From positions 2,800-66,799 of the forward strand of contig JACQXY010000049.1 of NCBI GenBank assembly GCA_016208485.1: a DNA stretch of 64,000 nucleotides. The letters are read 5' to 3'. The translations under genes and the position numbers were made by a program. The DNA is from Acidobacteriota bacterium (lineage in GTDB: Bacteria; Actinomycetota; AC-67). Within the stretch, counting starts at the first letter, position 1. The number at the start of each line of letters is the position of its first letter. Positions 1-64,000 of the stretch are shown piece after piece. Below the pieces are notes generated by a model. It did not search any database, had not been told where the DNA came from, and saw only the letters and a list, made by a program, of their open reading frames with translations.

Positions 1-680
1 CGCTTGTACTTGTCAGAAACGCCGGCGTCGGGGTGCCAGTACTCCTGGTCGGCCCACGCGGCCGCCTGCACGCCCTCGTAGGCGGGGCCGCCGCTGTTCG
101 CCGCGACGGAGGCGCTCCCGTCCATGAGGTCGATGAACCAGCGAAGCTCGTTGTACTGCTCGTTGTCGACGTTGTCCCCGGTGCACATCGCGAACGCGAT
201 CGGCACCGCCGTCACCGGGCTCACCCCGACGGCCTGGACCTGCCGGCACATCGCCTCGAGGACCTGGAGCGTGAGCGTCTCCTGCGGCCGGAAGGCCGAG
301 GAGAACGGAATCGACTGGCACCCGTTGCCGGGATCGGCGTAGCGGTCGAGGAACTCCACGCGCGCCGGCGACTGCGCGTCGACGATGTGGGTGTCGGTCA
401 GGCGAGCGAAGTGCAGGAGCGACCGGCGCGCCGGGGACGCCGCGCGCGCGGCCAGCTCGGTCCGGAGGAGGTGCACCTCGCCGGGTCCGGCGAGCAGGCG
501 GTAGTAGGAGCCGCGCGAGCCGGACCCCATGAGCGCGCCCTTCAGGATCGTGGAGTCGAGCGTCGTGCCGCCGGTCGCCGCCCCGGCCGAGAGCGCCCAG
601 CGGAGCCTGGGCGCGACCGAGCCGGCCGCGAGTGCGGCCCCGCCGACCCTGAGGAAGTCCCTCCGGCTGATGCGAGCCAT
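1..680 (-). CDS. Tat-secreted metallophosphoesterase-family protein; the 3' end lies beyond the window start (partial)
   Basis: Minus-strand frame open to the window edge, so it is absent from the ORF track. Manual translation from the ATG at 680-678 reads MARISRRDFLRVGGAALAAGSVAP (twin-arginine signal), then ...HFARLTDTHIVDAQSPARVEFLD (calcineurin-like phosphoesterase D-x-H motif), then ...CTGDNVDNEQYNELRWFIDLMDG... GC3 is high. A GTG at 707-705 is an alternative start. Confidence 0.55.
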   Translation of the reverse strand, partial: MARISRRDFLRVGGAALAAGSVAPRLRWALSAGAATGGTTLDSTILKGALMGSGSRGSYYRLLAGPGEVHLLRTELAARAASPARRSLLHFARLTDTHIVDAQSPARVEFLDRYADPGNGCQSIPFSSAFRPQETLTLQVLEAMCRQVQAVGVSPVTAVPIAFAMCTGDNVDNEQYNELRWFIDLMDGSASVAANSGGPAYEGVQAAAWADQEYWHPDAGVSDKYK

Positions 681-958
681 CGAAGGAGGATTCGACGCCG
701 ACCCCACGACCTCCTGCCGGCGGGTCCGGGCAATCCGGCACTACGGCCCGGCGTGCCGCGCCTCCTCCCGCCGACGCGGAATGCCCGACCTCTCTCGATT
801 CGGGTGGTTCTGCGGAAAGCGTGGGAGGACCTCAGGAGGCCAGAGCACCGGGAAGCCGGCCTTGCGGCAGGAGGGGTCTGAGACTTGCGGATCAGGGGGA
901 GCGACTCATGTGGCGTGAGGGTAGCCCCCGGCGCGTCCCAGGAGTATCCTGAGGTGCG

Positions 959-2206
959 ATGGGATCACCGGCGAGCTATATCCCGCGACTCGCTGATGCC
1001 CCGATCGCCGAACTGCTGGGCGAGGTCCCCGCGATCATGCTCCTGGGACCCCGGGCCACCGGCAAGACCACCACCGCCCGGCGCTTCGCGCGATCCGTCG
1101 TGCGGCTCGACAGCGAGGTCGAGGCGGTGGCATTCCGTGCGGACCCGGACGCTGCGCTCCGGGGCCTGGACGAGCCGGTCCTGCTGGACGAGTGGCAGGC
1201 GGTCCCCGGAGTCCTCGCGGGGGTGAAGCGCGCCGTGGACGACGAGCCGCGGCCCGGGCGGTATCTGCTCACCGGCTCGGTCCGCGGCGACGTCGAGGCC
1301 CCCACGTGGCCCGGCACCGGCCGCCTGATACGGCTCACGATGTACGGGCTGACCGTGCGCGAAGCGGCCCGGTCCGGCGGGCGCGCGCTCATCGCGCGGG
1401 TCCGGGAGTCGGGCATCGAGGGCGTGAGCGTGCCGCGCGACCCTCCGGACCTGCGCGGCTACGTCGAGCTCGCGCTGCGTGGCGGGTTCCCCGAGATGGT
1501 CGAGGACCTCTCGCCGGCGACGCGGTCGCGTTGGATCACAAGCTACGTGGACCAGATGGTCACGCGAGACGCGAAGCAGGCCGACGAGGGACGGGACCCG
1601 GTGCGGCTGCGCCGGTATCTCGAGGCGCTCGCGATCCACACCGGATGCGTCGTCGAGGACCGGACTCTCTACGAGGCCGCCGGAATCAACAGGAAGACCG
1701 CGGCTGCGTACGAGCGTCTCCTGCGCAACCTGATCGTCCTCGAGGCCCTGCCGGCCTGGACCTCGAGCCGGCTCAAGCGTCTGACCCGTGGCGCCAAGCG
1801 CCACCTGGTGGATCCGTCCCTCGTCGCCGGCGCGCTGGGCGTGGATCCCGCCGGGGTGATGCGCGACGGGGTGCTGCTCGGGCGAGTCCTCGAGACGTTC
1901 GTCGTCTCGCAGATCCGTGCCGAGGCGGCGCTCGAGCCCATACCTCCCCGCCTCTACCACCTCCGCGCGGAGCAGGGCCGCCACGAGGTGGATCTCGTCG
2001 CGGAGTTCGGGGCCGGGGACCTCATCGCGGTCGAGGTGAAGGCGGACGCCGCGCCGCGCGCCGGCGCCGCGCGCCACCTCGCGTGGCTGCGCGACGCGGT
2101 GGGCGAGCGGTTCCTGGCCGGCCTCGTCCTGCACACCGGCACACACGTCTACGAGCTGGGCCGGCTCATCTGGGCGGTCCCCGTCTGCGCCCTCTGGAGC
2201 CCATAG
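959..2206 (+). CDS. AAA-family ATPase with a DUF4143 C-terminal domain
   Basis: 415-aa ORF with a Walker A motif (LLGPRATGKTT) and a Walker B-like motif (PVLLDEWQ). The overall pattern matches the common ATPase-plus-DUF4143 protein family. The overlapping long ORFs on both strands have low-complexity R/P/G-rich translations and were discarded. Confidence 0.8.
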   Translation: MGSPASYIPRLADAPIAELLGEVPAIMLLGPRATGKTTTARRFARSVVRLDSEVEAVAFRADPDAALRGLDEPVLLDEWQAVPGVLAGVKRAVDDEPRPGRYLLTGSVRGDVEAPTWPGTGRLIRLTMYGLTVREAARSGGRALIARVRESGIEGVSVPRDPPDLRGYVELALRGGFPEMVEDLSPATRSRWITSYVDQMVTRDAKQADEGRDPVRLRRYLEALAIHTGCVVEDRTLYEAAGINRKTAAAYERLLRNLIVLEALPAWTSSRLKRLTRGAKRHLVDPSLVAGALGVDPAGVMRDGVLLGRVLETFVVSQIRAEAALEPIPPRLYHLRAEQGRHEVDLVAEFGAGDLIAVEVKADAAPRAGAARHLAWLRDAVGERFLAGLVLHTGTHVYELGRLIWAVPVCALWSP

Positions 2207-2315
2207 CCGAGGACCCCGGATCCCCGTTTCGGTCGTGCTCGACAACTTGGCTGCCGGCGTCGCCGCTGAGGAACACCACGGCGAGTATCCCACGCTGCCC
2301 GCTGCCTCCACTCCG

Positions 2316-2515
2316 CGCGCTACGGCTTGGCGTGGCGCGCCGGCGGGCGCCGCCCGCGCGCCCCGGACACCCGCGCGCCCGGGGCGGGGCCGGCCCGGGG
2401 CGGGGCCGAGCGCGGAGCCCGGGGCGGGCCGAGCGCGGAGCGCGGGGCGGGACCGAGCGCGGACCGCGGTCCGAGACGCCGGCCGAGGAAATCCAGCACC
2501 GCGCGATTGACGAGC
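2316..2515. repeat. Copy A of a ~190-bp repeat that duplicates the 3' end of the alpha/beta hydrolase gene at 11199-12236; intergenic
   Basis: Near-identical to 11197-11390 and 3497-3690. All three share ggcctggcgtggcgcgccggcgggcgccgcccgcgcgccccggacacccgcgcgcccggggcggggcc...gaaatccagcaccgcgcgattgacgagct. Each contains an internal ~21-bp tandem unit (ggggcgggaccgagcgcggagc-like) present in 2 to 4 copies. Each also has a GC-rich imperfect inverted repeat. Confidence 0.8.
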
Positions 2516-2738
2516 TAGGGCCATCCTCGACGCACACTTCCACGTGCGAAGCCGACGCCTCGAGCAGCTTTGCCCTCGTCGACGGACCGGCCCCGGGACG
2601 CCACGTCCAGCTCGGAGCATGGGGCACCGTAGCCCCTCCCCTCTCTCGTGACGACTCCCGCGAAGACGAACATGTGGCCTCCTGGACGCGCCGGTGCCTT
2701 CGGCGGGATGAATGCGGGTGGCCCTGGGTGTCCGCGCC

Positions 2739-3419
2739 TCAAGCGCGCGTCGCGCCTTTCCCCGGCCTCGCTGCCGTCATGGCAGCAGCCAGGGCAGCGA
2801 CCGTTCCGACGACGAGCGTGATCACAGCCGCCTGGATCGGGCGGAAGACATCGTCGAAGCCACGCATGTCCGAGGAGCATCCCTCTCCGATCCAAGCCCA
2901 CCTGCCGCCCGGACCGGGCGCGTGTGCCGACATCAATCCGTCCGGCGTGAAACAGAGGGAGGAGGTCCAACCCAGCAGGACGGGAATGCTGAGTCCCGCA
3001 AGGACGACACACGCAAGCGTCGTTTGGACCGACGCTCTTCGGCGCACGCCGCTCGCCCCCACCCTGAGGCGCGCCGCGAGGAGGTACAGCAGTCCGGGAG
3101 CGAACAGATAGGCGTAAGCACCCAGTCCGACAACGGCCCCGGCGAGCCGGAAGACCCCCGCTACTCCGGCCAGACGCAGGAGTTCCGGCCTGCCGCGAAG
3201 GCCGAGAGCCGCGAGAGCGGCGGGCCACGCCGAAAGGAGCGCGACCCCCCACATACCCCAGACGACCGTGAGCGAGCCGCCCGTGCCGAGGGGAGCCACC
3301 ATCCTGCCGTCGAGACGCGTGGGGTTGGCCAGGTAGAGGCCGACGGCGACGTCGGCGGCAATCGCGAGAAGACCGATCACGAGTCCCGTCGTGTTACGAC
3401 CAGCGACACGCATTCCCAC
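2739..3419 (-). CDS. Hypothetical polytopic membrane protein
   Basis: 226-aa ORF with several hydrophobic helices (LVIGLLAIAADVAVGLYL, GVALLSAWPAALAALGL, LACVVLAGLSIPVLLGW). It is the last gene of the minus-strand secreted-protein operon. No recognisable catalytic motif. Confidence 0.5.
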   Translation of the reverse strand: MGMRVAGRNTTGLVIGLLAIAADVAVGLYLANPTRLDGRMVAPLGTGGSLTVVWGMWGVALLSAWPAALAALGLRGRPELLRLAGVAGVFRLAGAVVGLGAYAYLFAPGLLYLLAARLRVGASGVRRRASVQTTLACVVLAGLSIPVLLGWTSSLCFTPDGLMSAHAPGPGGRWAWIGEGCSSDMRGFDDVFRPIQAAVITLVVGTVAALAAAMTAARPGKGATRA

Positions 3420-3496
3420 GCCCCCGAACGTCCTTCACGCATCAACATCGCGCCTGGCTTGGATCCTCCTCAGCCAGACTACGTGGCGGGGGCAGG

Positions 3497-3690
3497 ATTG
3501 GCTATGGCCTGGCGTGGCGCGCCGGCGGGCGCCGCCCGCGCGCCCCGGACACCCGCGCGCCCGGGGCGGGGCCGAGCGCGGAGCCCGGGGCGGGACCGAG
3601 CGCGGACCGCGGTCCGAGACGCCGGCCGAGGAAATCCAGCACCGCGCGATTGACGAGCTTCGGGTGCTCGATCAGCGCGCCGTGCGCGCG
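3497..3690. repeat. Copy B of the hydrolase-3'-end repeat; carries a ~70-codon fragment of the hydrolase C-terminus
   Basis: The minus-strand ORF 3502-3735 translates to ...AHGALIEHPKLVNRAVLDFLGRRLGPRSALGPAPGSALGPAPGARVSGARGRRPPARHARP. This matches the last ~70 residues of the 11199-12236 hydrolase (GGTHGALIEHPKLVNRAVLDFLG...). It sits between two operon genes. Confidence 0.8.
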
Positions 3691-3695
3691 CGGGC

Positions 3696-4472
3696 TCAGA
3701 TGGTCATGACCCAGAGAGCGGGGATGGCGCCCCACTCATCGGCACCAACTCTCAGCTGGCATTGCCACAACCCTTCGGTGGGCTCGGAGACGTAGATCCA
3801 TGGCGAGTACCCAATCGCCTCGTATTCCTGCCCCTCAGGACCGCTCACCTCGGCCCAACCCAACTCCGTGCCGAACGCGGCGAACAGATAGCCCTTCGTG
3901 GAGAACTCGTAGGTCTGTACAGCCTCCAGCGACACTCCCCACAACGCGCCAACCGGCCCCATGAGGGCTGCGGCGCCCCCGTGGAAATCGGTCGGGAACG
4001 CATACACAGCGTGGCCAAGCGGCTTCGGAGTTGACGACACCAGAACCCCGCTCACCTCCACGCGGCAACGGATCTCCAGCCCCCATCCCGCCCACGCCGC
4101 TCGAAGAACGGCCGCGCTTCCACCCGTGCTCCCGACTCCCGAGAAAGCGTTGGCAGGTACCGTCCCCTCATGTTCTGCCATGGTCCCGGACCATCCCATC
4201 TCCCCCACTTGCCAGCCAGCGAGAGAGTCCGTCGTGCCGAAGTCCGGAAAAAAGGCCGCCTCGGTGACCCGACCCGAGGTCTCCGTCACCGTCATGGCGA
4301 AGAACCCGGCAGTTGTGCCAGAACTCGGGCTCCTTCGGCACGTCAGGCTGAACTCGGTCGCCGGTGGAAGCGCTGTTTCCACCGCCTCGAAAACACTCGC
4401 GGTGCGAGGCGCAATCCCTGAGAGGGAACTCGTCGGCGTAAGCGCCATGACGAGACTCGTGGTCACGATCAT
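3696..4472 (-). CDS. Secreted hypothetical protein
   Basis: ORF 3696-4523, with the start chosen at the internal Met giving MIVTTSLVMALTPTSSLSG (signal-peptide-like). The mature part is Gly/Thr/Ala-rich with no recognisable domain. It lies in the same minus-strand operon as the large secreted proteins. Confidence 0.5.
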   Translation of the reverse strand: MIVTTSLVMALTPTSSLSGIAPRTASVFEAVETALPPATEFSLTCRRSPSSGTTAGFFAMTVTETSGRVTEAAFFPDFGTTDSLAGWQVGEMGWSGTMAEHEGTVPANAFSGVGSTGGSAAVLRAAWAGWGLEIRCRVEVSGVLVSSTPKPLGHAVYAFPTDFHGGAAALMGPVGALWGVSLEAVQTYEFSTKGYLFAAFGTELGWAEVSGPEGQEYEAIGYSPWIYVSEPTEGLWQCQLRVGADEWGAIPALWVMTI

Positions 4473-4556
4473 GTACGGCGCCCGATGCTCAAACCGACGC
4501 CCTCCAGCCGGAATCCACCTCACGCGGTAGATGTCACCTCCCGACCGATCACGTCC

Positions 4557-4961
4557 TCACCCCGGTGTCGGTGGGTCGGTCCCACGCGCGCCGCTCGTCG
4601 TGTCCACACTGGCAGGATCCGGTTCACCGCCGTGTCCCAATCCCTCGCCAGGGCCACCGTCTCGGCATGCCCGCCACAGCCATCTCCCGAGCAGGACGAA
4701 ACCAGCGCCGGGTATCGCCAACAGCCACAAGTCGCGGGTCCGGTACCCGGCGCGAATGGCGGCCACCTGGGCTCGTCTTATCCAGAACCCGAACATCGCG
4801 AGGGCCAGGATGAGTCCCTCCCATCGAAGGGGCCCCGTCAGTTTGCCCAAGAACACGCGATAGCCCAGGCCTGCCGCAAATGATATTCCCGTCCAGAAAC
4901 CCAGGAACTGTACGCCCCAACAGATCCCGAACGGCGGTGCGAGCCTGCCCCTTGTCACTTC
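4557..4961 (-). CDS. Small membrane protein with 3 predicted TM helices
   Basis: The ORF 4557-5099 overlaps the upstream gene by more than 100 nt if the first Met is used. A GTG at 4961 follows gaggtacgggga (SD-like) and gives MTRGRLAPPFGICWGVQFLGFWTGISFAAGLGY..., which retains all three hydrophobic helices. The overlap with the stop of the upstream gene is then 17 nt. Confidence 0.4.
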   Translation of the reverse strand, partial: EVTRGRLAPPFGICWGVQFLGFWTGISFAAGLGYRVFLGKLTGPLRWEGLILALAMFGFWIRRAQVAAIRAGYRTRDLWLLAIPGAGFVLLGRWLWRACRDGGPGEGLGHGGEPDPASVDTTSGARGTDPPTPG

Positions 4962-4974
4962 CCCGTACCTCAAC

Positions 4975-7809
4975 CTACGCGAAACAATTGGAGTCGGTGA
5001 TAGTGAACGTGATGCTCGGGGTGCGGAGATAAAGCGGCGAGCTGCGGACGGGGTCATGGAAATCAAACTTCGCATGGGCCCCCCGGTTGAACGCTGCATG
5101 GACTTTCACGGTAACCCGAAGCTGAGCGTAGAAGAACCAGTACTCGGCTTCGCCCATCGCCGCCGTCCAAGAGTAGGTACCTGACTTGGTTTGGTCGCCT
5201 GGGTTGTTGATGGATATGTCCCCAGCAGCGTGCGCGCCGGCGAACGCCACGCTACCCCCGTCACCGTTTGGCTCGGAGCCGATAATCTCATGGCCCTTGT
5301 GAATGCTCGCGTCCGCATCGGCCCATGATTCCCCCAGCCAGACCGGAGGGATAGGCGACAATATTGATGTGTCCGCCTCCGGTCGGCCCCGGCCTCCGTA
5401 CGGCATGGAGACAGTGACATGCATGGGCCTGGGGCAAGACCCCGACTTGCAGAAAAGCCCAACGGCGAACCCAACGCGCCCACTCCCATCGGCCAGGTCA
5501 TCGTTGTTGAAGCCCCACCCTGCCTGCGACGCCTCGCCCCGGACCAGGACGGCATTTCGTCCCGGGGTGGGGTCCGGATCCGCAACGATCTCAGCGTGAC
5601 CCCCGCTGGACCTCTGCTCCGTCGGGGGAGGGAATTCCTTGTAGAAGTAGCCGGCGTCGGCCTCGTTGAGCGTAAGCGTCTTCTTGCATGTGCCTCCGGC
5701 CAAGCTTTCCGGGATTACGGGTAGAAGCCCGGCAGGGGAACCAACGGTCCTTGTTGGACCGGTAGCGGATATCTCGGCGGGGAAGAGATCGCAGGGAGTG
5801 GGCGAGGCGAAAAACAGCGAGCAAATCTCCTGCGCGGTCGAGTTCGAAGAGATCCCTGGCTGGGCGGTCGCCGCAGCCCATGCGTCGGCCACGGCATCGA
5901 AGAGTACAGAATGCCGACTCGTGTCGGCCGTGGCGAGTGACTCGAATCCGTGAAAACGCGGCGAGACGGCTACAGTCCTGCTCGAGCACTTCGGATCAGC
6001 GAAGGATCCCCTCACCACGAACCCGTAGCTGAGGCGCGTTCCTTCGGGCAAGCTCGCACCTGGAACCACCAAGGAGTAGGAACTCGCTCCGGTCCCTGCC
6101 GCAGTCAAGTGCTCGACGGGTCCGCCGTTCAGCGCGTAGTAGAGGATCACTTCGTCCACGCTCAGGCGGGCCGTATCGACCTGAATCGAAAGCGCCCGAT
6201 CCATGGCCGGGGCGATGGCGACTTCTTCGGCGTGGCTGACGGCAGAGTCACAGGCGCTCACGTGGACATCGATGATCGGTGGATCCCAAGCCGCCCATCG
6301 TCCCCCCACGGGGTCGGGAGAGCACGGTTCCTGTGCGGTGGCGGGATCGGCGCACGCATGCGCGCGGGGATCCCGAGTCCCTACGGGGGCCATCTCGAGG
6401 GTGGCGTCATTCCAGGTCGCAGGCACATTGGCCACGAGAGTCCCGAGTTCGGCCGTCGCCGGCACGGAGGCGAGTGTGGCCTCCCCCGTGGCGGCTTCGA
6501 CCCAGACCGGCACGCCCACCGTGCGGGTCGCCCACGCAGAGTCGCCTGCGCGGTAGGCAGGGATCGCCACGCGCGCACCGTACAAGTTCGTGCTCACCAT
6601 GGCCGACTCGAGCCCCACGTCGTGCGTAATCGTGGCGCGGCCCGCATGGCGGCTTCCTGCAACCGTAACGGGGGCGCTCGCCAGGTGGAGGGGCACGTTC
6701 TCGCACGTCGCCCTCTTCATCCCCGTGGTCAGGTCGACCTCACTCGAGACACCGCACGACGTTGGTGGAATGTCCGCCACAGAGGTCTGAGGAACAATGT
6801 TGGTCGGCAGGAACCCGCCGCCCTCGGCGAGAGGCCCGTGCTCAAGGACGGTTTCGTTCCCCGCGTAGTCACGTGCCCGGACGGAGAACCGGTAGAGGAT
6901 ACCCGCCACGAACTGAAGGGGGGACGTCTTCGCGAGCCCGGCGTTCCAGAACGCGGCGGGGGTCGAACTGTTCCCGCGGTCATCCTCCAGCGCAAAGACG
7001 ATCGTGGCGGGATCGAGGTTGGAACCGCCGGAGTCGGTGATGAGCGCCTCGAGCGGCTGGCCGCTCGGGAAGATGGTATTCGACAGGTCCCCCGGGAGGA
7101 GACCAGTGATCTCGGGGGCGGTGTTGTCGACGACATACGGGAGCGATCGCGCCGGCGAGAGAGAGACTCCCGAGGAACACTCCCGGGCCACATAGGTGAG
7201 GAGATACGTGCCCTCCTGAGTGAGCTCGGCCAAATCCACGGTCCAGGACCAGGTCGAACCATCGCCGCCCGACGCCGTCAAGGTGGCCGGGGAAGACGTC
7301 CCCGTACGAGAGTCCGTGACGTACACGCACGACCGCCCGCCGCTGTCGCCGGGGGAGCCGGGAAGAGGTGCCCGGGAGAGGACCGTGAGAACGCCCTGGG
7401 CGGGCCCCCCAGCCGTCGAGAAAACGGCGCGCGAGAGGTCGCCGCTGACCTTGTAGAGAAGAGTGAAGTCCGCTGTCGTGTCGAGAGGAAGGGTCACGTT
7501 CACGGTCTGCGACGCCGGTTCGGTGTCGGCGCGCGAGGCATCCAACGTGTAGCTGCCCAAGTTGCTCTCCCCAAGCTCGTAGGCCCCGGCCGCATCCGCT
7601 TGAACCGTCTGGGAACCGTCGGTGACGGAAGCGCCCGGCAGGGGACGCCCGATGGCGTCTGCCACAACACCGCGGAAGTGGAAGAGCACGACGCCGCCAC
7701 CGATCTCCGAAGCAACAGCCGGTGGAGCCAAGGACAGCAGAAGCGACAGGATCCCGATCCCCGCAGTCTGAACTGACCCGATCCTTGCCCTGTTTGCGCC
7801 CATGATCAT
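4975..7809 (-). CDS. Large secreted protein (944 aa) with an N-terminal carboxypeptidase-regulatory-like (CarboxypepD_reg / Ig-like) domain; function unknown
   Basis: The start ATG at 7809 follows gggagggg. The signal peptide is MIMGANRARIGSVQTAGIGILSLLLSLAPPAVAS. The motif GVVADAIGRPLPGASVTDGSQTVQADAAGAYEL is a typical CarboxypepD_reg beta-sandwich. The rest is a long Thr/Ser/Gly/Ala-rich beta-rich sequence. GC3 is high. Confidence 0.7.
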   Translation of the reverse strand: MIMGANRARIGSVQTAGIGILSLLLSLAPPAVASEIGGGVVLFHFRGVVADAIGRPLPGASVTDGSQTVQADAAGAYELGESNLGSYTLDASRADTEPASQTVNVTLPLDTTADFTLLYKVSGDLSRAVFSTAGGPAQGVLTVLSRAPLPGSPGDSGGRSCVYVTDSRTGTSSPATLTASGGDGSTWSWTVDLAELTQEGTYLLTYVARECSSGVSLSPARSLPYVVDNTAPEITGLLPGDLSNTIFPSGQPLEALITDSGGSNLDPATIVFALEDDRGNSSTPAAFWNAGLAKTSPLQFVAGILYRFSVRARDYAGNETVLEHGPLAEGGGFLPTNIVPQTSVADIPPTSCGVSSEVDLTTGMKRATCENVPLHLASAPVTVAGSRHAGRATITHDVGLESAMVSTNLYGARVAIPAYRAGDSAWATRTVGVPVWVEAATGEATLASVPATAELGTLVANVPATWNDATLEMAPVGTRDPRAHACADPATAQEPCSPDPVGGRWAAWDPPIIDVHVSACDSAVSHAEEVAIAPAMDRALSIQVDTARLSVDEVILYYALNGGPVEHLTAAGTGASSYSLVVPGASLPEGTRLSYGFVVRGSFADPKCSSRTVAVSPRFHGFESLATADTSRHSVLFDAVADAWAAATAQPGISSNSTAQEICSLFFASPTPCDLFPAEISATGPTRTVGSPAGLLPVIPESLAGGTCKKTLTLNEADAGYFYKEFPPPTEQRSSGGHAEIVADPDPTPGRNAVLVRGEASQAGWGFNNDDLADGSGRVGFAVGLFCKSGSCPRPMHVTVSMPYGGRGRPEADTSILSPIPPVWLGESWADADASIHKGHEIIGSEPNGDGGSVAFAGAHAAGDISINNPGDQTKSGTYSWTAAMGEAEYWFFYAQLRVTVKVHAAFNRGAHAKFDFHDPVRSSPLYLRTPSITFTITDSNCFA

Positions 7810-7877
7810 GAATCCCCTCCCGTTTCCGTCTGCCCGCTTGCCTGCCGACATCCGCCGCCTGGTTCCCGGAAACCGCT

Positions 7878-8561
7878 TCAGAGGAGCGAAGAGTCCTCGG
7901 TCACAACGGCGGCGTGGATGAGTCCGCTCACGGAGTCAATCCAGTAGAGATCCGCACGGTTGTCTGCCCCAGATGCAGCCCGGACAGACCTCCCGCCAAC
8001 GGATCCCGTAATCCGAAGCCCCGACACGCCAAAGAAGATGCCATTCTCGTGCACCGGGTCTCGCAGGACGTTGTCCCCGACCAGCGTCTTGCAGATCTCA
8101 AGGCCCAAGGCAGCGTTGGCAGGACACAGCACAACGCTGTCGTGCCCGATGTCTCCGAGCCCCCAGTCGGTCTCGATCAGAACCTTCACCTCACCGGTGC
8201 GGGGCAACACCGCCTCGAGTCGCACGGCAGGGGCCTGCGCCACCCCAACGACAACGCTGAGGCTGCGGGCCGGCACGACCATGTCCTCCACGTAGGGAAG
8301 CCACGTGGTCACCCCGCCGGGGGCGGGCCGCCCGGGCCCAATGAATATCACCCGGACACCCCCATCCATGCGCCATGCCGCGAGGCACGCGAAGTATTCG
8401 ACCGCGGGGTCCGCGCTCTCCAAGCACCCCACGTATCCGACCGGCGAGGACTCGACCCTCGCAAAGACCACCTCTGCGGGGGTGGCGTGCGCGCTCAACG
8501 CCAGGCCTGACACGAGCACTGCCCCGGCGAGCACCGCAGTGATCGAGCGTACGGGCTTCAT
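7878..8561 (-). CDS. Secreted hypothetical protein (228 aa)
   Basis: Internal Met of ORF 7878-8750 gives MKPVRSITAVLAGAVLVSGLALSAHA (signal peptide). It sits 14 nt downstream of the stop of the preceding large gene and 26 nt upstream of the next, so the operon is tightly packed. Confidence 0.6.
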   Translation of the reverse strand: MKPVRSITAVLAGAVLVSGLALSAHATPAEVVFARVESSPVGYVGCLESADPAVEYFACLAAWRMDGGVRVIFIGPGRPAPGGVTTWLPYVEDMVVPARSLSVVVGVAQAPAVRLEAVLPRTGEVKVLIETDWGLGDIGHDSVVLCPANAALGLEICKTLVGDNVLRDPVHENGIFFGVSGLRITGSVGGRSVRAASGADNRADLYWIDSVSGLIHAAVVTEDSSLL

Positions 8562-8574
8562 CGATCCTCCCTCC

Positions 8575-11037
8575 TCATGAGCACTGGAAGTCGAGAGCGA
8601 ACTGGTAGGCGAGCGTGGCAACCAACTGATACGTCTCCGGCGTCGGGTCGATCCGGAACTCCGTGCCGGTCGTGATCTGAACTCGCCGGGCAATGCCCAG
8701 GTCTGCGGTGGGGTCGGGAACCTCAGTGAGTTCCTCGAGTTGCCATCCATTCGCGGTCGCCGAGGCGCTCGGGGTCGTGCGTCCGAGCGCGTCTACCCGG
8801 CCGGCGCGGTCCCGCACGTAGTACCCGTCCCCCTGTCGCAGCACCACCAGGCCCGAGTTGGCCGTCGAGACCTGAAATGCGGCTTCGGTGGGACCTGCGT
8901 CCTCTGAGTTCCCACTCACGGCGCCGAGAAGAACATCGAGCTTGGTGTGGGTGTCGCGCCCGTCCGGGGGCTTGAGGCTCCAGGTTCCCCCCAAGATCGC
9001 GTCGAGTGAGCCATCCAGCGCGGCCGAGCCGGCGACGAGCCTGAATGTCCTCCCGGTAAGACTCCCCCCCTGGCCGTTCCCTTGGCCGTTCGGGCAGGAC
9101 ATGACGCCGTCGTCGGCATGGTTCTGCTGCCAGAGCGGGGAACCGCCCGGCTCGTCGTACACCCAGGCGTTGAGCCGGCCGGACCAAGCCACCTCCGTCG
9201 GCCCGGCCAGTGGAGGAAGCCCCGTGCACAGGTTGCGCTCCTCGACAGCAAGGGTCACGGTCGGGCACGTGACGGCCAACCCGGTCGCCCATGAGTCCCA
9301 CCACACACAACCGCCGGATGGGGGACTTGGCGTGCACTCCTGTCTCACGATCCCTTCGTCGGATCGATCAGGTGCAGTCACGACGCCCATGTACGCGGGG
9401 GCCCACTTACCCTTGCGGACCTGCGCCGACCCATCTACCTCGCACTCGACCCTGTTGGCCGACCCGCCGCGTACCCCTGAGAAGCAGACACCGATGGTTC
9501 CCGCCACGGGGACCCGACCGGTGAGCCCGTTCCCAAGGAACGCCCCCACAGAGACAGAAGGTCCTAGAGGTACGGTCTTGGCGACCAGCGTGGCAGTCGA
9601 GCCCCGGGTGCCGTACCCGAGAGGGACATCCACCGCGATGTCGGCGAGCGCCATCTCTGCGGTCGGAATGCGGGCCGTCAAGGGATGGGCCGAGGGCGAC
9701 AGAGTCACCCCGTCGTGAACAGCGCTCGCTGCCGGAACCTGCGTCAACACGCCGGTCGCGAGGCCGGTCTCGTTCTGAAACCGCACCTCGACTTCCCCCA
9801 GCGCGAAAGGCCTCTCAAGCTTCCCGTAGCCCACCCACGTGGAAGCGTCGAGTTCCTCCTCGAACCCTGAGACCTGCACACGCGGGGAGTGGAAAGTGAT
9901 CTGGGAGGGGGGAATCACCGAGCCATCGGGGTTCACCTCCACGGTTTCTTCCAAGAGGGCCGCAGTGGCAGGAGAGGCAGTGAGCGTGACCAAGGTGAAG
10001 AGGAACGAGTCCTGGGCGAGGTTCCCGGCGAGGTCGCGCGCGGAAAGTTCCACGAGGTGGATCCCGGGGGGGATACCTGAACCGGCGACGCTGACGGTGG
10101 CCCCAGATACGCTCGCCTGCGCCGGTGTTCCATCGATAGCAAGGGAAAGGCTTGCGGGATCGACGCCGGAGGTCGCGTCCGCCCAGGTGGCAGAGATGCT
10201 TGCAAGCTCGAGCACGTCGGCAAAGCGCGCCGGGGAGGTGGACGTGACCTCTGGGGGTAGGCTGTCCGCGGCGTAGGCGTCCGCCTTCTGCTGGCTAAGC
10301 CGCAGCCCCTCGGGAAGATCGCAGTCAGAGGGCGCGAGGGCATCGAGTGCGCAAGCGCGAACGGAGTAGAGACCGTCCGGGGAGCCTTGGGCAACGCCGA
10401 AGGATCCTATCCAGCGCCGCCACCCGTTGGGAGAACCGAACTCCGAGTCGAAGGAAAGTTCGATTGCGTCGCCGGAGGGAAGCTCGGCCACGACCTTCGT
10501 CCCCTCTCTTGGCGCCGTTGAGACCGTCTCCACCTGGATGGTCGCCGGCGCGGAGGGATTGAAGGCGTCGGGGTCAAGGCGCAACCCGAGCAGGTGGGGC
10601 AGCCGGAAGTCCTGGGGCAGGGCCTGGGCGACGAGGGGATTGTCGATCTGCACGGAGCGCCAGAGGAAGAGGGCATGGTCCGCGGTGAGCTTCACGGGGC
10701 CGTCCCCTGCGACCCTGATCCGGTAGCGGCCCCCCGAGTCGGTCTCGACCAGGCCGTAGGTCCAGTAGACGACGGCACCCGCGATCGGGTTGCCACGCAC
10801 ATCTGAGACGGTGCCGGAGATGTCGACCTTCACCAGCACGCTTGCGGGGATGCAATCGGTCCCGCAGCTCGCCGCGGGGCGCGGGGGCGGCGCGGGATCC
10901 GGAGCACATAGCACGCCGCAGACCGGGGCTTGCATCGCGCGGCCGGGGACGGCTGGAAGCATCAAGGAGGCGACCAGGGAGACAACGAGGAACCGGACTG
11001 CCAGCGCGAACGAGCGAGGTCGCGACACATCTCCCAC
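8575..11037 (-). CDS. Large secreted protein (820 aa) with a CarboxypepD_reg-like domain; function unknown. First gene of the operon
   Basis: The start GTG at 11037 follows AGGAGG. The hydrophobic N-terminus is RSFALAVRFLVVSLVASLMLPAVPGRA. A CarboxypepD_reg-like segment is DISGTVSDVRGNPIAGAVVYWTYGLVETDSGGRYRI. The protein is cysteine-containing with a Gly/Ser/Thr-rich body. Confidence 0.7.
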   Translation of the reverse strand: MGDVSRPRSFALAVRFLVVSLVASLMLPAVPGRAMQAPVCGVLCAPDPAPPPRPAASCGTDCIPASVLVKVDISGTVSDVRGNPIAGAVVYWTYGLVETDSGGRYRIRVAGDGPVKLTADHALFLWRSVQIDNPLVAQALPQDFRLPHLLGLRLDPDAFNPSAPATIQVETVSTAPREGTKVVAELPSGDAIELSFDSEFGSPNGWRRWIGSFGVAQGSPDGLYSVRACALDALAPSDCDLPEGLRLSQQKADAYAADSLPPEVTSTSPARFADVLELASISATWADATSGVDPASLSLAIDGTPAQASVSGATVSVAGSGIPPGIHLVELSARDLAGNLAQDSFLFTLVTLTASPATAALLEETVEVNPDGSVIPPSQITFHSPRVQVSGFEEELDASTWVGYGKLERPFALGEVEVRFQNETGLATGVLTQVPAASAVHDGVTLSPSAHPLTARIPTAEMALADIAVDVPLGYGTRGSTATLVAKTVPLGPSVSVGAFLGNGLTGRVPVAGTIGVCFSGVRGGSANRVECEVDGSAQVRKGKWAPAYMGVVTAPDRSDEGIVRQECTPSPPSGGCVWWDSWATGLAVTCPTVTLAVEERNLCTGLPPLAGPTEVAWSGRLNAWVYDEPGGSPLWQQNHADDGVMSCPNGQGNGQGGSLTGRTFRLVAGSAALDGSLDAILGGTWSLKPPDGRDTHTKLDVLLGAVSGNSEDAGPTEAAFQVSTANSGLVVLRQGDGYYVRDRAGRVDALGRTTPSASATANGWQLEELTEVPDPTADLGIARRVQITTGTEFRIDPTPETYQLVATLAYQFALDFQCS

Positions 11038-11106
11038 CGCTGCCGCCTCCTGGGATTCGCAGTACTATGCCCGGGCTAGAGTAAATGCCGCGTATCGAAG
11101 AGTTGC

Positions 11107-11141
11107 GCCATGCATTGTAGCTGCCCCGGAAGGGCCGGCAA
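11107..11141 (-). promoter_or_regulatory. Candidate sigma-A-type promoter of the secreted-protein operon
   Basis: The minus strand reads TTGCCG, then a 16-nt spacer, then TACAAT (plus-strand attgta at 11114-11119 and cggcaa at 11136-11141). The intergenic segment is locally lower in GC. The 5' UTR to the GTG at 11037 would be about 70 nt. Confidence 0.4.
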
Positions 11142-11196
11142 CGCGCGCAGCGTGCTCTTCTTGTTCTTCTCGTTCCTCGAGCTGCCTCGTTCCGCG

Positions 11197-11390
11197 CGCT
11201 ACGGCCTGGCGTGGCGCGCCGGCGGGCGCCGCCCGCGCGCCCCGGACACCCGCGCGCCCGGGGCGGGGCCGAGCGCGGAGCGCGGGGCGGGACCGAGCGC
11301 GGAGCGCGGTCCGAGACGCCGGCCGAGGAAATCCAGCACCGCGCGATTGACGAGCTTCGGGTGCTCGATCAGCGCGCCGTGGGTTCCCCC
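11197..11390. repeat. Copy C of the ~190-bp repeat, forming the 3' end and tail of the hydrolase gene
   Basis: Aligned by eye with 2316-2515 and 3497-3690. It differs from them in the copy number of the internal tandem unit. Confidence 0.8.
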
Positions 11391-12236
11391 GGGGATCAGC
11401 GCCAGCTCGGCGTCGGGGATCCGCGCCGCCATGACCCGCCCGAGCCAGGAGGGCGTGAACCGGTCGCGCTCCCCGACCACCACGAGAGTCGGGGCGGCGA
11501 TCTCGCGCAGCAGGTCCTCGGCGGAGTGGCGGTGCATCGCCTCGGCCATCTTCATCATCACCAGCGGATCGAGCGAGCCGAGGTGCCGGTAGTAGAGCCG
11601 CATGTCGGCGTACCGGGCGGCCGGGCCGAGCGCCCCGGCGGCCTGGGCCACCCGGTGCGGAAGCGGCGAGGCGAACAGGGCCCGCCAGGCGAGGAGCGTC
11701 GGGCGCGGGAACGTCTGGATCGCCAGGCGCGCGGCCGGGAACAGCCGCTCCATCCACCGGGAGTCGTAGAAGGTCGCGACCGGGCTCGCGTACGGCCCGG
11801 TCACCGCCACGATCGCCCGCACGCGCTCGCGGAGCAGCCGGTAGGTCTCCAGGCACACCTGGACCCCCATCGAGTGGCCGAGCACGGAGATCTCCCGGAT
11901 GCCCTCGCGATCGAGGATCCCGGCAAGATCGGCGGCGTTCCGCTCGATCGCGAAGTCCTCCGCGCGCAGGCGCATCGCGCGCCACCCGGGGCTCCGCGGG
12001 AGCCCCGACACCCCGGTGCCGCGGTAGTTCCAGACGAGCACGCGGTAGCGGCGCGCGAGCGCCGGCGCCAGGTATCGCCAGAAGTTGTCCGGACAGCAGT
12101 AGCCGGCGCAGAGCGCGACCACGTGCGGCCCGGCCCCGCGGATCGTGTAGGCGACGTGCGTGCCGTCGCTGGCGACGAGGCAGCGTTCCTTCGGGAAGAG
12201 GGTCCCACCGTCCCCGCGGACCCGAAGGTATGCCAC
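11199..12236 (-). CDS. Alpha/beta-hydrolase fold protein
   Basis: 345-aa ORF with the nucleophile elbow GHSMG and a C-terminal ...GGTHGALIEHPKLVNRAVLDFLG typical of the family. An unusual extra 40-aa Pro/Arg/Gly tail (RRLGPRSALGPAPRSALGPAPGARVSG...) is encoded by the repeat element. Confidence 0.75.
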   Translation of the reverse strand: MAYLRVRGDGGTLFPKERCLVASDGTHVAYTIRGAGPHVVALCAGYCCPDNFWRYLAPALARRYRVLVWNYRGTGVSGLPRSPGWRAMRLRAEDFAIERNAADLAGILDREGIREISVLGHSMGVQVCLETYRLLRERVRAIVAVTGPYASPVATFYDSRWMERLFPAARLAIQTFPRPTLLAWRALFASPLPHRVAQAAGALGPAARYADMRLYYRHLGSLDPLVMMKMAEAMHRHSAEDLLREIAAPTLVVVGERDRFTPSWLGRVMAARIPDAELALIPGGTHGALIEHPKLVNRAVLDFLGRRLGPRSALGPAPRSALGPAPGARVSGARGRRPPARHARP

Positions 12237-12252
12237 CGCCCAGGTCCCCCGG

Positions 12253-13449
12253 CTACTCCGCCGCGAGCGCCCGGGAGATCACCAGCCGCTGGATCTCGCT
12301 CGTGCCCTCGAAGATGCAGAAGATCTTGGCGTCCCGGTGCCACTTCTCCACCGGGAAATCCTTGATATAGCCGTACCCGCCGAGGATCTGAATCGCCTCG
12401 TCGGTCACGCGCACCGCGACCTCGCCGCCCTTGAGCTTGGACATCGAGCCCTCGGCGTGCGGGAAGGGCTGGCCGTTGCGGGCCATCCAGGACGCGCGCC
12501 ACACGAGGAGCCTCGCCGCGTCGGTCTCGAGCGCCATGTCGGCGAGCTTGAACGCGATCGCCTGGTGCTCGATGATCGGGCGCCCGAAGGTCTGCCGCTC
12601 CTTCGCGTAGTCGCGCGCGAACTCCCAGGCCGCGCGCGCGATCCCCACCGCCTGCGCGCCGACCATCGGACGGGTCGCCTCGAAGGTCGCAAGCGCCCCC
12701 GACGTCTTCCCGGTCTTCTGCCCGCTGCGCGCGCGCTCGATCTTCGCGGCGAGCTTCTCGTCACCCCCGAGGAGGTTCTCGGCGGGAATCCAGCAGTCCT
12801 CCATGACGATCTCTGAGGTGTGCGAGGCGCGGATCCCGAGCTTGCGCTCCTTCTTGCCTTCGCGGAAACCGGGCGTGTCCTTGCCGATCACGAACGTCGC
12901 CTGGCCGCGGTGGCCGAGCGCCGGGTCGACCGTCGCGACGACGACGTGCACGTCGGCGATCCCGCCGTTGGTGATGAACACCTTGGTCCCGTTCAAGAGC
13001 CACCCGTCGCGCTCGCGCTTCGCGGAGGTGCGGAGCTTGGACACGTCGCTTCCCGCGTCGGCCTCGGTGACGGCGAAAGCGCCGAGGCGCGGGTCCTCGG
13101 GAGTGCCGAACATCTTCGGCGCCCATTCCTTGAGCTGCTCGGGCGTCCCGTTGCCGGCGAGGGCGGCGAGCGGCAGGCCGGTCCCGAAGATGCCGAGCCC
13201 GATGCCGGTGCAGCCCCAGGCGACCTCCTCGAGCGCCAGCGCCGACATCAGCCCGCTCTCGTCCTGGCCCGCCTGGAGGTAGAAGTCCATCGAGTACAGA
13301 CCGATCTCGGCGGCCTTCTTCACGACCGGCCAGGGGAACTCCTCGGTCTCGTCGTACTGGGGCGCGACCGGGCGGATCTCGCGCTCGGCGAACTCATGCA
13401 CCCACTTGCGGAACTCCTGCTGCTCTTCGGTCAGCGCGAAGTTGACCAT
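12253..13449 (-). CDS. Acyl-CoA dehydrogenase
   Basis: The start ATG at 13449 follows AGGAGG. The translation MVNFALTEEQQEFRKWVHEFAEREI..., ...AFAVTEADAGSD..., ...GGYGYIKDFPVEKWHRDAKIF.EGTSEIQ is canonical acyl-CoA dehydrogenase throughout. Confidence 0.9.
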   Translation of the reverse strand: MVNFALTEEQQEFRKWVHEFAEREIRPVAPQYDETEEFPWPVVKKAAEIGLYSMDFYLQAGQDESGLMSALALEEVAWGCTGIGLGIFGTGLPLAALAGNGTPEQLKEWAPKMFGTPEDPRLGAFAVTEADAGSDVSKLRTSAKRERDGWLLNGTKVFITNGGIADVHVVVATVDPALGHRGQATFVIGKDTPGFREGKKERKLGIRASHTSEIVMEDCWIPAENLLGGDEKLAAKIERARSGQKTGKTSGALATFEATRPMVGAQAVGIARAAWEFARDYAKERQTFGRPIIEHQAIAFKLADMALETDAARLLVWRASWMARNGQPFPHAEGSMSKLKGGEVAVRVTDEAIQILGGYGYIKDFPVEKWHRDAKIFCIFEGTSEIQRLVISRALAAE

Positions 13450-13528
13450 CTCGCCCTCCTGGCACGGCCCTGCGCCGCCCCCTGCCCTGAACCGCCGAGG
13501 CTCTGGACAACCGGGCGGAGCGCCTAAC

Positions 13529-13561
13529 GTTACTTGACAGTAACTTACCAATGGGTAATAT
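13529..13561 (+). promoter_or_regulatory. 16-bp perfect palindrome (probable TetR operator) overlapping a near-consensus promoter in the TetR / acyl-CoA dehydrogenase divergent region
   Basis: GTTACT-TGAC-AGTAAC at 13529-13544. TTGACA at 13534-13539, then 16 nt, then TAATAT at 13556-13561. The segment is locally AT-rich and its GC3 is non-coding. Confidence 0.4.
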
Positions 13562-13563
13562 AC

Positions 13564-14244
13564 GTGTCCGAGGAGCCGGAGTCAAGGGAGCGAGCCGGTG
13601 GCCGCAAGGCGCCCGGCTCCACGGAGGGGGGATCGAGTCTGGCCGCGCGCCGCCTGAGCGCGGAGGCACGCCGCGCGCAGCTCCTCTCTGTGGCGCGCGA
13701 CGTCTTCGCCGCCGACGGCTACCACGGCGCCGCGATGGAGCAGATCGCCGGGCGCGCGGGGGTCACCAAGCCGGTCCTCTACCAACACTTCGCCGGCAAG
13801 AAGGAGCTTTACCTCGCCCTGCTCCAGGAGGAGATGGGGCGGCTTCACGCCCACGTGTCGGCCGCGATCGAGAACGCCTCGGGCAACCGCGCGCGGATCC
13901 AGGGCGGCGTCGCGGCCTACTTCCGCTTCATCGAGGCGAACGAGGGATCCTTCCATCTCCTGTTCCGCGAGACGATGGGCGCCGACCCGGACTTCCGCGC
14001 GATGGTCGAGCGCTTCCGGGACGCGGTGTGCCTGGAGATCGCCGCGATCATCGGCGCGGAGACCGGGCTCCGGGGCGAGGAGGCCGAGCTGCTCGCGCGC
14101 GGGGCGATGGGGATGGCCGAGTCGGCGGCGCAGTGGTGGCTCGAGCGGCGCGAGGGCATCGTCCTCGACGAGGTCGTGAGGGACCTGAGCGAGCTCGCGT
14201 GGCGGGGACTCGCCGGCCTGCCGCGCGCCGGCGGCGAGACGTGA
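13564..14244 (+). CDS. TetR-family transcriptional regulator
   Basis: The HTH region is RRAQLLSVARDVFAADGYHGAAMEQIAGRAGVTKPVLYQHFAGKKELY. The track ORF begins at a TTG inside the palindrome, where GC3 is low. A GTG at 13564 is the first in-frame start with coding-like GC3. The start remains uncertain. Confidence 0.7.
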   Translation: MSEEPESRERAGGRKAPGSTEGGSSLAARRLSAEARRAQLLSVARDVFAADGYHGAAMEQIAGRAGVTKPVLYQHFAGKKELYLALLQEEMGRLHAHVSAAIENASGNRARIQGGVAAYFRFIEANEGSFHLLFRETMGADPDFRAMVERFRDAVCLEIAAIIGAETGLRGEEAELLARGAMGMAESAAQWWLERREGIVLDEVVRDLSELAWRGLAGLPRAGGET

Positions 14245-14296
14245 TATCACTCCGGGTGACCGCGGGAGCTACGGAGCACAGCCTGAAGGGGGACGG

Positions 14297-15070
14297 ATGA
14301 GCAAGCACGCGTACGAACGGCGGATCAGGCGCAAGCGAGAGGAGGAGCGCCGGCGCCGGCGGCGCCATCGGCGAACGCGGCTGCTGAAGGTCTGGGGATC
14401 GGTCGCAGGCGTCCTCGTTGCCGGCCTCCTCGTGTTCCTCTTCTGGCCGTCGGGCGGCGGGAAGCCCGCGGCGTCGAAGACCCCGACTCCGTCGCCGAGC
14501 GCCTCGTCCTCTCCGGCCGACTGCACGAAGTTCACTCCGGCGTTGCGGGGGAAGAAGACCTTCCCGAGCGCCCCCTGCCAGATCATCGACGACTCCAAGC
14601 TCTACGACGCGACGCTTGAGACCTCGATGGGGGCCGTCACGATCGAGATGGACCCACGTCTCGCGTCGAAGACCGTCAACAACTTCGTCTTCCTCGCGCG
14701 CGCCGGTTTCTACAACGGCTTGATCTTCCATCGGGTCATCAAGGACTTCATGATCCAGGGCGGTGATCCGGAGAGCACCGGAAGCGGCGGTCCCGGCTAC
14801 CAGTTCGAGGACGAGACCGCGGGCGGCCAGACGTTCGACAAGGTGGGACTCTTGGCGATGGCGAACTCGGGTCCGAACACCAACGGCTCCCAGTTCTTCA
14901 TCACCGTCAGCAAGCCGTCTCACTTGAACGGCAAGCACACGATCTTCGGCAAGGTCGTCAAGGGCTACGACGTCGTCGAGCGGATAAGCCGGACCCAGAC
15001 CGCGGCCGGCGACCGGCCGGTCAAAGACGTCCGTATCCGCACCGTGACGATCACCGAGCGCGCGCGCTGA
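14297..15070 (+). CDS. Cyclophilin-type peptidyl-prolyl cis-trans isomerase with an N-terminal membrane anchor
   Basis: The translation ...FHRVIKDFMIQGGDP...GLLAMANSGPNTNGSQFFIT...HTIFGKVVKGYDVVERI is canonical cyclophilin. The N-terminus has a basic stretch followed by a hydrophobic helix (GSVAGVLVAGLLVFLFW). Confidence 0.85.
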   Translation: MSKHAYERRIRRKREEERRRRRRHRRTRLLKVWGSVAGVLVAGLLVFLFWPSGGGKPAASKTPTPSPSASSSPADCTKFTPALRGKKTFPSAPCQIIDDSKLYDATLETSMGAVTIEMDPRLASKTVNNFVFLARAGFYNGLIFHRVIKDFMIQGGDPESTGSGGPGYQFEDETAGGQTFDKVGLLAMANSGPNTNGSQFFITVSKPSHLNGKHTIFGKVVKGYDVVERISRTQTAAGDRPVKDVRIRTVTITERAR

Positions 15071-15107
15071 CGGTCCGTCCGGCCGCCGGCGCGAGTCTCG
15101 CCCAGGT

Positions 15108-18100
15108 CTACTCTCCCCCTCCGGAGATCGCCGCGCGCCCGACCGAGAAGTACCGGGCCTCCGGGTGGTGCACGATGATCGCGCTCGTGGACTGCTCGGG
15201 CGCGAGCTGGAACTCCTCCGACAGCCTCACGCCGATCCGCTCGGGCTCGAGCAGCTCGAGGATCTTCTTCTGATCCTCGAGGCCGGGGCAGGCGGGATAG
15301 CCGAAGGAGTACCGGCAGCCGCGGTATCCCGCCTTGAGGATCCCCTCCACCGTCGCGGCGTCGAGTCCCGCGATGCCGAGCTCCTCGCGAACGCGCCGGT
15401 GCCACATCTCCGCGAGAGCCTCGGCCATCTCGACCGACAGCCCGTGCAGATACAGGTAGTCGGTGTATCGGTCGGCGCGGAACAGCTCCGCTGCGACCTC
15501 GCTCGCGCGCGGCCCCATGGTGACCACCTGGAGCGCCACGACGTCGCGCTCCCCGCTCTCCACCGGGCGGAAGAAGTCGGCGATGCAGAGGCGCCGCCCG
15601 CGCGACTGGCGCGGAAAGCCGAACCGAGCGCGCTCGCGGCCGTCGTCGTCATACACGATCAGGTCGTTGCCCTCTGACGCGCAGGCGAAGTAGCCATAGA
15701 CCACGGCCGGGGCGAGGATGCGCTCCTCCACCGAGCGCGCGAGCACGTCCCGCAACACCGGGTCCATCGTACGGGCCAGGGACGCCTCGAACTCCTCGGC
15801 CGACTGGCCCCGGCGCCGGCGCACCTGCCACCGGCCCTGGTAGAGGGAGACCCGATTGAGGTAGCGGGCGACCTCCTGGATCGACAGCCCCGCCGCGATC
15901 CGGCTCCCATGGAACGGGGCATGGGGGACCTGGACGTCGATCGCGACGTCCGACCGCCGCGCGCCGGCCGCCGCCGCCGGCCGCCGAGCCCGCCTCGGCC
16001 GCGGCGCCGCCTCCACGGGGGCAGCCGCCTCGCCCCGCTTCTCGGCCATGAGACCGTCCATGATCCGAAGGCCCTCGAAGGCGTCCCGGCCGTAGAAGAC
16101 CCTGCCCCGGTAGAGCGCGCGCAGATCGTTCTCGACGTACGCGCGCGTGAGGGCCGCCCCCCCGAGCAGAACGGGGTAGCCGTGCAACCCGCGCCGGTTC
16201 ATCTCCTCGAGATCTTCCCGCATCACGACCGTCGACTTCACCAGCAACCCGGACAGCCCGATCGCGTCGGCGCCTGCGCGCTCGGCCGCCTCCACGATCG
16301 CGCCGATCGGTTGCTTGATCCCGAGGTTCTCCACCGAGTAGCCGTTGTTCGTGAGGATGATGTCCACGAGGTTCTTCCCGATGTCGTGAACGTCGCCCTT
16401 CACGGTCGCGAGCACGATCCGGCCCTTCGACCCGTCGCCGGCGCGCTCCATGTGCGGCTCGAGGTGGGAAACCGCGACCTTCATCGTCTCGGCCGACTGC
16501 AGCACGAACGGGAGCTGCATCTCCCCTGAGGCGAACTGCTCGCCGACGAGCTTCATGCCGGGGAGCAGGAAGCGGTCGATGATCTCGAGCGCCGGGTGAT
16601 CGGCGAGCGCGTCGTCGAGGTCGGCCTCGAGCCCCTTCCGGGCGCCGTCCACGATCCGGCGCGTGAGGCGCTCGGCGAGCGGCAGCGCCGACAGCTCCTC
16701 CTCCCCCGCGCCGGTCCGGGTCCCCGACACCCCCTCGAACAGGACGATCAGCTCCGCGAGCGGGTCGTAGCCCTCCCGGCGGCGGTCGTAGACCAGGTCG
16801 AGCGCGACTGCGCGCGCGCGCTCCTCTATCCGGTGCGTCGGCAGGATCTGCCCCGGGTGCATGATGGCCATGCTGAGGCCGCGCGCGACGGCCTCGTGCA
16901 GGAACATCGAGTTCAGCGCCTGCCGGGCGGCCGGAGACAGCCCGAAGGAGACGTTGGAGACCCCGAGGCTCGTGAAAGAGTCGGGGAACTCCTCGCCGAG
17001 CGCCGCCACGGCGTCGAGCGTCTCGAGCGCCGCGCGCCTTCCTTCCTCCATCCCCGTCGAGATCGGCAGCACGAGCGGATCGAAGATCAGGTCGTGCGGC
17101 TCGAGCCCGTATTCGCCGGTCGCTACCTCGAACACCGCGCGGCAGGCGTCGAGCTTGCGCGCTCGTGTCGTCGCCTGGCCCCGTTCGTCGATCGCCATGG
17201 CGATCACGGCCGCGCCGAACCTGCGCGCGAGGCGCAGCGTCCGGTCGATCCGCGATCCGGGTCCCCGCCCCTCTTCCAGGTTGATCGAGTTGATCACCGG
17301 GCGCCCGCCGATCAGCTTCAGTCCGGCCTCGAGCACCGAGGGCTCGGTGGAATCGAGGAACAGCGGGAGCGTGACCTGGCTCCGCAGCTCCGATACGACC
17401 GCAGCCATGTCGGCGACCCCGTCCCGCCCGGTCATGTCCACCGAGATGTCCAGGCCGTGCGCGCCCTCGCGGACCTGCTCTTTGGCGACCTCGACCGCGT
17501 GATCCCAGTCGCCCGCCTCCACCAGACCGCGGAACCGCTTCGAGCCCTGCGCGTTGCACCGCTCGCCGACCACGAAGAAGGAGGTCTCCTGGCGCAGCGG
17601 CTGCGCGATGTAGAGCGAAGCGCACGCCGGCTCGAACTGGGGCGCGCGGTGCGGGCGCGGCCGGTCGCGCAGGGCCTCCGCGAGCCGCCGGATGTGCTCG
17701 GGGGTCGTCCCGCAGCACCCGCCGACGACGTTCGCGCCGAACTCCTCCACGAACAAGCGGTGGTGGGCCACGAACTCCTCCGGCGTGAGCGAGTAGACGG
17801 TCCGCCCGTCGCGCACTTCCGGGAGACCCGCGTTCGGGAGCACGCTCACGAACTTCCTCGAGTGCGCGCAGAGGTAGCGCACGTGCTCGGTCATCTCGAC
17901 CGGGCCGGTCGCGCAGTTCAGCCCCACGACCTTCACGATCCCGAAGGGTTCGATGGTCGCCAGCGCCGCCCCGATCTCCGAGCCGAGCAGCATCTGGCCG
18001 GTCGCCTCGACCGTCACCTGCACGATCACGGGGAGATGCGTGCGCGATTCCTCGAACGCCCCCGCGACCGCGGCGATCGCCGCCTTCACCTGGAGAAGGT

Positions 18101-18575
18101 CGTACGCGGTCTCGATCACCAGCGCGTCCACGCCACCCTCGATGAGGCCGAGCGCCTGCGCGCGGTAGGACCGCTCCAGATCATCGAAGGTCGCCTGCCC
18201 GAGCGATGGCGCCTTCGTTCCCGGGCCGATCGACCCGGCGACCCAGCGCGGCCGGTCGGAGAAGGAGGAGGCGGCCTCGCGCGCGAGGCGCGCGGCGACC
18301 ACGTTCAGCTCGTGGACGCGGTCGCCCATCCCGTACTCGTCCTGGACGAGCGCGTTCGCCCCGAATGTGTTCGTCTCGATGCAGTCGGCCCCAGCCTCGA
18401 GGTAGGAGGCATGGATCGCGCGGATCACGTCGGGCCGGGACAGAAGAAGCACCTCGGAGTTGCCCTCGTGGCCCCAGTAATCGTCGACCGAGAGGCCGCG
18501 GGCCTGGATCTCGGTGCCCATGGCGCCATCAAAGATCAGGACGCGCTCGTCGAGCGCCTCGAGGAACGTGCTCAT
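15108..18575 (-). CDS. metH: Cobalamin-dependent methionine synthase
   Basis: Start at the internal Met giving MSTFLEALDERVLIFDGAMGTEIQARG (Hcy-binding domain). Followed by pterin-binding, B12-binding (GDVHDIGKNLV) and AdoMet-activation domains over ~1155 aa. The first 83 codons of the track ORF are leader, not coding. Confidence 0.95.
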   Translation of the reverse strand: MSTFLEALDERVLIFDGAMGTEIQARGLSVDDYWGHEGNSEVLLLSRPDVIRAIHASYLEAGADCIETNTFGANALVQDEYGMGDRVHELNVVAARLAREAASSFSDRPRWVAGSIGPGTKAPSLGQATFDDLERSYRAQALGLIEGGVDALVIETAYDLLQVKAAIAAVAGAFEESRTHLPVIVQVTVEATGQMLLGSEIGAALATIEPFGIVKVVGLNCATGPVEMTEHVRYLCAHSRKFVSVLPNAGLPEVRDGRTVYSLTPEEFVAHHRLFVEEFGANVVGGCCGTTPEHIRRLAEALRDRPRPHRAPQFEPACASLYIAQPLRQETSFFVVGERCNAQGSKRFRGLVEAGDWDHAVEVAKEQVREGAHGLDISVDMTGRDGVADMAAVVSELRSQVTLPLFLDSTEPSVLEAGLKLIGGRPVINSINLEEGRGPGSRIDRTLRLARRFGAAVIAMAIDERGQATTRARKLDACRAVFEVATGEYGLEPHDLIFDPLVLPISTGMEEGRRAALETLDAVAALGEEFPDSFTSLGVSNVSFGLSPAARQALNSMFLHEAVARGLSMAIMHPGQILPTHRIEERARAVALDLVYDRRREGYDPLAELIVLFEGVSGTRTGAGEEELSALPLAERLTRRIVDGARKGLEADLDDALADHPALEIIDRFLLPGMKLVGEQFASGEMQLPFVLQSAETMKVAVSHLEPHMERAGDGSKGRIVLATVKGDVHDIGKNLVDIILTNNGYSVENLGIKQPIGAIVEAAERAGADAIGLSGLLVKSTVVMREDLEEMNRRGLHGYPVLLGGAALTRAYVENDLRALYRGRVFYGRDAFEGLRIMDGLMAEKRGEAAAPVEAAPRPRRARRPAAAAGARRSDVAIDVQVPHAPFHGSRIAAGLSIQEVARYLNRVSLYQGRWQVRRRRGQSAEEFEASLARTMDPVLRDVLARSVEERILAPAVVYGYFACASEGNDLIVYDDDGRERARFGFPRQSRGRRLCIADFFRPVESGERDVVALQVVTMGPRASEVAAELFRADRYTDYLYLHGLSVEMAEALAEMWHRRVREELGIAGLDAATVEGILKAGYRGCRYSFGYPACPGLEDQKKILELLEPERIGVRLSEEFQLAPEQSTSAIIVHHPEARYFSVGRAAISGGGE

Positions 18576-18647
18576 GGCCGGGATTGTAGCGGCCCAGTCC
18601 GGCTCCCCCCCGCCGCACTCCGCCGGATGGATAGCGAGCCAATCCAC

Positions 18648-18800
18648 GGCGGAAGGGACGTTCAAGAGCGAGGAGATAATCCCTGTGGGAGGGCCTCCAG
18701 AGAGTACAAGTCGGCCCATTGACCCATTGGGGCTCCTGGCATATCGTGCGAGTAGGGGGAACCTGCGCGACGGGCCCGGCTGGGGGCGGTGTTCTATCGT
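18648..18800 (+). promoter_or_regulatory. Conserved ~150-nt promoter/leader element, copy 1: GGAGGGCCTCC palindrome, then 20 nt, then TTGACC, 17 nt, TATCGT, plus the first ~45 nt of the transcript
   Basis: About 78% identical to 21318-21470. It has the same palindrome, spacing and -35/-10 architecture. It lies upstream (plus strand) of the secreted-protein gene at 18959 and overlaps the divergent metH upstream region. Confidence 0.4.
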
Positions 18801-18958
18801 CGAGATCCACGCAGAGGTCCCCAAGACAGCTTATCGGTCCGCCACCGAAGTGCTGTACCGGGTGGAACGGGAACTGCTCGCGCTGCTTGGGCGTTTGGCG
18901 CTGCCCGAGAGAAGGGAGGGAGCGAGAAGGGGGAAGACGCAAGCGGAGAGGAGGAGTC

Positions 18959-19453
18959 ATGAAGAAGCTCGCACTGCTCGTGGTGCTTCTGTGGTTGGTC
19001 CCGGCGACTGCCCTCGCGAGCCCAACCCCGGTGCTCGGCACGGGTGGGGAGGCGGTGGGTTCAAGGGGGAGCGAAGTCACTACGTGCAACGCCCGAGTCG
19101 AGATGATCCTTGACGAGCTGACCGAGGACCTGTCGCCCCCGCAGGTCCGGGGGAAGGTCTCGGCCTTCGCCACGGGCACCTGCATCGGTACCGCCCGCGT
19201 AACGCCGTACGCGACCGACGTGCATATCTACGTAGCAGGAGTGGAGATCGACAAGTACACGTGTCTCGCGAGCTTCAAGTGTGGTGCCGAACCGGTCTCC
19301 TTCACGGTGCCTGCCGGAAGTCTGGTCACCGCGACGAGCGACCAATATTGGGACGTGACTGCGGGGGGAGCCTGGAACGCCGCGACACCCCGCTATTGCT
19401 CGATCAAGAACCCCCGCGTCTGGTGCGGGGCCTACGCGGCGGCGACCCCGTGA
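18959..19453 (+). CDS. Small secreted hypothetical protein (164 aa, 5 Cys)
   Basis: The ATG at 18959 is preceded by GGAGAGGAGGAG. The signal peptide is MKKLALLVVLLWLVPATALASP. No known domain was recognised. Confidence 0.6.
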   Translation: MKKLALLVVLLWLVPATALASPTPVLGTGGEAVGSRGSEVTTCNARVEMILDELTEDLSPPQVRGKVSAFATGTCIGTARVTPYATDVHIYVAGVEIDKYTCLASFKCGAEPVSFTVPAGSLVTATSDQYWDVTAGGAWNAATPRYCSIKNPRVWCGAYAAATP

Positions 19454-20097
19454 AGCCGCGCTGGGTGGGATGCGCCTGCCTTCTGGTTCTTGCCACCGCG
19501 CTGCCGGCAGGCGCATCCGCCCGGCGCCTGGAGGTCCGCGGCAACCTCTGGTGGTCCGGGACGATTCACGCTCCGGGCAAGATCTCGATCCAGCAGATCT
19601 CGGCGCGCCCGGTTCGGACCGAGGGATGCTTCCTGATGGACAGGACCAAGGCATACGGCGGGTATCGCGGTTCCATGGGCGGGTATTCGCTCTCTACCAG
19701 TCCCCACTCCCCCAGCGACGGCGGCGTCGGGGCAGAGTATTACGACCGGAGCTCCTGGGAGGTCTTCATCTTCTGCGTCTCGGAGGCGCCGGCGCGCACG
19801 ATCCTCGAAGTGGAGGGCCGCGTCACAGGGGCGCGCTGGGGACGGGACGGGATCCTCTTCCGGCGGGAATGGGACCTTGCTCCGACGCCGGTGCACGGGC
19901 AGTGGCGACCCGTGGTCTTTCGCCGGGGAGCGGTGGCTTGGCTCATGCCGAACGAACAGCCGACGATCTTCTCGATCGACGGGGAAACCTACGTCGGGAG
20001 CGCAAAACTGCGGGGAGAGCCACCGGGCACCCGAGTCTTCGGGGTTCAGGCGACGGCGGCCCCGGTGATGCTCGCGGCCGTAGACCAGGTCTGGTGA
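19450..20097 (+). CDS. Secreted hypothetical protein (215 aa)
   Basis: The GTG at 19450 overlaps the upstream TGA (GTGA coupling). The N-terminus is VKPRWVGCACLLVLATALPAGASA (signal peptide). The track ORF starts earlier, but in a region overlapping the previous gene. Confidence 0.55.
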   Translation: MKPRWVGCACLLVLATALPAGASARRLEVRGNLWWSGTIHAPGKISIQQISARPVRTEGCFLMDRTKAYGGYRGSMGGYSLSTSPHSPSDGGVGAEYYDRSSWEVFIFCVSEAPARTILEVEGRVTGARWGRDGILFRREWDLAPTPVHGQWRPVVFRRGAVAWLMPNEQPTIFSIDGETYVGSAKLRGEPPGTRVFGVQATAAPVMLAAVDQVW

Positions 20098-20111
20098 GGC
20101 CGGAGGAGCTG

Positions 20112-20483
20112 CGCCGGTTCCGCCACCTGGAGGAGGTCGTAGGCGGTCTCGATGAGGATCGCGTCGACGCCGCCCTCGATCAGGCCGAGCGCCTGCGCGC
20201 GGTAGGACCGCTCCAGATCATCGAAGGTCGCCTGCCCGAGCGAGGGCGCCTTCGTGCCGGGGCCGATCGACCCGGCGACCCAGCGCGGCCGGTCGGAGAA
20301 AGCGGATCGCATCAGGCCGGGAGAGGAGAAGGACCTCGGAGTTGCCCTCGTGGCCCCAGTAATCGTCGACCGAGAGGCCGCGGGCCTGGATCTCGGTGCC
20401 CATGACTCCATCAAAGATCAGGACGCGCTCGTCGAGCGCCTCGAGGAACGTGCTCATGGCCGGGATTGTAGCGGCCCCCGCTT
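20112..20483 (-). pseudogene. Duplicated, internally deleted 5' fragment of metH (start codon plus about 120 codons plus 26 nt of leader)
   Basis: The nucleotides are near-identical to metH 18100-18600, including catggccgggattgtagcggccc. A ~165-nt internal deletion corresponds to metH 18290-18455. The translations MSTFLEALDERVLIFDGVMGTEIQARG... and ...FSDRPRWVAGSIGPGTKAPSLGQATFDDLERSYRAQALGLIEGGVDA are in two different frames. Confidence 0.8.
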
Positions 20484-20580
20484 GGGCTCCTGTCTCCTTA
20501 CTCACTCCCACTGCGGTCCCTTGGTGGCACATGGATGGCTAGGTGACACTTCACCGCCTGAAGTAGTACGCTGGCACTCG

Positions 20581-20907
20581 ATGGAACAAGAGTCCAGCCG
20601 AGTCACCGTGGGCCCGAAAGGGCGGATCGTCATCCCGGCACGCCTGCGTGAGCGCGCCCACGTCACCGAGGGCTCGGTTCTGTACGGGCGCGTCGACGAA
20701 GCAGGGCGGCTGATCCTGGAGACCAGAGACTCGATCAAGGGGCGAATCCGCGCGGCCGCAAAGACGAGCGCCCACAGGGAGGGGAGCGTCGTGGACCGGC
20801 TCCTCACCGAGCGCCGGTCCGAGGCGCGTCTGGCCGAACGCCGAGTCCGGCGGGGCCCGACCGCGCGCCGGCTCGACGCCGAGCCCCGGAGCCCCCGGCG
20901 CCGATGA
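20581..20907 (+). CDS. vapB: AbrB/MazE (SpoVT-AbrB)-type antitoxin
   Basis: VTVGPKGRIVIPARLRERAHVTEGSVLYGRVDEAGRLILE is a swapped-hairpin AbrB fold motif. Its stop overlaps the toxin start (ATGA). Confidence 0.7.
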   Translation: MEQESSRVTVGPKGRIVIPARLRERAHVTEGSVLYGRVDEAGRLILETRDSIKGRIRAAAKTSAHREGSVVDRLLTERRSEARLAERRVRRGPTARRLDAEPRSPRRR

Positions 20908-21299
20908 CACCCGAAACAGTCGTGGTCGACGCGTCGGCCGTGCTCGCGTGGATCTTCGACGAGCGTGGAGCCGAGGTCGTCGAGGGGGTTCTCCCCACTT
21001 CCGTTCTCTCGGCGGTCAACTTCGCGGAGGTCCTCTACTGCGCATCGGACGAAGGCATGGACGCGAGTTCGCTGGCACGGGACCTCGTGGCCTTCGGAAT
21101 CCAAGTCGTCCCGTTCACCCAAGCCGAGGCCGCCATCGTCGAGTCGTTGCGCGCCCGCGCGAGACCGCGAGGCGTGCGGCTCTCCCTGGCCGACTACTGC
21201 TGCCTGGCGACCGCGGTGCGCCTCGACCTCCCCGTCATGGGGGCCAACCGGGCATGGCGCGCCCTGGACGCCGGCGTCGAGGTTCGTCTGCTGAGGTAG
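20904..21299 (+). CDS. vapC: PIN-domain toxin (VapC ribonuclease)
   Basis: The N-terminus is MTPETVVVDASAVLAWIFDE (first acidic residue). ...VNFAEVLY... and ...LADYCCLATAVRLDLPVMGANRAW match the PIN conserved acidic quartet pattern. Confidence 0.8.
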   Translation: MTPETVVVDASAVLAWIFDERGAEVVEGVLPTSVLSAVNFAEVLYCASDEGMDASSLARDLVAFGIQVVPFTQAEAAIVESLRARARPRGVRLSLADYCCLATAVRLDLPVMGANRAWRALDAGVEVRLLR

Positions 21300-21317
21300 C
21301 CGCCGGGCGTCGCCGAG

Positions 21318-21470
21318 ACGGGCGGCCGGGAGATCGACGGCGGAAGAGGCGTTCCAGGGCGAGCGATGATCCCGGTGGGAGGACCTCCAGACAGCACAAG
21401 TCGACCCATTGACGCATTGAGGCCGTGCCCATATGGTGCGGCTAGGAGAATCTCGGAGAGAGGCCCGGTC
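21318..21470 (+). promoter_or_regulatory. Conserved promoter/leader element, copy 2: GGAGGACCTCC palindrome, then 20 nt, then TTGACG, 17 nt, TATGGT
   Basis: Homologous to 18648-18800. It lies upstream (plus strand) of the secreted-protein gene at 21726, with an apparent 5' UTR of about 280 nt. Confidence 0.4.
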
Positions 21471-21725
21471 GGGGTGGCATTCCCGTGTCGGGTCCCTTGG
21501 GCGGTGGGAGTGTCCACTTCGATGGGCCACAACCGGTCCGTGACCTCAGAGCGCAGTGCACCGAGTCCTCTGGCATCCGACTCCGGCGCCCTCTCCCCCA
21601 AGCCCCCCCCACAGCCCGGCGGGCCCGTCGGGTAGGAGGTCACTCAGCCGTTCCGCACGGACGAGGACCGCCCCGCACGGAGACCTGCCGACCCGTGTCC
21701 GTCCTCAAGGCGAAAGGGGCATGCC

Positions 21726-22199
21726 ATGCGAAGGACCTCCCTCCTCATCCTGGCAACAACGGCCGTCTTGCTCGTAGGGGTGCTACCGGCTGCCGCCGGT
21801 CCCACCTCGAGCATCACCAACCCACGCAACTACGTGGCCGCAGCCCTTGGAATCGGCGGAACTCTCCCGGGACCCACGCTCGCCGTGGAAGGCCACGCCA
21901 CTGGAGTGCTCACGAGCCCGAACACGGTGCAGGTCATCGTGGAGTGCAACGCGGTCGCGCTGCCGGGAGCCACGCTCGGCGGCTGGACGCCCGTCGCCGT
22001 CCCGCTCGCAACCGCGATCACCAAGTGCTACGTGTGGAGCGAGGCAGGGGGATCCGCCTACGCGCCCTCTCTGGGACTTCCCGGCGCGGTTGCGGCAACG
22101 GCCGGAACAAAGAATGTCGGGCTCGGGGTGCTGCACGTCGTTTGCGAAGGCAAAGCGCTCTTCTCGGACGGCCGGACGGTACCCGGCAGCTGTAAGTAG
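21726..22199 (+). CDS. Small secreted hypothetical protein (157 aa)
   Basis: The ATG follows aaagggg. The signal peptide is MRRTSLLILATTAVLLVGVLPAAAGP. The mature part is Ala/Gly/Thr-rich with 4 Cys. Confidence 0.55.
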   Translation: MRRTSLLILATTAVLLVGVLPAAAGPTSSITNPRNYVAAALGIGGTLPGPTLAVEGHATGVLTSPNTVQVIVECNAVALPGATLGGWTPVAVPLATAITKCYVWSEAGGSAYAPSLGLPGAVAATAGTKNVGLGVLHVVCEGKALFSDGRTVPGSCK

Positions 22200-22385
22200 G
22201 GGGCCCTTCGAGGCACCGCCCGCGAAGCGGCCGCTGGGGTTGGACTCCCCGGGGAGCGGCGACAGCACCGGCCCTGGGGAGATCCAGCCGGAGGGCGAGC
22301 GGATCGCCAAGGACGGTTCGGCGCGCAGGCAAGGAGGGAACGACATGCGCAAGCGAAGAAGCTCAGCCCTGATCGTCGAAGCGGG
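22199..22385. repeat. Upstream element of tandem paralog 1: a ~190-bp direct repeat containing AGGAGGGAACGAC-ATG (MRKRRSSALIV...) in a frame different from the downstream domain
   Basis: Near-identical to 23228-23420. Each copy begins immediately after the stop codon of the preceding gene (gtagggg). Confidence 0.7.
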
Positions 22386-22445
22386 GGCGGAGCGGTCCCG
22401 ACCCTCGGGGCGATCAACAAAATCACCGCCGCCAGCACGAGCTTC

Positions 22446-23225
22446 ATGCGGGTGCGCATCCCCGCCCCATCGACCGTGTCCAATGAACCCGAGGGAAACC
22501 TCGACATCTCGATCGAAGGGTCGGGCCGCTTCAAGGGCCTTGTGCTCGTTCAGGATGTGCCCCCTGACGACCAGACCATCCTGGTCGCGGTGCGCGTGCC
22601 TGAGGACGCCCTCTGCGGCGCAACGTACTGCCCCGCCACTCCGCTGGTCGCCACGGAGGCCTGGGGGCCAGGCGCGGAGCTCGTGGTGGGGGAGCAGCTC
22701 CCTCTTCCGGCCGGCACCTACCGGCTCTACGTCATGGCAGAGGGCGGACCGGTCTCGATCACCCTCCGCCTGCACGGCCTCACGGGCAGCACATCCCTGC
22801 GCCCGACGAAACCCGCCCGCCTCTTCGCTTGGGACTGGAAGCCCAAGGTTCCGATGAGTCCCTACCAGCTTGTCTTCTCGGACTGGGCCACCTTCGACAT
22901 CGGCCGGGAGCAGATCGACGGCACCCTCCTCTGGAGGGTGAACAGCCCGGTGCTCGGCCCGAATAGAACCCAGAGGTGCTTCTACGTGACCAACCCCGAC
23001 CCGCCGGTCGGCTTCCTGCCGGGCTGCCCGTATGCCGACATGACGCTCACCATGAACTGGTGGTTCGTCGGGACGATCCCCTACGCGTCCCTTTCCTTCG
23101 CCACCGGACGGGTCTATGGTCCCCCGAGTCCCCCCATGCGTGAGAGCATAGCAATCTGGTCGGAGGCGGCCTCGCCGGTCGAGAAGATCGGCGGGATCGG
23201 CTTCTCCCTCACCCTTCGGGAGTGA
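22446..23225 (+). CDS. Hypothetical cytoplasmic protein; tandem paralog 1 (259 aa). The N-terminus is uncertain
   Basis: GC3 is high only in this frame. Conserved with paralog 2 from DISIEGSGRFKGLVLVQDVPPDD through ...GPNRTQRCFYVTNPDPPVGFLPGCPYADMTL.MNWWFVG.IPYASL. The ATG at 22446 is the only canonical in-frame start. No signal peptide. Confidence 0.6.
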   Translation: MRVRIPAPSTVSNEPEGNLDISIEGSGRFKGLVLVQDVPPDDQTILVAVRVPEDALCGATYCPATPLVATEAWGPGAELVVGEQLPLPAGTYRLYVMAEGGPVSITLRLHGLTGSTSLRPTKPARLFAWDWKPKVPMSPYQLVFSDWATFDIGREQIDGTLLWRVNSPVLGPNRTQRCFYVTNPDPPVGFLPGCPYADMTLTMNWWFVGTIPYASLSFATGRVYGPPSPPMRESIAIWSEAASPVEKIGGIGFSLTLRE

Positions 23226-23227
23226 GC

Positions 23228-23420
23228 TCACACTGTGTAGGGGGCGCTTCGAGGCACCGCCCGCGAACCGGCCGCTGAGGTTGGACTCCCCGGGGAGCGG
23301 CGACAGCACCGGCCCTGGGGAGATCCAGCCGGAGGGCGAGCGGATCGCCAAGGACGGTTCGGCGCGCAGGCAAGGAGGGAACGACATGCGCAAGCGAAGA
23401 AGCTCAGCCCTGATCGTCGC
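23228..23420. repeat. Upstream element of tandem paralog 2 (second copy of the ~190-bp direct repeat)
   Basis: Aligned with 22199-22385. Relative to copy 1, a ~126-bp deletion downstream of it removes the segment carrying the copy-1 ATG. Confidence 0.7.
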
Positions 23421-23462
23421 CCCGACATCTCGATCGAGGGCCCCGGCCGCTTCAAAGCCCTC

Positions 23463-24152
23463 GTGGTCGTTCAGGATGCACCCTTTGACGACCGAACCAC
23501 GCTCATCGCCGTAGGGGTGCCGGCCGGCGCCCTCTGCGGCCCAACGTACTGCCCGGCCACTCCGGAGGTCGCCACGAACACCTGGGGGCCAGGGGCGGAG
23601 GCCTCGGCGGAGAAGCAGTTCCCTCTCCCGGCCGGCCCCTACCGGCTCTACGTACTGGCGGAGGGCGGACCGGTCTCGATCACCCTCCGCCTTCACGGCA
23701 TCAGGGGCAGCGCGTCCCTGCGCCCGACGAAACCCGCCCGTTTCTTCCTCCATGATTGGAAGCCCCGAGTCCCGATGAGTCCCTACCAACTCGCCTTCTG
23801 GGACTGGACCACCTTCGACATCGGCCGGGAGCAGATCGACGGCACCCTCCTCTGGAGGGTGAACAGCCCGGTGCTCGGCCCGAATAGAACCCAGAGGTGC
23901 TACTACGTGACCAACCCCGACCCGCCGGTCGGCTTCCTGCCGGGCTGCCCGTATGCCGACATGACGCTCGCCATGAACTGGTGGTTCGTCGGGGCGATCC
24001 CCTACGCGTCCCTTGCGTTCGCCACCGGCATGGTGGGCGGCGACCTCACACCTGGGAGCGTGGCCTTCACACGTGAGAGCGTGGCCCTCTGGTCGTATGC
24101 GGCCTCGCCGGTGGAGAAGCTCGGCGGGATGTTCTTCTCCCTCACCCTCTGA
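23463..24152 (+). CDS. Hypothetical protein; tandem paralog 2 (possibly N-terminally truncated)
   Basis: The GTG at 23463 is the first in-frame start. Frame-0 similarity to paralog 1 continues upstream of it (DISIEGPGRFKALVVVQD), but there is no start codon there. Confidence 0.5.
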   Translation: MVVQDAPFDDRTTLIAVGVPAGALCGPTYCPATPEVATNTWGPGAEASAEKQFPLPAGPYRLYVLAEGGPVSITLRLHGIRGSASLRPTKPARFFLHDWKPRVPMSPYQLAFWDWTTFDIGREQIDGTLLWRVNSPVLGPNRTQRCYYVTNPDPPVGFLPGCPYADMTLAMNWWFVGAIPYASLAFATGMVGGDLTPGSVAFTRESVALWSYAASPVEKLGGMFFSLTL

Positions 24153-24208
24153 TGCGACCCGGCGCGGACGCCGTTCGCCCGCCCCCGGACGCCGAGGCGT
24201 CCGGGCAA

Positions 24209-24747
24209 CTACGCCGGCCGATTCTCCTCGGAGATGTCGGCGAGCACTGGGTTCCCCCGGTCGCGCTCGGATAAGTGCGGCTCCCCGGGAGGCCAGGCGA
24301 TCCCGAGCGCCGGATCGTCCCAACGGACCCCCAGCTCGTCGGAGCCGTCGTAGTAGTCGTCCGCCAGGTAGACGAGCGTAGCATCCGTGAGCGCCCAGAA
24401 GCCGTGCGCCACCCCCGGCGGCACGTACAGGCCACCCGCCGCCTCACCGTCCAGCTCGAAGCTCTCGCTCGCCCCCCTCGTCGGCGAGGACTCCCGGAGG
24501 TCGTAGAGCCCTGCGAGCATCCGGCCGGTGATGACCGTCACGTAGTCCGCCTGGAACAGGTGGTAGTGCATCCCCCGCAGGACGCCGGCCCGCGAGTCGC
24601 TCCGACTCCCCTGGACCATCTCGCGCGCGCCGGGGATCCAGGAACGGCGGAAGGCCTCCACGAAGCGCCCGCGCGCGTCGGGCCACTGCCCGGGCCGAAC
24701 GTGGTAGACCCCGGAGATGCGCGCGGACTCCCAGACCTCGGCCACGG
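24209..24747 (-). CDS. rmlC: dTDP-4-dehydrorhamnose 3,5-epimerase
   Basis: ISGVYHVRPGQWPDARGRFVEAFR..., ...GVLRGMHYHL.QADYVTVITG..., ...VPPGVAHGFWALTD... are cupin RmlC motifs. The start is set at a GTG (VAEVW), because the track ORF extends into the 16S spacer. No rmlA, rmlB or rmlD adjacent. Confidence 0.75.
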
Positions 24748-24892
24748 CGCGGGAGTGTACCCGGGAACACCCTGCCGAGAAGCAAAGAGGGCGCCCGCGT
24801 AGGACGCCCTCGAGGCTTGCGCCGGGGAAGCTGCATAGCGAGGACGAGAGTGGGTTGACCTGATTGTCGGGAGTTACCCCGAAGGGTTTACT

Positions 24893-26719
<1,827 letters not shown>

Positions 26720-26947
26720 CCTCCATCGAGTTCTCACTCAGACCGGCCGGAGCCGGCCAGGTTTGATCTCTATGCAAGGCGTTACTTCAGGCGCCCACTC
26801 TCTGCGGATCCCTCGGCCCGCTCACGCGAGCCTCAGGAGTGCGTGTCCTCGCTATGCAGTTTTCAAGGCGCAAGCATGCCAAACTCCAAGCCCTACCCGG
26901 TCTTGGGGTCTGGCGAACTTTCAAGGCCGCCTCAGACGACCGCCGCT

Positions 26948-26975
26948 AGTATAGCGCCCCACCCAAGATGCGCAA
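26948..26975 (-). promoter_or_regulatory. Candidate rRNA promoter
   Basis: The minus strand reads TTGCGC, then 16 nt, then TATACT. The leader to the mature 16S 5' end is about 225 nt and contains two GCCTTGAAA motifs that may be boxA-like. Confidence 0.45.
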
Positions 26976-27035
26976 CCGGGGGTCGATGCGGTAGAACTGA
27001 GCCGGCGGGCGGCTATGAGCGGAGGAGGGCGACCC

Positions 27036-27362
27036 ATGGTCAAGACCGGCGACCGAATCGTCATCGAGGGGTCCAAGGTGGGAGGAGCCCGCCGGGAGGG
27101 GACCGTCGTGGGCACGGCCGGGCGGATGCTTCAGATCCGCTGGCCGGACGGCCAGGAGAGCTACCTGACGCCCGCGCCCGGGACCGTGAAGGTGGTTACC
27201 GGGAACTCGCGGCGCGCTGCCGCTCCTCGGTCCGCGAACCCTCCCCTCTCGAGGAAGCAGGCTCCCGGAGCCCGGGCAAACAAGCCGAAGCCGGCGGCGA
27301 AGACGGCGGTGAGAGCCGCGGCGAAGTCCGGCGCGAAGAAGCGCGGCGCGAAGAAGCGCTAG
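27036..27362 (+). CDS. DUF1918-family small protein with a Lys/Ala-rich C-terminal tail
   Basis: The ATG follows GGAGGAGGG. MVKTGDRIVIEGSKVGGARREGTVVGTAGRMLQIRWPDGQESYLTPAPGTV matches the DUF1918 pattern. The tail KPKPAAKTAVRAAAKSGAKKRGAKKR is histone-like. Confidence 0.65.
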   Translation: MVKTGDRIVIEGSKVGGARREGTVVGTAGRMLQIRWPDGQESYLTPAPGTVKVVTGNSRRAAAPRSANPPLSRKQAPGARANKPKPAAKTAVRAAAKSGAKKRGAKKR

Positions 27363-27384
27363 CCTCGGCGGGTCCCGAGGCGCG

Positions 27385-28557
27385 TCAGGCGGGGAACCGG
27401 TAGGTCCGGGTCTCCGACGCGGCGACGGAGTCCGCCACGAGACGTGTCAGATCGAGGGATTCCTCAGCCGCCCTGGCCTGAGCGACCGAGGCCTTCGTCG
27501 CGGGGCGGCGCGGCTCGAAGAGCACGCACGCCTCCTGGCATGGGGCACTCGACACCTCGAACGTCCCGAGCGCCTGGGCCTCGGCGATGATCTCAGCCTT
27601 GTCGCGCCCGAGATTCGGCCGATGCACGGGCAGCGAGGCGGCGTCCTCGACCACCCACAGGTTCTCCAGGGTCTGCGACGCCACCTGCCCGAGGGAGTCC
27701 CCGGTGACGAGGGCCTTCGCGCCCTCGCGCCCAGCGATCTCGCTCGCGATGCGCACCATCATGCGCCGGTACAGCAGCGTCCGCAGAGACTCCGGGCACG
27801 CGGCCACGATTCGCTGCTGCGCCGGCGCGAGCGGGACGAGGAAGAGACGGACGTCGTGCTGAAATCGGGCGAGCATCCCGGCGATCTCCCCGGCCCGGCG
27901 GACGCTCGAGGCGTCGGTGAACGGCTGGGAGTGGAAGTGGACGAACACGCAGCGAGCCCCGCGGCGCATCATGCGCGCTGCGGCGACGGGCGAGTCGATC
28001 CCGGCCGACAGGAGCGCGACGACGGTCCCAGACACCCCAACCGGCAGACCACCGGCTCCCGGCGTGCGGCCGGCATACACGAACACGAGATCGCCGACGA
28101 TCTCGACGTGGCAGGTGAGGTCGGGCGCCGACAGGTTCACGCGCTTGCCGGAGCGCTCGAGAAGGACGGTGCCGAGCTTCTCGTTTATCTCGCGCGCGGA
28201 GAAGGGGAACGGGCTCTGCGTGCGCCGGGCGCGCACGGCGAACGTCTCGAACGACCGTTCGCGGACGAGTTCCCAGGCGACCTCGTAGACCGACTCCAGG
28301 TCGAGCGTCCCTCCGGAGGCGATCGAGAAGTTCGCCGCGCCGTAGACATCGCGCAGGCGCGCCTCGACGGCCGCGCGATCGGCGCCCTCCGGAAGCTCGA
28401 TGATGATCCGCCCCGGCAGCCGGCGCGGGCGCGCCAGTCCGAGATCCCCGGTCGCGCGCGCGAGATTTCGGACCAGGGCCTGCTCGAAGAAGGAGCGGTT
28501 GCGGCCCTTCAGCCCGATCTCGTGGTAGTGGACGACCGCAAACCCCCGGACCCGCAC
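27385..28557 (-). CDS. thiI: tRNA 4-thiouridine(8) synthase
   Basis: THUMP region plus PP-loop (LLSAGIDSPVAA, an SGGxDS-type motif). ...KALVTGDSLGQVASQT... is present. No rhodanese domain, typical of the short ThiI form. Confidence 0.9.
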   Translation of the reverse strand: MRVRGFAVVHYHEIGLKGRNRSFFEQALVRNLARATGDLGLARPRRLPGRIIIELPEGADRAAVEARLRDVYGAANFSIASGGTLDLESVYEVAWELVRERSFETFAVRARRTQSPFPFSAREINEKLGTVLLERSGKRVNLSAPDLTCHVEIVGDLVFVYAGRTPGAGGLPVGVSGTVVALLSAGIDSPVAAARMMRRGARCVFVHFHSQPFTDASSVRRAGEIAGMLARFQHDVRLFLVPLAPAQQRIVAACPESLRTLLYRRMMVRIASEIAGREGAKALVTGDSLGQVASQTLENLWVVEDAASLPVHRPNLGRDKAEIIAEAQALGTFEVSSAPCQEACVLFEPRRPATKASVAQARAAEESLDLTRLVADSVAASETRTYRFPA

Positions 28558-28579
28558 GCTCCAATCCTATTGCTGCGCC

Positions 28580-29761
28580 TCAGACGGCGCAGGATCCGGT
28601 CGCGACCGGTTGGGTGCGGCGGCGCGCGCGAGAGAAAGCTCGCTCCAGCTCGGTCTCGGCGAGCGCGTAGGACTCGCTCGAGTTGTCGGCCGCCGCCGCG
28701 AAGACCATCCCCCGAACGCGCCCGGCGGCATCCACGAACGGTCCGCCGGAGTTCCCCTGCCGGACCTTCGCTCGGAGCACGTATATCTCGCGCTGGACGA
28801 GCTTGCGGGAGTAGATGTCGCGGCCGAGGGCGTCGGTGCGCGCGCGCACCCTGGCAGGGGAGATCTTGCGCGGGCCCCCGCCCGGGTAGCCGATCGCGGC
28901 CCCGTCCGTCCCGCGCGCGGCGTGGTCCGGATCGATCCGGAGCGCACCGCCGGGCAGCCGCGCCAGTCGCAGGAGCGCGATGTCCTTCGAAGTGTCCACG
29001 TACACCACGGTCGCCGGGTAGCGGGTCCCGTCGGGCTCGATCACGCGGCTGTCGCGCGTCCCGGCCACCACATGCGCCGCCGTGAAAACCAGCCGGTCCC
29101 CGACCGGGAAGCCGCTCCCGTCGACGAGCCCTCCGCACCCCCGGCTCTCGATCTTGTAGGTGAGTCCGGCCGCGGCCATGATCTCGGGGTCGCCGGCGAG
29201 CGACGCCGGCGCCGGCTCCACGCCGGGCGCGAGCGACGGGTTGAGCTGGGCGAAGACCTCCGGGAAACCCGACCGGCTGAGAAACCGGCCGATCTCGGCG
29301 AAGAACGCCGGCGGGTGGGGGGCGACGTGATCGGTCCAGCGAAGGATCGCCGATCCCCGGATCGCGGCGGCCAGCTGCGGCGAGGGGCCGGCCTTGAAGG
29401 TGATCCCGAGGAACCACGCGGACACCAGCGCGAGGAACCCGGCGATGAGCGAGCCGGCGACCATGTCGATGTCGTGCGCGAGGCGCGCGGTGATCTTGGT
29501 TCGGATCCGATGTCCGAGGATCGCAGTCAGTGTCTCCACGAGGAACGCGACGCCGAGGAACACTCCGATCGCGATCCCGGAGCGCATGAGCGGGGACCTC
29601 GGGTTGGCGGCCTCGACGACCCGTGGGGCGATCGACCCGCCGGCGAAGAGCCCGATGACGAAGCCGCCCCATGAGAACGCCTGCATAAGAGCGCCCCGCC
29701 GGTAGCCGCTCGCCAGCCCGGCGACAATGGCCGCCACCACGACCAGATCCACCCAGTTCAC
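28580..29761 (-). CDS. MarP-like membrane serine protease (CvpA-family TM domain fused to a trypsin-like S1 protease)
   Basis: Four N-terminal TM helices. The protease domain has TAAHVV (His), DIALL (Asp) and GNSGGP (Ser). The architecture matches mycobacterial MarP. Confidence 0.8.
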   Translation of the reverse strand: MNWVDLVVVAAIVAGLASGYRRGALMQAFSWGGFVIGLFAGGSIAPRVVEAANPRSPLMRSGIAIGVFLGVAFLVETLTAILGHRIRTKITARLAHDIDMVAGSLIAGFLALVSAWFLGITFKAGPSPQLAAAIRGSAILRWTDHVAPHPPAFFAEIGRFLSRSGFPEVFAQLNPSLAPGVEPAPASLAGDPEIMAAAGLTYKIESRGCGGLVDGSGFPVGDRLVFTAAHVVAGTRDSRVIEPDGTRYPATVVYVDTSKDIALLRLARLPGGALRIDPDHAARGTDGAAIGYPGGGPRKISPARVRARTDALGRDIYSRKLVQREIYVLRAKVRQGNSGGPFVDAAGRVRGMVFAAAADNSSESYALAETELERAFSRARRRTQPVATGSCAV

Positions 29762-29769
29762 GGGCGCCG

Positions 29770-30342
29770 TCCCTCCATCTCAGGCGGAGTGTATCGCCGG
29801 GGCGCCGGGGCGCGCGTCAGGCCGTCGGCTCGGGACGGTCGGGTTGGGCCTCGGGGTGGTGGGAGCGCTTCGGCACCATCACCTTGCGACGAAAGTACAG
29901 GACCTCCTCTGCCGAGAGCGAGCGAGTACACGAGGTTTCCGACGCCCACGTTGCGCTTGAACTGGATCTGCGTCTCCGCGTAGCGCGCGTTCGTGTGGAG
30001 CGGATGATGGTTCACGGTGATCATGCAGAACAGGTGGTCGTCGGCCTCGGTGATCGTCTTGCCGACGGCACGGCGCCCCGTGCGCCAGCTCCACGATGCA
30101 GAGGGCGTAGGTGGTGAGCGGCATGCCGAGCCCGCCGTAGCTCTCCGGGACCATCATCCCGAACAGGCCCATCCCCCCATCCCGGCGACGATCCGCTCGG
30201 GATACTCGCCGGCGTGCTCCATCTCGTTCGCGACCGGGATCACCTCCCGGTCAACGAACTCGCGGACGGCCTCGACGATGGCCTTCTGCTCCTCGGTCAG
30301 CTCGATCAGCGACACCGGTCCCCCTTCCGGTCGCCCCGCCAA
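29770..30342 (-). pseudogene. Mosaic remnant: an acyl-CoA dehydrogenase N-terminal fragment in two frames, joined to a MaoC-like (hotdog) dehydratase fragment
   Basis: Acyl-CoA dehydrogenase part: MAGRPEGGPVSLIELTEEQKAIVEAVREFVDREVIPVANEMEHAGEYPERIV, then a frameshift at a C7 run near 30170-30180, then GLFGMMVPESYGGLGMPLTTYALCIVELA, then degenerate. A third frame reads GKTITEADDHLFCMITVNHHPLHTNARYAETQIQFKRNVGVGNLVYSLALG (MaoC motif), then degenerates. Confidence 0.6.
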
Positions 30343-30343
30343 C

Positions 30344-30766
30344 TCACCTCGACGGCCGCACGTCGAAGCCCAGCGCGCGGAAGTCGGCGTCGAAGCCGAA
30401 GACCTGCCTCACCTTCGCCCTGCGGGCAACCACGGCGCTCGTCGCGTCCGTCAGGCTCAGACGCAGATCGGCGTACCGCTTCATGAGTTCCCAGCCCTCT
30501 TGCTCGAGCCGCGGGTCGATCCAGGTGACCCGAAGCCACCGGCCCGCAACCGCATCGGTCAGGCGCTCTCGAAAGGCCACCGCCGTGCGAAGTCCGGCAT
30601 CGTACCGGAGTCGCGCCGTCGCCTCCGCCACGACATAGTTGGTCGTGAGGAGCCGGGTGCCGTCGGCAAGGCACGATCGCAGGAAGTCGGTGGCCCGCCC
30701 GTGCGCCCCCTCTGAGCGGTTGACGACCGCGATCCAGGCGCCCGTGTCCACGAACGTCGACGTCAC
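30344..30766 (-). CDS. vapC: PIN-domain toxin (VapC)
   Basis: The GTG start overlaps the antitoxin stop (GTGA). The translation is IVTSTFVDTGAWIAVVNRSE...LLTTNYVVAEATARLR...RLSLTDATSAVVARRAKVRQVFGFDADF. Confidence 0.75.
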   Translation of the reverse strand: MTSTFVDTGAWIAVVNRSEGAHGRATDFLRSCLADGTRLLTTNYVVAEATARLRYDAGLRTAVAFRERLTDAVAGRWLRVTWIDPRLEQEGWELMKRYADLRLSLTDATSAVVARRAKVRQVFGFDADFRALGFDVRPSR

Positions 30767-31005
30767 GATCGCTTCGGAGCGCCGTAGAGGTAGTGGTCGT
30801 GCTCCTCGGCCGTGTCTCCCGGACCGCCTTCCCCGATCCCGATCAGACCGAGAAGTGGGTTCTCCGGAGATCGGCGGCCCTTGCTCTCGAGGTACGCGCC
30901 GACCGCTTCCCGGACCAAGGAGGCCGCCGATCGTCCTTGCTCCCGGGCAGCCTCCCGGAGACGCCGGTCGAGGCCCTCCTCGAGATAGACCTGAGTGCGC
31001 TTCAC
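30763..31005 (-). CDS. vapB: Ribbon-helix-helix (CopG-like) antitoxin
   Basis: MKRTQVYLEEGLDRRLREAAREQGRSAASLVREAVGAYL is an RHH fold motif. It is 80 aa and sits immediately upstream of and coupled to the PIN gene. Confidence 0.7.
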   Translation of the reverse strand: MKRTQVYLEEGLDRRLREAAREQGRSAASLVREAVGAYLESKGRRSPENPLLGLIGIGEGGPGDTAEEHDHYLYGAPKRS

Positions 31006-31086
31006 GGAATGGAGTATACACCACTACCGTTCCGATGTATACATCGTCCCACGCCTGCGCCGCCCTCTGCGAGCCGCGGAACCGCT

Positions 31087-31880
31087 CTACCCCGCCAGGT
31101 AGTCGTCCACCGTCTTCGCGCGCGCGAGCCCGGCCGCGCGGCCGCGCGCGGCGAGCACCTCTGCCATCTTGCGGGACGCCTCGTCGATCATCTCGCTCCC
31201 GAACATGACCGCCCCGCGGCGCTCGATCTCGCTCGCGTGCCGGTAGTGCTCGAGGAGCGCCTCGGCCTTGTCGAACTCCTCCTGGCTCGGAGTGAACACC
31301 TCGTTCAGGACCTGGACCTGGTCCGGGTGCAGCGCCCACTTGCCGTCGAAGCCGAGCGCGCGAGCGCGTCTCGCCCCGGTCCGGAACCCGTCCAGGTCCC
31401 GGATCAACAGGTAGGGACCGTCGATGGACTGGAGGCCGCGGGCGCGCGCGGCGATGTTGATGTGGCTGAGCACGTCGTGGAAGTGGTCGAGGCTCTCGTA
31501 GCCGGGCACCGGCGGTCACCGTCGGCAATCCGAGCGAGGCGCTCATGTCGGCCGGCCCGAAGATCAGGTCCTCCATCCGGTCGCTCGCGCCGGCGATCTC
31601 GACGATCTCGATCACGTCCCGGTACGCCCACTTGGTGTAGACGCCGTTGATGCGCACGACCTTGGCCGGCGCGCGGCAGGAGTTCTCCTTCAGCGCCTGG
31701 ACGATGTTCGCGCGCGCCGCGGGGGTATGCTCCTTACCCGAGGCGCTGTTCCCTTCGATCCGCCGGCGCGCCCCGATTGGAACGACACCGTTGCCGAGAG
31801 CGCCGTCCGAGAACCGCGCGGCCCGTGATGCGGCCGAGACGTCGCACGCTCCCCGGATCGGGCTGCGATGGCTCGGCCTC
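31087..31880 (-). pseudogene. Degenerate citE-like gene (HpcH/HpaI aldolase or citryl-CoA lyase beta family)
   Basis: The C-terminal half is intact (...YESLDHFHDVLSHINIAARARGLQSIDGPYL...LGFDGKWALHPDQVQVLNEVFTPS...). A +1 frameshift lies in a GCCC run near 31485. The N-terminal half has ...VVRINGVYTKWAYRDVIEIVEIAG..DRMEDLIFGPADMSASLG but lacks about 50 aa (the LPKAES region). The metal-site region is degenerate (RRIEGNSA where DLEDxV is expected). Confidence 0.55.
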
Positions 31881-33290
31881 GCCCTCTGGGTCCTTCTTCT
31901 CATCGGCATCGACGTCGTCTCGCAGACCCGCGCGTTGCGACAGCGCGAGGTCGCCTACCTCATCGCCACCGCACTGGCGAGCCTCGCCGTCGTCTCGCTG
32001 ATCGCCTTCGCCCGACTCGCCGGCTCCCCGAGGGAACTGAGGAAGCTGCGAGTTCTCGCGGTCCTGCTCCCGAGCGCCTTCGTGCTGCTCGTCCAGCTCA
32101 TCCTGTACTTCCTCGAGGTCGACGACAGGATCACCGAGGTGGGCGAGCACGTCATCGGGGGCGCCATCCTCTCCGTCGGCGCCGTCCCGTTCTCCGTGTA
32201 CGTCTTCCGCGCGTTCACCAGGCTCCGCGACGAGCTGGCGCGCCGGGCTCAGCACCTGGAGACGCTTCACGAGACCTCGATGGCCATGACGAGAGCGCCG
32301 GCGCTGCTGTACGAGCGGATCGCCGACGGCGCGCGCGGGGTCGTGCGCGCCGACTGGGGGGTCGTGTCCCTGGAGCCCACCGGGCGCGGGAGGATCCTCG
32401 CCACGGCTCCGCGCGCAGGGGGTCTCCCTTCGTGGGAAGCGGGCCTCGTGGACGAGGCGGGAAAGGCCGGACGCCCGATCCGCCGATCGCATGGAGAGCG
32501 CTCGTTCCTGGGGACACCCATCCGACTCGGGGAGGGGGTTCTCGGCGTGATGGCGGCCATTCGGGACTCGGGTCCGGGGTTCGTCGTGGAGGACGAGCTG
32601 CTCCTCGGCATGTTCAGCGTCGCCGCCTCCGCCGGGATCGAGAACGCACAGCGCCTGGAGGACACCCACCTGCTCGCGACCGTGGAAGAGCGGGAGCGGG
32701 TCGCCCGGGAGCTGCACGACGACCTCGGACAGCTCCTCGCGTTCCTGACGGCGAAGATCCAGGCCATCGAGGAGCTGATCGCGACCGGTCAGGTGGCCGG
32801 CGCGCGCCGGGAGCTCGCCGGCCTGGAGAACGCGAGCCGCGCGCTCGGCGAGCAGGTCCGCGAGGCGATCCTCGGCCTTCGCGCACGCATCGGTCCGGGC
32901 TCCCCGCTCGGCCCGGCGCTCGAGGAGTACGTCTCGGAGTTCGGGATCCAGGCCGGCCTGTCCACGTCTTTCGAGTCGACCCCGGACGCCGGCCGGAGCC
33001 TTCCCGGCGCCGCCCAGTACCAGCTCATGCGCATCGCACAGGAAGCGCTCACGAACGTGCGCCGCCACGCCCGCGCTCATCGCGTGGCGGTCCGGCTCGC
33101 CGAGTCCGGCGGCCGCGTTGAGCTGTCGGTAACCGACGACGGCGTTGGGTTCGACCCTTCCTCCGCGTCGCGGGGCTTCGGGCTGAAGACCATGGAGGAG
33201 CGAACCGAATCCCTGAACGGGAGCTTCGAGATCCGGTCCTCGCCGGGCGCGGGGACCTGCGTTCTGGTCCGGGCGCCCGTGGCAAGGTAG
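31647..33290 (+). CDS. Sensor histidine kinase (4 TM, GAF, HisKA_3, HATPase_c; NarX/DesK-like). The N-terminus is uncertain
   Basis: TM helices LRWLGLALWVLLLIGIDVV and others. A GAF-like region. HisKA_3 motif ERERVARELHDDLGQ. HATPase motifs N-box ...EALTNVRRHA..., DDGVGF and GFGL. The first ~75 codons overlap the citE remnant in antisense, so the true start may be later. Confidence 0.75.
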   Translation: MMRTTLAGARQEFSFSAWTMFARAAGVCSLPEALFPSIRRRAPIGTTPLPRAPSENRAARDAAETSHAPRIGLRWLGLALWVLLLIGIDVVSQTRALRQREVAYLIATALASLAVVSLIAFARLAGSPRELRKLRVLAVLLPSAFVLLVQLILYFLEVDDRITEVGEHVIGGAILSVGAVPFSVYVFRAFTRLRDELARRAQHLETLHETSMAMTRAPALLYERIADGARGVVRADWGVVSLEPTGRGRILATAPRAGGLPSWEAGLVDEAGKAGRPIRRSHGERSFLGTPIRLGEGVLGVMAAIRDSGPGFVVEDELLLGMFSVAASAGIENAQRLEDTHLLATVEERERVARELHDDLGQLLAFLTAKIQAIEELIATGQVAGARRELAGLENASRALGEQVREAILGLRARIGPGSPLGPALEEYVSEFGIQAGLSTSFESTPDAGRSLPGAAQYQLMRIAQEALTNVRRHARAHRVAVRLAESGGRVELSVTDDGVGFDPSSASRGFGLKTMEERTESLNGSFEIRSSPGAGTCVLVRAPVAR

Positions 33291-33295
33291 GCGCG

Positions 33296-33946
33296 ATGCG
33301 CGTGATCCTCGCCGACGACCACCCTCTGTTCCTTGAGGGACTCGTGAGCCTGCTCGAGGCGCGCGGCATCGAGGTGGTCGGCCGCGCGTCCGATGGCGCG
33401 GAGGCGGTGGAACTGACCCGCCGGCTGCGACCGGACGTCGTGCTCATGGACCTCGGGATGCCCGGGGTCGGCGGGCTCGAGGCGACCAGGCTGATCAGCG
33501 CGGAGATGCCCGACGTCAAGGTGGTCATCCTGACCGTCTCTCAGGCGGACGCCGACCTGTTCGAGGCCATTCGCAGCGGCGCGCACGGCTACCTCGTCAA
33601 GAACACGTCCTCCACGGATTTCTTCGACCTCCTCGACGCACTGGACCGGGGGGAAGCACCTCTGTCGCGCGGCCTCGCGACGAAGATCATTCGCCATCTG
33701 GCAAGCGGCAGCGCGACGGAGGCGACCCAGCTCACTCCGCGGGAGGGGGAGATCCTCCGACTCGTGGCGGAGGGAAAGACCAACCGTGAGGTCGCCGCCG
33801 ACCGGTCCATCTCGGAGGAGACCGTCAAGTTCCACATGACGAACATCCTCCGCAAGCTGCACCTGGAGAACCGCGCGCAGGTGGTCGCCTACGCGCACCG
33901 GCGCGGGCTCGCGGCGCCCGAAGCAGATCCTCCCCAGCACCCGTAG
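33296..33946 (+). CDS. NarL/LuxR-family response regulator
   Basis: Receiver domain MRVILADDHPLFLEGL...VLMDLGMPGVGG.... C-terminal LuxR HTH LTPREGEILRLVAEGKTNREVAADRSISEETVKFHMTNILRKL. Confidence 0.9.
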   Translation: MRVILADDHPLFLEGLVSLLEARGIEVVGRASDGAEAVELTRRLRPDVVLMDLGMPGVGGLEATRLISAEMPDVKVVILTVSQADADLFEAIRSGAHGYLVKNTSSTDFFDLLDALDRGEAPLSRGLATKIIRHLASGSATEATQLTPREGEILRLVAEGKTNREVAADRSISEETVKFHMTNILRKLHLENRAQVVAYAHRRGLAAPEADPPQHP

Positions 33947-34045
33947 CCTCCCCGAAAGGGGAGGGCCCTTCCCCCCGCTGCCGGTGGCCGGAAACGGCGC
34001 CGACGACCCTGTTTCGCCAGCGCGCGGCTCCCTAGGATCCAGGAC

Positions 34046-34987
34046 GTGGAGATGGATACCGGCGTGGGACCGGATGGCGAGGCGGCCGAGGCCACCGGCG
34101 AATCGCGCGTCCCGAGGCGCGGCTTCCTGAGGTCTCTCGTCGCCTGGGGCGCGGGGATCGCGGCGGTGGGAGTCGGGGTCCCGGAGGCGAACGCGCTGCG
34201 GCAGGGGACGCGGGCGGCGGGGACGGCGGCGGCCGCGACCGGCACGCGGCTGCGCCGCTGGGCGATGGTCATCGATCTCCGCCGCTGCGACGGATGCCAG
34301 GCGATCGACGAGCCGCCGCGGTGCACTCAAGCCTGCATCCAGGGGCACCTCGCGCCGGAGCCCATGCAGTGGATCGAGGTGTACGAGGCCCCGCTGCCGG
34401 GAGGGGGCACCCAGTTCATCCCCTCCCCCTGCATGCAGTGCCAGAACCCGCCGTGCGTGAACGTCTGCCCGGTCGGAGCCACCTTCTCGACCCCGGAAGG
34501 GATCGTCCTCGTCGACCAGATGCGGTGCATCGGGTGCCGGATCTGCATGGAGGCCTGCCCGTACGACCGGCGCTTCTTCAACTGGGGTTCCCCTCCCATC
34601 CCGCGCGAGGCGGCGCTCACCGAGTACTCCGCCGAGCACGAGGTGCCGGCGATACGCGGCACGGTGATGAAGTGCGAGTTCTGCCCCGACCTGGCGCGCG
34701 GGGGACGGCGACCCTACTGCTCTCAGGCCTGCCCGAACGGCTGCATCTACTACGGGGACCTGGAGGAGGATCTCGCTACGAACGGCCGGGAGGTCGTGAG
34801 GCTCTCGCGCTTCCTCTCGAAGAACACGGCCTTTCGCCTGAAGGAGGAGCTGGGCACCGACCCGAGAGTCTTCTACATCCCGGGATACGGGCAGGACGTC
34901 GGGCGCAGCCCGTATCGCCGGGGACTCAAGCGGATCCTCTGGCCGTGGCGGCGCGTCGCGGCGGGAAGCGAGAGGTGGGGGCGATGA
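34046..34987 (+). CDS. Tat-exported 4x[4Fe-4S] ferredoxin-type subunit (PsrB/HybA/ActB-C-terminal-like)
   Basis: Tat signal RRGFLRSLVAWGAGIAAVG. Four Cys clusters: CDGCQAIDEPPRC, CMQCQNPPCVNVCP, CIGCRICMEACP and CEFCPD...CSQACP. Confidence 0.85.
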   Translation: MEMDTGVGPDGEAAEATGESRVPRRGFLRSLVAWGAGIAAVGVGVPEANALRQGTRAAGTAAAATGTRLRRWAMVIDLRRCDGCQAIDEPPRCTQACIQGHLAPEPMQWIEVYEAPLPGGGTQFIPSPCMQCQNPPCVNVCPVGATFSTPEGIVLVDQMRCIGCRICMEACPYDRRFFNWGSPPIPREAALTEYSAEHEVPAIRGTVMKCEFCPDLARGGRRPYCSQACPNGCIYYGDLEEDLATNGREVVRLSRFLSKNTAFRLKEELGTDPRVFYIPGYGQDVGRSPYRRGLKRILWPWRRVAAGSERWGR

Positions 34988-36369
34988 GCGCCCGGCGCGG
35001 CGATCCGCCGGCCGCGTGGCGCGCGCGCCTGGAGCGGCGCGTCCTCGCCCCGCTCGCCCGCACCGGGTGGCGCTACCGCCTCTGGATCCTCTTCCTCGTC
35101 GCCGTCGTCGCCTGGGCCGTCTTCGCCTACTCCCGCCAGCTCGGGCGGGGCCTGATCGTGACCGGGATGCGAGACCGCATCTCCTGGGGCCTCTACATCG
35201 CGAGCTTCGTCTTCTTCATCGGCATCAGCCACGCGGGGACCCTCCTGTCGGCGATCCTGAGGGTGAGCCGAGCTACGTGGCAGATGTCGATAACACGCAT
35301 GGCGGAGTTCATCACCGTCGTCGCGCTCCTCGTCGCCGGCCTCTTCCCCTTCATCGACCTCGGGCGCCCCGACCGGGTCTTCAACCTCGTTCGCTTCGGG
35401 CGGTGGCAGTCACCGCTCCTCTGGGACATCTTCGCGATCACCACGTACCTCACCGGGAGCCTCATCTACCTGCTCATCCCGCTGGTGCCCGACTTCGCGC
35501 TCTGCCGCGACCGGCTGGGGCAGGAGGCGCCGCGCTGGAAGAGGCGGTTCTTCCGGGCGGCGGCCGTCGGCTGGGAAGGAAGCCCCGGGCAGCAGTGGCG
35601 CCTCCACCGCGCGATGAAGATCATGGCCGTCCTCATCATCCCCATCGCGGTGTCGGTTCACACGGTCGTGTCCTGGATCTTCGCGATGACGCTGCGGGTG
35701 CCCTTCAACAGCACGGTGTTCGGCGCCTACTTCGTCGCCGGCGCCATCTACTCGGGGATCGCCGCCATCATTCTGCTCATGGCCGTGCTGCGTCGCGTCC
35801 TCCACCTCGAGGAGTACATCACCCGCACGCAGTTCGTGAACCTCGGCTACCTGCTCGCGGCGCTCTCGGGGGTGATGATGTACTTCAACCTCTCGGAGTA
35901 CGTCACGAGCGGCTACAAGATGGAGGCGGGCGTCGCCTTCCAGTTCCGCCAGCTCATGACGGGCTCGTTCGCGCCCCTCTTCTGGCTCTACGCCTTCGGC
36001 GGCCTCCTCGCGCCGGCCCTGGTGATCCTGTTCCGGCGGACCCGGACCATCCCGGGGATCATCACCGCCTCGGTCCTGGTCGTGGTGACCATGTGGATCG
36101 AGCGCTACTTCCTCGTGGTCAGCGGCTTCCGGGTCCCGCTCATGCCCTACGCCCCGGCGAGCTACGCCCCAACCTGGATCGAGTGGTCGGTCCTTGCCGG
36201 AGCCTTCGCGCTCTTCGCGCTCATCGTGTCGGTCGTCGTCAAGCTCCTGCCGGTGGTCTCGGTGTGGGAGGTGACCGAGCAGGAGGAGTGGGAACGGCCG
36301 GCGGAGGTCGTCCAGGAGCGAGGCTGGGCACCGGCCGCCGTCAGTCCGTCCTCTGGAGGTGAGCCGTGA
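34984..36369 (+). CDS. NrfD/PsrC-family quinol-interacting integral membrane subunit
   Basis: The ATG overlaps the upstream stop (ATGA). About 10 TM helices. The N-terminal pattern ...WGLYIASFVFFIGISHAGTLLSAI... is typical of the NrfD family. The track ORF 34294-36369 is in the same frame but has a spurious N-terminus inside the FeS gene. Confidence 0.85.
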   Translation: MSARRGDPPAAWRARLERRVLAPLARTGWRYRLWILFLVAVVAWAVFAYSRQLGRGLIVTGMRDRISWGLYIASFVFFIGISHAGTLLSAILRVSRATWQMSITRMAEFITVVALLVAGLFPFIDLGRPDRVFNLVRFGRWQSPLLWDIFAITTYLTGSLIYLLIPLVPDFALCRDRLGQEAPRWKRRFFRAAAVGWEGSPGQQWRLHRAMKIMAVLIIPIAVSVHTVVSWIFAMTLRVPFNSTVFGAYFVAGAIYSGIAAIILLMAVLRRVLHLEEYITRTQFVNLGYLLAALSGVMMYFNLSEYVTSGYKMEAGVAFQFRQLMTGSFAPLFWLYAFGGLLAPALVILFRRTRTIPGIITASVLVVVTMWIERYFLVVSGFRVPLMPYAPASYAPTWIEWSVLAGAFALFALIVSVVVKLLPVVSVWEVTEQEEWERPAEVVQERGWAPAAVSPSSGGEP

Positions 36370-37073
36370 GACGTCGTCGCCTTGCCTTGGTCGCCGCGGC
36401 CGTCGCGGCCTCCGCGCTCGCTCCGGCCGCCGGGGCCGGATCGGCCGCGCCCACCACGCTGCGCATCGAATCCCCGGCGGCGGCGATCCTCGGCGAGATC
36501 GTCGTCGTGCGCGCGCGGCTCGCCGGCGCCGACGGCACCCCCATCGCGCGCGCGGCGATCGTCTTCGCGACCGAGGCGGAGTTCCTGAACGAGACCGGCG
36601 AGGCGGAAGTCGCCGAGGCCGTGACCGGCCCCGACGGCGCCGCCCAGGCCGAGTGGCAACCGCGCACCTCCGGCCCCGTCTCGGTGATCGCGACCTTCTC
36701 CGGGGACCCGACGCACGCGCCGTCGCGAGCCACCGCGTCCGTCACCGTGTCGGGGGCCCGCCAGCTCTGCTCGGAGCTCCAGGGCGTACAGCTCCTCGGG
36801 ATCGACGCGGGCCCCGGCCTCAGCCCCCGCTCCGGACGCACGGGCTCCTGGCCCCGGCTCAACGGGTGGCCCATTGGTGTCATCCTGATGATCGTCTGGT
36901 CGCTCTTCGCCTACGTCGTGCTCCTCCTTCTGCGGATCTCGAAGGAGCCCCCGTGGGCGGGGGCCGCCGCCGAGGGACAGGCATCCCTTCCTGCCGGCGT
37001 GCTCGAGCGCTCCGGTGCGGCCGCCGCGGGCGTGGCGGCCGGCGGGAGCGAGGAACCGGGGGCGAGTCCGTGA
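36366..37073 (+). CDS. Signal-peptide protein with an Ig-like (Big/CarboxypepD_reg-like) domain and a C-terminal TM anchor
   Basis: The GTG overlaps the NrfD stop. The N-terminus is MRRRRLALVAAAVAASALAPAAGAGSA. The segment ILGEIVVVRARLAGADGTPIARAAIVFATEAEF...GPDGAAQAEWQP is present. The TM helix is WPIGVILMIVWSLFAYVVLLLL. Confidence 0.55.
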   Translation: MRRRRLALVAAAVAASALAPAAGAGSAAPTTLRIESPAAAILGEIVVVRARLAGADGTPIARAAIVFATEAEFLNETGEAEVAEAVTGPDGAAQAEWQPRTSGPVSVIATFSGDPTHAPSRATASVTVSGARQLCSELQGVQLLGIDAGPGLSPRSGRTGSWPRLNGWPIGVILMIVWSLFAYVVLLLLRISKEPPWAGAAAEGQASLPAGVLERSGAAAAGVAAGGSEEPGASP

Positions 37074-37504
37074 GCCGTCGCCGCCCCTCGTTCCCGACGC
37101 TCGCCGCGGTCGCCGTCGCCTCCCTCGGAAGCCTGCTCATCGCCATCGGGGCGCGCAGCCCGCACACGCACACCAACCTCGAGCCCGGCTTCCACGTCTC
37201 CTACGTCCGCACGGCCCCGAGCTTCGTCGGCCCCCCCGAGCATGTCATGGCGATGACCGGGGGTCAGATCCCCTCCGGGGGGGGCGAGGCCGCGCGCGGC
37301 CGGGCGCTCTTCTACGGGATGATGTGCGCGTCGTGCCACGGACTCGGCGCTCAAGGCGGGCTGGTAGGCCCCGGGCTGGCCGGGCTCGGCGCTGAAGCCG
37401 TGATGGACGCGGTCGAAGAGGGACCGGGAGGAATGCCGCGATTCCACTTGACCCACGAGGAGATCCGAGCGATCGTGGCTTTCCTCAAAGCCGCCGAGGA
37501 CTAG
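37070..37504 (+). CDS. Membrane-anchored monoheme c-type cytochrome
   Basis: The GTG overlaps the upstream TGA. The N-terminal TM helix is PTLAAVAVASLGSLLIAIGA. The heme motif CASCH sits in the context GRALFYGMMCASCHGLGAQG, and there is a distal Met (GGMPRF). Confidence 0.75.
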   Translation: MSRRRPSFPTLAAVAVASLGSLLIAIGARSPHTHTNLEPGFHVSYVRTAPSFVGPPEHVMAMTGGQIPSGGGEAARGRALFYGMMCASCHGLGAQGGLVGPGLAGLGAEAVMDAVEEGPGGMPRFHLTHEEIRAIVAFLKAAED

Positions 37505-37612
37505 ACCCTCGGCCGCGCTCTTGGACTCCCGGTCGCAGTCCAGATAGGATCGGCAGGTCGTCGAGACCCTAAGGAGGTCGTCGTGCTCGATAGGAAAGCC
37601 CGGACCCGGACT

Positions 37613-38593
37613 ATGGCGCTCGTGGGGGCCCTGTCCGTTTCTCTTCTTCTGTCCGCATGCGCCAAGAGCACGAAGCCAGGCGCGCAGGACGCGACCACCC
37701 CGACCGCGACGGTATCGAGCCCGCCGGCCGCGCCGGTGGCGGTCGCCGCCGACGAGTACATCAAGAACCGCAAGGACATCGTCGACGCGGCGGACTGGGA
37801 CGCCGCCCAGCACCTCGCGATCGAGTGGGGCGAGGCGGGCAACACGATGTACTTCAGGCCGAAGGACATGACGCTCGAGGCCGGCAAGCCCTACGTGTTC
37901 GAGGTCAACAACACCGGCAAGAAGAAGCACGAGCTCGTCGCCGAGGCCTTCTTCCGCTCCTCAGCGATCCGCAAGTTCGAGGACGACATCAGCGAGGTCA
38001 AGGTGCGCCTCGCGACCGAGTTCGAAGTCTTCGCCGGCAAGAAGGTCGAGCTGTTCATCATCCCGGTCATGCCGGGCGCCTACGAGATGGTCTGCGGGAT
38101 CGCCGGCCACCGCGAGGCCGGGATGGAAGGCACGATCACGGTCACCGGTCAGGTCCCGTCGGCCCCGGCTCCCGAGATCGCCAAGCTCGCCGACAGCGGC
38201 TGGGTCCAGGACCCCAAGGCGATCATCGACGCCGCGGACTGGGACGCTGCGGAGAAGATCCGGATCGAGGCCGGTGAGACGGGCGACAAGATGTGGTTCA
38301 AGCCCTCCAACATCGATCTGAAGGCGAACAAGCCCTACATCATCACCCTCGTCAATGTCGGCAAGAAGAAGCACGAGTTCGTGGCCGACGAGTTCACCCC
38401 GACCGTCGCCTTCCGAAAGGCGGAGGACGCCTCGGGGGAGTTCAAGGGTCTCTCCCTCGACGAGGTCGAGGTGTTCGCCGGCAAGGAGATCGAGGTCTTC
38501 TTGATCCCGACGAAGGCCGGTTCGTACCCCCTCATATGCGAGATCGCCGGCCACCAAGAGGCCGGGATGGTGGGGACGATCACGGTCGCCTAG
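37613..38593 (+). CDS. Lipoprotein with two tandem type-1 (blue) copper cupredoxin domains; auracyanin/plastocyanin-like
   Basis: Lipobox LLLSAC. Each domain has the His, Cys-x4-His-x4-Met ligand set (GKKKHELV...MVCGIAGHREAGMEGTITV and GKKKHEFV...LICEIAGHQEAGMVGTITV). The two halves are clearly an internal duplication. Confidence 0.8.
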   Translation: MALVGALSVSLLLSACAKSTKPGAQDATTPTATVSSPPAAPVAVAADEYIKNRKDIVDAADWDAAQHLAIEWGEAGNTMYFRPKDMTLEAGKPYVFEVNNTGKKKHELVAEAFFRSSAIRKFEDDISEVKVRLATEFEVFAGKKVELFIIPVMPGAYEMVCGIAGHREAGMEGTITVTGQVPSAPAPEIAKLADSGWVQDPKAIIDAADWDAAEKIRIEAGETGDKMWFKPSNIDLKANKPYIITLVNVGKKKHEFVADEFTPTVAFRKAEDASGEFKGLSLDEVEVFAGKEIEVFLIPTKAGSYPLICEIAGHQEAGMVGTITVA

Positions 38594-38815
38594 CTCCGGC
38601 ACTACGCGGCAGCGCCCCCGGACGACCGGGGGCGCTCGCGTCTCCGGGGGCAGGTGCCCGCCTCTCAACACACGCGGTGGCCCGGCCGCTCCCCCTGGGC
38701 CGGGCCCCGCGCGGTCACGCGTCCTTCGTCCCCCCGCTCACTGGATGTCGTTAAGCTACCTTAACATCGGCGGGGACGCAAGGGGGTCGTCTCAAAGAGG
38801 TTGGCCCGGCCCCGC

Positions 38816-40750
38816 TCAGCGCGCGGCGCGGATCTCGTCGAGCGAACCGGGGTTCTCGAGCGAGGACAGGTCCCCGGGATCCTCGCCGAGCGCGACCGCG
38901 CGAATGGTGCGCCGCAGGATCTTGGCCGAGCGGGTTCTCGGCAGCGCGCCGACGAACCTCACCGCGTCGGGCCGGAAGGCCTTGCCCAGATCGCGCTCGA
39001 CCAGCGCGCGCAGCTCGGCGCGCAGGGCATCGGTCGGCTCGGTCCCCGGCCGCAAAACCACGAAGCACCAAACCTTCTCGCCCTTCACCTCGTCGGGCAC
39101 GCCGACCACCGCTGACTCGGCCACAGCCGGATGAGAGACAAGGATCGACTCGACCTCGGCGGGGCCGAGTCGCTTGCCGGCGATCTTGAGCGTGTCGTCC
39201 GAGCGGCCGTGGAGGTACCAGTAGCCATCGGCGTCGCGCGAGGCCCAGTCCCCATGCACCCAGACGTCCGGCCACCTCGACCAGTAGGTCTCGATGTAGC
39301 GCTCCGGGTCGCGCCAGATGCCGCGCGTCATCCCCGGCCAGGGCTTGGTGCAAACCAGCTCCCCCACCTGCCCCGGCGGGAGCGGCTTGCCGGACTGGTC
39401 GTAGACGTCGATCGCCATCCCGAGCGCCGGCCCGCCGAGCGTGCACGGGCGGAGCTTCACGAGCGGTGTCGGCGACAGGAAGCAGGCGCCGACCTCGGTC
39501 CCGCCGGACAGGTTGATCACCGGGCAACGCCGGCCGCCGACGACCTCGAAGAACCAGCGCCACGGCTCGGGGTTCCACGGCTCCCCCGTCGAGCCGAGGA
39601 TCCGCAAGCTCGACAGGTCGTGCTTGCGGACGTTCTCCTCGCCGCGGGGGATGAGCGCGCGGATGAGGGTCGGCGAGGCACCGAGGATCGTCGCGCGGTG
39701 CCGCTCGATCACCTCCCACAGCCGGTCGGACGCCGGGTAGTCGGGCGCCCCCTCGTAGAAGAGCACGCACCCGCCGGCGGCGTTCGCGCCGATCAGCTCC
39801 CACGGGCCCATGATCCAGCCCATGTCGGTGACCCAGAAGAGCGTGTCGTCTGGACGCAGATCCACCTGGTAGGCGACTTCTTCGGCGATCTTGACGAGGA
39901 AGCCGGCCTGCACGTGCACCGCGCCCTTCGGGCGCCCGGTCGTGCCGGAGGTGTAGGCGATGAGGAGCGGGTGCTCCGAGTCGAGCGGAGGCGCCGGGCG
40001 CTCCTCCGGCTGCCCGGCCACGAGGTCCGCCCAGTCGAGGTCGCGGCCCTCCGTCCACGGGTCCTCCCGCCCGAGTCGGCGGTGAACGATCACGTGGCGC
40101 ACCGTAGGGCTCGCCGCGACGGCCTCATCGGCCGCCTCCTTCATCGGTACCACGGAGCCGCGCCGGAGGAACCCGTCGGCGGTGATCAGGACCTTCGCCT
40201 CGGCGTCCTGAAGGCGCGACGCGACCGCCCCGCCGGCGAACCCCGAGAAGATCGGGAGCCACACCGCGCCGATCTTCGAGCACGCGTAGATCGCGATCGC
40301 GTTCTCGGGGATCATCGGCATGAAGATCCCGACCGCGTCGCCCGGCCCGATCCCCAGGCCGCACAACCCGCCGGCGAGCCGGTCGACCTCACGGCGCAGC
40401 TCGGCGTAGCTGAGCGTGCGCGTCGCGCCGTCCTCGCCCTCCCAGCGGATCGCGACGCGGCCGGGCGTGCGCGCGGCGTGGCGGTCGACGCAGTTGTGTG
40501 TGAGGTTGATGGTCCCGCCGGTGAACCACTTCGCCCAGGGAATCCCGCCCGAGGCGTCCAGCACCTTCGAATAGGGCATGAAGAACTCGATCCCGAGGTC
40601 GCGCACGACCGCGTCCCAGAACCACTCCGGGTCCTCTTGAGAGCGGCGCACCAGGTCCCAGTAGTCGGAGATCCCGTGCGCGCGCATGAGGCGCGCGACG
40701 TTCGCTCGCTCGAGCTGCTCGGGTCCGGGCGTCCAGGCGAACTCGGTCAC
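38816..40750 (-). CDS. AMP-forming acetyl-CoA synthetase-family acyl-CoA ligase
   Basis: 644 aa. AMP-binding signature YTSGTTGRPKG, ...WVTDMGWIMGPW..., ...GDWASRDADGYWYLHGRSDDTLKIAGKRLGPAEVE... The N-terminal ...DPEWFWDAV... is typical of Acs. Confidence 0.9.
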   Translation of the reverse strand: MTEFAWTPGPEQLERANVARLMRAHGISDYWDLVRRSQEDPEWFWDAVVRDLGIEFFMPYSKVLDASGGIPWAKWFTGGTINLTHNCVDRHAARTPGRVAIRWEGEDGATRTLSYAELRREVDRLAGGLCGLGIGPGDAVGIFMPMIPENAIAIYACSKIGAVWLPIFSGFAGGAVASRLQDAEAKVLITADGFLRRGSVVPMKEAADEAVAASPTVRHVIVHRRLGREDPWTEGRDLDWADLVAGQPEERPAPPLDSEHPLLIAYTSGTTGRPKGAVHVQAGFLVKIAEEVAYQVDLRPDDTLFWVTDMGWIMGPWELIGANAAGGCVLFYEGAPDYPASDRLWEVIERHRATILGASPTLIRALIPRGEENVRKHDLSSLRILGSTGEPWNPEPWRWFFEVVGGRRCPVINLSGGTEVGACFLSPTPLVKLRPCTLGGPALGMAIDVYDQSGKPLPPGQVGELVCTKPWPGMTRGIWRDPERYIETYWSRWPDVWVHGDWASRDADGYWYLHGRSDDTLKIAGKRLGPAEVESILVSHPAVAESAVVGVPDEVKGEKVWCFVVLRPGTEPTDALRAELRALVERDLGKAFRPDAVRFVGALPRTRSAKILRRTIRAVALGEDPGDLSSLENPGSLDEIRAAR

Positions 40751-40877
40751 GGGTCCCTCCTTCGGTTGCGCGCGGAGCGTACGGGACGGGCGCGGACGGG
40801 GTCAACGCGCGGGTGCCGGCGGCTTCGACGGAGCATCGGCCTTGCCGAACTGTTCGCGGATCCGCTAACATCGCCTC

Positions 40878-41186
40878 GTGGGGATCGCGTCCCAGCTCCT
40901 CGTTGAGGCCCGGCGCGTGGCCGGTCTCACGCAGGCGGCGCTCGCGCGGAGAGCGGGCATGCCCCGTTCGGTCTTGAACGCCTACGAGCGCGGGAATCGC
41001 GAACCGGGAGCCGGCGCGCTCGCCGGCATCCTTGCGGCGGCCGGCTTCGAGCTTCGCCTCGCTCCGCTGATCGATCGCGAGCGCAACGCTCGAGTGCTCG
41101 CGGAGGTCCTCGACCTGGCGGAGCGGCTGCCGTGGCGGCCTCGCCGCACGCTCGCCTTCCCGCCGTTTCGACGCAGGGCCCAATGA
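40878..41186 (+). CDS. XRE-family HTH protein
   Basis: VAGLTQAALARRAGMPRSVLNAYERGNREP is a Cro/C1-type HTH. 102 aa. Translationally coupled to the downstream nucleotidyltransferase gene. Confidence 0.65.
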   Translation: MGIASQLLVEARRVAGLTQAALARRAGMPRSVLNAYERGNREPGAGALAGILAAAGFELRLAPLIDRERNARVLAEVLDLAERLPWRPRRTLAFPPFRRRAQ

Positions 41187-41719
41187 GCGTCCTGGCGAAG
41201 CAGCTGCTCGCCGTGCACGCCGCGCTCGACCGGGCAGGGCTCCCCCATGCCTTCGGCGGCGCGATCGCTCTCGCCTACTGGACCCAGGAGCCGCGCGGGA
41301 CCAGGGACCTCGACGTGAACGTCTTCGTCGCTCCCGAGCGAGCGGACGAGGCGCTCGACGCGTTGCCGCGCGGCGTCGCGGTCCGGCCCGCAGACCGGGC
41401 CACCGCGCGCCGCGATGGGCAGGCGCGCGTGATGTGGGGCGACACCCCCGTGGACCTCTTCTTCGACACCCACGCGTTTCATCGTGAAGCCGCCGACGGC
41501 GTTGTGGGCGTGCCGTTCGAGGGCGCGACGATCCCGGTGCTCGGCGCCGAGGCGCTCATCGTGTTCAAGGCCATGTTCAACCGGACGCGGGACTGGGCGG
41601 ACATCGAGGCGATGCTCGACGCCGGCTCGGTGGACGGCCACCGCGCGCTCGAGCGCCTGCGGTCCTTGCTGGGGGAATCCGACCCGGCGGTCGCGCGGCT
41701 CACCGCGCTCGTTCGTTAG
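41183..41719 (+). CDS. Nucleotidyltransferase-fold protein (pol-beta superfamily)
   Basis: The ATG overlaps the upstream TGA. GGAIALAYWTQEPRGTRDLDVNVFV is a G[SG]-x9-13-D-x-D nucleotidyltransferase motif. 178 aa. Confidence 0.6.
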   Translation: MSVLAKQLLAVHAALDRAGLPHAFGGAIALAYWTQEPRGTRDLDVNVFVAPERADEALDALPRGVAVRPADRATARRDGQARVMWGDTPVDLFFDTHAFHREAADGVVGVPFEGATIPVLGAEALIVFKAMFNRTRDWADIEAMLDAGSVDGHRALERLRSLLGESDPAVARLTALVR

Positions 41720-41804
41720 GGACCAACCGGCTCAACCCCTCGTTTCGCGCGCGGCGCCCTCGCGTGCCTAGCATTCAGGCATCGCGCGACGAATGGAGGT
41801 CCGC

Positions 41805-43220
41805 ATGGCCGAGTTCCGGATCGAGAAGGACTCGATGGGTGAGGTGCGTGTGCCGGCCGCGGCGTACTGGGGCGCGCAGTCCCAGCGCGCGGTCGACAAT
41901 TTCCCGGTCAGCGGGATCCGATTCCCCAGGCGCTTCATCTGGGCGCTCGGGGTCATCAAGTGGGCGGCGGCGCAGGTGAACGAGGATCTCGGGAACGTGG
42001 ACGGTCGGCGCGCCGAGGCGATCCGCAAGGCCGCCGACGAGGTGATCGACGGCGCGCTCGACGACCAGTTCGTGCTCGACATATTCCAGACGGGATCGGG
42101 CACCTCGACCAACATGAACGCGAACGAGGTGATCGCGAACCGGGCCTCGGAGCTGCTCGGCGCGGCGCGCGGCTCCCGCGAGGTCCACCCGAACGACCAC
42201 GTGAACACCGGCCAGTCCTCGAACGACGCGATCCCGACCGCGATCCACCTCGCGGCCATAGCCGGCATCCGGGAGGATCTGCTGCCGGCGATGGCGCGGC
42301 TCGCCGGCTCGCTCCGCTCGAAGGCAGCCGAGTTCGCCGAGGTCTTGAAGGTGGGACGCACCCACCTGATGGACGCCACGCCGATCATGCTCGGCCAGGA
42401 GCTGGGCGGCTACGCGACCCAGGTCGAGAAGGGCGCGGCGCGGCTGCTCGACGCCTGCGGACGGCTCGGCGAGCTGGCGCTCGGCGGGACGGCGGTCGGG
42501 ACGGGCCTGAACGCCGACCCCCAGTTCGCGCCGAGAGCGATCGCGCTCATCCGCGAGCGGACCGGCCTGGACGTGCGGGAGGCCGAGGATCACTTCGAGG
42601 CTCAGGGGTCGAAGGACGCCTGCGTCGAGACGTCCGGGGCCCTTCGCACTCTCGCCGCGTCGCTCCTCAAGATCGCGAACGACGTGCGGTGGATGGGCTC
42701 CGGGCCGAGGGCCGGGATCGGAGAGCTGCGCCTGCCCGAGCTGCAGCCCGGGTCCTCGATCATGCCGGGCAAGGTGAACCCGGTGATCCCGGAGGTCGTG
42801 ACGCAGGTGGCCGTTCAGGTGATCGGAAACGACCAGGCGGTGACGATCGCCGGCGCGATGGGCAACTTCGAACTGAACGTGTTCATGCCCCTCATCGCAC
42901 GCAACCTGATCGAGTCGATCGCGCTGCTCACCTCCGCGTGCCGGCTGTTCGCCGAGAAGTGCATCGACGGCCTCGGGGCGGACGTGGACCGCGCGCGCTC
43001 TCTCGTCGAGCAGTCCTTCCCGATCGTGACCGCGCTCGTGCCGAAGATCGGCTACGACAAGGCTGCGGAGATCTCGAAGATCGCGTACAAGACCGGGCGC
43101 GCCGTCCGCGACGTGGCGCTCGAGCTGTCCGGCCTCTCGGCCGGCGAGCTGGACGAAGCGCTCGACCTCGCGAAGATGACGCGGGGAGGGATCGTCGCGC
43201 CGGGCCTCGGCGGGGGCTGA
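41805..43220 (+). CDS. fumC: Class II fumarate hydratase (fumarase C / aspartase family)
   Basis: EKDSMGEVRVPAAAYWGAQSQRA, QTGSGTSTNMNANEVIANRASELLG and the SS-loop GSSIMPGKVNP are FumC-like rather than AspA-like. The VIPEVVTQ segment resembles aspartase, so the family is certain but the subtype is moderately so. Confidence 0.75.
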   Translation: MAEFRIEKDSMGEVRVPAAAYWGAQSQRAVDNFPVSGIRFPRRFIWALGVIKWAAAQVNEDLGNVDGRRAEAIRKAADEVIDGALDDQFVLDIFQTGSGTSTNMNANEVIANRASELLGAARGSREVHPNDHVNTGQSSNDAIPTAIHLAAIAGIREDLLPAMARLAGSLRSKAAEFAEVLKVGRTHLMDATPIMLGQELGGYATQVEKGAARLLDACGRLGELALGGTAVGTGLNADPQFAPRAIALIRERTGLDVREAEDHFEAQGSKDACVETSGALRTLAASLLKIANDVRWMGSGPRAGIGELRLPELQPGSSIMPGKVNPVIPEVVTQVAVQVIGNDQAVTIAGAMGNFELNVFMPLIARNLIESIALLTSACRLFAEKCIDGLGADVDRARSLVEQSFPIVTALVPKIGYDKAAEISKIAYKTGRAVRDVALELSGLSAGELDEALDLAKMTRGGIVAPGLGGG

Positions 43221-43441
43221 GCGCCGGCCCCGGGGACCCCCGGCCAAGCTCGACCGACCCCCGGGACTTGACGCCTGCCGCGCCGGGTGACACGATCACA
43301 TCGTTCGTCTCGGACATTTCATGGCTCTCAGCGCATCCCTCCGGAGACGAGCGAACCCGGCGGTTCCGAACAACTGCTCTGCCGGAGCCGGCGGCGAGCA
43401 GCAGAAGAGCGGCCGCGACCACCTGAGATGGAGGCGGGGAT

Positions 43442-43458
43442 GAGAGAGAGAGAGAGAG
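43442..43458. repeat. (GA)8 dinucleotide tract immediately after a candidate ATG at 43440, in the 5' end of the giant BNR-repeat protein gene
   Basis: GGAGGcggggATG agagagagagagagag ttcc. A perfect 8-unit GA microsatellite is highly unusual in a 70% GC context. Confidence 0.9.
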
Positions 43459-43534
43459 TTCCCCAAGATGCGCGGCGAATCGCCGCAGGCGCGCCGGCTT
43501 CGTAGGCGCATGGACTCTTCTGCTGGTCGTCGTC

Positions 43535-46500
43535 ATGTCTCCCGTCCAGGGGATTGCCGGGCAGCTGGTTGAGGGTGCCCCAACCGACGCGACCGGGACT
43601 CCCCACGCCCGCAAGCTGTTCCAGGCATCCGACGGGCGCCTCCTCTTCTTCAGCCTCGAGCCCATCACCGGTGCGGACAAGGTCGTATACAGGATCTCCT
43701 CCGATCAAGGAGCGACCTGGGGCACCCCGGTCGTGGTCGGAAGCGCCAACCGGACCGGTGGGCTCGATGTCGCCCAGTCCGGCGACTCCTTCCTCCTTGC
43801 CTACACGACCGGAGCGTCGAGTTCCCGGCAGGGGGCTTTCCGCGAGCTGACTGCCCAGACCGGGGTGTGGCAGGCGGGGGCGGAGCATGCCGTCGTCACC
43901 GGCACGGGGTCGGTGGCAAACCCAAGCGTCGTCGACCGAGGGGCGGGAGCACTCGGCAGGCGCCTCGCAGTGGCATTCACCCGCTCGGATGCGCTGCTCG
44001 GGACGGAGTTCCTGGCAAGCGTCTCTGAGGACGGCGGCGCGACCTGGATCGGGCCCTCCTCCTGCGGAGCCGTCTCGTGGGCCGATACCCTCGCCGCGCA
44101 AGGCGAGCGAACCATCTGCGTCACCGCTCCGACGGGCGCGCTCGAGTGGCGGGAGTGGACGGGGGTGACCTGGGGGCCGTCGCAGTCCCTCGCGCCGATC
44201 TCCGGCGGCCAGGACGCCCCGAGCACCGTCGCGACCGATGATGGGACGCTTCACCTGGTGGCCGCGGGAGCAGACACCGACGGCGACCCCGGGATCTACC
44301 ACACGGCGCTTGCGCCGGGGGCCCAGGCGTGGGACGCGCCCTGGCAGATCGGCTCGGGCGCGGCACCCGTCGTCACGACCGACGGGGCGCGCCTTCGCGT
44401 CTACGCGGCCGACCGGCTGTCCGCAGCCGAGAGTCTGATCCGCTCCTACGACTCGACCGACACCGACTTGTGGGCGGCCCGGGAGGCGATGTCGGGCGGC
44501 CCCTTCGGCTACGTCCTCGACTACAACGCCTCCTGGGCATTCGAGGAGCGCCCCGGGGACGCACTCTTCGGCCTCGCCGACGCCGCGGGCGCGACCGGGA
44601 ACCGCATCGGAACGTCCTCGGTCCTGCACCGTCTGGACGCCGCGGAGAAGAAGCTCTCCTTCAGCTTCGAGCCCGAGGCGGGCGGGGCGGTGAGCACGAT
44701 CGATCTCTGGGTGAGCACGCACAATCCCCCGACCTACCGGATCGGGCTTCAGACCGACGCCGGGGGAGTACCGAGCGGCACGTGGCTCGACGAGGTCCGG
44801 GTCGGCGGCATCCTGATCTCGGGCGCCTACTCCGAGGTCTCTCTCCCGGCATCGAGGTCGTCGGCATCCTCCGGCGCGGTGCTCGCAACCGTCACGATCC
44901 CGAGCACCCCGGTGGAGGCGCACCGCCGCTACCACGTGGTGGCAGAGCCGGTTCCGAGCCCCCTCGGCACGAGCGCCGGACCCGAGAACTGGGCGAGCTT
45001 CCAGGGGGTCGGCGCCGATGCGGGGGCGGGCGAGGGCCTGCTCGTGCTCGACCGCGTGCAGGCGGGCTCGACGTGGAACTGGCACGTGTCGGCGGGAGAG
45101 GTGCCCCGCGTCGTGGTCGGGTCGGCGACGGCGACGCTGGTGGACCAAGAGCTTGCCCCCGGCCCGACGGAGGCCGCGACCGAGTACTCGGTGCCGGGCG
45201 AGTCCTTCGTCTCTCCCCGCGATATCTCGCCGACCGAGGTCCGGGTCTTCCTGGTCAAGAACGGAGTTCCGCCCGGCCCCGTGACGGTCCGGATCCTGGA
45301 CGGCGCCGGGACCCAGATGTGGTCGGCGCAGGTGACACCTGCCTCCGGCGGGTGGGTCTCGGTGCCCGCCTCGGGCCTGAGCCTCTCCGCGGGGGGCCGC
45401 TACTCTCTCATTCTTGACGTCCCAACGCGGGACGTCGTGAACTACTGGGCGCTCGCAAGCTCAGACGGCGAGTCCTCTTCCTGGGGAGGGGCTGGGTCGT
45501 TCTTCCTTGGGGCTCCCGACCGCCCGGGGTTCAACGAGCGCACGGCCGAGGCCCAGCAGTCCCGTGACTGGACCGTCGACCTCGTCGCCTTCAACTCCGG
45601 CGCGGGCGACGCCCTCTACCTCGGCGCGGCGATGCCGTTTGACTTCGCGACGCTCCTCCGGGCATGGGCGGACCCCGGGACCACGGTTGCAACCGCGTGG
45701 TCGTACTGGAACGGGAGCGCGTGGGCGGCGCTCCCCGGGACGAGGAACGACTTCGGGGGGCCAACGGGGGAGGCGGAGCTTTCCCCGCCGTCCGACTGGG
45801 CGCCCACGAGCGTGGACGGCCGGGCCGCCTACTGGGCGAAGGTGAGCGCCCCCGGCGCTCCGGCGCCGATCGACATCGACCGAGCGACGACGATCCGCGA
45901 TCTCGGGTCCCCGACGGTCGCCCCCCGGGCGCAGGGCGCGATCCCGGTCGCCTACCGGAACTCCGCCGGCGCGGGGGTCGTGGAGTTCTTGATGGACCCC
46001 GGACCAGGCCCACTTGCGGGCCCCGATGTCACAAGCTACCTCTCCCCGGCCGCCTGGTGTCTTTGGGCACCGCACTTCGACGGACAGAACACCGCGAAGT
46101 ACATTGTCGGAGGCGACGCCGGCCGGTACATAAAGGCGTCGGTGGGCTGCCCGAACACATACGATCCTACTCAACTGGCCGTTTCGCTTCAGCAGGGCGA
46201 GCGGCGATACATCTACGGGCGGCTCGCGGCCAGTCAGAACACGGGGCTCCGATACATGCAGCTGGTGCAGGCGCAGTGCGCGAGCGAGTACGGCGTATCG
46301 ACCACGGAGAACAACCTCGAGAGGGACGCCGCGGCGACCAAGGTAACTCCGGTTCGATACCTCTTCACCGCAGGCGACGCGGGCACCTACACCTGCCGTC
46401 TGAAGGCCAGAGCGCACGACCTTCTGACCACCGACGACGAAAGTCATCTGCGGATTCTTCCCTCGGACACCTACCTCAAGATCATTGGGGAGGACAAGGT

Positions 46501-47047
46501 TGGAGCCGAGCAGTGGCGGGAAGGCGACGAACCGTCCCTGGTCGACCCGATCGTTGATCCAACAATCATCGCCGCCCAAGGCCAGCCGCTCATCTGGCCG
46601 GGCGATACCCGTACCGTGCTCAGCTACACATGGACCGCACTCTCGGTCGCGAGCGGTGTACAGATCATGGGGGATGTGGAGCCTACGACCTGCTGGGGCT
46701 ACTGCGATGCCGACGGGGACGGCGTCGCGGAGAACTCGGAGAACGGTGACTATTTCAATTCGAAGGTCGCCACAACCCTCACGGTCAGGCCCGAGAGCAT
46801 TCTCGATCCGACGCTCTCCTGCTCCGCCGCGACATACGCTATGCCCCCCGAGACCATCACAACGGCCGAACATCACGTCAAGCTCTTCCATACGCTCGAC
46901 TTGGCCGAAGTTCTCCAGGCGCCGACCGCTGCCTACTGCACTCGGGTCTTCGACATCGAGGTCCAGATCTACGTCAAGTCCGGCAACCCGGTCCTCTTCC
47001 ATGCGGGCGGGCCCTCGGTGGGGATCGCGATGAACCGTTTTCCGTAG
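43535..47047 (+). CDS. Giant BNR/Asp-box-repeat protein (1170 aa; sialidase/sortilin-like beta-propeller plus a long Ser/Thr/Gly-rich region). As annotated it lacks a signal peptide
   Basis: Asp-box repeats SSDQGATWG and SEDGGATWIG. In the same frame upstream of the Met at 43535, back to a stop at 43424, the translation is ...NRRRRAGFVGAWTLLLVVVM- (signal-peptide-like). That frame contains no start codon. The ATG at 43440 would be in frame only if the (GA) tract were 7 or 10 units. Confidence 0.7.
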   Translation: MSPVQGIAGQLVEGAPTDATGTPHARKLFQASDGRLLFFSLEPITGADKVVYRISSDQGATWGTPVVVGSANRTGGLDVAQSGDSFLLAYTTGASSSRQGAFRELTAQTGVWQAGAEHAVVTGTGSVANPSVVDRGAGALGRRLAVAFTRSDALLGTEFLASVSEDGGATWIGPSSCGAVSWADTLAAQGERTICVTAPTGALEWREWTGVTWGPSQSLAPISGGQDAPSTVATDDGTLHLVAAGADTDGDPGIYHTALAPGAQAWDAPWQIGSGAAPVVTTDGARLRVYAADRLSAAESLIRSYDSTDTDLWAAREAMSGGPFGYVLDYNASWAFEERPGDALFGLADAAGATGNRIGTSSVLHRLDAAEKKLSFSFEPEAGGAVSTIDLWVSTHNPPTYRIGLQTDAGGVPSGTWLDEVRVGGILISGAYSEVSLPASRSSASSGAVLATVTIPSTPVEAHRRYHVVAEPVPSPLGTSAGPENWASFQGVGADAGAGEGLLVLDRVQAGSTWNWHVSAGEVPRVVVGSATATLVDQELAPGPTEAATEYSVPGESFVSPRDISPTEVRVFLVKNGVPPGPVTVRILDGAGTQMWSAQVTPASGGWVSVPASGLSLSAGGRYSLILDVPTRDVVNYWALASSDGESSSWGGAGSFFLGAPDRPGFNERTAEAQQSRDWTVDLVAFNSGAGDALYLGAAMPFDFATLLRAWADPGTTVATAWSYWNGSAWAALPGTRNDFGGPTGEAELSPPSDWAPTSVDGRAAYWAKVSAPGAPAPIDIDRATTIRDLGSPTVAPRAQGAIPVAYRNSAGAGVVEFLMDPGPGPLAGPDVTSYLSPAAWCLWAPHFDGQNTAKYIVGGDAGRYIKASVGCPNTYDPTQLAVSLQQGERRYIYGRLAASQNTGLRYMQLVQAQCASEYGVSTTENNLERDAAATKVTPVRYLFTAGDAGTYTCRLKARAHDLLTTDDESHLRILPSDTYLKIIGEDKVGAEQWREGDEPSLVDPIVDPTIIAAQGQPLIWPGDTRTVLSYTWTALSVASGVQIMGDVEPTTCWGYCDADGDGVAENSENGDYFNSKVATTLTVRPESILDPTLSCSAATYAMPPETITTAEHHVKLFHTLDLAEVLQAPTAAYCTRVFDIEVQIYVKSGNPVLFHAGGPSVGIAMNRFP

Positions 47048-47066
47048 GGGTCAGCGGAGCGGAAGG

Positions 47067-48680
47067 GTGGCGATGGTGAGGCGATGCGCGGGAAGGCACG
47101 TGGAGCCGATCCGCCAAGGGCGACCGGCTTCGGTGCTCCTGCCGGTTGCGGCTTGCGCGTGGGTGCTTCTGTTGTCGGCGTGCACGGTCCCCGGGACCCG
47201 TGCCGGGTCATCGCATCCTGAGGGTTCTCGCCATGTGCGCACATCTCTGGAGTCCGCGACCCGCGCGCCCGAGAGCTTGGGGGATCGACCGAGGAGGTCT
47301 CCAAAGACCAGAGTGGTCATCCCACGGGTGGGGGCGCGCCCAACGTCTTCTCGGCCAACGCCCTCCCCCACAGGCACGCCCACGGGGGAGGAAGGGGACA
47401 GCTGGTCCCCGTCGGTCTCGGCCGACGGGCGCTTGATCGTTTTCCAATCCGCGGAATGCTGTCTGGTGGCCGGCGATTCCAACCGAGAGACCGATGTCTT
47501 CGCGCGCGACCGCGCGACCGATACAACCACCCTGGTCTCCAACTCCTCCTCGGGTTCTCAGGGGAACAAGGCGAGCGGACAGCCGGCTGTCTCGGCCACC
47601 GGCCGCTTCGTGGCCTTCGCCTCCAGCGCGTCCAACCTTGTGTCGGGCGACACCAACAGGGTAACCGACATCTTCATCCGCGACGTCCAGGCCGACCGTA
47701 CGAGCCGGGTCTCGGTGTCCTCCTCGGGACGCCAGGATGATTCCTACAGCGGTCTGCCGGCGATCTCCGCCGACGGACGGTACGTGGCCTTCGTCTCCCG
47801 AGCGTCGAACCTTGTCCCAGACGACACCGAAACATGCAACGTAGGGGGCCAGGCTGCGAACTGCTGGGACATCTTCGTCCACGACCGAGAAACCGCCGAG
47901 ACGACCCGGGTTTCAGTTTCCTCCAAGGGCAAGGCGGGCGGGTGCTCGAGCGACCTCCCCTCGATCTCAGCCGACGGCCGATTCGTTGCCTTCCAGTCGG
48001 AGTGCGGGCTCGCCCCTGAGGACACCAACCGGGCGTGGGACGTCTTCGTCCACGACCGCGACACCGCCAAGACCACACGGGTCTCGGTGGCCTCAGATGG
48101 CACGCAAGGCAACGGCATCAGCGGCGAGCCCACGATCTCGGCCGACGGGCGCTTTGTGGCCTTCGCCTCGCTCGCATCCAACCTGGTACCCGACGACACC
48201 AACCGCTGCGCCGACCCCGATGGAGGTCCCGACCGAAGCTGCAACGACGTTTTCGTCCACGATAGGGAAACCGGCGAGACATCACGGGTGTCGGTGTCCT
48301 CCTCTGGCCGTCAGGCCGACGACCGGAGCCTGATGCCGTCTATCTCCTCGGACGGCCGCCTTGTCGCCTTCGAGTCGGGGGCGGGGAACCTGGCGGAGGG
48401 CGACCGCAACGACTACTGCGACGGTGAGGACCCGAAGCCCGCGACCTGTTGGGACATCTTCGTCCACGACCGCAAGACCGGCGAGACCACCCGGGTCTCG
48501 GTCTCCTCTTCGGGGCAGGAAGCGAACTTCTCCAGCCAGGATGCCTCGATCTCCGCCGGCGGCCGCTACGTCGCGTTCGAGTCCCAGGCGACGAACCTCG
48601 CGGATGGAGATGACGCCCAACACATCAGGGACGTGTTCGTCCACGACCGCCAGACCGGGGAGACCACGCTCGTCTCCTGA
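47067..48680 (+). CDS. Lipoprotein with PD40/TolB-type beta-propeller repeats
   Basis: Lipobox LLLSAC. Six or more repeats of the form S[IV]SADGR[FY]VAF.S.ASNLV.DDTN...D[VI]FVHDR.TGET.RVSVSS. Confidence 0.75.
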   Translation: MAMVRRCAGRHVEPIRQGRPASVLLPVAACAWVLLLSACTVPGTRAGSSHPEGSRHVRTSLESATRAPESLGDRPRRSPKTRVVIPRVGARPTSSRPTPSPTGTPTGEEGDSWSPSVSADGRLIVFQSAECCLVAGDSNRETDVFARDRATDTTTLVSNSSSGSQGNKASGQPAVSATGRFVAFASSASNLVSGDTNRVTDIFIRDVQADRTSRVSVSSSGRQDDSYSGLPAISADGRYVAFVSRASNLVPDDTETCNVGGQAANCWDIFVHDRETAETTRVSVSSKGKAGGCSSDLPSISADGRFVAFQSECGLAPEDTNRAWDVFVHDRDTAKTTRVSVASDGTQGNGISGEPTISADGRFVAFASLASNLVPDDTNRCADPDGGPDRSCNDVFVHDRETGETSRVSVSSSGRQADDRSLMPSISSDGRLVAFESGAGNLAEGDRNDYCDGEDPKPATCWDIFVHDRKTGETTRVSVSSSGQEANFSSQDASISAGGRYVAFESQATNLADGDDAQHIRDVFVHDRQTGETTLVS

Positions 48681-48699
48681 GCGGCGGGGCCGCGGCGGC

Positions 48700-49197
48700 T
48701 CAGACCGGCGGCCACGGATACGGGCGGCCGGGGCCGGGTTCGGGGTAGGCTCCGCGCGCGACGAGATCGCGCGCCCGCCGAGCGAACTCCCACACAACGG
48801 TGCGCAGGTTCGGTCGCTCGTGGAACGCAACCCCGTGGTCGACGAGCCGGATCCCGCCGGTCCCGCCCTCGAGCAGGCAGTGCCCCGACTTGCGGTCTCC
48901 GAGCGCCTCGCTCACCTCGAAGGCGGCCTGCTCGCGCAGGCAGAGCGTCCCGTCCGGGAAATCCCACAGCGGCGTCTCGCCGTCGCGCGGCTTGTAGACC
49001 GCGAGCAGCGGGCGGCCCGAGTCGTCGAGGACCTGGCACAGGAACGTCGGGTTCGACGCGCGCGGCATGCGGCCGAGCAGGCGGACCCGTCCGGCATGGA
49101 GGAGCGGCAGAGCTTCGGCGGCGCTCAGCGCCCGATGCCGCGGTGGCCGTTCATGGCGGGGCACGCGTGCCCCCCCGGATCCATCGGGAACCCGCAC
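48700..49197 (-). CDS. SCO1664-family protein, apparently shortened by an in-frame internal deletion
   Basis: LLGRMPRASNPTFLCQV..., ...LLAVYKPRDGETPLWDFPDGTLCLREQAAFEVSEALG and DRKSGHCL match the family N- and C-terminal motifs. The protein is about 165 aa versus about 250 expected. The start overlaps the upstream gene and is uncertain. Confidence 0.45.
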   Translation of the reverse strand: MRVPDGSGGARVPRHERPPRHRALSAAEALPLLHAGRVRLLGRMPRASNPTFLCQVLDDSGRPLLAVYKPRDGETPLWDFPDGTLCLREQAAFEVSEALGDRKSGHCLLEGGTGGIRLVDHGVAFHERPNLRTVVWEFARRARDLVARGAYPEPGPGRPYPWPPV

Positions 49198-49643
49198 ACC
49201 GGGCAGCGCGGCCGGCCGGAAGCCGCCACGGCGAGCGCGCGCTCGGCGAAGGCTCGTGCCTGGGCTCGGGTCACCTCCAGGCGCGCCGTCGCGGGGCTCT
49301 CGACGCTCTCGTCCGGCAGGGCCTCCTCGATCACGATCCCGATGCGGTCGCTCTCCTCGTCGTGCGAGAGGGTCACCGAGCCGGCGCGCCAGTCCGCCAC
49401 GGCCGGCTCCTCCAGATCGAGCTCGCTTTCCGGCGGCTCCGGCGACTCGTCGGCGCGCGCCGGCAGGGACTCCACGAGCTGGCGCACGACCGTGCCGAAC
49501 GCATGCACCTGCTCCTTCTCGGCAAGCAGGGTGACCAGGCGCTCGCCGGCGCGCGCCTGGACGTAAACGACGCGCTGCCCGGGCTCGCCGGCGGCGCCAG
49601 CCGTGATCCGGTCCACGGGCCCCAGATCGAACGAGGCGCTCAC
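49125..49643 (-). CDS. DUF3090-family protein (zinc-ribbon C-terminus)
   Basis: The GTG at 49643 follows GAGGAAG and overlaps the upstream stop. The N-terminus is VSASFDLGPVDRITAGAAGEPGQRVVYVQA.... The C-terminus is ...CPVCGFPMDPGGHACPAMNGH (CxxC...CP). Confidence 0.7.
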   Translation of the reverse strand: MSASFDLGPVDRITAGAAGEPGQRVVYVQARAGERLVTLLAEKEQVHAFGTVVRQLVESLPARADESPEPPESELDLEEPAVADWRAGSVTLSHDEESDRIGIVIEEALPDESVESPATARLEVTRAQARAFAERALAVAASGRPRCPVCGFPMDPGGHACPAMNGHRGIGR

Positions 49644-50257
49644 AGCCACTTCCTCGCGAGCCCGCAGAGATCGCCGGTGTCGTTCAGCGCCACCACGCGC
49701 GGCACGCCCTCGCCCAGTTGCAGCACGCTGACCGACGCCGGCGCCACCGCGAGCCGCTGGTACAGATCCAAGTGGATGCCGGCGTGGTGCGCGATCAGGA
49801 GCCGGATCAGATCGGCGTGCGTGACCGCGATCACGACGCCGCGCGGGTGTGCGCGCGCGATCTCCTCGACGGCCTCGATCCCGCGGGCCTGGGCCTCCCG
49901 GATCGCCTCCCCCCCGGGGAAGCGCATGGCGCTCGGCCGGTGCTTCACCGTCCGCCAGGCCTTCGTGCGCGCGAGCACCTCGAGGCGCCGCCCCTCCCAT
50001 TCGCCGTAGCGGACCTCGCCGAGGCCGTCACGCGCGCGCACGCGGAGCCGGTGCGCCGCCGCGATCGGGCGCGCGGTCTCGCGGCATCGCTGGATCGGGC
50101 TCGAGTAGATAGCCTCCGCGCGCAGAGGCCGGAGGCGGCCGGCGAGCGCGGCGGCCTGCTCGCGCCCCTCGCCGGAGAGCGGGATCCCCGGAGTCCAGCC
50201 GGAGAGGCGCTCACCGGTCCACTCGGTGAGGGCGTGGCGAACGAGCAAGAGAAGCAT
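49640..50257 (-). CDS. Histidine phosphatase-family protein (phosphoglycerate-mutase-like)
   Basis: MLLLLVRHALTEW (RHG-type motif with catalytic His). ...IAVTHADLIRLL... (second His). 205 aa. Confidence 0.8.
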   Translation of the reverse strand: MLLLLVRHALTEWTGERLSGWTPGIPLSGEGREQAAALAGRLRPLRAEAIYSSPIQRCRETARPIAAAHRLRVRARDGLGEVRYGEWEGRRLEVLARTKAWRTVKHRPSAMRFPGGEAIREAQARGIEAVEEIARAHPRGVVIAVTHADLIRLLIAHHAGIHLDLYQRLAVAPASVSVLQLGEGVPRVVALNDTGDLCGLARKWL

Positions 50258-50286
50258 CGTGGCTCTCAGAATACCCGGCGGGCGGC

Positions 50287-51582
50287 CTATCCGACCGGCC
50301 GCCAGGCGACCCCGGCGCGCCGGAGATCCTCCCAGAACGCCGGATAGGTCTTTGCGACGCAGGCGGGATCTTCGATCAGGACGCCGGGCACGCGCGCTCC
50401 GAGCGCCGCGAACGCCATCGCGATCCGGTGGTCGTCGCGGGTGGCGACCCGCGCGCCGCGCAACGCCCCCCCGCCGACGATCTCCAAGCCGTCCGGCCGC
50501 TCCTCCACGTCGGCGCCCGTCGCGCGGAGCCCCGCGGCGATCGCGCCGATCCGGTCGCTCTCGTGCAGGCGCGCGACCGCGACCCCGCGAATCGCGGAGC
50601 GCCCCGGAGCGAGCGCCGCCGCCACCGCAACCGTGCCGAGCTGGTCGGGCATCGCCGACAGGTCCACCTTGATCGGCCGGAGGAAGGCGGGCCCGTCCAC
50701 CGTGAGAGCGTCCCCCTCGCGCGAGAGGCCGCCGCCCATCCGGGCGAACAGATCGGGGACGCCGGCGTCGGGTTGCAGGGTGACCGGCGATGCGTTGGAG
50801 ACCGTCACGGATCCCCCCGTCGTCATCGCGAGCGCGAACAGGTGCGCCGCGGCGCTCGCGTCGTACTCGACCGCGAAGTCGCGCGCGCGGTAGCGACTTC
50901 CGGTCGCGACGCGCCAGGCGGAGTTCCCGAGCCGATCGACGGTCGCGCCCCACTCCTCCATGAGTCGCACGGTCATCTCGACGTAGTCGGCCGCGCCGAG
51001 GTTCTCGACCCGCACGATGACATCGCGGCGGGCGAAGGGCGCGACCAGCAGGAGGGCCGTCACGAACTGACTCGACGAGGCGGCGTCGATCGTCGCCTCC
51101 CCGCCGCCCAGGCCGCCCCCGGCGGCGACCACAGGTGGAAGGTCACCGTCGCACACCACCTCGGCGCCGAGCGCGCCCAGGGCCCGGACGAGCGGACCGA
51201 CGGGGCGGCGCATCAGAGGCGCGCGCCCCGCGACCCGAACCTCTCCCCGGGCAAGGGTCGCGAGCGCCGCCACGAAGCGCATCGTCGTGCCGGAGAGCCC
51301 CGCGTCGATCGGCCCGGCCGGCGCGCGCAGCCGCCCCCCGGTCCCCCGCACGCGCCAGGCGCCCGGCTCGGTCTCGATCTCGGCGCCGAGCGCGCGCAGG
51401 GCTCCGGCCATACGCTCGGTATCGTCGCTCGCAAGGGGCGCGCGCAGGAGGCTCTCTCCCTCGGCGAGGGCGGCAAGGACGAGCGCGCGGTTGGTCACGC
51501 TCTTGCTCGGGGGCGCGGCGAGGCGCGCGCGAACCGGCCCCGCGGGAACGACCTCTATCGCTGCCGGCGAACCGCCGCTCAT
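50287..51582 (-). CDS. aroA: 3-phosphoshikimate 1-carboxyvinyltransferase (EPSP synthase)
   Basis: ...PPSKSVTNRALVLAALAEGES..., ...LSGTTMRFVAA..., ...RDDHRIAMAFAALGARVPGVLIEDPACVAKTYPAFWEDL are canonical AroA motifs. Start at the internal Met (MSGGSPAAIEVVP). Confidence 0.9.
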   Translation of the reverse strand: MSGGSPAAIEVVPAGPVRARLAAPPSKSVTNRALVLAALAEGESLLRAPLASDDTERMAGALRALGAEIETEPGAWRVRGTGGRLRAPAGPIDAGLSGTTMRFVAALATLARGEVRVAGRAPLMRRPVGPLVRALGALGAEVVCDGDLPPVVAAGGGLGGGEATIDAASSSQFVTALLLVAPFARRDVIVRVENLGAADYVEMTVRLMEEWGATVDRLGNSAWRVATGSRYRARDFAVEYDASAAAHLFALAMTTGGSVTVSNASPVTLQPDAGVPDLFARMGGGLSREGDALTVDGPAFLRPIKVDLSAMPDQLGTVAVAAALAPGRSAIRGVAVARLHESDRIGAIAAGLRATGADVEERPDGLEIVGGGALRGARVATRDDHRIAMAFAALGARVPGVLIEDPACVAKTYPAFWEDLRRAGVAWRPVG

Positions 51583-51751
51583 GGGCGAAAAGGAGACCCG
51601 GCCGGGCGCGTCATTGGGAACAGGGTAGCGCGCCCCGCGCGACCTACCGCGGCGCCACGCGCTCGAGCAGCGCGCGCGAGGGCGGCGAGCCGGCATTCGG
51701 GGTGCCGCATCATGCAGGAATCCGGGCGCGGGCGTCGAATGTCTCCTGGAG

Positions 51752-52627
51752 ATGAGCCCGGCCACGCGTTTCGCCGCGGCGCTGCTCGCGCCGGCTCTGC
51801 TCGCGCCGGGTGGCGCCGGAGTCGCGCTCGCCGCGCGGGCGCCGGTGGTCTACGCCCACCGGGGCGGCGCCGGGCTCGCACCCGAGAACACCCTCGGCGC
51901 CTTCCGGCAGGCGCACGCCACGTTCGGAACCCGTGGGGTGTGGCTGGAGATGGACACCCAACTCGACGCCGACGGCGACCTGGTGATCATCCACGACGCG
52001 ACGGTGGACCGGACCACCGACTGCCACGGCAGGGTGATGGACCTCACGACGACCCAGATTCAGGTGTGCGACGCGGCCGCTCACTGGCCGAGTTGGAACT
52101 TCGAGCCGGTCCCGACCGCGCGCCAGGTGCTCGAGGAGGGCCTGACCTCCGGCTGGAGGATCATGATCGAGCTGAAGAACATCCCCGGCGAGCCGAACTT
52201 CGATGCCACCGGCACGCAGGAGGCTTCTGCGCTCGTGGCCCTCATCGAAAAGACCGGATTCCCGGCCGAGCGCCTGATCGTCCAGTCGTTCTTCCCGACC
52301 TCGCTCGACTACATCGAGCTGTTCGCCCCCGCGGTCCCCACCGCGCTGCTCACCACGTCTCGGCTCCCCGGCGCGCCGCCCGGCGGAGGATTCCCCGCTC
52401 TCTCGAACGGGGCCTACGCCGTCGCGCGCGGCTACGAGGTCTCCGCACCGGATTCGGGGAGCATCGACCTCTCGGCGGAGACCGTCGCCGCGATCCGCGC
52501 GCTCGGCCGCGTGGTCGTCCCATGGACGATCGACACTCCCGGCGCGATCGCCGAGGCGATCTCCTGGGGTGTGGACGGGATCATCTCGAACCGTCCCGAT
52601 CTGGTCTACACGGCGCTCGGGCAGTAG
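51752..52627 (+). CDS. Secreted glycerophosphodiester phosphodiesterase
   Basis: Signal peptide. VVYAHRGGAGLAPENTLGAFRQA (GDPD HR-x-E-N-T motif). ...LEMDTQLDADGDLVIIHD... Confidence 0.85.
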   Translation: MSPATRFAAALLAPALLAPGGAGVALAARAPVVYAHRGGAGLAPENTLGAFRQAHATFGTRGVWLEMDTQLDADGDLVIIHDATVDRTTDCHGRVMDLTTTQIQVCDAAAHWPSWNFEPVPTARQVLEEGLTSGWRIMIELKNIPGEPNFDATGTQEASALVALIEKTGFPAERLIVQSFFPTSLDYIELFAPAVPTALLTTSRLPGAPPGGGFPALSNGAYAVARGYEVSAPDSGSIDLSAETVAAIRALGRVVVPWTIDTPGAIAEAISWGVDGIISNRPDLVYTALGQ

Positions 52628-52672
52628 CCCCGGGCGGCAGCGGAGTCATCGCTCGGGCACAATCATGGCCTG

Positions 52673-53842
52673 ATGCGCGCGCGCACACTCCTCGCCTCAA
52701 CCCTTCTGCTCGCCTCCTGCACGCGGGTCGGCGGAGATCCGGTCGTGCGCGGGCCTCTTTCCCCTTCGCCCCCGCCGCCGGCGCCGGCCGCGCTCGCCGT
52801 CTGGTCCTCCCTCGACCTGCCGCAGGCGCTCCTCGACGAGGCCCCGAATCTCCCCGGAGTGGTCGCATGGACCCCCGTCGTCACCGGGACCTTCGATCTG
52901 CGCGCGGTGTCCGGAGCCGGCGCGCATCTCCGCGCGCGGCCGCGCGGCGCGATCCTGCCGGTGTCGGTCGCGGCCATCGATCCCGCGCCCCTCGCGCGGA
53001 CGGGCGAGATGGCGGCGCTCGGCGCGGCGCTCGCGCGCAACCGTGCGGCGCTCACCTCCTCCTCCGCGCGGCTGCGGCAGCTCGCCCCCGGTGACGCCCT
53101 GTGGTTGGCCGGTGAAAAGGGAGCGCGCGGGTTCCGGGTGGGCGCGATCCTGCCGGAGTCAAACCTCATCTCGGAAGAGGTGATCCTGCCGCTGCGCGCG
53201 GCGGGCTCGCTCGGGCTCGGCCGCCCGCGCGCCATGGTGCTCGCGGTAGAGGTGCGCGCGTGGGAAGCGGTCGCCGCGGCAATCCGCGCGCGCCTGGCCG
53301 CGAGCACCGCGCGCGTGGACGGCTACGACCTCGAGCCGTTCCCGGCGCGCGTCGGCACCCTCGATGCCGTGGGCAAGCAACTCTCCTATCTGCTCCCTGC
53401 GGCCCGCGTGAAGCTCGACTTCGGCGAGTTCTGGTTCCTGCGCGGCCGGGGCCGACGAGTCCGCATCGATCCCGCTTGGGTCGCGCGAAACATCGTCCAG
53501 GTCTCTCCGCCCTTGCTCGGGACGATCAAGTGCCACCGGGACGTGGTGCCCCAGCTCACCGGGGCCATGCGGGAGCTGTCCGCTGCGGGCCTCGGCGACC
53601 TCGTCGGCCCCGGCGCGAGCTGCTGGTCGGCTCGGATGCAGTATCCCAACTCCGGCGCGCTGTCGCGGCATGCGTTCGGCATCGCGGTCGACATCAACTC
53701 CTCGCGCAACCGCTACGGGCGCCCCCCCGTGCAGGACCGGCGGCTCGTCCGCGTGATGGAGCGGTGGGGATTCGCCTGGGGGGGGCGCTGGACCGTGCCG
53801 GACGGGATGCATTTCGAGTTCGTGCGGCGCCCCGCGCGGTAG
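52673..53842 (+). CDS. Lipoprotein with a C-terminal M15-family (VanY / D-Ala-D-Ala carboxypeptidase-like) peptidase domain
   Basis: Lipobox LLLASC. C-terminal ...SRHAFGIAVDINSSRN...WGFAWGGRWTVPDGMHFEF matches the H-x6-D...H zinc-binding pattern of M15B/VanY. Confidence 0.75.
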   Translation: MRARTLLASTLLLASCTRVGGDPVVRGPLSPSPPPPAPAALAVWSSLDLPQALLDEAPNLPGVVAWTPVVTGTFDLRAVSGAGAHLRARPRGAILPVSVAAIDPAPLARTGEMAALGAALARNRAALTSSSARLRQLAPGDALWLAGEKGARGFRVGAILPESNLISEEVILPLRAAGSLGLGRPRAMVLAVEVRAWEAVAAAIRARLAASTARVDGYDLEPFPARVGTLDAVGKQLSYLLPAARVKLDFGEFWFLRGRGRRVRIDPAWVARNIVQVSPPLLGTIKCHRDVVPQLTGAMRELSAAGLGDLVGPGASCWSARMQYPNSGALSRHAFGIAVDINSSRNRYGRPPVQDRRLVRVMERWGFAWGGRWTVPDGMHFEFVRRPAR

Positions 53843-53940
53843 CCGCGGCGGCTCCCGGCGCGCGCGCACACGCCGGCCTCGCGGCGCTCGGGCTCGCGGG
53901 ACTCGTCGTCCTCACGAACATCGGCGTCTTCCCCCGGAGC

Positions 53941-54300
53941 ATGGTCGGGACCGACGTCGAGCAACTCTCGAACATGAATCCGCCGACCGTCTGCATCGTC
54001 GCGCTCACGTTGTGGTTGGTCGGGCTCGCGATGCTCGCGCGGCCTGCGCTGTCTCGCCTGCTCGTGCGACCCGGGCCGTGGAAAGCGGTCATCGCCGCGA
54101 ACGGGGTCATCATGACGGTGTTCCTGTGGCACCTCACGGCGCTCCTCGTCGCGATCATCGCCCTGCGCCCGCTCGGGTTCGGGCTGGCGAGCGATAGCAC
54201 CGCGCACTGGTGGATCGAGCGCCCGCTCTGGATCGCCGCGCCGGCCGCGATCCTCTCCGTCCTGGTGGCGATCTTCGCGCGCTTCGAGCGGCCTCGGTAA
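53941..54300 (+). CDS. Hypothetical membrane protein, possibly the C-terminal fragment of a longer TM protein
   Basis: Three TM helices after the ATG at 53941. The same frame is open upstream into the peptidase gene with no start codon. The track ORF 53260-54300 is a composite. Confidence 0.35.
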   Translation: MVGTDVEQLSNMNPPTVCIVALTLWLVGLAMLARPALSRLLVRPGPWKAVIAANGVIMTVFLWHLTALLVAIIALRPLGFGLASDSTAHWWIERPLWIAAPAAILSVLVAIFARFERPR

Positions 54301-54342
54301 TCGGCCTGCTGGAGCGCCCCCCGAACCGGCCGACCGGGCTGG

Positions 54343-55863
54343 TCAGGATACCGATACGAGCGTCGTCGTCCCGGCCTTCCGATCGCGCAGGAACGCGTCG
54401 GCCACCCGGTTCCGGTCGCGCGGTACGAGGTTGGTCGCCTCCGACACGAACACCACGAAGCGCCCGTCCGCCGAGATCCCGGGTTGGGAGAAGTAGGTCC
54501 GGCCGTTTGCCTGCGCGCCGGATGAGGAAACCGACACGCGCTCGGTCCGCCCGGAGAGCAGGTCGCGCGCGAACAGGTCGTCGCAACTCCGGGGCTGGTC
54601 GGAACAGGTGTTGGTGTCCCCGTCGACCAGGTTCGGAGCGTCGGAGACGAACGCGACGAGGCGGCCGTCCCCCGAGATCGAGGGGGAGAAGCTCTGGCCC
54701 TCCGCAACCCGGTCGGACGAGGAGACCGAGGCCCGTACCGTCACATCCTGGAGGCGGTCTCGGACGAACACCTGGTCCGGGCTCGGCGGGCTCCCCGCAC
54801 CCGAGACGAGGTTCGTAGATTGCGACAGGAACACCACGTAGCGGCCGTCCGACGAGATCGCCGAGGAGGAACTGGAGGAGTTACCCGGCTCCCCGCCCGC
54901 CGACACCGAGATCATCTCCCTCTCTTCCCCCTGCCTGTCGTACACGTAGACCTGCAAGTCGGTCCCCGAGCGCGAGTTCCCAGACATCGCCGGATCCTCG
55001 GAAGCGAAGACAACGTAGCGACCGTCCGCCGAGATCCCGGAGGAAACGCTTGGATAGTCGCTCTCGGCGCCCGGCTCGTGGCTCAAGATGGTCGTCTCCC
55101 CGGTCCGCAGGTCCCGCAGGAACACGTCGAGGCAGTGACCGGCGGAGGTAGACGCGTCGAGGTTCGCCTCTTCACACCCCTGCGTGTCGCCTGCGACGAG
55201 GTTGGAGGCACGCGAAGAGAAGGCCACGTACCGCCCGTCCGCCGAGATCGCCGGGGTGATGCTCGAGTCATTGGCCTCCTCGCCCGTCGAGGAGGCCGAG
55301 ACCCGAACGGTCCTTCCCGTCCGAAGGTCGTGGGCGAAGACGTCGTGACAGGGCTTCAGCTCCTCCTGGTAGCAGCGGTTGCGGTCGTCCGGCACCAGAT
55401 TCGAGGCCGACGAGGAGAACGCCACCCACCGCCCGTCGGCGGAGATGGCGGGTTGCCCGCTCGCCCGGTTCCCCTGGCGGCCCGACGAGGACACGGAGAC
55501 TCGCACGGTCGTTCCGCGGACGAGGTCGCGGACGAAGACATCGCTCACCCCGTTGGTGTCGCCGCGAACCAGGTTGGACGCCTCCGAGGAGAAGGCGACG
55601 AGCCGCCCGTCCCCGGACATGGAAACCTCCAGCGTCCTTCCATTCCCCTGCCGGCCGCTCGGGAAGTCCGGAAGGGACCGGCCGGAAGACGCCGCGGGCG
55701 AGGAGCCGACCGAAGTAGGCGAGAGGGGCGGCGAAGGGCTCGGAAGGCGCGGCGTGGACGCGCTCCCGGCCGCCGGCGCGGCCGGCTCGCCGGAGCACCC
55801 GGCGAGCGCCAGCAAAAGGACAACGAGAGCCGCGCCCACCCGGGTTTCATCGAGTCGCGCCAC
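54343..55863 (-). CDS. Lipoprotein with PD40/TolB-type beta-propeller repeats; paralog of 47067-48680
   Basis: The GTG at 55863 follows GAGGAGGA. The N-terminus is MARLDETRVGAALVVLLLALAGCSG (lipobox). Repeats are ...MSGDGRLVAFSSEASNLV.GDTNGVSDVFVRDL.RGTTVRVSVSSSG.... The first ~320 codons of the track ORF are spurious. Confidence 0.75.
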   Translation of the reverse strand: MARLDETRVGAALVVLLLALAGCSGEPAAPAAGSASTPRLPSPSPPLSPTSVGSSPAASSGRSLPDFPSGRQGNGRTLEVSMSGDGRLVAFSSEASNLVRGDTNGVSDVFVRDLVRGTTVRVSVSSSGRQGNRASGQPAISADGRWVAFSSSASNLVPDDRNRCYQEELKPCHDVFAHDLRTGRTVRVSASSTGEEANDSSITPAISADGRYVAFSSRASNLVAGDTQGCEEANLDASTSAGHCLDVFLRDLRTGETTILSHEPGAESDYPSVSSGISADGRYVVFASEDPAMSGNSRSGTDLQVYVYDRQGEEREMISVSAGGEPGNSSSSSSAISSDGRYVVFLSQSTNLVSGAGSPPSPDQVFVRDRLQDVTVRASVSSSDRVAEGQSFSPSISGDGRLVAFVSDAPNLVDGDTNTCSDQPRSCDDLFARDLLSGRTERVSVSSSGAQANGRTYFSQPGISADGRFVVFVSEATNLVPRDRNRVADAFLRDRKAGTTTLVSVS

Positions 55864-55944
55864 AAGTCCTCCTCTGCAAGGATCGCACGAACCGTGGCCA
55901 CCGACAATGCCCTCTTGGGCTCGGCCGGTTAGGATTTCGCGCCG

Positions 55945-56748
55945 ATGCGACCCTTCATCGAAGGAGCCGTTCGCTTCGGGCCCGACGGCCACATCGGCCT
56001 GGCAGAGCTTGCGCGTCCACCCCACAACCTGCTCGACGGCGACTTCGTCACCGAGCTGGTCGAAGCCCTCGAAACGCTCGCCGCCGACCCGGAGTGCCGG
56101 GCGATCGTCATTGCCGCAGAGGGGCGGTCCTTCTGCGCGGGGGGGAACTTCGGGCCGGCGGGGGTGACGCCGGCGCCGGGGCAGTCCCCGGCGGACCTCT
56201 TCAGGGAGAGCGCGAGCCGGATCTACGGCCAGGGCGAGCGCATCTTCCGCGTCGGCGTGCCGCTCGTGGCCGCGGTGCACGGCGCGGCGATCGGCGCGGG
56301 GCTCGGTCTCGCCCTCGCGTGCGACCTGCGGGTCACCTGCCCGGAGGCCTTCTTCGCCGGCAACTTCGTGCGGCTCGGGATCCACCCGGGTTTCGCGGCG
56401 AGCGTGACGCTCCCGGCGCTCGTCGGGCCGGGGCGCGCGGCAGACCTCCTGCTCACCGGACGGCGGGTCCACGGGGATGAGGCCCTCGCGATCGGGCTCG
56501 CCGAGCGGTGTGTCCCGCAGGCAGAGGTGCGCACGGCGGCGCTCGCGCTTGCCGGGGAGATCGCGGCCGCCGCGCCGCTCGCGGTGGCGGCGACCCGGGC
56601 GACCCTGCGCGCGGGGGTCGCCGATCGCGTCCGCGAGGCGCTTGCGCGCGAGATCGAGGAGCAGGCGAAGCTGATCGCCACCGCCGACGCGGCCGAGGGG
56701 ATCTCCGCGATGCTCCAGCGCCGCGAGCCCCGCTTCAACGGGTGCTGA
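55945..56748 (+). CDS. Enoyl-CoA hydratase/isomerase (crotonase) family protein
   Basis: ...AIVIAAEGRSFCAGGNF..., ...PLVAAVHGAAIGAGLGLALACDLRV... are the crotonase oxyanion-hole motifs. Confidence 0.85.
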   Translation: MRPFIEGAVRFGPDGHIGLAELARPPHNLLDGDFVTELVEALETLAADPECRAIVIAAEGRSFCAGGNFGPAGVTPAPGQSPADLFRESASRIYGQGERIFRVGVPLVAAVHGAAIGAGLGLALACDLRVTCPEAFFAGNFVRLGIHPGFAASVTLPALVGPGRAADLLLTGRRVHGDEALAIGLAERCVPQAEVRTAALALAGEIAAAAPLAVAATRATLRAGVADRVREALAREIEEQAKLIATADAAEGISAMLQRREPRFNGC

Positions 56749-56910
56749 TCCCGCTCTCCGACCCGGACGCCGAGGAGGCCCCCCGCGCCCCGAATGAGCT
56801 CGTGGCCGCCGCGCGGCGCGCCGCAACCTCAGCGCCCGACCGCAGGTGGAGATCGCTCCAGGCGTCGGACCATGGACTCAGTCGGGAGGGCAACCTAGAA
56901 TGCGGGCACA

Positions 56911-57231
56911 ATGGGAATCGACGAGAAGATCGCGGCGGAGATCGTTCGGCGCGTCCTCGCCGTCGCGAGGCCGCAGCGGATCATCCTCTTCGGCTCGGCG
57001 GCGACGGGTGGCATGACCCGTGACAGCGACATCGACCTCCTGGTCGTGGAAGGCAATCCCGGCGATGCCCTCGACGAGAGCGTTCGACTGCACGATGCGC
57101 TTCGAGGGCTCGGATATCCCGTCGATGTGATCGTCATGTCTGCGGAGCGCTTCGAGGAGACGAAAGGTCTTGTCGGCGGCATCGCCTACCCCGCTCGCAA
57201 GCACGGCAAGATCCTCTATGAAGCCGCCTGA
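56911..57231 (+). CDS. Minimal nucleotidyltransferase (MNT) of an MNT-HEPN pair
   Basis: ILFGSAATGGMTRDSDIDLLVV is the GS-x-D-x-D nucleotidyltransferase motif. 106 aa. Overlaps the downstream gene by 14 nt. Confidence 0.8.
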   Translation: MGIDEKIAAEIVRRVLAVARPQRIILFGSAATGGMTRDSDIDLLVVEGNPGDALDESVRLHDALRGLGYPVDVIVMSAERFEETKGLVGGIAYPARKHGKILYEAA

Positions 57232-57430
57232 GGAGATCCTCCGAGACCTCGTGCGGCGGTGGACGGTCAGCGCCCAGGTCGACTTCCCGAAGACCCACGC
57301 GCTCGGGCAGCTTCTCGACCTGGTCTGCACGATCGACCCCGTCCTCGCCGAGTCGCTTCGCGACGCGACGATCCTGAACCCGCACGGCGATCCTCTACCC
57401 CTACAAGGCGACCTTCGAGGCCGCCCTGCT
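57218..57430 (+). pseudogene. HEPN-like partner gene, apparently truncated by the downstream low-GC insertion
   Basis: The ATG at 57218 gives MKPPEEILRDLVRRWTVSAQVDFPKTHALGQLLDLVCTIDPVLAESLRDATILNPH. Beyond about 57430 the frame has non-coding GC3 and is antisense to the 57401-57955 gene. No clear R-x4-6-H motif is retained. Confidence 0.35.
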
Positions 57431-57955
57431 GTAGCAGTCGTCGGCAGAGGAGCACTCCTCGAGTTCCCCGTCAACCTCACCCGGCTGATGACGGACGCTG
57501 TACTTGACTGCGGCATCCCACCACGTCCAGATATGAATCCATTGGGGATTCGTGTAACGGATCCTCGTCGGCCGGGTTGGGTAGAAGTGCCGGATCGTGT
57601 GAAGCCAAAGACATGCCGGCTTATTCCCGTACAGTTGACAATATGCCTCATTGTACAAGTGGGAGTCCTCACCCGTGTCGTAGTTGCGCGCGGTGATATC
57701 GGCGTTCAGCGGACCCGCACCACTGTCCAGGACGACGAAGCAGTAGTAGACGTAGTCACCCGGCTCAGGGTACCTAAAGTGGCAACTCTTCTGAAGAACG
57801 AGATCGCACCAGTAGCCTGCAGAATCGGAGCCGCAGACCACGCTGTCCTCCAGTGGTAGACCCTCGGACGGAACAGAAGCCGCCAGCGTGACAGCAAGGA
57901 ACAGACTCAAGGCAAGCGCCCGGAATACTGAACGGCGAGGGCCATTCACAGTCAT
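57401..57955 (-). CDS. Cys-rich (8 Cys) small secreted protein encoded in a ~550-bp low-GC island
   Basis: GAGGAGG, then 9 nt, then ATG. The signal peptide is MTVNGPRRSVFRALALSLFLAVTLAASV. The mature part is rich in Tyr/Trp/Cys. The codon third positions are AT-rich (tat, tgt, caa, aat, cat), and local GC is about 55% versus about 70% in the flanks. Confidence 0.6.
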   Translation of the reverse strand: MTVNGPRRSVFRALALSLFLAVTLAASVPSEGLPLEDSVVCGSDSAGYWCDLVLQKSCHFRYPEPGDYVYYCFVVLDSGAGPLNADITARNYDTGEDSHLYNEAYCQLYGNKPACLWLHTIRHFYPTRPTRIRYTNPQWIHIWTWWDAAVKYSVRHQPGEVDGELEECSSADDCYSRAASKVAL

Positions 57956-58424
57956 CACCGCCAACCTCCTCGCTACTACTCCTAGTCAAGCCGATGGAAA
58001 GTCGATCGGATCGACGGGCACACGTGCGCTCGAAGCGCCCAGGCCAGATCCAGCGGCTTGGGTTGTCCGAGGAAGAGCCAAGCTTCCGGGCGCCGCGCCA
58101 GAACTTCCTCAGTGCCGTACGTACCCGCCTTCTCCGCCGCCCGTAGGAGTGCGATGACCACGTCGCACTCAGCACATCGGAGGGAGGCCAGGTCGGGCGG
58201 CATCGACTCCTCCGGGGGCACGGGCTCACCTCCCCCCTTGGCCGATCGATAGAGGAAGACCGCCGACTCCCGCCCCGCCAAGATCCACATGCGAGGGTGT
58301 TCTTCCGCTCCAACACCGCCCGGCAAGGACACTGCCCGTGTGACCCCCTCGGTCTTGGCCTCAAGTCGTGTGCCCCCTTGCGACCTTGTAGCAGGCCGAA
58401 CAAGAACGAGTCAAGGGGTCCCGT

Positions 58425-59225
58425 TTGCACGGACGGAACCGGGGCCGGGATGCACAAGGAAACCGCCGCGATGGAACGGCCACGGCTGTGTGGACAGCCC
58501 TCGTGACGCCGGTCCTGGAAAGCCCGCGATCCGGCGGCGATACTTCGATCGTGCCCGCGCTCGTCATCGTCCTCGCGATCTTGATCGTGGCGGCCGCCGC
58601 CTGGCTCTCGTTCCAGGCGAAGATCAGACGGCGGCAGGAGTTCTTCGCCGTCGCCGCGCGCCTCGGCCTCGAGTTCTCGGTTCCGGATCCGTTCGGCCTC
58701 GTCGACCTGCCTTTCGCGCTCTTCTCGAAGGGGGACGGCCGGGGGTGCGAGAACGTCCTGTCGGGGTCCCGGCACGGCACCCAGGTGAAAGCGTTCGACT
58801 ACTGGTACTACGAGACGTCCACGGACTCGCGAGGAGGCAGCTCGCGGACCTACCACCGCTTCTCCTGCGCGCTCTTCCCGATCGCCGCCGGCTGCCCCCG
58901 CCTCACCCTCGAACGGGAGAACCTGCTCACCAGGCTCGCCGACGCCGTGGGGTTCCACGACATCGAGTTCGAGTCCGAGGAGTTCAACCGAGCCTTTCAG
59001 GTGAAGTCGAGCGACCGGAAGTTCGCCTACGCCCTCCTCGACGCACGGATGATGGAATGGCTGATCGCCGGCGGCGGGGACTGCGCCTACGAGTTGGCGG
59101 GACCGTCGGTGCTCTGTGCTACGCGCCGCCTCCGACCGTCCGAGATCGAGTGGCTGCTCGACCGGGCGCGCGACTTCGCCGACCACGTCCCATCGGTGGT
59201 GGCGAGCCTCTATCCTCTGCAGTGA
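58425..59225 (+). CDS. Single-pass membrane protein preceding LemA (probable LemA-associated partner; DUF3137/TPM-like context)
   Basis: TM helix IVPALVIVLAILIVAAAAWLSF, followed by a ~190-aa soluble domain. Its stop is 1 nt before the LemA ATG. The start is uncertain, and the antisense ORF 57774-59228 was rejected. Confidence 0.5.
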   Translation: MHGRNRGRDAQGNRRDGTATAVWTALVTPVLESPRSGGDTSIVPALVIVLAILIVAAAAWLSFQAKIRRRQEFFAVAARLGLEFSVPDPFGLVDLPFALFSKGDGRGCENVLSGSRHGTQVKAFDYWYYETSTDSRGGSSRTYHRFSCALFPIAAGCPRLTLERENLLTRLADAVGFHDIEFESEEFNRAFQVKSSDRKFAYALLDARMMEWLIAGGGDCAYELAGPSVLCATRRLRPSEIEWLLDRARDFADHVPSVVASLYPLQ

Positions 59226-59226
59226 C

Positions 59227-59820
59227 ATGAACGGGGGGGCGACCGGGGAGGCCTGGATCGCGATCGGGGCGGTGACGCTCCTCGTGATCCTCGGGCCGGC
59301 GCTCTCTTACAACCGCTTCGTCCGCCAACGCAGCCTCATCCGCGACTCCTGGGCGAACATAGACACCGAGCTGCGCAGGCGCTACGACCTCATCCCGAAC
59401 CTCGTGGAGACGGTGCGGGGATACGCGGCGCACGAGCGCGCGACATTGGATGCGGTCACAACCGCGCGCGCCGCCGCCGTCGCGGCCACGGGTCCTCCGC
59501 CCGACCAAGCGACCGCCGAGAACGGCCTCGTCCGCGCGCTCCGAAGCCTCTTCGCGGTGTCCGAGCGCTACCCCACTCTGAAGGCGAGCGACGGCTTCCT
59601 TGCGCTGCAGCGCGAGCTGGCAAACACCGAAGACCGCATTCAGGCGGCGCGCCGCTTCTACAACGGGAACGTGCGCGACTACAACCGGCGCGTCCAAGCG
59701 ATTCCCTCGAACCTCGTCGCACGCCTGTTCGGCTTCACCGAGGCCGAGTACTTCGAGGTGGACGAGGCGATCCGGCCCGGCCCTGCTCCCGGCGCCGGAG
59801 AGCCGGCCTCGCGCGCATGA
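59227..59820 (+). CDS. lemA: LemA-family protein
   Basis: N-terminal TM (WIAIGAVTLLVILGPALS), then YNRFVRQRSLIRDSWANIDTELRRRYDLIPNLVETVRGYAAHERATLDAVTTAR..., which is typical LemA. Confidence 0.8.
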   Translation: MNGGATGEAWIAIGAVTLLVILGPALSYNRFVRQRSLIRDSWANIDTELRRRYDLIPNLVETVRGYAAHERATLDAVTTARAAAVAATGPPPDQATAENGLVRALRSLFAVSERYPTLKASDGFLALQRELANTEDRIQAARRFYNGNVRDYNRRVQAIPSNLVARLFGFTEAEYFEVDEAIRPGPAPGAGEPASRA

Positions 59821-61196
59821 AGCATCTCGTCGCGATCCTCTTGGGGCTTCACGGGGCCGCCGCCTACACGCTGGTGTTCGCGCTCGCCACGCTCGAGGCC
59901 TCGGCGTTCCTCGGCCTCGTGGTTCCGGGCGAGACCGCGGTGCTGCTCGGGGGGGTCCTGGCATTCCAGCACAAGGTCTCCTTCACAGTCGTGGCGCTCG
60001 CGGCCGTCGCCGGCGCCGTCCTCGGGGACTCGATCGGCTACTTCATCGGCAGCCGGTTCGGGGCGCGCCTCCTCGACACGCGCCTGGGGCGCCGGATCGG
60101 GGCCGACCGGCTGCAGCGCGCGCGCGACTACGTTCGGCGGAAAGGAGCGGCCGCCATCGTGCTCGGGCGCTTCACGACCGTTCTCCGCGTGCTCGTCCCG
60201 TCGTTCGCCGGAATGGCCGGGATGCCCTACGGCCGGTTCCTTGCGGCGAACGTCGCCGGAGGCATCGCCTGGGGCCTTACCTTCACCGCCGTCGGCTACC
60301 TCGCGGGGACTGCCTGGCAGCGCGTGGAGCGCCAGCTCGGGCGCGCCAGCTTGATCCTGCTGTTCCTCCTCGTCCTGGGGCTCGCAATCTACGGGACCGC
60401 GCGATGGGCCGCGCGCCACCCCGACCGGCTCCGCGCGCTCGGCAACCGGTTCACCGGCCTGGGACCGGTCGCGTGGGCCGGGCGCCGGCTGCGCGGCCCG
60501 GTCGCGTTCGCCGCTCGCCGCTTCGACCCGCGAGCTGCGACCGGCCTCCGGCTCACCGCCGGGCTCTCCCTTCTCGGTCTGGGGGGATGGGTCTTCGGAG
60601 TGATCCTCGCGGACGTCATCGCGCGCAACGACGTCGCGGCGTTCGATCTCCCCCTCGCCCGCGCGATCGCCCGCAACGTCGCCTCGGCCCCGTGGCTCGC
60701 CACCGCGATGCGGGCCGCGACCACGCTCGGCGGCGGCGCCGTCGTCGGAGCCGCCGCCGTCGTGGTTATCGCCGCATGGAGGCTCTTCCGAAAGACCTGG
60801 GAGGCGGGCTGGCTCCTCGCCATCTCCCTCGCCGGGGCAACCGTCATAGAGGAGGTCGTGAAGGACCTCGTGCACCGCCCGCGCCCGCCGGTTCTCCGCC
60901 TCGCCCACGCCTCGGGCTGGAGCTTCCCCTCCGGCCACGCGACGCGCGCGGCCGTCTTCTACGGCACCCTGGCGATCCTCGCCGGACGCCTGTGGCCGGC
61001 ATGGACCGCGCGCGTGCGCGCGTGGGCCTGCGCGGCCGGGGTCGTCGTCCTCGTCGCGGCGAGCCGCCTGATCCTCGGAGTCCACTACCTCACCGACGTG
61101 CTCGGCGGGATGGCGCTCGGCGGCGCGTGGCTCGCCGTGGTCGCCACCGCTCTCCCGCCGCCGCGCGGCGCGCGCGCTCCTGGGTCTCCGCGATGA
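59817..61196 (+). CDS. DedA/SNARE-associated domain fused to a PAP2 (type 2 phosphatidic-acid/undecaprenyl-PP phosphatase) domain
   Basis: The ATG overlaps the LemA stop. The DedA part is ...LGLVVPGETAVLLGGVLA...IVLGRFTTVLRVLVP.... The PAP2 motifs are KDLVHRPRP, PSGH and SRLILGVHYLTDV. Confidence 0.8.
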   Translation: MKHLVAILLGLHGAAAYTLVFALATLEASAFLGLVVPGETAVLLGGVLAFQHKVSFTVVALAAVAGAVLGDSIGYFIGSRFGARLLDTRLGRRIGADRLQRARDYVRRKGAAAIVLGRFTTVLRVLVPSFAGMAGMPYGRFLAANVAGGIAWGLTFTAVGYLAGTAWQRVERQLGRASLILLFLLVLGLAIYGTARWAARHPDRLRALGNRFTGLGPVAWAGRRLRGPVAFAARRFDPRAATGLRLTAGLSLLGLGGWVFGVILADVIARNDVAAFDLPLARAIARNVASAPWLATAMRAATTLGGGAVVGAAAVVVIAAWRLFRKTWEAGWLLAISLAGATVIEEVVKDLVHRPRPPVLRLAHASGWSFPSGHATRAAVFYGTLAILAGRLWPAWTARVRAWACAAGVVVLVAASRLILGVHYLTDVLGGMALGGAWLAVVATALPPPRGARAPGSPR

Positions 61197-61254
61197 ATCC
61201 GAGCACGGCCGCGGCCAGGTCCTCCCCGGCGTCCTCCTGAAGGAAGTGGCCGGT

Positions 61255-61809
61255 TCACACCTCCTCGGATCGCCGGCCCTTCGTGAAGTTCGTCGCGACC
61301 ACGATCTGGCCGTTCGGAACGACGTGGACGGCCCCGGAATCGTCCCGGAGAACGGTCGTGCGCAGGTTCACCTGCTCGACCGCGCCGGTCTTGCCGGCGA
61401 TCTCGACGACATCGCCGACCCGGAACTGGTTCTCGAAGATGACGAAGAACCCCGAGAGGAAATCCCGCACGAGCGACTGGGCGCCGAACCCGATCGCGAA
61501 GCCGCCGATGCCGGCTGCCGCGACGAGCGGCGCGATGTCCACGTCGGCCTCGCCGAGAACCAGCATGGAGGCCACGACGACGATCAGGAACATCAGCGCG
61601 CTCCGAACCACGCCGGACACCGTCCGAGCACGGCGCGCGCGCTCCTCGGGCGATTCGTCGCGGCCGGCACGCACCAGCCGCTCCGCGCGGCGCACGATGA
61701 GACGGGTCAGGCGCGCCAGAAGGAGGGAGGCGAGCAGGATCGCGCCGATCCGCACGCCTCTTCCCGCGAGCGTGTTGCGCGCCAGGTCGATCTTCCCGAG
61801 AGCGAGCAT
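61255..61809 (-). CDS. Small-conductance mechanosensitive channel (MscS family)
   Basis: The second ATG follows GGGGAGG. TM helices, then ...GFGAQSLVRDFLSGFFVIFENQFRVGDVVEIAGKTGAVEQVNLRTTVLRDDSGAVHVVPNGQI..., the MscS beta-domain signature. Confidence 0.7.
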   Translation of the reverse strand: MLALGKIDLARNTLAGRGVRIGAILLASLLLARLTRLIVRRAERLVRAGRDESPEERARRARTVSGVVRSALMFLIVVVASMLVLGEADVDIAPLVAAAGIGGFAIGFGAQSLVRDFLSGFFVIFENQFRVGDVVEIAGKTGAVEQVNLRTTVLRDDSGAVHVVPNGQIVVATNFTKGRRSEEV

Positions 61810-61883
61810 AGGCGCCTCCCCCTTCATCCGTCCCTAGGCTCGCCGGAGAACGGGAGCGGGCGCAAACCAACGGAGCGCGCGGG

Positions 61884-64000: not shown

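Follow-up and report, generated by a model that had tools for sequence, protein, structure and literature searches.

What do the large exported proteins encoded side by side on one strand of this DNA do, and do they form one unit? The window, the whole stretch of 64,000 nucleotides analysed here (Acidobacteriota bacterium, contig JACQXY010000049.1), holds six minus-strand open reading frames, which an earlier note had read as one dedicated 8-kb operon for a cell-surface, S-layer or adhesin-type assembly. All six were confirmed at the positions given there (Table 1). The single operon proved to be a composite; elsewhere only its first three genes, termed BigA, the small protein and BigB, are kept together. 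We propose that these three constitute an accessory extracellular binding (adhesin-like) module on an accessory island, with a probability of roughly 45%.

Table 1. Positions of the features in the window (numbering of the 64,000-nucleotide stretch)
Feature	Position	Strand	Remarks
Repeat A	2312-2541	.	Third copy of the hydrolase 3' end; 39-nt internal expansion
Polytopic membrane protein, 226 aa, HY775_08465	2739-3419	-	Sole gene between repeats A and B; no family
Repeat B	3494-3684	.	Hydrolase 3'-end copy; closes the five-gene cassette distally
275-aa ORF	3696-4523	-	GenBank HY775_08470, called there as 199 aa; no family
Possible small membrane protein, three hydrophobic segments	4557-4973	-	Start TTG 4973 or GTG 4958
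BigB, 944 aa	4975-7809	-	Signal peptide, CarboxypepD_reg, Ig-like domains, conserved middle, exchangeable head
BigB head, aa 510-944	4978-6282	-	Model: CBM56-like beta-sandwich, helical linker, long-stranded beta domain
Small exported protein, 227 aa, HY775_08480	7878-8561	-	ATG preceded by GGAGGGAGG; 13 nt past the BigA stop
BigA, 820 aa	8575-11037	-	Signal peptide, CarboxypepD_reg, about four more beta-sandwich domains, Cys-rich C-terminus
Sigma70-like promoter match TTGCCG-16-TACAAT	11114-11141	-	9/12 positions; ~75 nt upstream of BigA
Repeat C	11191-11381	.	Functional 3' end of the alpha/beta-hydrolase gene; aa 285-345 plus stop codon
Alpha/beta-hydrolase gene	11199-12236	-	Neighbour whose 3' end is repeated

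Six other metagenomic loci have BigA, the small protein and BigB in the same order (L002, L004/5, L006/7, L008 and L013, with L009 sharing it partly). The 3-TM ORF, the 275-aa ORF and the 226-aa protein have no counterparts in the related loci. The ORFs that follow BigB, small membrane or exported ones, differ among the window, L013, L006 and L008. Beyond these loci the module is very rare. A short-peptide pattern scan of 185,579 reference genomes gave a single 41-residue match at chance level, in Intestinibacillus, and similar scans of JGI metagenomes and viral contigs gave no match; scans of this kind can miss divergent relatives. A tblastn search of plasmids with both giants returned nothing, no phage relative was found, and the window contains no paralogs of the cluster proteins elsewhere. 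A 16S gene lies in the window at 25180-26729.

The region is divided into two cassettes by three direct repeats, A, B and C. Repeats B and C share 98% identity over 184 nt, a match of which none is expected by chance, and the last of the six genes (226 aa) occupies a separate repeat-bounded cassette, cut off from the rest by repeat B. Of repeats A and B, both described before as embedded in the 3' half of the operon, A falls outside the interval then considered. GC3 is 0.67-0.80 in the cassettes compared to 0.90-0.95 in the flanking genes; repeat A adjoins host-like DNA, an AAA_14/DUF4143 gene with a GC3 of 0.91. In other loci, mobile-element genes adjoin the module. Judged from the sequence, the region is probably a ~7.7-kb accessory island that arrived by horizontal transfer, with the 3' end of the hydrolase gene as its insertion site. 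The lower GC3 is also seen in the other loci and so may belong to the genes themselves, in which case it would not prove a recent transfer. No integrase or recombinase gene is present in positions 1-12236, and an exact look-up of the hydrolase found no match. The genes beside the repeats encode the AAA_14/DUF4143 protein, the hydrolase and a phosphoesterase-like ORF, the last assigned by eye. The earlier note had overlooked both the island insertion and the exchangeable head of BigB.

The promoter proposed upstream of BigA does exist as a sequence, and it is the sole sigma70-like match in a pattern scan of positions 2200-11500; as evidence it is weak, since 0.6 matches are expected by chance. 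The DNA that holds it is island-specific. Intergenic gaps, previously put at 14-26 nt, measure 13 nt between BigA and the small protein and 68 nt between the small protein and BigB. BigA starts at GTG 11037, preceded by AGGAGG, and BigB at ATG 7809, preceded by GGGAGGGG; in both cases the N-termini of homologs speak for these starts and against those in GenBank, which give shorter proteins of 754 and 752 residues, respectively. The small protein, formerly counted as 228 residues, has 227 from ATG 8561. All three proteins possess a ribosome-binding site and a hydrophobic N-terminus, as do their homologs, and the N-termini are signal-peptide-like, in agreement with the signal peptides claimed before. 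They are acidic, with pI values of 4.6-5.0.

In BigA, the CarboxypepD_reg domain (residues 73-125, nt 10663-10821) is followed by further beta-sandwiches that run to about residue 500. It scores 27 bits against Pfam PF13620, under the gathering cut-off of 32.3; a precomputed PF13620 hit exists on the 754-residue GenBank form (P0007) and on most BigA homologs, and the region was modelled as a confident beta-sandwich. The model displays confident beta-sandwich domains over residues 68-500 and is unusable beyond residue 520. A Foldseek search found this confident part to resemble the Ig-like domain chains of SGBP-B, SiiE, a large-adhesin extender and Sap. A TonB-dependent receptor, also considered, was rejected, as Plug and TonB_dep_Rec gave no hits and BigA was modelled as a string of sandwiches.

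The C-terminal part of BigA (residues 520-820) is Cys-rich, ends in an invariant Cys and carries the invariant motifs NLC-G, PLWQQNH and CPNG, which could mark an active site. A profile search with the alignment of this region recovered only three members that were already known. The giants had been described as beta-rich and without a recognised catalytic motif, and all three proteins of the triad are indeed beta-rich and devoid of a recognisable catalytic domain: no curated family matched, and when the six proteins were scanned against Pfam, NCBIfam and PHROGs, only CarboxypepD_reg and weak Ig-like hits came up. Clear homology to a well-described system was likewise looked for by sequence in curated families and the PDB and was not found (0 PDB hits with single-sequence and profile searches). 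One or both giants might be new extracellular enzymes, glycan-degrading or protein-modifying, to which the beta-sandwiches are mere accessories; we consider this unlikely, as the Pfam, NCBIfam and PDB profile searches gave no catalytic family and the island has no transporter or sugar-metabolism genes.

The two giants have more in common than the N-terminal CarboxypepD-like domain to which the earlier note had confined their similarity: about 290 residues, comprising three beta-sandwich domains, are shared at 24% identity (E 5e-5). There are 14 Cys in each giant, and many of these are invariant. The CarboxypepD_reg domain of BigB (residues 46-117, nt 7459-7674) reaches 37.2 bits and passes the 32.3 cut-off of PF13620. 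Such chains might instead be structural envelope components, with BigA and BigB self-assembling into an S-layer or sheath lattice. The Ig-like chains match the assembly domain of the S-layer protein Sap (Foldseek, E 7e-5), residues 46-182 of BigB match the anammox S-layer family NF052345 locally, and the proteins are acidic and predicted to be exported. However, the score against NF052345 (Kustd1514-type) is 24.6 bits compared to a cut-off of 1400, and the six proteins contain no SLH hit at E up to 1 and no other anchor domain. A GC3 of 0.77-0.80, compared to 0.90-0.95 in housekeeping genes, is unlike that of a highly expressed gene and argues against a highly expressed S-layer, as does the placement of a very rare module on an island, with no occurrence found in the reference genomes. 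Literature searches on CarboxypepD_reg in connection with S-layers turned up nothing relevant. Altogether, we regard the S-layer suggestion as improbable.

The middle region of BigB is conserved up to a Cys-x-Pro-Asp-Pro motif (residues 496-500, nt 6310-6324); six of the eight homolog alignments end just past it, at residues 501-526, and the remaining two reach residues 626 and 725. The heads beyond this junction vary among homologs, with FG-GAP repeats in one and a Gly-rich repeat region in another. The head in the window has an invariant PTPC motif and a Cys close to the C-terminus, and the same unit is also found on its own, in free-standing secreted proteins 450-500 residues long; its family has 30 members among 1.84 billion representatives, these free-standing forms included. 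The CBM_56 hits stay under the cut-off of Pfam PF22184 (27 bits), and the 944-residue BigB itself gives none. Comparison of the head with viral structures (Foldseek, BFVD) gave only TM-scores of at most 0.21, the matches being tail proteins that bear FN3 domains, and was set aside as uninformative. With hhalign, no relationship emerged among the C-terminus of BigA, the head of BigB, full BigB and the small protein.

The same junction invites another reading, in which BigB would leave the cell through Sec as a polymorphic effector or bacteriocin, with a toxic, exchangeable head on a conserved stalk, and the small downstream membrane ORF would provide immunity. The conserved N-terminus with a C-terminus swapped past a fixed motif, the varying ORFs after BigB and the mobile genomic context are consistent with it; however, no recognisable toxin domain was found in the variable C-terminus, and we find this reading quite doubtful. 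The candidate immunity position is taken by the 3-TM ORF, which does have the three hydrophobic segments described earlier, but its coding signal is weak, it is absent from GenBank, and it has neither annotation nor homologs. It overlaps the end of BigB unless started at TTG 4973, and a form started at ATG 5099 overlaps by 125 nt. The next product, the 275-residue one, exists as an ORF, whereas the signal peptide for which it was called secreted is doubtful. In a wider version, which we offer as a long shot, BigB would be the delivery stalk of an unrecognised Sec-dependent polymorphic effector system of uncultivated high-GC bacteria, with heads that are swapped at Cys-x-Pro-Asp-Pro and also occur free-standing, BigA and the small protein as scaffold, and small downstream membrane ORFs as partners, either for immunity or as receptors; the whole unit would travel as a cassette without an integrase, picking up a host gene's 3' end.

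The small protein belongs to a weakly conserved family with one invariant Cys. Its LPRTG sequence, together with a three-gene arrangement in which a small protein stands between two large Ig-like ones, recalls a sortase-assembled pilus or a wall-anchored MSCRAMM-type adhesin. This LPRTG is nevertheless internal (residue 120 of 227), followed by ~105 residues and no hydrophobic tail; the giants lack LPXTG and end in FQCS and NCFA, and no Sortase domain occurs among the cluster proteins or the scanned neighbours. The check for SLH and sortase signals advised in the earlier note thus found neither an SLH domain nor a C-terminal sortase signal, and the pilus reading, with its C-terminal sorting signals missing, was rejected as largely refuted and is hardly credible.

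Returning to the binding module, we propose that all three proteins would be exported through Sec. BigA and BigB would form elongated stalks, each built of a CarboxypepD_reg domain plus Ig-like beta-sandwiches and each displaying a disulfide-stabilised C-terminal head, with the small protein as a putative co-exported partner or adaptor. The assembly may bind an external ligand, probably a glycan; it would serve for surface binding in the manner of an adhesin and not as an enzyme, and the specificity of BigB might be changed by swapping the head behind the conserved Cys-x-Pro-Asp-Pro junction. The 3-TM ORF, the 275-residue ORF and the 226-residue protein would be strain-specific cargo outside this core. 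No anchoring motif was found, so the proteins may simply be released. Most likely, the general kind of binding device is a familiar one, and this particular module figures in no database description.

If this reading is true, the triad would represent a family of extracellular binding proteins that is both new and very rare, from uncultivated high-GC bacteria, characterized by a fixed three-gene architecture, two unknown disulfide-rich domains and a clear domain-swapping junction. The locus also offers a clean case of cassettes inserted in tandem where a protein-coding gene ends, with no visible recombinase. Of modest practical value are the gene starts, improved over GenBank, and the domain boundaries for structural and glycan-binding work.

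Among known systems, the locus resembles integrative islands at gene 3' ends in its direct repeats of the target 3' end, two tandem cassettes and atypical composition, but here the target is protein-coding, the repeats are long (190-230 nt), and neither the DNA between them nor that next to them has genes for an integrase, an excisionase or transfer. With WapA/Rhs and CdiA it shares a conserved N-terminal body, a C-terminus exchangeable past a short motif and a mobile gene pool, whereas YD or FHA repeats, a toxin domain and a clear immunity pair are missing and the only export signal is that of Sec. The likeness to Bacillus anthracis Sap and the anammox Kustd1514 family is one of multi-domain beta-sandwiches with local similarity only; the module differs from both in having no SLH or other anchor, a score far under the family cut-off, a rare island as its seat and codon usage not of the highly expressed kind. 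Compared to the beta-1,3-glucan-binding CBM56 (BhCBM56, 5t7a), the head has 14% identity, stays under the Pfam cut-off and has no attached glucanase. The likeness to SiiE, the large adhesion protein extender 6xi3 and Bacteroides SGBP-B (6e57) lies in an exported chain of Ig-like or FN3-like domains with a distal binding module, which is predicted here, and Foldseek E-values to proteins of this type range from 6e-8 to 1e-5. In contrast to these, with which it has no sequence homology, the module is without a type 1 secretion signal, a lipoprotein box or a Sus context; its heads are new Cys-rich domains, and it is organized as a fixed triad that includes a small partner.

ORF calling located all six minus-strand ORFs where the earlier note had placed them, and its coordinates and account of the proteins proved largely right. 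The two large products, BigA (820 aa) and BigB (944 aa), are identical to GenBank HY775_08485 and HY775_08475, respectively, and the small protein encoded between them is HY775_08480, with 227 residues from ATG 8561 instead of the 228 first assigned. BigA starts at GTG 11037, with AGGAGG 8 nt upstream, and the BigB start (ATG 7809) directly follows GGGAGGGG. The intergenic gaps, previously given as 14-26 nt, measure 13 nt between BigA and the small protein, holding GGAGGGAGG, and 68 nt between the small protein and BigB. The GenBank versions of HY775_08475 (752 aa) and HY775_08485 (754 aa) appear truncated at the start: both lack the hydrophobic N-terminus, or putative signal peptide, and the BigB version is also missing a CarboxypepD_reg domain kept in every homolog. 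Since homologs keep the removed N-termini, the longer versions are better. Sequence inspection revealed in all three proteins a charged N-terminal region, a ~20-residue hydrophobic stretch and an Ala-x-Ala-like site. The proposed promoter hexamers do lie at 11141-11114, but a single match, where chance alone would give 0.6, is in itself no evidence of a promoter. Downstream of BigB, a 3-TM ORF started at ATG 5099 would overlap BigB by 125 nt, and TTG 4973 or GTG 4958 makes a likelier start codon; the ORF has a weak codon-position signal (GC1-3 = 0.64, 0.61 and 0.72), and the GenBank annotation has no gene at this position. The 275-aa ORF, listed as 199 aa in GenBank, showed no clearly hydrophobic N-terminus, at odds with its description as secreted.

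Homologs of the two large proteins are extremely rare. Among 5.8 billion clustered proteins, 6 were found for BigB and 10 for BigA, three of the latter being alike only in an Ig-like stretch. Pattern scanning of 185,579 reference genomes returned no true relative, only a 41-residue chance-level match; scans of JGI metagenome contigs and of viral contigs found no relatives, and tblastn against plasmids gave no matches. The gene order BigA, small protein (183-213 aa), BigB is kept in the metagenomic loci L002, L004/5, L006/7 and L008, while the middle gene in L013 encodes a 131-aa CarboxypepD_reg-only protein and L009 has BigA with two small genes. Because the 3-TM, 275-aa and 226-aa ORFs have no counterpart in any homologous locus compared, the triad appears, from gene content, to be the functional unit. 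The six-gene, 8-kb operon proposed earlier gives way to a three-gene module within a repeat-bounded island.

Two 48-52-nt repeat probes each match exactly the three direct repeat copies A, B and C, where chance would yield none. GC3 is 0.67-0.80 in the genes between the repeats and 0.90-0.95 in the hydrolase, acyl-CoA dehydrogenase, PPIase, MetH and the AAA_14/DUF4143 gene beyond copy A. We infer that the 3' end of the hydrolase gene was the insertion site of two tandem cassettes; the cassette between C and B would comprise five ORFs, and that between B and A the 226-aa membrane protein alone. No integrase was found in 1-12236. In other loci, too, GC3 of the module is below that of the adjoining genes. 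A RecD-type helicase (AAA_30/RecD-SH3/UvrD_C_2) adjoins the triad in L002 (1-1308), an IS110-family transposase beside module genes and a convergent BigB-like fragment occur in L009 (1-834 and 5299-7098), and RHH or PIN genes adjoin the module in L001 and L008. Low GC3 across loci and these neighbours therefore point to an accessory, mobile gene pool, and we regard the module as rare, syntenic and probably mobile.

Features of the window around and beyond the three-gene module
Feature	Position	Strand	Remarks
Gene off window start	1-740	minus	twin-arginine-like signal SRRDFLR; host-like GC3 0.90; by eye resembles secreted metallophosphoesterase
Repeat A	2312-2541		direct copy; 39-nt internal expansion
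Repeat B	3494-3684		direct copy; 98% identical to C over 184 nt
BigB	4975-7809	minus	
Small protein	7878-8561	minus	
BigA	8575-11037	minus	
Repeat C	11191-11381		direct copy; genuine 3' end of alpha/beta-hydrolase gene
Alpha/beta-hydrolase gene	11199-12236		residues 285-345 and stop codon spanned by repeat C
RmlC-like ORF	24209-25030		dTDP_sugar_isom domain from aa 104
Group I intron match	24952-25239	minus	full-length model (RF00028, 74.3 bits); overlaps last 60 nt of 16S; just upstream of RmlC-like gene
16S rRNA gene	25180-26729	minus	complete
CvpA (Colicin_V) + Trypsin_2 fusion	28580-29761	minus	mycobacterial MarP type
HisKA_3 kinase	31647-33290		
1170-aa ORF	43535-47047	plus	no Pfam match; next, 537-aa PD40-repeat protein (region 43535-48680)
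827-aa PD40 protein	54343-56826	minus	

Alignment of BigA and BigB extends over ~290 residues (24% identity, E 5e-5) and closes with ARD-x-AGN, a motif characteristic of Big_5/Big_13-like domains; the two therefore have three domains in common, not the N-terminal one alone as had been stated. The BigA family is conserved from end to end, with the invariant motifs NLC-G, PLWQQNH and CPNG and ten invariant Cys, one of which sits 2-3 residues from the C-terminus. The AlphaFold2 model of BigA (7 sequences, mean pLDDT 57) is confident for aa 68-500 only, where it predicts about five β-sandwiches, and a Foldseek search of the model against the PDB retrieved only sandwich-domain chains (SGBP-B, SiiE, large-adhesin extender, PorU, Sap and teneurin). 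The stalks of BigA and BigB are β-sandwich chains. For aa 520-820 of BigA the model fails, and this C-terminal part leaves room for a new enzyme, which we consider unlikely; nothing recognisable as a catalytic, toxin, SLH or sortase feature was found in the triad, as the earlier note had held for catalytic motifs. A Sec-dependent polymorphic effector with a membrane immunity protein is more doubtful still, and a sortase pilus is effectively excluded.

Conservation in the BigB family runs to Cys-x-Pro-Asp-Pro (aa 496-500), and BLAST alignments to BigB end at aa 501-526 in six of eight homologs, reaching aa 626 and 725 in the other two. Alternative heads comprise FG-GAP repeats in the homolog P0003 and a Gly-rich repeat region in the L009 fragment, which begins at this junction and has no Pfam match there. 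In an exhaustive HMMER search of 1.84 billion representatives, the BigB head (aa 510-944) had 30 relatives, some of them stand-alone proteins (~450-500 aa) that bear putative signal peptides; others are larger and alike only over the first 170-300 residues, beside CarboxypepD_reg, Big_13, PD40 or CHU_C. Invariant in the head family are a PTPC motif and a Cys placed 1-3 residues before the C-terminus. The head model (14 sequences, pLDDT 72, pTM 0.67) predicts a β-sandwich, a helical linker and a domain with 17-21-residue strands. Pfam CBM_56 matches 6 of the 14 members, all under cut-off (best 25.4 bits vs 27), and does not match BigB (W944) itself. The BigB head is exchangeable, and its first domain is CBM-like. 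In L011 (1-14811), the free-standing head homolog P0017 sits with a 470-aa paralog and a 445-aa PD40 protein, and this group divergently adjoins an extracellular contractile injection system (eCIS) operon (sheath, gp19 tube, Pvc16_N, AAA ATPase and eCIS_core), an arrangement that could be chance or could reflect a connection with the injection system. The 1170-aa ORF and the 537-aa and 827-aa PD40 proteins of the window have no similarity to the cluster proteins.

The small-protein family shows weak conservation, with a single invariant Cys. The internal LPRTG, at aa 120 in the protein of the window and present in 3 of 6 members, was rejected as a canonical sortase signal, being followed by ~105 residues without a hydrophobic tail. 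Profile comparisons among the BigA C-terminus, the BigB head, the small protein and full BigB revealed no hidden relationship.

The window has a G+C of ~70% and belongs to a 72,144-bp contig of a metagenome-assembled genome labelled "Acidobacteria bacterium", beside which the actinobacterial flavour of the MarP-type fusion and HisKA_3 kinase is odd; a PASTA kinase occurs in one homologous locus. From these actinobacterial-flavoured families we presume that a single membrane may enclose the host. No 23S gene lies anywhere within the 64-kb window.

BigA, the small protein and BigB are probably exported, Cys-rich and acidic, and their earlier description as an uncharacterised surface assembly is reasonable. 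An S-layer or sheath seems improbable, given the low codon adaptation, the rarity of the module and the missing anchor. We instead favour, at a probability of roughly 0.45, that the three proteins work jointly in the extracellular space as an adhesin-like binding device, whose ligand is possibly a glycan and whose specificity would be diversified by head exchange. The module is of a kind already familiar, the multi-domain exported binding protein.

Follow-up and report, generated by a model that had tools for sequence, protein, structure and literature searches.

Two homologous stretches with predicted sigma-70-type promoters in a lineage-specific genomic island next to metH

Introduction

In the 64-kb window analysed here (the whole stretch of 64,000 nt, positions 1-64000, from a metagenome-assembled genome, MAG), an intergenic stretch next to the methionine gene metH has a second, diverged copy further along the same contig. 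The initial annotation described both copies as one promoter/leader module with a small palindrome, and proposed that a shared regulator or a cis-acting RNA controls a small regulon of secreted proteins by means of this module. It also named a source for the similarity that involves no regulon, namely a duplicated piece of the metH upstream region. The question raised by this locus is therefore whether the repeat is a dedicated regulatory element or a product of the history of the DNA around metH. Table 1 gives an overview of the features that are referred to in the following.

Table 1 Features of the metH-rmlC region (positions of the window)
Feature	Position	Strand	Remarks
metH	15108..18575	-	1155 aa; database protein copy 100% identical, also 1155 aa
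Island	18596..24208	.	lineage-specific, between metH and rmlC; holds modules 1 and 2, g1, g1b, metH', vapBC, g2, g3, g4
Module copy 1, conserved core	18642..18733	+	92 nt; about -112 to -21 from the predicted start; palindrome and -35 inside
Palindrome, copy 1	18688..18698	.	GGAGGGCCTCC; 11 bp; centred ~61 nt upstream of the predicted start
Predicted promoter 1	18719..18747	+	TTGACC, 17-nt spacer, TATCGT; predicted start near 18752-18755
Leader 1, start	18748..18800	+	weak similarity to copy 2; fold neither stable nor shared
g1 (HY775_08515)	18959..19453	+	164 aa, Cys-rich, signal-peptide-like N-terminus
g1b	19450-20097	+	follows g1; GTG start overlaps the g1 stop
metH' pseudogene fragment	20124..20477	-	codons about 1-52 and 103-163, plus 20 nt upstream of ATG; 150-nt internal deletion
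vapBC cassette	20543..21332	+	~790 nt, between metH'-proximal spacer and module 2; vapB 20581-20907, vapC 20904-21299
Module copy 2, conserved core	21333..21423	+	palindrome GGAGGACCTCC at 21378-21388
Predicted promoter 2	21409..21437	+	TTGACG, 17-nt spacer, TATGGT
g2 (HY775_08540)	21726..22199	+	157 aa ORFan, signal-peptide-like N-terminus
rmlC (dTDP-4-dehydrorhamnose epimerase)	about 24209-24747	-	right border of the island

Results

Extent and uneven conservation of the repeat

In a BLASTN comparison of the 64-kb window with itself, 18642-18750 and 21333-21440 formed an alignment of 110 nt (82% identity, E = 2e-20). Under permissive scoring the alignment extended to 18610-18785 and 21300-21474, with 73% identity over 177 nt. 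The two stretches are homologous; the initial annotation had given ~78% identity over ~150 nt. The copies are offset by 2689-2691 nt, 18648 corresponding to 21339, and the interval 21318-21470 originally given for copy 2 was about 20 nt out of register.

Conservation is distributed unevenly over the repeat. The two cores differ at 14 of 92 positions (p = 0.15, 85% identical), while divergence in their flanks is much higher (p = 0.42-0.59), and a permutation P of 0.0017 was obtained for a 59-nt window as conserved as this, relative to the non-coding flanks. The conservation of the ~75 nt upstream of the -35 equals or exceeds that of the promoter hexamers. A degenerate 36-nt pattern reaching from the palindrome through the -35, GGAGGNCCTCCAGANAGNACAAGTCGNCCCATTGAC, matches the window exactly twice, at 18688 and 21378, with 0 matches expected, and neither pattern scan nor BLASTN found a third copy of the module in the 64 kb. 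A core that is better conserved than its flanks would be compatible with a region bound by a regulator. Nevertheless, the core has not diverged significantly less (0.15) than four-fold sites in metH (0.20; Fisher P = 0.39), and selection on the core is thus indicated only by the comparison with flanks that are poorly alignable. A gene-conversion patch in the core could mimic selection.

Downstream of the core, the -10 neighbourhood CATAT(C/G)GTGCG is identical between the copies at 10 of 11 positions. Further on, identity falls to ~54% over 18760-18800, with indels, and the similarity fades by ~18800, i.e. inside the leader. A conserved transcribed leader of ~45 nt, as had been described at first, is thus not what the alignment gives; the similarity in this part is weak.

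A search for terminal repeats at the ends of the module and of the island found none, and only two copies of the module are known. On these two grounds an origin as a MITE or as an insertion-sequence end was rejected.

Predicted promoters of the two copies

The motif TTGAC(C/G)-17-TAT(C/G)GT named by the initial annotation was confirmed in both copies. The hexamers and the length of the spacer have been kept despite a scrambled spacer, in which 7 of 17 bases differ and six consecutive mismatches occur at 18734-18739. In each promoter the hexamers match TTGACA plus TATAAT at 9 of 12 positions. These are the only sigma-70-like matches within 18000-22500, where 0.2 are expected, and they account for two of the three matches of TTGAC-N18-TANNNT in the whole window (0.07 expected). 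Matches of this strength are very rare in the window DNA with its G+C content of ~70%. The 16S promoter of the same organism is canonical (TTGCGC-16-TATACT). From the -10 elements it is 211 nt to g1 and 288 nt to g2; both promoters are intergenic and co-oriented with these genes, both genes have Shine-Dalgarno sequences, and no terminator was found downstream of the promoters before the genes. Taken together, the rare and strong hexamers, the kept spacing, the canonical 16S promoter and the Shine-Dalgarno genes reached without an intervening terminator favour a functional promoter. The best reading of each copy is a plus-strand promoter of the sigma-70 type, which in copy 2 would start transcription at about 21442-21445.

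Elsewhere in the window, at 13534-13585, two near-consensus promoters are arranged back to back and divergently (TTGACA-16-TAATAT on the plus strand, TTGACT-17-TATATT on the minus strand).

The module copies are collinear with metH and a metH fragment

The surroundings of the two copies had been regarded as unrelated, which does not hold on the left side. A duplicate of the 5' part of metH precedes module 2 on its left side, with order and orientation as for metH and module 1: 18087-18269 corresponds to 20124-20306 (92%) and 18420-18595 to 20302-20477 (95%). The homology continues weakly but collinearly through the spacer, from 18596-18634 to 20478-20542, by way of the short matches GGCTCC, CACTCC and GGATGG(A/C)TAG. 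The duplicated unit thus comprises the 5' end of metH, the spacer, the core, the promoter and the first few tens of nucleotides of the leader. This collinear homology into the neighbouring features is interrupted in copy 2 by the 150-nt deletion and by the vapBC cassette. The similarity of the modules does therefore travel with a fragment of metH, and to this extent the alternative named in the initial annotation applies.

The differences between metH and metH' are not those of a copy that decayed in place. Third codon positions hold 17 of the 22 differences, a bias with a binomial P of 3e-5 against one third and of 0.001 against the share of ~0.43 that we estimated for neutral decay of a copy in place, next to a gene under constraint. 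At the codon level, 14 changes are synonymous and five are conservative (V/L, L/I, S/A, V/A, A/V); codon 18, for instance, has Val in metH' where metH has Ala. Divergence amounts to 13/65 at four-fold sites (0.20) and to 5/226 at the first and second positions (0.022). No selection for MetH function can act on a gene fragment, and this bias therefore implies that metH' diverged within a functional metH and was truncated later. According to this, a single metH-flanking region is present in two versions, the modules, and these are not independent insertions of a regulatory cassette. The source of metH' could be a paralogue or an allele of a related lineage.

On the other side of module 1, metH carries signals of its own. 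A TACAAT box is found at 18591-18586 on the minus strand, 10 nt before the ATG of metH, which has no Shine-Dalgarno sequence; in relatives, TACGAT or TAGAAT is found at a comparable place before metH (L122 and L123, about 3980-4000). The metH mRNA is probably leaderless or very short-leadered, and the boxes of the relatives suggest that this applies across the clade. Given this box of its own and its counterparts in relatives, metH can do without the module. The core could nonetheless be a regulatory site for the divergent metH, upstream of it and inherited with it in both versions, and this role has to be weighed. The core stayed linked to the 5' end of metH during a divergence under purifying selection, and in copy 1 it occupies positions 67-158 upstream of the ATG. 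Such a role is improbable in view of the -10 box at 10 nt from the ATG, a type of box that is conserved in relatives lacking the island. In addition, the core of copy 2 has been parted from metH' by an insertion of ~790 nt, and relatives with rmlC-metH gaps of 28-129 nt show no module-like sequence.

The island between metH and rmlC

Four relatives, the nearest ones examined (L122-L125), have rmlC upstream of metH in the same orientation, at a distance of 28-129 nt. The corresponding gap in the window is 5.6 kb. As rmlC adjoins metH in all four of these relatives, the 5.6-kb block is an insertion, i.e. a lineage-specific island. The closest MetH is only 71% identical, and neither the island nor any module-like sequence was found in the relatives. 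tRNA genes, integrases and terminal repeats that could mark the island or the cassette were sought and none was found.

Pfam and PADLOC gave no matches for the cargo proteins apart from VapB (MazE_antitoxin, MazE/AbrB-type) and VapC (PIN). The two ORFs for small secreted proteins assigned downstream of the copies, at 18959 and 21726, are present, and each has a signal-peptide-like N-terminus. In a search of 5.8 billion clusters the only homologues of g1 were three paralogues (P0002-P0004), all from the same MAG. The four members of this family, which is confined to this MAG, are Cys-rich and share the near-invariant C-terminus WNAATPxxCSIKNPRVxCGAYAAxTP. For g2, nothing beyond the self match was retrieved among the 5.8 billion clusters. 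A duplication of the whole operon, with g1 and g2 as paralogues, was rejected, the proteins having no similarity (BLASTP E = 1.2).

The distal part of the island contains a second repeat. A 183-nt intergenic sequence occurs at 22196-22378 and at 23237-23419 with 98% identity, upstream of the paralogues g3 and g4, the coding parts of which are only 82-86% identical. It ends with a strong AAGGAGG Shine-Dalgarno sequence and an ATG (22346 and 23387; MRKRRSSALIV) that is out of frame with g3 and g4. About 120 nt of g3 (about 22379-22499) are missing from g4, and the minus strand of this part encodes a textbook signal peptide (MRTRMKLVLAAVILLIAPRVGTA). None of the inversions of any segment between 22370 and 22480 restored a continuous ORF from the ATG at 22346. 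The 5' end of g3 may be scrambled or inverted, or g3 and g4 may be pseudogenes.

As the source is a metagenome-assembled genome, the contig might join two strain variants of one locus, in which case the two modules would be alleles in different cells. In line with such an artefact, metH and metH' share an identical run of 70 nt at which the Logan contigs break, and the pattern of differences in metH' would fit an allele of a second strain. The g1b/metH' junction (20097-20124), on which the tandem arrangement depends, is indeed documented by this MAG contig alone; L009 and L010, the Logan contigs, have their first base 30 nt before 20477 and so do not reach it. Both contigs are, however, 100% identical to the window across vapBC, module 2 and g2, and two independent assemblies of independent read sets thereby reproduce exactly the order metH'-vapBC-module 2-g2. 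Furthermore, 150 nt are deleted inside metH', and the fragment breaks off sharply at 20124, facing the stop of g1b, at a junction that shares no sequence with metH; a k-mer mis-join would not produce this. We regard an assembly artefact as improbable.

Palindrome and regulon

The palindrome reported for both copies, with the same gap of 20 nt between its end and TTGAC, was confirmed by pattern scan. The exact palindrome GGAGGNCCTCC occurs in the 64 kb only at 18688 and 21378; the central base is its sole difference between the copies, and the symmetry stops at 11 bp (5-N-5). Since the copies are homologous by descent, the shared position of the palindrome is weak evidence for an operator.

For a wider search, the pattern GGAGGNCCTCC-N-CC(C)ATTGAC, which combines palindrome and -35, was scanned in GTDB species genomes, JGI metagenomes and IMG/VR. 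It gave 8 matches in the GTDB species genomes, 111 in the JGI metagenomes and 4 in IMG/VR. Around these 8 + 111 + 4 matches BLASTN and nhmmer found no further similarity to the module, which marks them as chance matches. A second pattern, ACAAGTCGNCCCATTGACNCATTG, had 0 matches in IMG/VR. No regulator gene was found in the island; the VapB antitoxin is the only DNA-binding protein there, and nothing links it to the palindrome site.

A regulator shared by both copies is possible. The stronger proposal is that the palindrome or the whole 90-nt core is the operator of a dedicated regulator, in a class-I-like position, by which operons for secreted proteins would be co-controlled genome-wide. The better conservation of the core than of its flanks speaks for this, as do the palindrome that was kept except for its central base, its identical spacing to the -35, the signal-peptide proteins encoded downstream of both copies, and the three g1 paralogues on other contigs. 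Set against these points, no more than two copies are known, which share a common descent along with the metH fragment; an 11-bp palindrome of the form 5-N-5 without extension is short for a dimeric regulator, and the island is without a regulator gene. A regulon of small secreted proteins, as first envisaged, finds no support, because a third copy appeared neither in the window nor in GTDB species genomes, JGI metagenomes or IMG/VR, and we consider such an element unlikely.

RNA element

The second mechanism proposed for the repeat is a cis-acting RNA. Rfam gave no match at the gathering threshold in the region, and at E ≤ 10 the 4227 families returned only eukaryotic or viral noise for both loci. 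Compared with shuffled sequences, the two leaders had fold z-scores of +1.4 and +1.0, and the core on the two strands had +0.5, -0.3, +0.7 and +0.85. In an alifold prediction from only two sequences, the shared pairs were few and incoherent, with no coherent covariation. Long 5' untranslated regions of about 205 and 282 nt, with some similarity over the first 40-50 nt, would leave room for a leader RNA or small RNA (riboswitch, attenuator) in the conserved transcribed part or in the core. However, 0 of 4227 Rfam families matched at E ≤ 10, the z-scores lie between -0.3 and +1.4 and thus show no excess fold stability, identity of the leaders is merely ~54%, no terminator follows, and the best-conserved part is located upstream of the -10 and would not be transcribed from this promoter. 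A cis-acting RNA is unsupported by these data and extremely improbable.

Codon phase of the differences in the core

One property of the core is not predicted if it is purely a promoter or an operator. Six consecutive differences between the copies (18678, 18684, 18693, 18702, 18705 and 18714) are spaced by multiples of three (permutation P ~0.02, post hoc). All six are synonymous in a minus-strand reading, S-MGRLVLSGGPPTGII, from the ATG at 18719-18717 that overlaps the -35; in copy 1 this reading runs in frame into metH. In the plus-strand reading (I/M)IPVGGPP(E/D)STSRPID, 4 of the 6 are synonymous.

The single codon phase of the six differences, and their being synonymous in 6/6 (minus) or 4/6 (plus) cases, could reflect a short protein-coding stretch, or the remnant of one, hidden in the core as one of these two peptides. 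Several findings argue against this. A 1-nt indel at ~18673 breaks the frame after 15-16 codons, whereupon the peptides diverge; a usable Shine-Dalgarno sequence or leaderless signal in both copies was found on neither strand; the plus frame starts with ATG in copy 2 and with ATA in copy 1; and the spacing of locus tags suggests that no gene was called there in the annotation of the MAG. Finally, an 83-aa minus-strand ORF searched with HMMER against 1.84 billion representatives gave two matches, both to internally repetitive proteins. With its frame broken, no shared start and no real homologues, the core does not have the properties of a small protein-coding gene. We give the three-base periodicity, which alone favours a gene, low weight as an oddity, and judge a coding role very improbable.

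The 16S gene and the taxonomic setting

Beyond the island, a 16S rRNA gene is encoded on the minus strand at 24899-26729. It contains a group I intron of ~287 nt near its 3' end (about 24943-25229; Rfam RF00028, 74 bits, E = 5e-17) with the junctions ...GAAGTCGT/AACCCAG...CACGCG/AACAAGGTAGCC...GGATCACCTCCTTT, slashes denoting the boundaries. In our own numbering, the insertion point is after the equivalent of E. coli U1498. Introns in bacterial 16S genes have been reported mainly from Thiomargarita and CPR lineages, and a group I intron in the 16S gene of an actinobacterial-type MAG may be worth a look of its own. Group I introns of bacteria and rRNA insertions in CPR lineages are subjects of reviews (PMC3984707, PMC11270868). 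No 23S rRNA, 5S rRNA or tRNA genes were found in the window (1-64000), and rmlC directly follows the 16S gene. The 16S gene thus appears to be unlinked from the rest of the rRNA operon. The NCBI label of the MAG is 'Acidobacteria bacterium'. The close relatives of its MetH that bear a name (at most 71% identity) are all Actinomycetota MAGs, and the DNA has a G+C content of ~70%; the label is probably wrong.

Discussion

Taking the evidence together, the modules are probably a duplicated and diverged island edge bearing a sigma-70-type promoter, i.e. two versions of the metH-flanking region that now stand in tandem. The module would be the metH-proximal edge of the island, consisting of the promoter and ~90 nt of conserved upstream DNA and reading away from metH into orphan genes for secreted proteins. 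The second version may have come in, or been retained, along with a metH that still functioned while the two diverged, either as a paralogue or as an allele of a related lineage acquired by recombination; the present order would have come about by tandem stacking or recombination. The second metH would later have been cut down to a fragment of 350 nt and split from its module by insertion of vapBC. Copy 1 of the promoter would most likely serve the g1-g1b operon, and copy 2 g2 and possibly g3-g4. The repeat is neither a new RNA family nor a demonstrated regulon. It is an ordinary by-product of rearrangement in a genomic island.

A more speculative reading, to which we assign a low probability, retains a function for the core. 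Core and the palindrome at -61 might form an 'expression platform' that borders an exchangeable island, where a lineage-specific regulator switches on whichever cassette for secreted proteins has recombined behind it, or the DNA might be of dual use and also encode a micro-peptide of 15 residues. If there is such a platform, the g1 paralogues elsewhere in the MAG should be preceded by further copies, and the micro-peptide would explain the three-base periodicity of the substitutions in the core. If the core does bind a dedicated regulator, it would offer a handle on the expression of orphan secreted proteins in an uncultured, deep-branching actinobacterial lineage. Otherwise the finding has little reach beyond this genome; it shows that a promoter-bearing island edge can be duplicated along with the scar of a flanking housekeeping gene. 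For a two-copy 'regulatory module' in a MAG, collinear homology of the flanks should be checked before a regulon or an RNA element is proposed.

Among known systems, the riboswitches and leader RNAs of methionine genes (SAM, SAH and cobalamin elements in Rfam) come to mind, as the element lies in the upstream region of metH and has a long untranslated leader. In contrast to these, it has neither a covariance-model match nor excess fold stability, its conserved part lies on that side of the promoter which is not transcribed, and no methionine genes follow downstream.

Promoters of class I depend on activators bound upstream, e.g. at CRP sites centred at -61.5, and sites of the CRP type span 16-22 bp. 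The dyad element described here is likewise centred ~61 nt upstream of the predicted start, with the same spacing in both copies. Unlike CRP-type sites, however, it comprises only 11 bp (5-N-5), and a third promoter with this element was not found.

The copies also resemble ordinary sigma-70 promoters that have been copied by segmental duplication or paralogy. They have TTGAC(C/G), a 17-nt spacer and TANNNT, are intergenic and upstream of genes with Shine-Dalgarno sequences, and their number is explained by a duplicated flank that includes part of the neighbouring gene. They differ in that ~75 nt upstream of the -35 are conserved as well and in that the genes downstream are unrelated.

Comparable as well are replacement (flexible) genomic islands, for which conserved flanking genes provide the sites of exchange, and homology-facilitated illegitimate recombination. 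Unlike in such islands, integrase, tRNA and terminal repeats were not found here, and the recombination route is an inference. The likeness lies in the variable orphan cargo between the housekeeping genes rmlC and metH, in the toxin-antitoxin cassette inside, and in a scar of the flanking gene that carries allele-like divergence at its third codon positions.

Follow-up and report, generated by a model that had tools for sequence, protein, structure and literature searches.

Five consecutive structural genes in the 64-kb window (the whole stretch of DNA analysed) probably encode an inducible menaquinol:periplasmic-carrier oxidoreductase made up of a small membrane complex and an electron carrier. 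This assignment was derived from the genes present and their fusions, from cofactor motifs and predicted topology, and from homology and synteny. The conserved unit is a core of four genes for an iron-sulfur (FeS) subunit, an NrfD-family membrane subunit, an Ig-like subunit and a cytochrome c, and the cupredoxin encoded behind them is one among several interchangeable carriers.

All seven genes of the cluster are located on the forward strand (Table 1), and their calls were backed by the GC content at third codon positions. Pfam and NCBIfam matches identified the two genes ahead of the module as a GAF sensor kinase (GAF, 29.4 bits; HisKA_3, 45.6 bits; HATPase_c, 54.8 bits) and a NarL-type regulator (top NCBIfam model NarL, 158 bits, below the cutoff of 250), in agreement with the preliminary description. 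The transmembrane (TM) segments of the kinase were predicted at residues 73-187, and the initial ~100 codons of its open reading frame (ORF) are overlapped by a frameshifted citE-like gene on the opposite strand. A hairpin directly behind the regulator gene probably marks the border between the regulator unit and the structural operon; because it has no T-tail, its role as a terminator is a presumed one. The FeS/NrfD, NrfD/Ig and Ig/cytochrome c junctions all are 4-bp overlaps, as expected from the coupling of consecutive genes described earlier, which suggests co-translation of the four core genes. The cupredoxin gene starts 78 nt past the cytochrome c gene with its own AAGGAGG ribosome-binding site, and the hairpin that follows it is the likely operon terminator, as judged from its inverted repeat. 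The downstream neighbor is a convergent acs-like gene (38816-40795). Expression of the module is probably conditional, with the neighboring kinase and NarL-type regulator in control.

Table 1. Features of the gene cluster, with positions referring to the 64-kb window
Feature	Position	Strand	Basis
Sensor histidine kinase	31647..33290	+	Four N-terminal TM helices, then GAF, HisKA_3 and HATPase_c; 5' end uncertain
NarL/GerE-type response regulator	33296..33946	+	Response_reg 94 bits, GerE 71.5 bits (Pfam)
GC-rich hairpin, 7-bp stem, GAAA loop	33947..33964	+	Inverted repeat; directly 3' of regulator stop codon
Tat-exported FeS subunit, four [4Fe-4S] motifs	34046 (or ATG 34052)..34987	+	Fer4_11 67.8 bits (Pfam)
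ActC-like NrfD-family quinol-binding membrane subunit (predicted)	34984..36369	+	NrfD 121.9 bits (Pfam)
Ig-like extracytoplasmic subunit, signal peptide and C-terminal TM helix	36366..37073	+	AlphaFold2 model, Foldseek
N-anchored monohaem class I cytochrome c	37070..37504	+	Cytochrome_CBB3 47.4 bits (Pfam); single CASCH motif
Lipoprotein with two tandem type-1 copper domains	37583..38593	+	Cupredoxin_1 64.3 bits, Copper-bind 51.5 bits, both above cutoff
Perfect 11-bp GC hairpin	38611..38636	+	Inverted repeat; begins 18 nt past cupredoxin stop codon

The NrfD subunit has about 10 TM helices and no cofactor. Its Pfam score (PF03916, 121.9 bits versus a cutoff of 25.8) places it in the NrfD/PsrC superfamily and, together with the conserved Ser and Arg residues, bears out the quinol-binding subunit of the preliminary description. 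The closest solved structure was ActC (8k9e_C, E = 1.4e-60, 209 bits, 33% identity, residues 27-431 aligned), and four ActC structures matched over the full length with 191-209 bits, versus only 25 bits for ActF. PsrC was not matched in the solved-structure search, and neither HybB nor NrfD from E. coli was matched by phmmer at E ≤ 10. Residues S143, D148, D125 and R374 were invariant in 120 NrfD homologues. The equivalents of ActC Ser164, Asp169 and Arg395 are kept (for the roles of the ActC quinol-site residues and the mid-membrane gate Arg, see PMC8076601), H139 of ActC is replaced by Asp as in DsrP and QrcD, and D253 by Ile (Ile or Val overall). With the NCBIfam models, the subunit scored 142.3 bits for DsrP (cutoff 350), for which true ActC reached only 58 bits, and 57.6 bits for QrcD (cutoff 570). 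In public annotation, it is named 'polysulfide reductase NrfD'.

The FeS subunit (313 aa) likely starts at the ATG at 34052 and comprises the ferredoxin-like part only. A twin-arginine motif (PRRGFLRS) and 16 Cys in four [4Fe-4S] motifs, all of them kept in 63 of 63 relatives, substantiate the Tat-exported four-cluster protein described before. All four [4Fe-4S] motifs are complete, and by sequence, the subunit resembles PsrB and DsrO: PsrB was the best match among solved structures (99.8 bits), followed by the C-terminal part of ActB (71.6 bits), and the NCBIfam models scored below their cutoffs throughout (DsrO 166.6 with a cutoff of 200, QrcC 125, TtrB 121, NrfC 115, and HybA 72.8 with a cutoff of 263). 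HybA, with 54 bits in the pairwise comparison (phmmer), was the weakest of the FeS matches.

The match to PsrB and the public label of the NrfD subunit would fit a membrane anchor from an ordinary Psr-, Ttr- or Phs-type molybdoenzyme or from hydrogenase-2 (HybAB), with the catalytic subunit lost or encoded elsewhere. This origin is extremely improbable, since the NrfD subunit showed a strong match to ActC but no detectable one to PsrC, E. coli NrfD or HybB, and since the place of a catalytic subunit is taken by a dedicated cytochrome c and an Ig subunit, both of them conserved. The scan of the window covered the cluster and 29 other main ORFs, which were picked by coding signal from the larger set of ORFs. 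No molybdopterin, oxidase, NirK or NosZ domains were found among these 29, and no hydrogenase genes among the main ORFs. The lack of a molybdopterin subunit, as claimed earlier, was thus retained for the main ORFs of the window, and neither a molybdopterin nor a hydrogenase gene was found next to the core in those related loci for which the called genes had Pfam annotation; with this, an assignment to the Psr/Ttr/Phs/Dms molybdoenzymes was rejected. A placement within HybAB, which the preliminary description had named as the contrary case, is largely refuted by the missing HybB match, the low HybA score and the missing hydrogenase genes.

For the Ig-like subunit, AlphaFold2 predicted a beta-sandwich (residues 30-129, pLDDT about 97) and a TM helix (residues 165-193), as anticipated for a membrane-anchored Ig-like protein. 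Its Pfam matches (Big_3_5 and Big_1) were both below threshold, and Foldseek retrieved generic Ig, macroglobulin and CARDB domains only. Cys, His and Met were not conserved at any column of the alignment, and the TM helix carries the conserved motif SGWPIA..L.IVWSLY. The protein has no cofactor; our guess is that it would most likely be a structural part, the conserved TM helix of which may pack against the NrfD subunit.

The next gene encodes the membrane-anchored CxxCH cytochrome c expected at this position, with an N-terminal TM helix. Its CxxCH was the only one across the cluster, and the remaining main ORFs of the window contained none. In nine orthologues, the CxxCH, a GP.GMP motif and a membrane-proximal P(Y/H)THxNL motif were invariant. 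The top match in the PDB was the second domain of actinobacterial QcrC; QcrC domains were the top ones among the 26 matches at E ≤ 0.1, which did not include ActE.

The lipobox (LSAC, with conserved lipo-Cys C26), the copper ligands and the Pfam matches confirmed the tandem type-1 copper lipoprotein. Its two domains share 52% identity across 129 residues without gaps, which corroborates the internal duplication proposed previously, and each has an extra N-terminal helix. The AlphaFold2 model (pLDDT 90.7) and the predicted ligands H116/C171/H176/M181 and H264/C319/H324/M329 give both domains the putative fold and the His-Cys-His-Met set of type-1 blue copper proteins. The ligands were kept in at least 90-95% of 120 homologues, and their C-x4-H-x4-M spacing matches that of auracyanin. 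Among the conserved columns, His occurred only as His116, His176, His264 and His324, so there is no sign of a type-2 or type-3 copper site. An identity as multicopper oxidase or NirK was rejected, with type-2 and trinuclear ligands lacking and Foldseek TM-scores to NirK and laccases of 0.25-0.32. The protein resembles auracyanin, plastocyanin, sulfocyanin and halocyanin in the cupredoxin fold, the ligand set and a membrane tether (here a lipid anchor), but differs from these single-domain carriers by two tandem domains in one lipoprotein; solved auracyanins were not matched at E ≤ 0.01. The same family occurs standalone in other genomes and is, therefore, not dedicated to the module. In a metagenome bin of Frankiaceae, it also adjoins an FeS/NrfD pair that is more distantly related.

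The FeS, NrfD, Ig and cytochrome c genes were found together in 10 of 10 distinct related loci examined (L002-L014), with L006 ending at a contig edge inside the FeS gene and L008 inside the Ig gene. These loci come from metagenome bins labeled Chloroflexota or Acidobacteriota. Fusions occur among the 120 closest homologues of the NrfD subunit (62 NrfD-FeS and five NrfD-Ig), and their linkers retain either a twin-arginine motif or a helix resembling a signal, fitting a location of FeS and Ig outside the membrane. In every case, the gene 3' of the cytochrome gene is predicted to encode an extracytoplasmic redox protein, but its type varies: a type-1 cupredoxin, a member of a second tandem cupredoxin-like family, a dihaem cytochrome c, a 706-aa multi-domain cytochrome c or c'-like cytochromes. 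Two-component systems flank the core in most related loci, with sensor domains differing by locus. In L009, COX2 and COX1 genes are located ~6 kb downstream of the core.

These loci also bear on a copper-handling or envelope-stress system, in which the cupredoxin would be CopI-like, the FeS, NrfD and cytochrome c subunits would supply or remove electrons, and the kinase would sense copper or stress. Such a function is quite improbable: a c-type cytochrome occupies the cupredoxin position in most relatives, so the conserved function is not copper-specific, and the full His-Cys-His-Met set at both sites is typical of electron-transfer type-1 centers. CopA, CusF and MCO genes were not found among the main ORFs of the window. 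It would be favored by the matches of two NCBIfam CopI models to the C-terminal copper-site region (53.6 and 37.2 bits, both below cutoff), by CuA-type cupredoxins and a PCYCGC lipoprotein encoded upstream in L006, and by the tight linkage to a two-component system, which fits a stress response.

The preliminary description had read the cluster as a minimal module resembling alternative complex III (ACIII, ActABCDEFG), and this reading was supported with qualifications. With regard to the ACIII structures (6F0K, 6BTM, 6LOD and 8K9E), real support comes from the NrfD subunit, a full-length ActC homologue with the quinol-site Ser and Asp and the gate Arg kept, and the layout with an FeS subunit predicted on the outer membrane face and a monohaem cytochrome c proposed at the exit is likewise similar. 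In contrast, the cluster lacks the pentahaem ActA (having a single CxxCH) and the molybdopterin-like ActB1 domain, a second NrfD (ActF) was absent from both the cluster and the window's remaining main ORFs, and no ActD/ActG-type gene was evident in the cluster. Furthermore, ACIII has a [3Fe-4S] cluster next to the quinol site where the module has four [4Fe-4S] clusters, the cytochrome is TM-anchored and has QcrC domains as its best PDB matches, the Ig-like subunit is lacking in ACIII, and H139 and D253 of ActC are exchanged. At the sequence level, the resemblance is thus confined to ActC, and in the absence of ActA, ActB1 and ActF, the module would work like ACIII but is not a member of it. 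The ACIII of Chloroflexus passes electrons to the blue-copper protein auracyanin, so the overall reaction proposed here, from quinol to a periplasmic carrier, would be the same.

Other quinone-reactive systems share single traits. DsrO and DsrP are the best NCBIfam models for the FeS and NrfD subunits, DsrJOP of DsrMKJOP has the same three-part layout, with a cytochrome c anchored in the membrane, an FeS protein exported via Tat and an NrfD protein, and DsrP carries the Asp at the quinone position of TMH2. However, both equivalog cutoffs were missed, DsrJ carries three haems instead of one, and no DsrM, DsrK or dsrAB and no sulfur-metabolism context were found in the cluster or the scanned ORFs of the window. 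In NrfBCD of E. coli and QrcABCD, an FeS/NrfD quinone-reactive pair is also wired to periplasmic c-type cytochromes without a catalytic molybdoenzyme; the partners there are multihaem proteins, E. coli NrfD is not detectably similar (phmmer E > 10), and Qrc runs towards quinone. NapGH and NosGH are likewise small membrane-bound quinol-oxidizing modules feeding periplasmic cytochromes, and NosGH supplies electrons to the copper enzyme NosZ in this way (PMC3475470), but NapH and NosH are nonhomologous four-TM proteins with cytoplasmic FeS clusters and not of the NrfD type.

In the proposed mechanism, the NrfD subunit would bind and oxidize quinol near the outer membrane face (D125, S143 and D148), and the electrons would pass to the four [4Fe-4S] clusters of the FeS subunit seated on it, to the haem of the cytochrome c and to the lipid-anchored double blue-copper protein. 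The latter may then reduce a terminal enzyme encoded elsewhere, e.g. a haem-copper oxidase, NirK or NosZ; none was encoded in the scanned main ORFs of the 64-kb window. By established redox chemistry, haem c or type-1 copper would be the downhill acceptor of electrons from menaquinol. As the conserved Arg374 is predicted mid-membrane, coupling to proton movement is possible, by analogy to what has been proposed for ActC. The direction of flow and the sequence of carriers, as well as the partner enzyme, the coupling to protons and the signal for regulation, are what we infer for the module.

The direction of electron flow is not fixed by the sequence, and Qrc, with a homologous FeS/NrfD pair, operates towards quinone. 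A carrier:menaquinone reductase running in reverse would accept extracytoplasmic electrons from Fe(II) or Cu(I), from humics or from a periplasmic dehydrogenase and hand them via cupredoxin and cytochromes to the quinone pool, either Qrc-like or driven uphill by the proton motive force. In its favor, Qrc is a menaquinone reductase, and its QrcCD pair, like DsrOP, is homologous to the FeS/NrfD pair of the module (PMC8076601, PMC6303296). The Asp at the ActC H139 position, the DsrP score exceeding that of true ActC (142 versus 58 bits) and the 706-aa chain of cytochrome c domains in one relative, which could extend through the wall, are consistent with such a reductase. It is, however, unlikely: the potentials of type-1 copper and class I haem c are normally far above that of menaquinone, so quinone reduction would be strongly uphill and would need the proton motive force, a donor-oxidizing enzyme is not encoded nearby, and the QrcD and DsrP scores are far under their cutoffs. 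Modules of this kind are widespread among uncultured bacteria of soil and groundwater and are routinely given the wrong label 'polysulfide reductase'.

Third-codon-position GC content picked out seven successive plus-strand genes between positions 31647 and 38593 of the window, which has a G+C content of approximately 70% (see table). The first two encode the sensor histidine kinase and NarL-type regulator that the preliminary description had placed before the core, and the corresponding domains were found in both. The gene for the FeS protein starts after a 99-nt gap, and the neighboring ends of the FeS, NrfD, Ig-like and cytochrome c genes share 4 bp at each junction, in agreement with the coupling claimed for them. 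The cupredoxin gene follows the cytochrome c gene at a distance of 78 nt and has its own AAGGAGG ribosome-binding site; a perfect 11-bp hairpin lies 3' of the operon, and the adjoining downstream gene is convergent. An Rfam search of positions 29500–41500 gave no riboswitch or RNA element at E ≤ 0.1, and consensus scans for sigma-70 promoters and terminators gave no information in DNA of 70% G+C. The kinase and regulator adjoining the core would exert conditional control.

At the edge of the cluster, a citE/HpcH-like gene is broken across two reading frames and is probably a pseudogene. Its 5' part overlaps codons 1 to ~100 of the kinase ORF, and the kinase start is therefore uncertain. The split gene hints at an insertion of the module at that spot. 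On the same strand, a toxin-antitoxin pair is suggested by a small VapB-like ORF of the ribbon-helix-helix type and, after it, the beginning of a PIN-like ORF. An AbiEii-like nucleotidyltransferase is encoded farther along the window (see table).

Features of the window and of related loci from metagenome bins (L003–L013)
Feature	Locus	Position	Strand	Properties
ORF, 872 aa	window	4975–7593		no family match
CvpA-trypsin fusion	window	28580–29773		
VapB-like and PIN-like ORFs	window	~30700–31050	−	
citE/HpcH-like gene	window	31087–~31950	−	split
Sensor histidine kinase	window	31647–33290	+	four N-terminal TM helices, then GAF, HisKA_3, HATPase_c
Response regulator	window	33296–33946	+	Response_reg and GerE; NCBIfam top match NarL
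GC hairpin, 7-bp	window	immediately 3' of regulator stop codon		inverted repeat
FeS protein	window	34046/34052–34987	+	twin-arginine PRRGFLRS; 16 Cys in four ferredoxin-type motifs
NrfD-family membrane protein	window	34984–36369	+	461 aa; about 10 TM helices
Ig-like protein	window	36366–37073	+	235 aa; signal peptide, one beta-sandwich domain, C-terminal TM helix
Ig-like codon 135	window	36768–36770		Cys (TGC)
Cytochrome c	window	37070–37504	+	144 aa; N-terminal TM helix, one CASCH motif
Tandem cupredoxin lipoprotein	window	37583–38593	+	336 aa; two cupredoxin domains
AbiEii-like nucleotidyltransferase	window	41168–41719		
Fumarase	window	41793–43220		
ORF, 1154 aa	window	43583–47047		only weak BNR_2 match
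Second cupredoxin-like lipoprotein	L003	12744–13829		Tat-type signal
Second cupredoxin-like lipoprotein	L009	12678–13703		Tat-type signal
Second cupredoxin-like lipoprotein	L012	12498–13511		Tat-type signal
Gene cluster upstream of kinase and core	L006	1878–5605		
NrfD-FeS fusion	L013	10001–12301		10-TM NrfD

The membrane subunit ties the module most closely to alternative complex III (ACIII). Among solved structures, the NrfD subunit matched ACIII only, with 191–209 bits against four chains of the NrfD-type subunit ActC (best E 1.4e-60, residues 27–431 aligned) and about 25 bits against the second such subunit, ActF; PsrC was absent from these matches at E ≤ 0.01. Identity to ActC of Rhodothermus marinus was 33% over 398 aligned residues. 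The only NCBIfam matches were DsrP and QrcD, with 142 and 58 bits against cutoffs of 350 and 570, respectively; for calibration, the DsrP model gave 58 bits for a true ActC and 92 bits for a Frankiaceae homologue of greater distance. A published dendrogram of the NrfD family (PMC8076601) places ActC, ActF and DsrP together in a major group, into which the window protein would fit, below the threshold of every named family. Residues to which roles in the quinone site and in a mid-membrane 'gate' have been assigned in the family (PMC8076601) are present and invariant in 120 NrfD homologues, namely the quinone-site Ser (ActC S164, here S143) and Asp (ActC D169, here D148) and the gate Arg (ActC R395, here R374). 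A His of ActC in TMH2 is replaced by Asp (D125), as in DsrP and QrcD, and the equivalent of ActC D253 is Ile or Val. With about 10 TM helices, the ActC match and the quinone-site Ser and Asp, the protein is consistent with the quinol-binding membrane subunit predicted for it.

The FeS subunit retains all 16 cluster Cys in 63 of 63 aligned relatives, indicating four [4Fe-4S] clusters, unlike the [3Fe-4S]-containing set of ActB; together with the twin-arginine motif, this bears out its earlier description as a Tat-exported 4x[4Fe-4S] protein. The highest NCBIfam score was to DsrO (166.6 bits versus a cutoff of 200), followed by QrcC, TtrB, NrfC and ArrB, with HybA far lower. In the PDB, PsrB (99.8 bits) and ArrB outscored the C-terminal portion of ActB (71.6 bits).

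An alternative would be that the pair is a degenerate molybdoenzyme or Hyb anchor. A Psr/Ttr-type reductase minus its catalytic subunit was rejected, as the NrfD subunit had no PsrC match and no molybdopterin gene was found among the main ORFs of the window, as stated in the preliminary description, or beside the core in the annotated related loci. HybAB was rejected likewise: phmmer comparison with E. coli HybA and HybB gave a weak HybA match and no HybB match, and both E. coli HybB and NrfD remained unmatched by the NrfD subunit at E ≤ 10. The alternative is essentially excluded. By Pfam, the 29 other main ORFs of the window comprise only housekeeping and miscellaneous genes, including ThiI, a CvpA-trypsin fusion, an acetyl-CoA-synthetase-like gene, fumarase, MetH and PBP1; they contain no molybdopterin, hydrogenase, oxidase, NirK, NosZ or cytochrome-maturation domain and no CxxCH motif.

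The Ig-like protein scored under the Pfam thresholds. In its AlphaFold2 model, residues 30–129 form a confident beta-sandwich with a pLDDT of about 97, and residues 165–193 a TM helix that is also confidently modelled, as expected for the membrane-anchored Ig-like protein proposed. The helix motif SGWPIA..L.IVWSLY is strongly conserved in 26 homologues, the alignment of which revealed no conserved Cys, His or Met, and Foldseek retrieved just generic Ig, macroglobulin and CARDB domains. A cofactor role was ruled out on these grounds, and we read the protein as a structural subunit without cofactor. The family is small, with 72 representatives at E ≤ 1e-10 among 1.84 billion, and evolves fast. 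Codon 135 encodes Cys in the window and in the NCBI record MBI4729544.1, and Tyr in an otherwise identical Logan read-assembly protein as well as in at least 90% of family members; either strain variation or a faulty assembly would account for the Cys at this nearly invariant position.

The anchored cytochrome c, also as described before, has an invariant CxxCH and GP.GMP in its orthologues, and among solved structures it is closest to the second haem domain of QcrC from actinobacteria; ActE, the monohaem cytochrome of ACIII, was not present among the PDB matches. Between TM helix and haem domain, an invariant membrane-proximal segment, P(Y/H)THxNL...YxRT...VG, may serve for docking to the FeS or NrfD subunit.

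The two domains of the cupredoxin share 52% identity over 129 residues without gaps, in accordance with the internal duplication assumed, and both have His-Cys-His-Met ligands with C-x4-H-x4-M spacing. The T1 copper ligands and the lipobox Cys are kept in at least 90–95% of 120 homologues. Foldseek with the AlphaFold2 model (pLDDT 90.7) ranked NirK and two-domain laccases at the top, with TM-scores of 0.25–0.32 only, because these too have two cupredoxin domains. A two-domain multicopper oxidase or NirK was ruled out, as no T2/T3 copper ligands are conserved; the four T1-ligand His are the only His among conserved columns, which together with the low TM-scores points to a predicted tandem type-1 copper protein and not to an oxidase. 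In a Frankiaceae bin, a member of the family is also encoded immediately upstream of a less closely related FeS/NrfD pair (48% and 36% identity to the window pair), and the family occurs alone in other genomes. A rival explanation would assign the module a role in copper stress.

A search with the NrfD subunit gave 5,946 proteins at E ≤ 1e-10. The best 120 of these share 65–74% identity, and the named ones among them are from Chloroflexi/Chloroflexota or Anaerolineae metagenome bins. NrfD is fused to the FeS protein in 62 of these 120 and to the Ig-like protein in five. Of the 62 linkers in NrfD-FeS fusions, 58 contain a twin-arginine motif and then a hydrophobic helix, and the linkers of the NrfD-Ig fusions have a signal-like helix ahead of the Ig domain; this would fit a cytoplasmic NrfD C-terminus with the FeS and Ig domains outside the membrane. 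The NrfD-FeS fusions with a 10-TM NrfD (homologues P0006, P0017, P0048, P0080 and others; locus L013) may represent another family of polytopic proteins that Sec and Tat insert together; a 2017 eLife study on proteins of this type makes no mention of NrfD.

All four core genes were found side by side in each of 10 distinct related loci, in the order FeS-NrfD-Ig-cytochrome c or NrfD-FeS-Ig-cytochrome c; in L006 and L008, the core is truncated at the contig end. Wherever readable, the gene 3' of cytochrome c encodes a predicted extracytoplasmic redox protein of variable type: the T1 tandem cupredoxin in the window, a different tandem cupredoxin-like lipoprotein in L003, L009 and L012, a dihaem cytochrome c lipoprotein in L007/L013, a multi-domain cytochrome c of 706 aa along with other cytochromes in L014, and, in L002 and L004, lipoproteins that have a CxxCH at the C-terminus and weakly resemble cytochrome c'. 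In the second cupredoxin-like lipoprotein, the candidate Cys-to-His ligand spacing of the putative copper site is unusually long (about 13 residues). A two-component system adjoins the core in most related loci, with sensor domains that vary by locus (GAF, PAS, dCache-HAMP, or HisKA with an OmpR-type regulator). L009 carries COX2 and COX1 genes about 6 kb downstream of the core. The cluster upstream of kinase and core in L006 encodes two lipoproteins (a cytochrome c and one with a PCYCGC motif), a small cupredoxin with a CuA motif, a polytopic FeS protein resembling NapH, and a fusion of a CuA domain with cytochrome c. It contains no COX1 gene and may act as a partner system.

NCBI labels the contig 'Acidobacteria bacterium', but the named close relatives of its fumarase (69–78% identity) are all from Actinomycetota metagenome bins, and the CvpA-trypsin fusion resembles MarP of mycobacteria; the bin label is probably wrong. 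Unlike the fumarase, the respiratory core is closest (65–74%) to bins labelled Chloroflexota and may have been acquired laterally.

With its cofactor motifs, predicted topology, ActC homology, fusions, conserved synteny and absent catalytic subunit, the module is best read as a menaquinol:periplasmic-carrier oxidoreductase. Quinol would be oxidized at the NrfD site close to the outer membrane face, and electrons would pass via four [4Fe-4S] clusters and the haem c of the anchored cytochrome to the double blue-copper protein on its lipid anchor, and finally to a terminal enzyme encoded elsewhere; we infer the carrier order and the terminal partner. Haem c and type-1 copper usually have high potentials relative to menaquinone, from which this direction of flow would follow. 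A rival reading has the module run in reverse, as in Qrc, which has a similar layout and to the subunits of which the module scored below threshold. The conserved Arg374 by itself suggests that the reaction might be proton-coupled.

The preliminary description of the genes holds in all its details. By classification, the module is of a known type, that of FeS/NrfD quinol modules connected to a carrier in the periplasm. The stripped-down ACIII route proposed at the outset is supported as the probable way of working, like ACIII feeding auracyanin and with an ActC homologue as membrane subunit, whereas membership of ACIII fails, as ActA, ActB1, ActF and the [3Fe-4S] cluster are missing. DsrMKJOP (its DsrJOP part) and NrfBCD are also similar in layout, but the module falls below their thresholds; NapGH and the NapGH-like NosGH are functional analogues only, not homologues (PMC3475470). 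Full-text searching of a limited literature corpus turned up no account of the four-gene core or of any NrfD-type module that includes a cupredoxin, and copper proteins are unmentioned in the NrfD-family review (PMC8076601).

The module is widespread in uncultured bacteria, uncharacterized and generally mis-annotated as polysulfide reductase. Since the genes are labelled 'polysulfide reductase NrfD' and '4Fe-4S protein' in databases, metabolic surveys may read sulfur respiration from them; the evidence instead favors a link from quinol to carrier in a chain that respires oxygen or nitrogen oxides. Tentatively, and with slightly more doubt than confidence, we propose that the FeS-NrfD-Ig-cytochrome c core represents a distinct, widespread and unnamed class of respiratory quinol:carrier oxidoreductases, a four-subunit 'mini-ACIII'. 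Under this proposal, many uncultured Chloroflexota and also some Actinomycetota would have it as an inducible, possibly proton-translocating substitute for bc1/ACIII, and its plug-in carriers, either cupredoxin or cytochromes, would be suited to different terminal enzymes. The NrfD-FeS fusions with their internal twin-arginine motif bear on membrane-protein biogenesis as candidates for joint Sec/Tat insertion, and the module would give a minimal model for the origin of ACIII-type complexes from FeS/NrfD modules. If confirmed, it would be a third, much smaller 'complex III' solution beside bc1 and ACIII, and would help explain the wiring of electron transport in abundant uncultured soil and groundwater bacteria.

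Follow-up and report, generated by a model that had tools for sequence, protein, structure and literature searches.

A candidate slipped-strand phase switch on the export of a sialidase-fold protein in an uncultured high-GC bacterium

Nearly all documented cases of repeat-driven phase variation come from pathogens and commensals adapted to a host. The simple sequence repeat (SSR) contingency loci of Neisseria, Haemophilus and Campylobacter, the so-called phasomes, have been catalogued with PhasomeIt (PMC6321876, PMC5953494), and a dinucleotide tract is counted as phase-variable when it contains at least six units (PMC6321876). In Campylobacter, 91% of the catalogued tracts are poly-G/C and not dinucleotides (PMC6321876). 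Dinucleotide repeats are encountered in Helicobacter pylori, where CT repeats occupy the signal-peptide coding region of oipA/hopH, with sabA and babA also named, and where tracts of the oipA type range from 5 to 11 units (PMC10564699). Among actinobacteria, the extracellular sialidase NanH3 of Gardnerella piotii is subject to switching through a poly-C tract that its gene, nanH3, carries at the 5' end (bioRxiv 10.1101/2020.09.16.300947).

Here we analyse a locus whose anatomy recalls these systems. It lies in a 64-kb stretch of DNA, referred to below as the window, which belongs to a single contig of a metagenome-assembled genome (MAG) attributed by NCBI to the Acidobacteria/Acidobacteriota. 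The initial annotation, for its part, had spoken of high-GC actinobacteria, a tentative placement. The gene of interest (MBI4729551.1, locus tag HY775_08660) follows a fumarase gene and precedes a gene encoding a putative lipoprotein (Table 1). An initial annotation of this DNA had proposed that a GA repeat places the signal peptide of the encoded protein out of frame and could act as a slipped-strand switch. Its description of the Shine-Dalgarno (SD) sequence, start codon and GA tract was confirmed on re-reading, all of its sequence statements being accurate.

Table 1. Features of the locus (positions in the window)
Feature	Position	Strand	Remarks
Class II fumarate hydratase, upstream neighbour	41805..43220	+	Ends 220 nt before ATG 43440
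Possible weak sigma-70-like promoter, TTGACG-17 nt-CACGAT	43268..43296	+	Recognised by eye only; in the 220-nt fumarase/BNR intergenic region
Shine-Dalgarno sequence GGAGG	43430..43434	+	5 nt (cgggg) upstream of ATG 43440; read from the sequence
Probable true start codon ATG	43440..43442	+	Out of frame with the gene body at (GA)8
21-codon dead-end ORF	43440..43505	+	MRERERVPQDARRIAAGAPAS, then stop; frame of ATG 43440 at (GA)8; proposed OFF-state product
Perfect G(AG)8 / (GA)8 dinucleotide tract, 17 nt	43442..43458	+	Proposed slippage site; read from the sequence
Start-less predicted export signal in frame 2	43459..43558	+	n-region SSPRCAANRRRR, h-region AGFVGAWTLLLVVVM, c-region SPVQGIA, then G
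CDS MBI4729551.1, 1170 aa, NCBI 'hypothetical protein'	43535..47047	+	N-terminal sialidase-like beta-propeller, all-beta domains, poorly modelled C-terminal third
PD40 (WD40-like beta-propeller) repeat protein	47067..48680	+	Begins 20 nt after the preceding stop; lipoprotein signal ...VLLLSAC

Start codon, GA tract and reading frames

Upstream of the frame of the long gene, the sequence reads a TGA stop at 43424-43426. From 43427 onward this frame is open and reads DGGGDERERESSPRCAANRRRRAGFVGAWTLLLVVVM-SPVQGIAG..., the first ATG, GTG or TTG encountered being the ATG at 43535, in agreement with the initial annotation. The only near-cognate codons before that position are two CTG, at 43520 and 43523, both situated within the hydrophobic core of the predicted signal. 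An alternative in-frame start bearing its own signal peptide, the arrangement that the initial annotation had held up against its own reading, is excluded by the sequence.

At this locus, ATG 43440 is the start with the best ribosome-binding context. Its GGAGG-N5-ATG geometry is identical to that of the NCBI-called fumarase start at 41805, the 3' end of the 16S rRNA of this organism bears CCTCCT, the canonical anti-SD, and GGAGG occurs 3.7 times as often before 5' candidate starts as before internal start-like codons; for these reasons ATG 43440 is a credible start. The fumarate hydratase gene itself lies outside the switch. A consensus scan of 43100-43700 for promoters and terminators returned nothing at threshold.

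Immediately after this start codon comes AGAGAGAGAGAGAGAG (43443-43458) which, with the G of the ATG, forms the 17-nt G(AG)8 tract, (GA)8 occupying 43442-43457. Translation from ATG 43440 stops at TAG 43503-43505, confirming that this frame ends after 21 codons. Simulated changes in tract length likewise reproduced the claim that one GA unit fewer or two more would fuse ATG 43440 to the long protein. Tracts of 4, 7, 10 or 13 units yield a precursor of 1199-1205 aa (1201-1203 aa at 7 or 10 units) and the non-joining lengths yield peptides of 21-46 aa, namely 21 aa at 8 units and 44 aa at 9. The start and the gene are joined only when the number of units is 1 mod 3.

With eight perfect, uninterrupted units at 43442-43457, the tract exceeds the six-unit cutoff applied to phase-variable dinucleotides, and it occupies a position suited to toggling, between the SD-ATG pair (43430/43440) and the signal-peptide codons. 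It is non-random and far beyond chance, as initially claimed: a dinucleotide-preserving shuffle test gave 0.05 expected matches even with two mismatches allowed, and composition models gave 1.5e-5 to 5e-5 expected occurrences per window (~0.016 per 5 Mb). It is the longest dinucleotide repeat of the window and, CG/GC repeats aside, the only one of at least six units in these 64 kb; the single other such repeat reaching at least five units is an intragenic (GA)5 at 7157-7166. When read from ATG 43440, the tract provides the codons AGA-GAG-AGA-GAG-AGA. AGA is the rarest Arg codon in the window, at 1.3 per 1000 codons and 1.5% of Arg codons. An uninterrupted tract of this codon is expected of a repeat grown by slippage and not of one shaped by its coding function.

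Export signal and protein family

The frame-2 extension is well supported as a genuine-looking, predicted signal peptide devoid of a start codon. In the (GA)7 product, the hydrophobic window at residue 20, after seven Arg/Lys, reaches a score of 2.57, and the same scoring detects no N-terminal hydrophobic segment in the product initiated at Met 43535. Written out, the candidate N-terminal signal sequence is MRERESSPRCAANRRRRAGFVGAWTLLLVVVMSPVQGIAGQLVEG...

The signal had initially been described as twin-arginine/Sec-like. Export-type n-, h- and c-regions are indeed recognisable, whereas the twin-arginine (Tat) component was rejected. NCBIfam, which includes the Tat signal model (TIGR01409), gave no match at E values up to 10 for either the (GA)7 N-terminus or the variant starting at ATG 43468, and in NRRRRAGFV the F lies one residue further from RR than in the Tat consensus S/T-R-R-x-F-L-K. 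This putative N-terminus is more simply read as a Sec-type signal.

A charged-then-hydrophobic N-terminus is found in 20 of the 27 long homologues, and in three of these 20 (P0021, P0027 and P0042) the signal directly abuts the core, as it would in the ON form. The PD40 gene is probably co-transcribed with the 1170-aa gene, and the pair recurs at one homologue locus (L001). The homologue N-termini and the downstream lipoprotein support the notion of a missing N-terminus. The NCBI annotation of MBI4729551.1, which begins at the internal Met, almost certainly lacks the real N-terminus and export signal, with the consequence that the protein is mis-assigned to the cytoplasm. Taken with the n-, h- and c-regions and a sialidase/lectin-like fold, the homologue N-termini and the lipobox-bearing partner lead to the prediction of a secreted or surface-exposed product.

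The gene frame extends over 1206 codons without an internal stop, GC3 ranges from 0.78 to 0.95 across the gene with strong periodicity, and the conserved positions of the family are retained in the protein. The designation 'BNR-repeat protein' given initially applies to roughly the first 330 residues, the N-terminal third, and not to the remainder. The protein scores 22 bits against Pfam BNR_2, compared with a cutoff of 31.4 bits, and this domain is matched at E<0.01 by 11 of 16 family members. Two canonical Asp-boxes (S-x-D-x-G-x-T-W) are present, SSDQGATW and SEDGGATW. Over residues 20-820 the AF2 model reaches a pLDDT of about 85-90; Foldseek ranks the Micromonospora sialidase 1w8o (E 3.7e-11) first among its matches, with many GH33 sialidases behind it, and the fold resembles those of secreted sialidases and lectins. 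The family profile also retrieves sialidases from the PDB at E 8e-5. These Asp-boxes and the modelled structure point to a BNR/Asp-box propeller of sialidase fold (GH33-like), the likeness to sialidases being one of fold only.

Proposed switch and competing explanations

A slipped-strand phase switch acting on export of the 1170-aa protein appears to us the best explanation of this locus, and we give it about an even chance of being correct. According to this proposal, translation would truly start at ATG 43440, served by the GGAGG at 43430, and the precursor would consist of a Met, an (Arg-Glu)n stretch encoded by the GA tract, a Sec-type signal peptide and a secreted protein of roughly 1170 aa with its sialidase-fold propeller. 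The (GA)8 tract would be a hot spot of slipped-strand mispairing where units gained or lost at replication would bring the start codon into, or out of, the signal-peptide frame. Seven or ten units would correspond to the ON state, with an exported precursor of 1201-1203 aa, and eight or nine units to the OFF state, with a peptide of 21 or 44 aa; the assembled sequence would represent an OFF allele. OFF cells would make at most a signal-less cytoplasmic protein from Met 43535, a codon lacking a ribosome-binding site, and polarity exerted by the long untranslated message would probably make the downstream PD40 lipoprotein gene less expressed as well. As first put forward in the initial annotation, the switch has partial support: its structural side (the SD-ATG pair, the signal peptide, the frames and the N-termini of the family) is well supported, and variation of tract length, reversible and at a useful rate, stays a candidate property.

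The long gene could in principle be expressed from (GA)8 as it is. Recoding might occur if tRNA-Arg(UCU) slipped on the ribosome by +2 (equivalent to -1 frame), from one AGA to the following one, or through RNA-polymerase slippage; alternatively, re-initiation at Met 43535 might deliver a cytoplasmic protein as the intended product. A slip of 2 nt on a GA repeat does keep codon-anticodon pairing and restores exactly the frame needed, and AGA, being so rare here, is potentially a slow codon. However, folding of 43400-43560 revealed no significant, stimulatory RNA structure (z = -0.35) and no like arrangement occurs at the four homologue loci described below, so that a programmed ribosomal frameshift site was rejected. 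Transcriptional slippage in bacteria is documented for long A/T homopolymers and is not known to occur on GA repeats, which also counts against recoding. Met 43535 lacks an SD and falls inside the hydrophobic core of the predicted signal, and its product would be deprived of the signal seen in 20 of 27 relatives. We regard this whole group of explanations as very improbable. A search for regulatory RNA around the tract found no Rfam family.

The frame disruption might also reside in the assembly and not in the cells. The dominant population would then be in frame, carrying for instance (GA)7 or (GA)10, or differing by 1 nt somewhere from 43443 to about 43480, and the gene would be an ordinary, intact one encoding a secreted protein. 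One metagenome-assembled contig, of which no independent copy exists, is the sole source of the sequence, consensus indels and the collapse of mixed populations are commonest at repeats, and everything downstream looks functional, from the GC3 values and the stop-free 1206 codons to the confidently modelled residues 20-820. One variant of this explanation supposes that 1 nt was erroneously inserted after ATG 43468, a codon one base off frame that would otherwise begin a compact, typical signal (MRGNRRRRAGF...). ATG 43468 was rejected as the true start: it is out of frame as well, its SD is weaker than that of ATG 43440 (GAGAG, 9 nt upstream) and it requires an indel outside any repeat. Several observations speak against an artefact. 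The neighbouring genes (fumarase, acetyl-CoA synthetase and ThiI) are intact from end to end and free of frameshifts, the 16S match is full-length and there are no Ns, so that the local consensus looks good; moreover, a dinucleotide tract of 16 nt fits well inside one read length. An assembly error is an unlikely explanation in our estimation, and a true length of seven units would still be frameshift-prone, removing the OFF call while keeping the potential to switch.

The gene belongs to a rare and patchy family, to which 37 of 1.84 billion representatives could be assigned at E<1e-30, and its 90% protein cluster has a single member. Exact-protein look-ups in the contig index with the BNR protein and both fumarase start variants returned no record. 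The variable-gap pattern GGCGGGGATG-N6-34-TTCCCCAAGATGCG, used to retrieve DNA of the same locus, had 0 matches in JGI metagenome contigs. Protein-profile scans gave 0 relatives encoded among 117 pattern-matched stretches of GTDB representative genomes and, in metagenome contigs, only two distant BNR_2-domain matches (26-35% identity) that are uninformative on the tract. Synteny through the upstream fumarase identified 80 loci, none with a homologue of the gene; the best fumarase relative, from an Acidimicrobiia MAG, is only 65% identical. The 5' ends of four homologue loci (L001, L084, L085 and L086, with 36-50% protein identity), which represent distant homologues and not strains of the same species, contain no dinucleotide repeat, suggesting that the tract is not a conserved feature of the family.

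The missing repeat at these four loci would also suit a one-off inactivating frameshift, whereby a slip in the tract ended export in this lineage and left a young pseudogene or dispensable locus with no selected or reversible switching. The OFF consensus points the same way, a rare, patchy family fits an accessory, dispensable gene, and no second candidate contingency tract, hence no visible 'phasome', was found in the 64-kb window. The 3.6-kb body argues against this history: it is undecayed, with no stops, its GC3 periodicity and its conserved positions, so that any inactivation must be very recent. Furthermore, a mutation in a perfect, uninterrupted tract would be revertible by the mechanism that produced it and would operationally amount to phase variation. 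We hold a single, terminal frameshift to be rather unlikely.

The slipped-strand switch is retained as the preferred reading. Several considerations weigh against it: a single MAG contig is the only source of the locus, switching at eight units may be too slow for a contingency locus if the host is free-living and repair-proficient, and the OFF consensus is equally consistent with a simple loss of function. A bolder version, in which an uncultured, high-GC bacterium living free in the environment would have evolved a contingency locus for the stochastic export of a sialidase-fold protein and, by polarity, of its PD40 partner, is doubtful but conceivable. If it were true, the benefit might lie in escape from phages or predators using the protein as a receptor, or in keeping down what a secreted public good costs the cell. 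SSR phase variation, studied until now in host-associated pathogens, would then have a much wider reach. If a dinucleotide switch does operate on a secreted protein that binds or cleaves glycans in an uncultured high-GC environmental organism, this would suggest that surface-protein bet-hedging takes place outside hosts too, and such heterogeneity would be hidden by metagenome consensus sequences.

Comparison with described phase-variable systems

The locus shares with the phasomes of Neisseria, Haemophilus and Campylobacter a tract of at least six dinucleotide units in the 5' part of an ORF, a product predicted to be surface-exposed or secreted, and a three-state logic with one ON and two OFF frames. 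Phasome genomes nevertheless carry dozens of tracts conserved across strains, compared with one tract in 64 kb here.

H. pylori oipA offers an established case of this design. In both genes the start codon is directly followed by a dinucleotide repeat that lies ahead of, or inside, the region coding for the signal peptide, CT being read as AG/GA on the other strand, and the number of repeats sets the frame of the signal peptide and of the whole exported protein. The bearers are dissimilar, a host-restricted pathogen on the one hand and an uncultured environmental MAG of roughly 70% GC on the other, and so are the cargoes, an outer-membrane beta-barrel versus a multi-domain protein of about 1200 aa with a sialidase fold. 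Variation of oipA is documented in hundreds of isolates, whereas the present locus is known from one sequence.

The actinobacterial nanH3 gene offers a further comparison. Its tract is a homopolymer (C8-14) located after the signal peptide, in contrast with the dinucleotide tract that precedes the signal here, its length heterogeneity within cultures has been shown experimentally, compared with a single sequence for the window locus, and the window protein, as modelled, has only fold-level similarity to sialidases. Both loci nonetheless combine an exported cargo of sialidase type with a repeat in the 5' part of the ORF beside the signal peptide. Most nanH3 tract lengths lead to a truncated peptide of 37-44 aa and every third length to the full protein, and the same logic applies to the GA tract described here, which we put forward as a new candidate for an already known kind of switch.

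Start region and dinucleotide tract

The 5' region of the long gene contains a GA tract placed directly after a well-positioned ATG at 43440, and tract, start codon and reading frames were found exactly as the initial annotation had described them. The frame of this ATG encodes MRERERVPQDARRIAAGAPAS before reaching a stop codon. The long gene's frame is open from 43427; it encodes DGGGDERERESSPRCAANRRRRAGFVGAWTLLLVVVM-SPVQGIAGQLVEG... and has no ATG, GTG or TTG upstream of ATG 43535; the only near-cognate codons in that interval, CTG 43520 and CTG 43523, lie within the hydrophobic core. As sequenced, the gene has lost its start.

Coordinates of the features discussed, in window positions
Feature	Position	Strand	Remark
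16S rRNA gene	24897-26729	minus	Rfam RF00177, 1454 bits
Group I intron in 16S gene	about 25229-24943		~287 nt; RF00028, 74 bits, full model
Paired homopolymer runs	37231-37284		C7 at 37231, G8 at 37277
Short ORF	41132-41719	plus	just upstream of fumarase gene
Class II fumarase gene	GGAGG 41795, start 41805 (NCBI), end 43220		upstream neighbour; next 220 nt intergenic, of lower GC
TGA	43424-43426		last upstream stop codon in the frame of the long gene
GGAGG	43430-43434		separated from ATG 43440 by 5 nt
GA tract	43443-43458		AGAGAGAGAGAGAGAG; a perfect 17-nt G(AG)8 when the G of the ATG is counted
TAG	43503-43505		stop of the ATG 43440 frame
Long gene, as annotated	43535-47047	plus	MBI4729551.1
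PD40-repeat protein gene	20 nt downstream of long gene		lipoprotein signal ...VLLLSAC
Paired homopolymer runs	53722-53785		C7 at 53722, G8 at 53778

The tract is not a chance occurrence. Its improbability, already asserted from the sequence, is supported by dinucleotide-preserving shuffles (0.05 matches expected, even allowing 2 mismatches) and by composition models (1.5e-5 to 5e-5 per window, ~0.016 per 5 Mb). It is the longest dinucleotide repeat in the window, where the remaining ones are CG or GC except for one (GA)5. In the frame of ATG 43440 it reads AGA-GAG-AGA-GAG-AGA; since AGA is rare (1.3 per 1000 codons, 1.5% of Arg codons, a single occurrence among the gene body's 1170 codons), the tract is not ordinary coding sequence and looks like a repeat grown by slippage. 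Elsewhere in the window, two pairs of C7 and G8 runs ~40-50 nt apart could represent long-stem hairpins or homopolymer tracts.

Several observations bear on the credibility of ATG 43440. The 16S gene of the same window ends in a canonical anti-Shine-Dalgarno (SD) sequence, GGATCACCTCCTTTCT, and the fumarase start called by NCBI has the identical GGAGG-N5-ATG geometry. Among 21 credible genes, a 5' candidate start is preceded by the full GGAGG in 6 and by a 4-mer core in 12, GGAGG being 3.7 times commoner there than before internal in-frame start-like codons. Met 43535, the first residue of the NCBI product ('hypothetical protein', 1170 aa), has no upstream SD and sits within a hydrophobic run. 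Because this annotated start falls inside the hydrophobic core of the signal, MBI4729551.1 as deposited is missing the export signal, and prediction would place it in the cytoplasm.

When the tract was replaced in silico by other unit numbers and products were read from ATG 43440, 4, 7, 10 and 13 units gave precursors of 1199, 1201, 1203 and 1205 aa, 5, 8, 11 and 14 units gave products of 19-25 aa, and 6, 9 and 12 units products of 42-46 aa. Classical repeat switches follow this same pattern, one ON state to two OFF. Recoding that would yield protein from the (GA)8 allele itself is very improbable, as a stimulatory RNA structure is absent (z = -0.35), no Rfam match was obtained around the tract and the arrangement is not conserved in homologue loci.

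The encoded protein and its predicted export signal

In the (GA)7 product, 7 Arg/Lys residues precede a 12-residue window with a mean Kyte-Doolittle value of 2.57, after which comes SPVQGIA|G; no N-terminal hydrophobic segment is present in the annotated product. In 20 of 27 long family members the N-terminus is likewise positively charged, then hydrophobic. The conserved core begins near residue 200 in most of these, and in three homologues (P0021, P0027 and P0042) the signal adjoins the core directly, as in the ON form of the window protein. The signal-peptide reading of the start-less extension is supported by hydrophobicity profile and homologue N-termini; the twin-arginine (Tat) route also suggested for it found no HMM match and was rejected. 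Given the N-termini of its relatives and the lipoprotein signal of the neighbouring PD40 gene, the window protein would be expected to be exported. The same gene pair occurs on contig L001, which carries the homologue P0002.

The name 'giant BNR-repeat protein' is fair, if generous. The protein contains two canonical Asp-boxes (SSDQGATW and SEDGGATW). BNR_2, the sole Pfam match, stays below threshold (22 bits versus a 31.4-bit cutoff); 11 of 16 family members match it at E<0.01. An AlphaFold2 model built from a 16-sequence alignment is all-beta and confident at residues 20-820 (block means mostly 80-95), and poor for the last 350 residues. Its top Foldseek match in the PDB is the Micromonospora viridifaciens sialidase 1w8o (E 3.7e-11), with many GH33 sialidases, propeller lectins and GH43/GH32 propeller enzymes ranking lower, and the family profile matches PDB sialidases at E 8e-5, confined to the Asp-box region. 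The protein is therefore predicted to consist of a sialidase-fold propeller and, after it, beta-sandwich-like domains.

The family is small, uncharacterised and without a Pfam model of its own; 37 proteins reached E<1e-30 when 1.84 billion representatives were searched exhaustively with HMMER. Its members have in common a core of ~800 aa, made up of the sialidase-like propeller and beta domains. The C-termini joined to this core differ widely, and total lengths run from 674 to 3163 aa. In most members there is an additional N-terminal module of ~200 aa, which is absent from the window protein.

Other features of the window

A compact group I intron without an ORF splits the 16S rRNA gene within the universal 1492R primer site (...GAAGTCGT / AACCCAG...CACGCG / AACAAGGTAGCC...GGATCACCTCCTTTCT). 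In keeping with group I rules, U is the last base of the 5' exon and G that of the intron. Such an insertion would block 1492R amplification; in non-CPR bacteria, insertions are rare, affecting 1.1% of RefSeq 16S genes (PMC11270868). In the stretch 24209-26729 (minus strand), no spacer tRNA or 23S gene follows the 16S gene; the next minus-strand gene encodes an RmlC-like dTDP-4-dehydrorhamnose 3,5-epimerase (Pfam E 2.4e-43), and ARAGORN detected no tRNA in the window. The rRNA genes therefore seem not to be linked. The short ORF preceding the fumarase gene weakly matches AbiEii, the nucleotidyltransferase toxin of type IV toxin-antitoxin systems (Pfam E 1.7e-5, 25.3 bits versus a 22.5-bit cutoff); a high-GC3 ORF overlaps it on the opposite strand, and either may be the real one.

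Possible tract variation and known repeat switches

A second copy of the locus was sought by a variable-gap DNA pattern in JGI metagenome contigs, which gave no match. Protein-profile scans found no relatives among GTDB representatives and just two remote domain matches in metagenomes. Fumarase-anchored synteny reached at best 65% identity, with the gene on none of the loci, exact-protein look-ups returned no record and the 90% cluster of the protein has one member. Four homologue loci (P0002, P0004, P0021 and P0007; 36-50% identity) lack any dinucleotide repeat close to the start, so the tract appears specific to the window lineage. At the 43%-identical P0002, G6 runs, under the usual poly-G cutoff of at least 7, flank both sides of the start codon (L001 110-127, cggcGGGGGGtctcATGGGGGGcatc), at the position that the GA tract takes in the window gene.

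Because the source is a single MAG consensus, an assembly or consensus artefact at the tract is conceivable; it is nevertheless unlikely in view of the fumarase, acetyl-CoA synthetase and ThiI genes, intact end to end, the full-length 16S match and the zero Ns. A one-off inactivation or fixed frameshift is similarly unlikely; the gene body is undecayed and the tract still perfect, so any loss would be recent and revertible. A real hypermutable switch, sequenced in its OFF state, would have about an even chance of being the correct reading. The phase-switch interpretation is partly supported, its anatomy being shown and its dynamics putative.

With 8 units, the tract exceeds the cutoff of at least 6 dinucleotide units used for calling phase-variable tracts (PMC6321876). 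The locus has the same design as Helicobacter pylori oipA and related OMP genes, whose frame depends on CT repeats within the sequence coding for the signal peptide (PMC10564699). A second parallel is Gardnerella nanH3, where a 5' poly-C tract switches an extracellular sialidase (bioRxiv 10.1101/2020.09.16.300947), the sialidase likeness here being one of fold. In contrast to both, the window locus comes from an uncultured MAG of ~70% GC, labelled Acidobacteriota by NCBI, and its tract is known from one consensus sequence. The window locus is a new candidate for a known kind of repeat switch.
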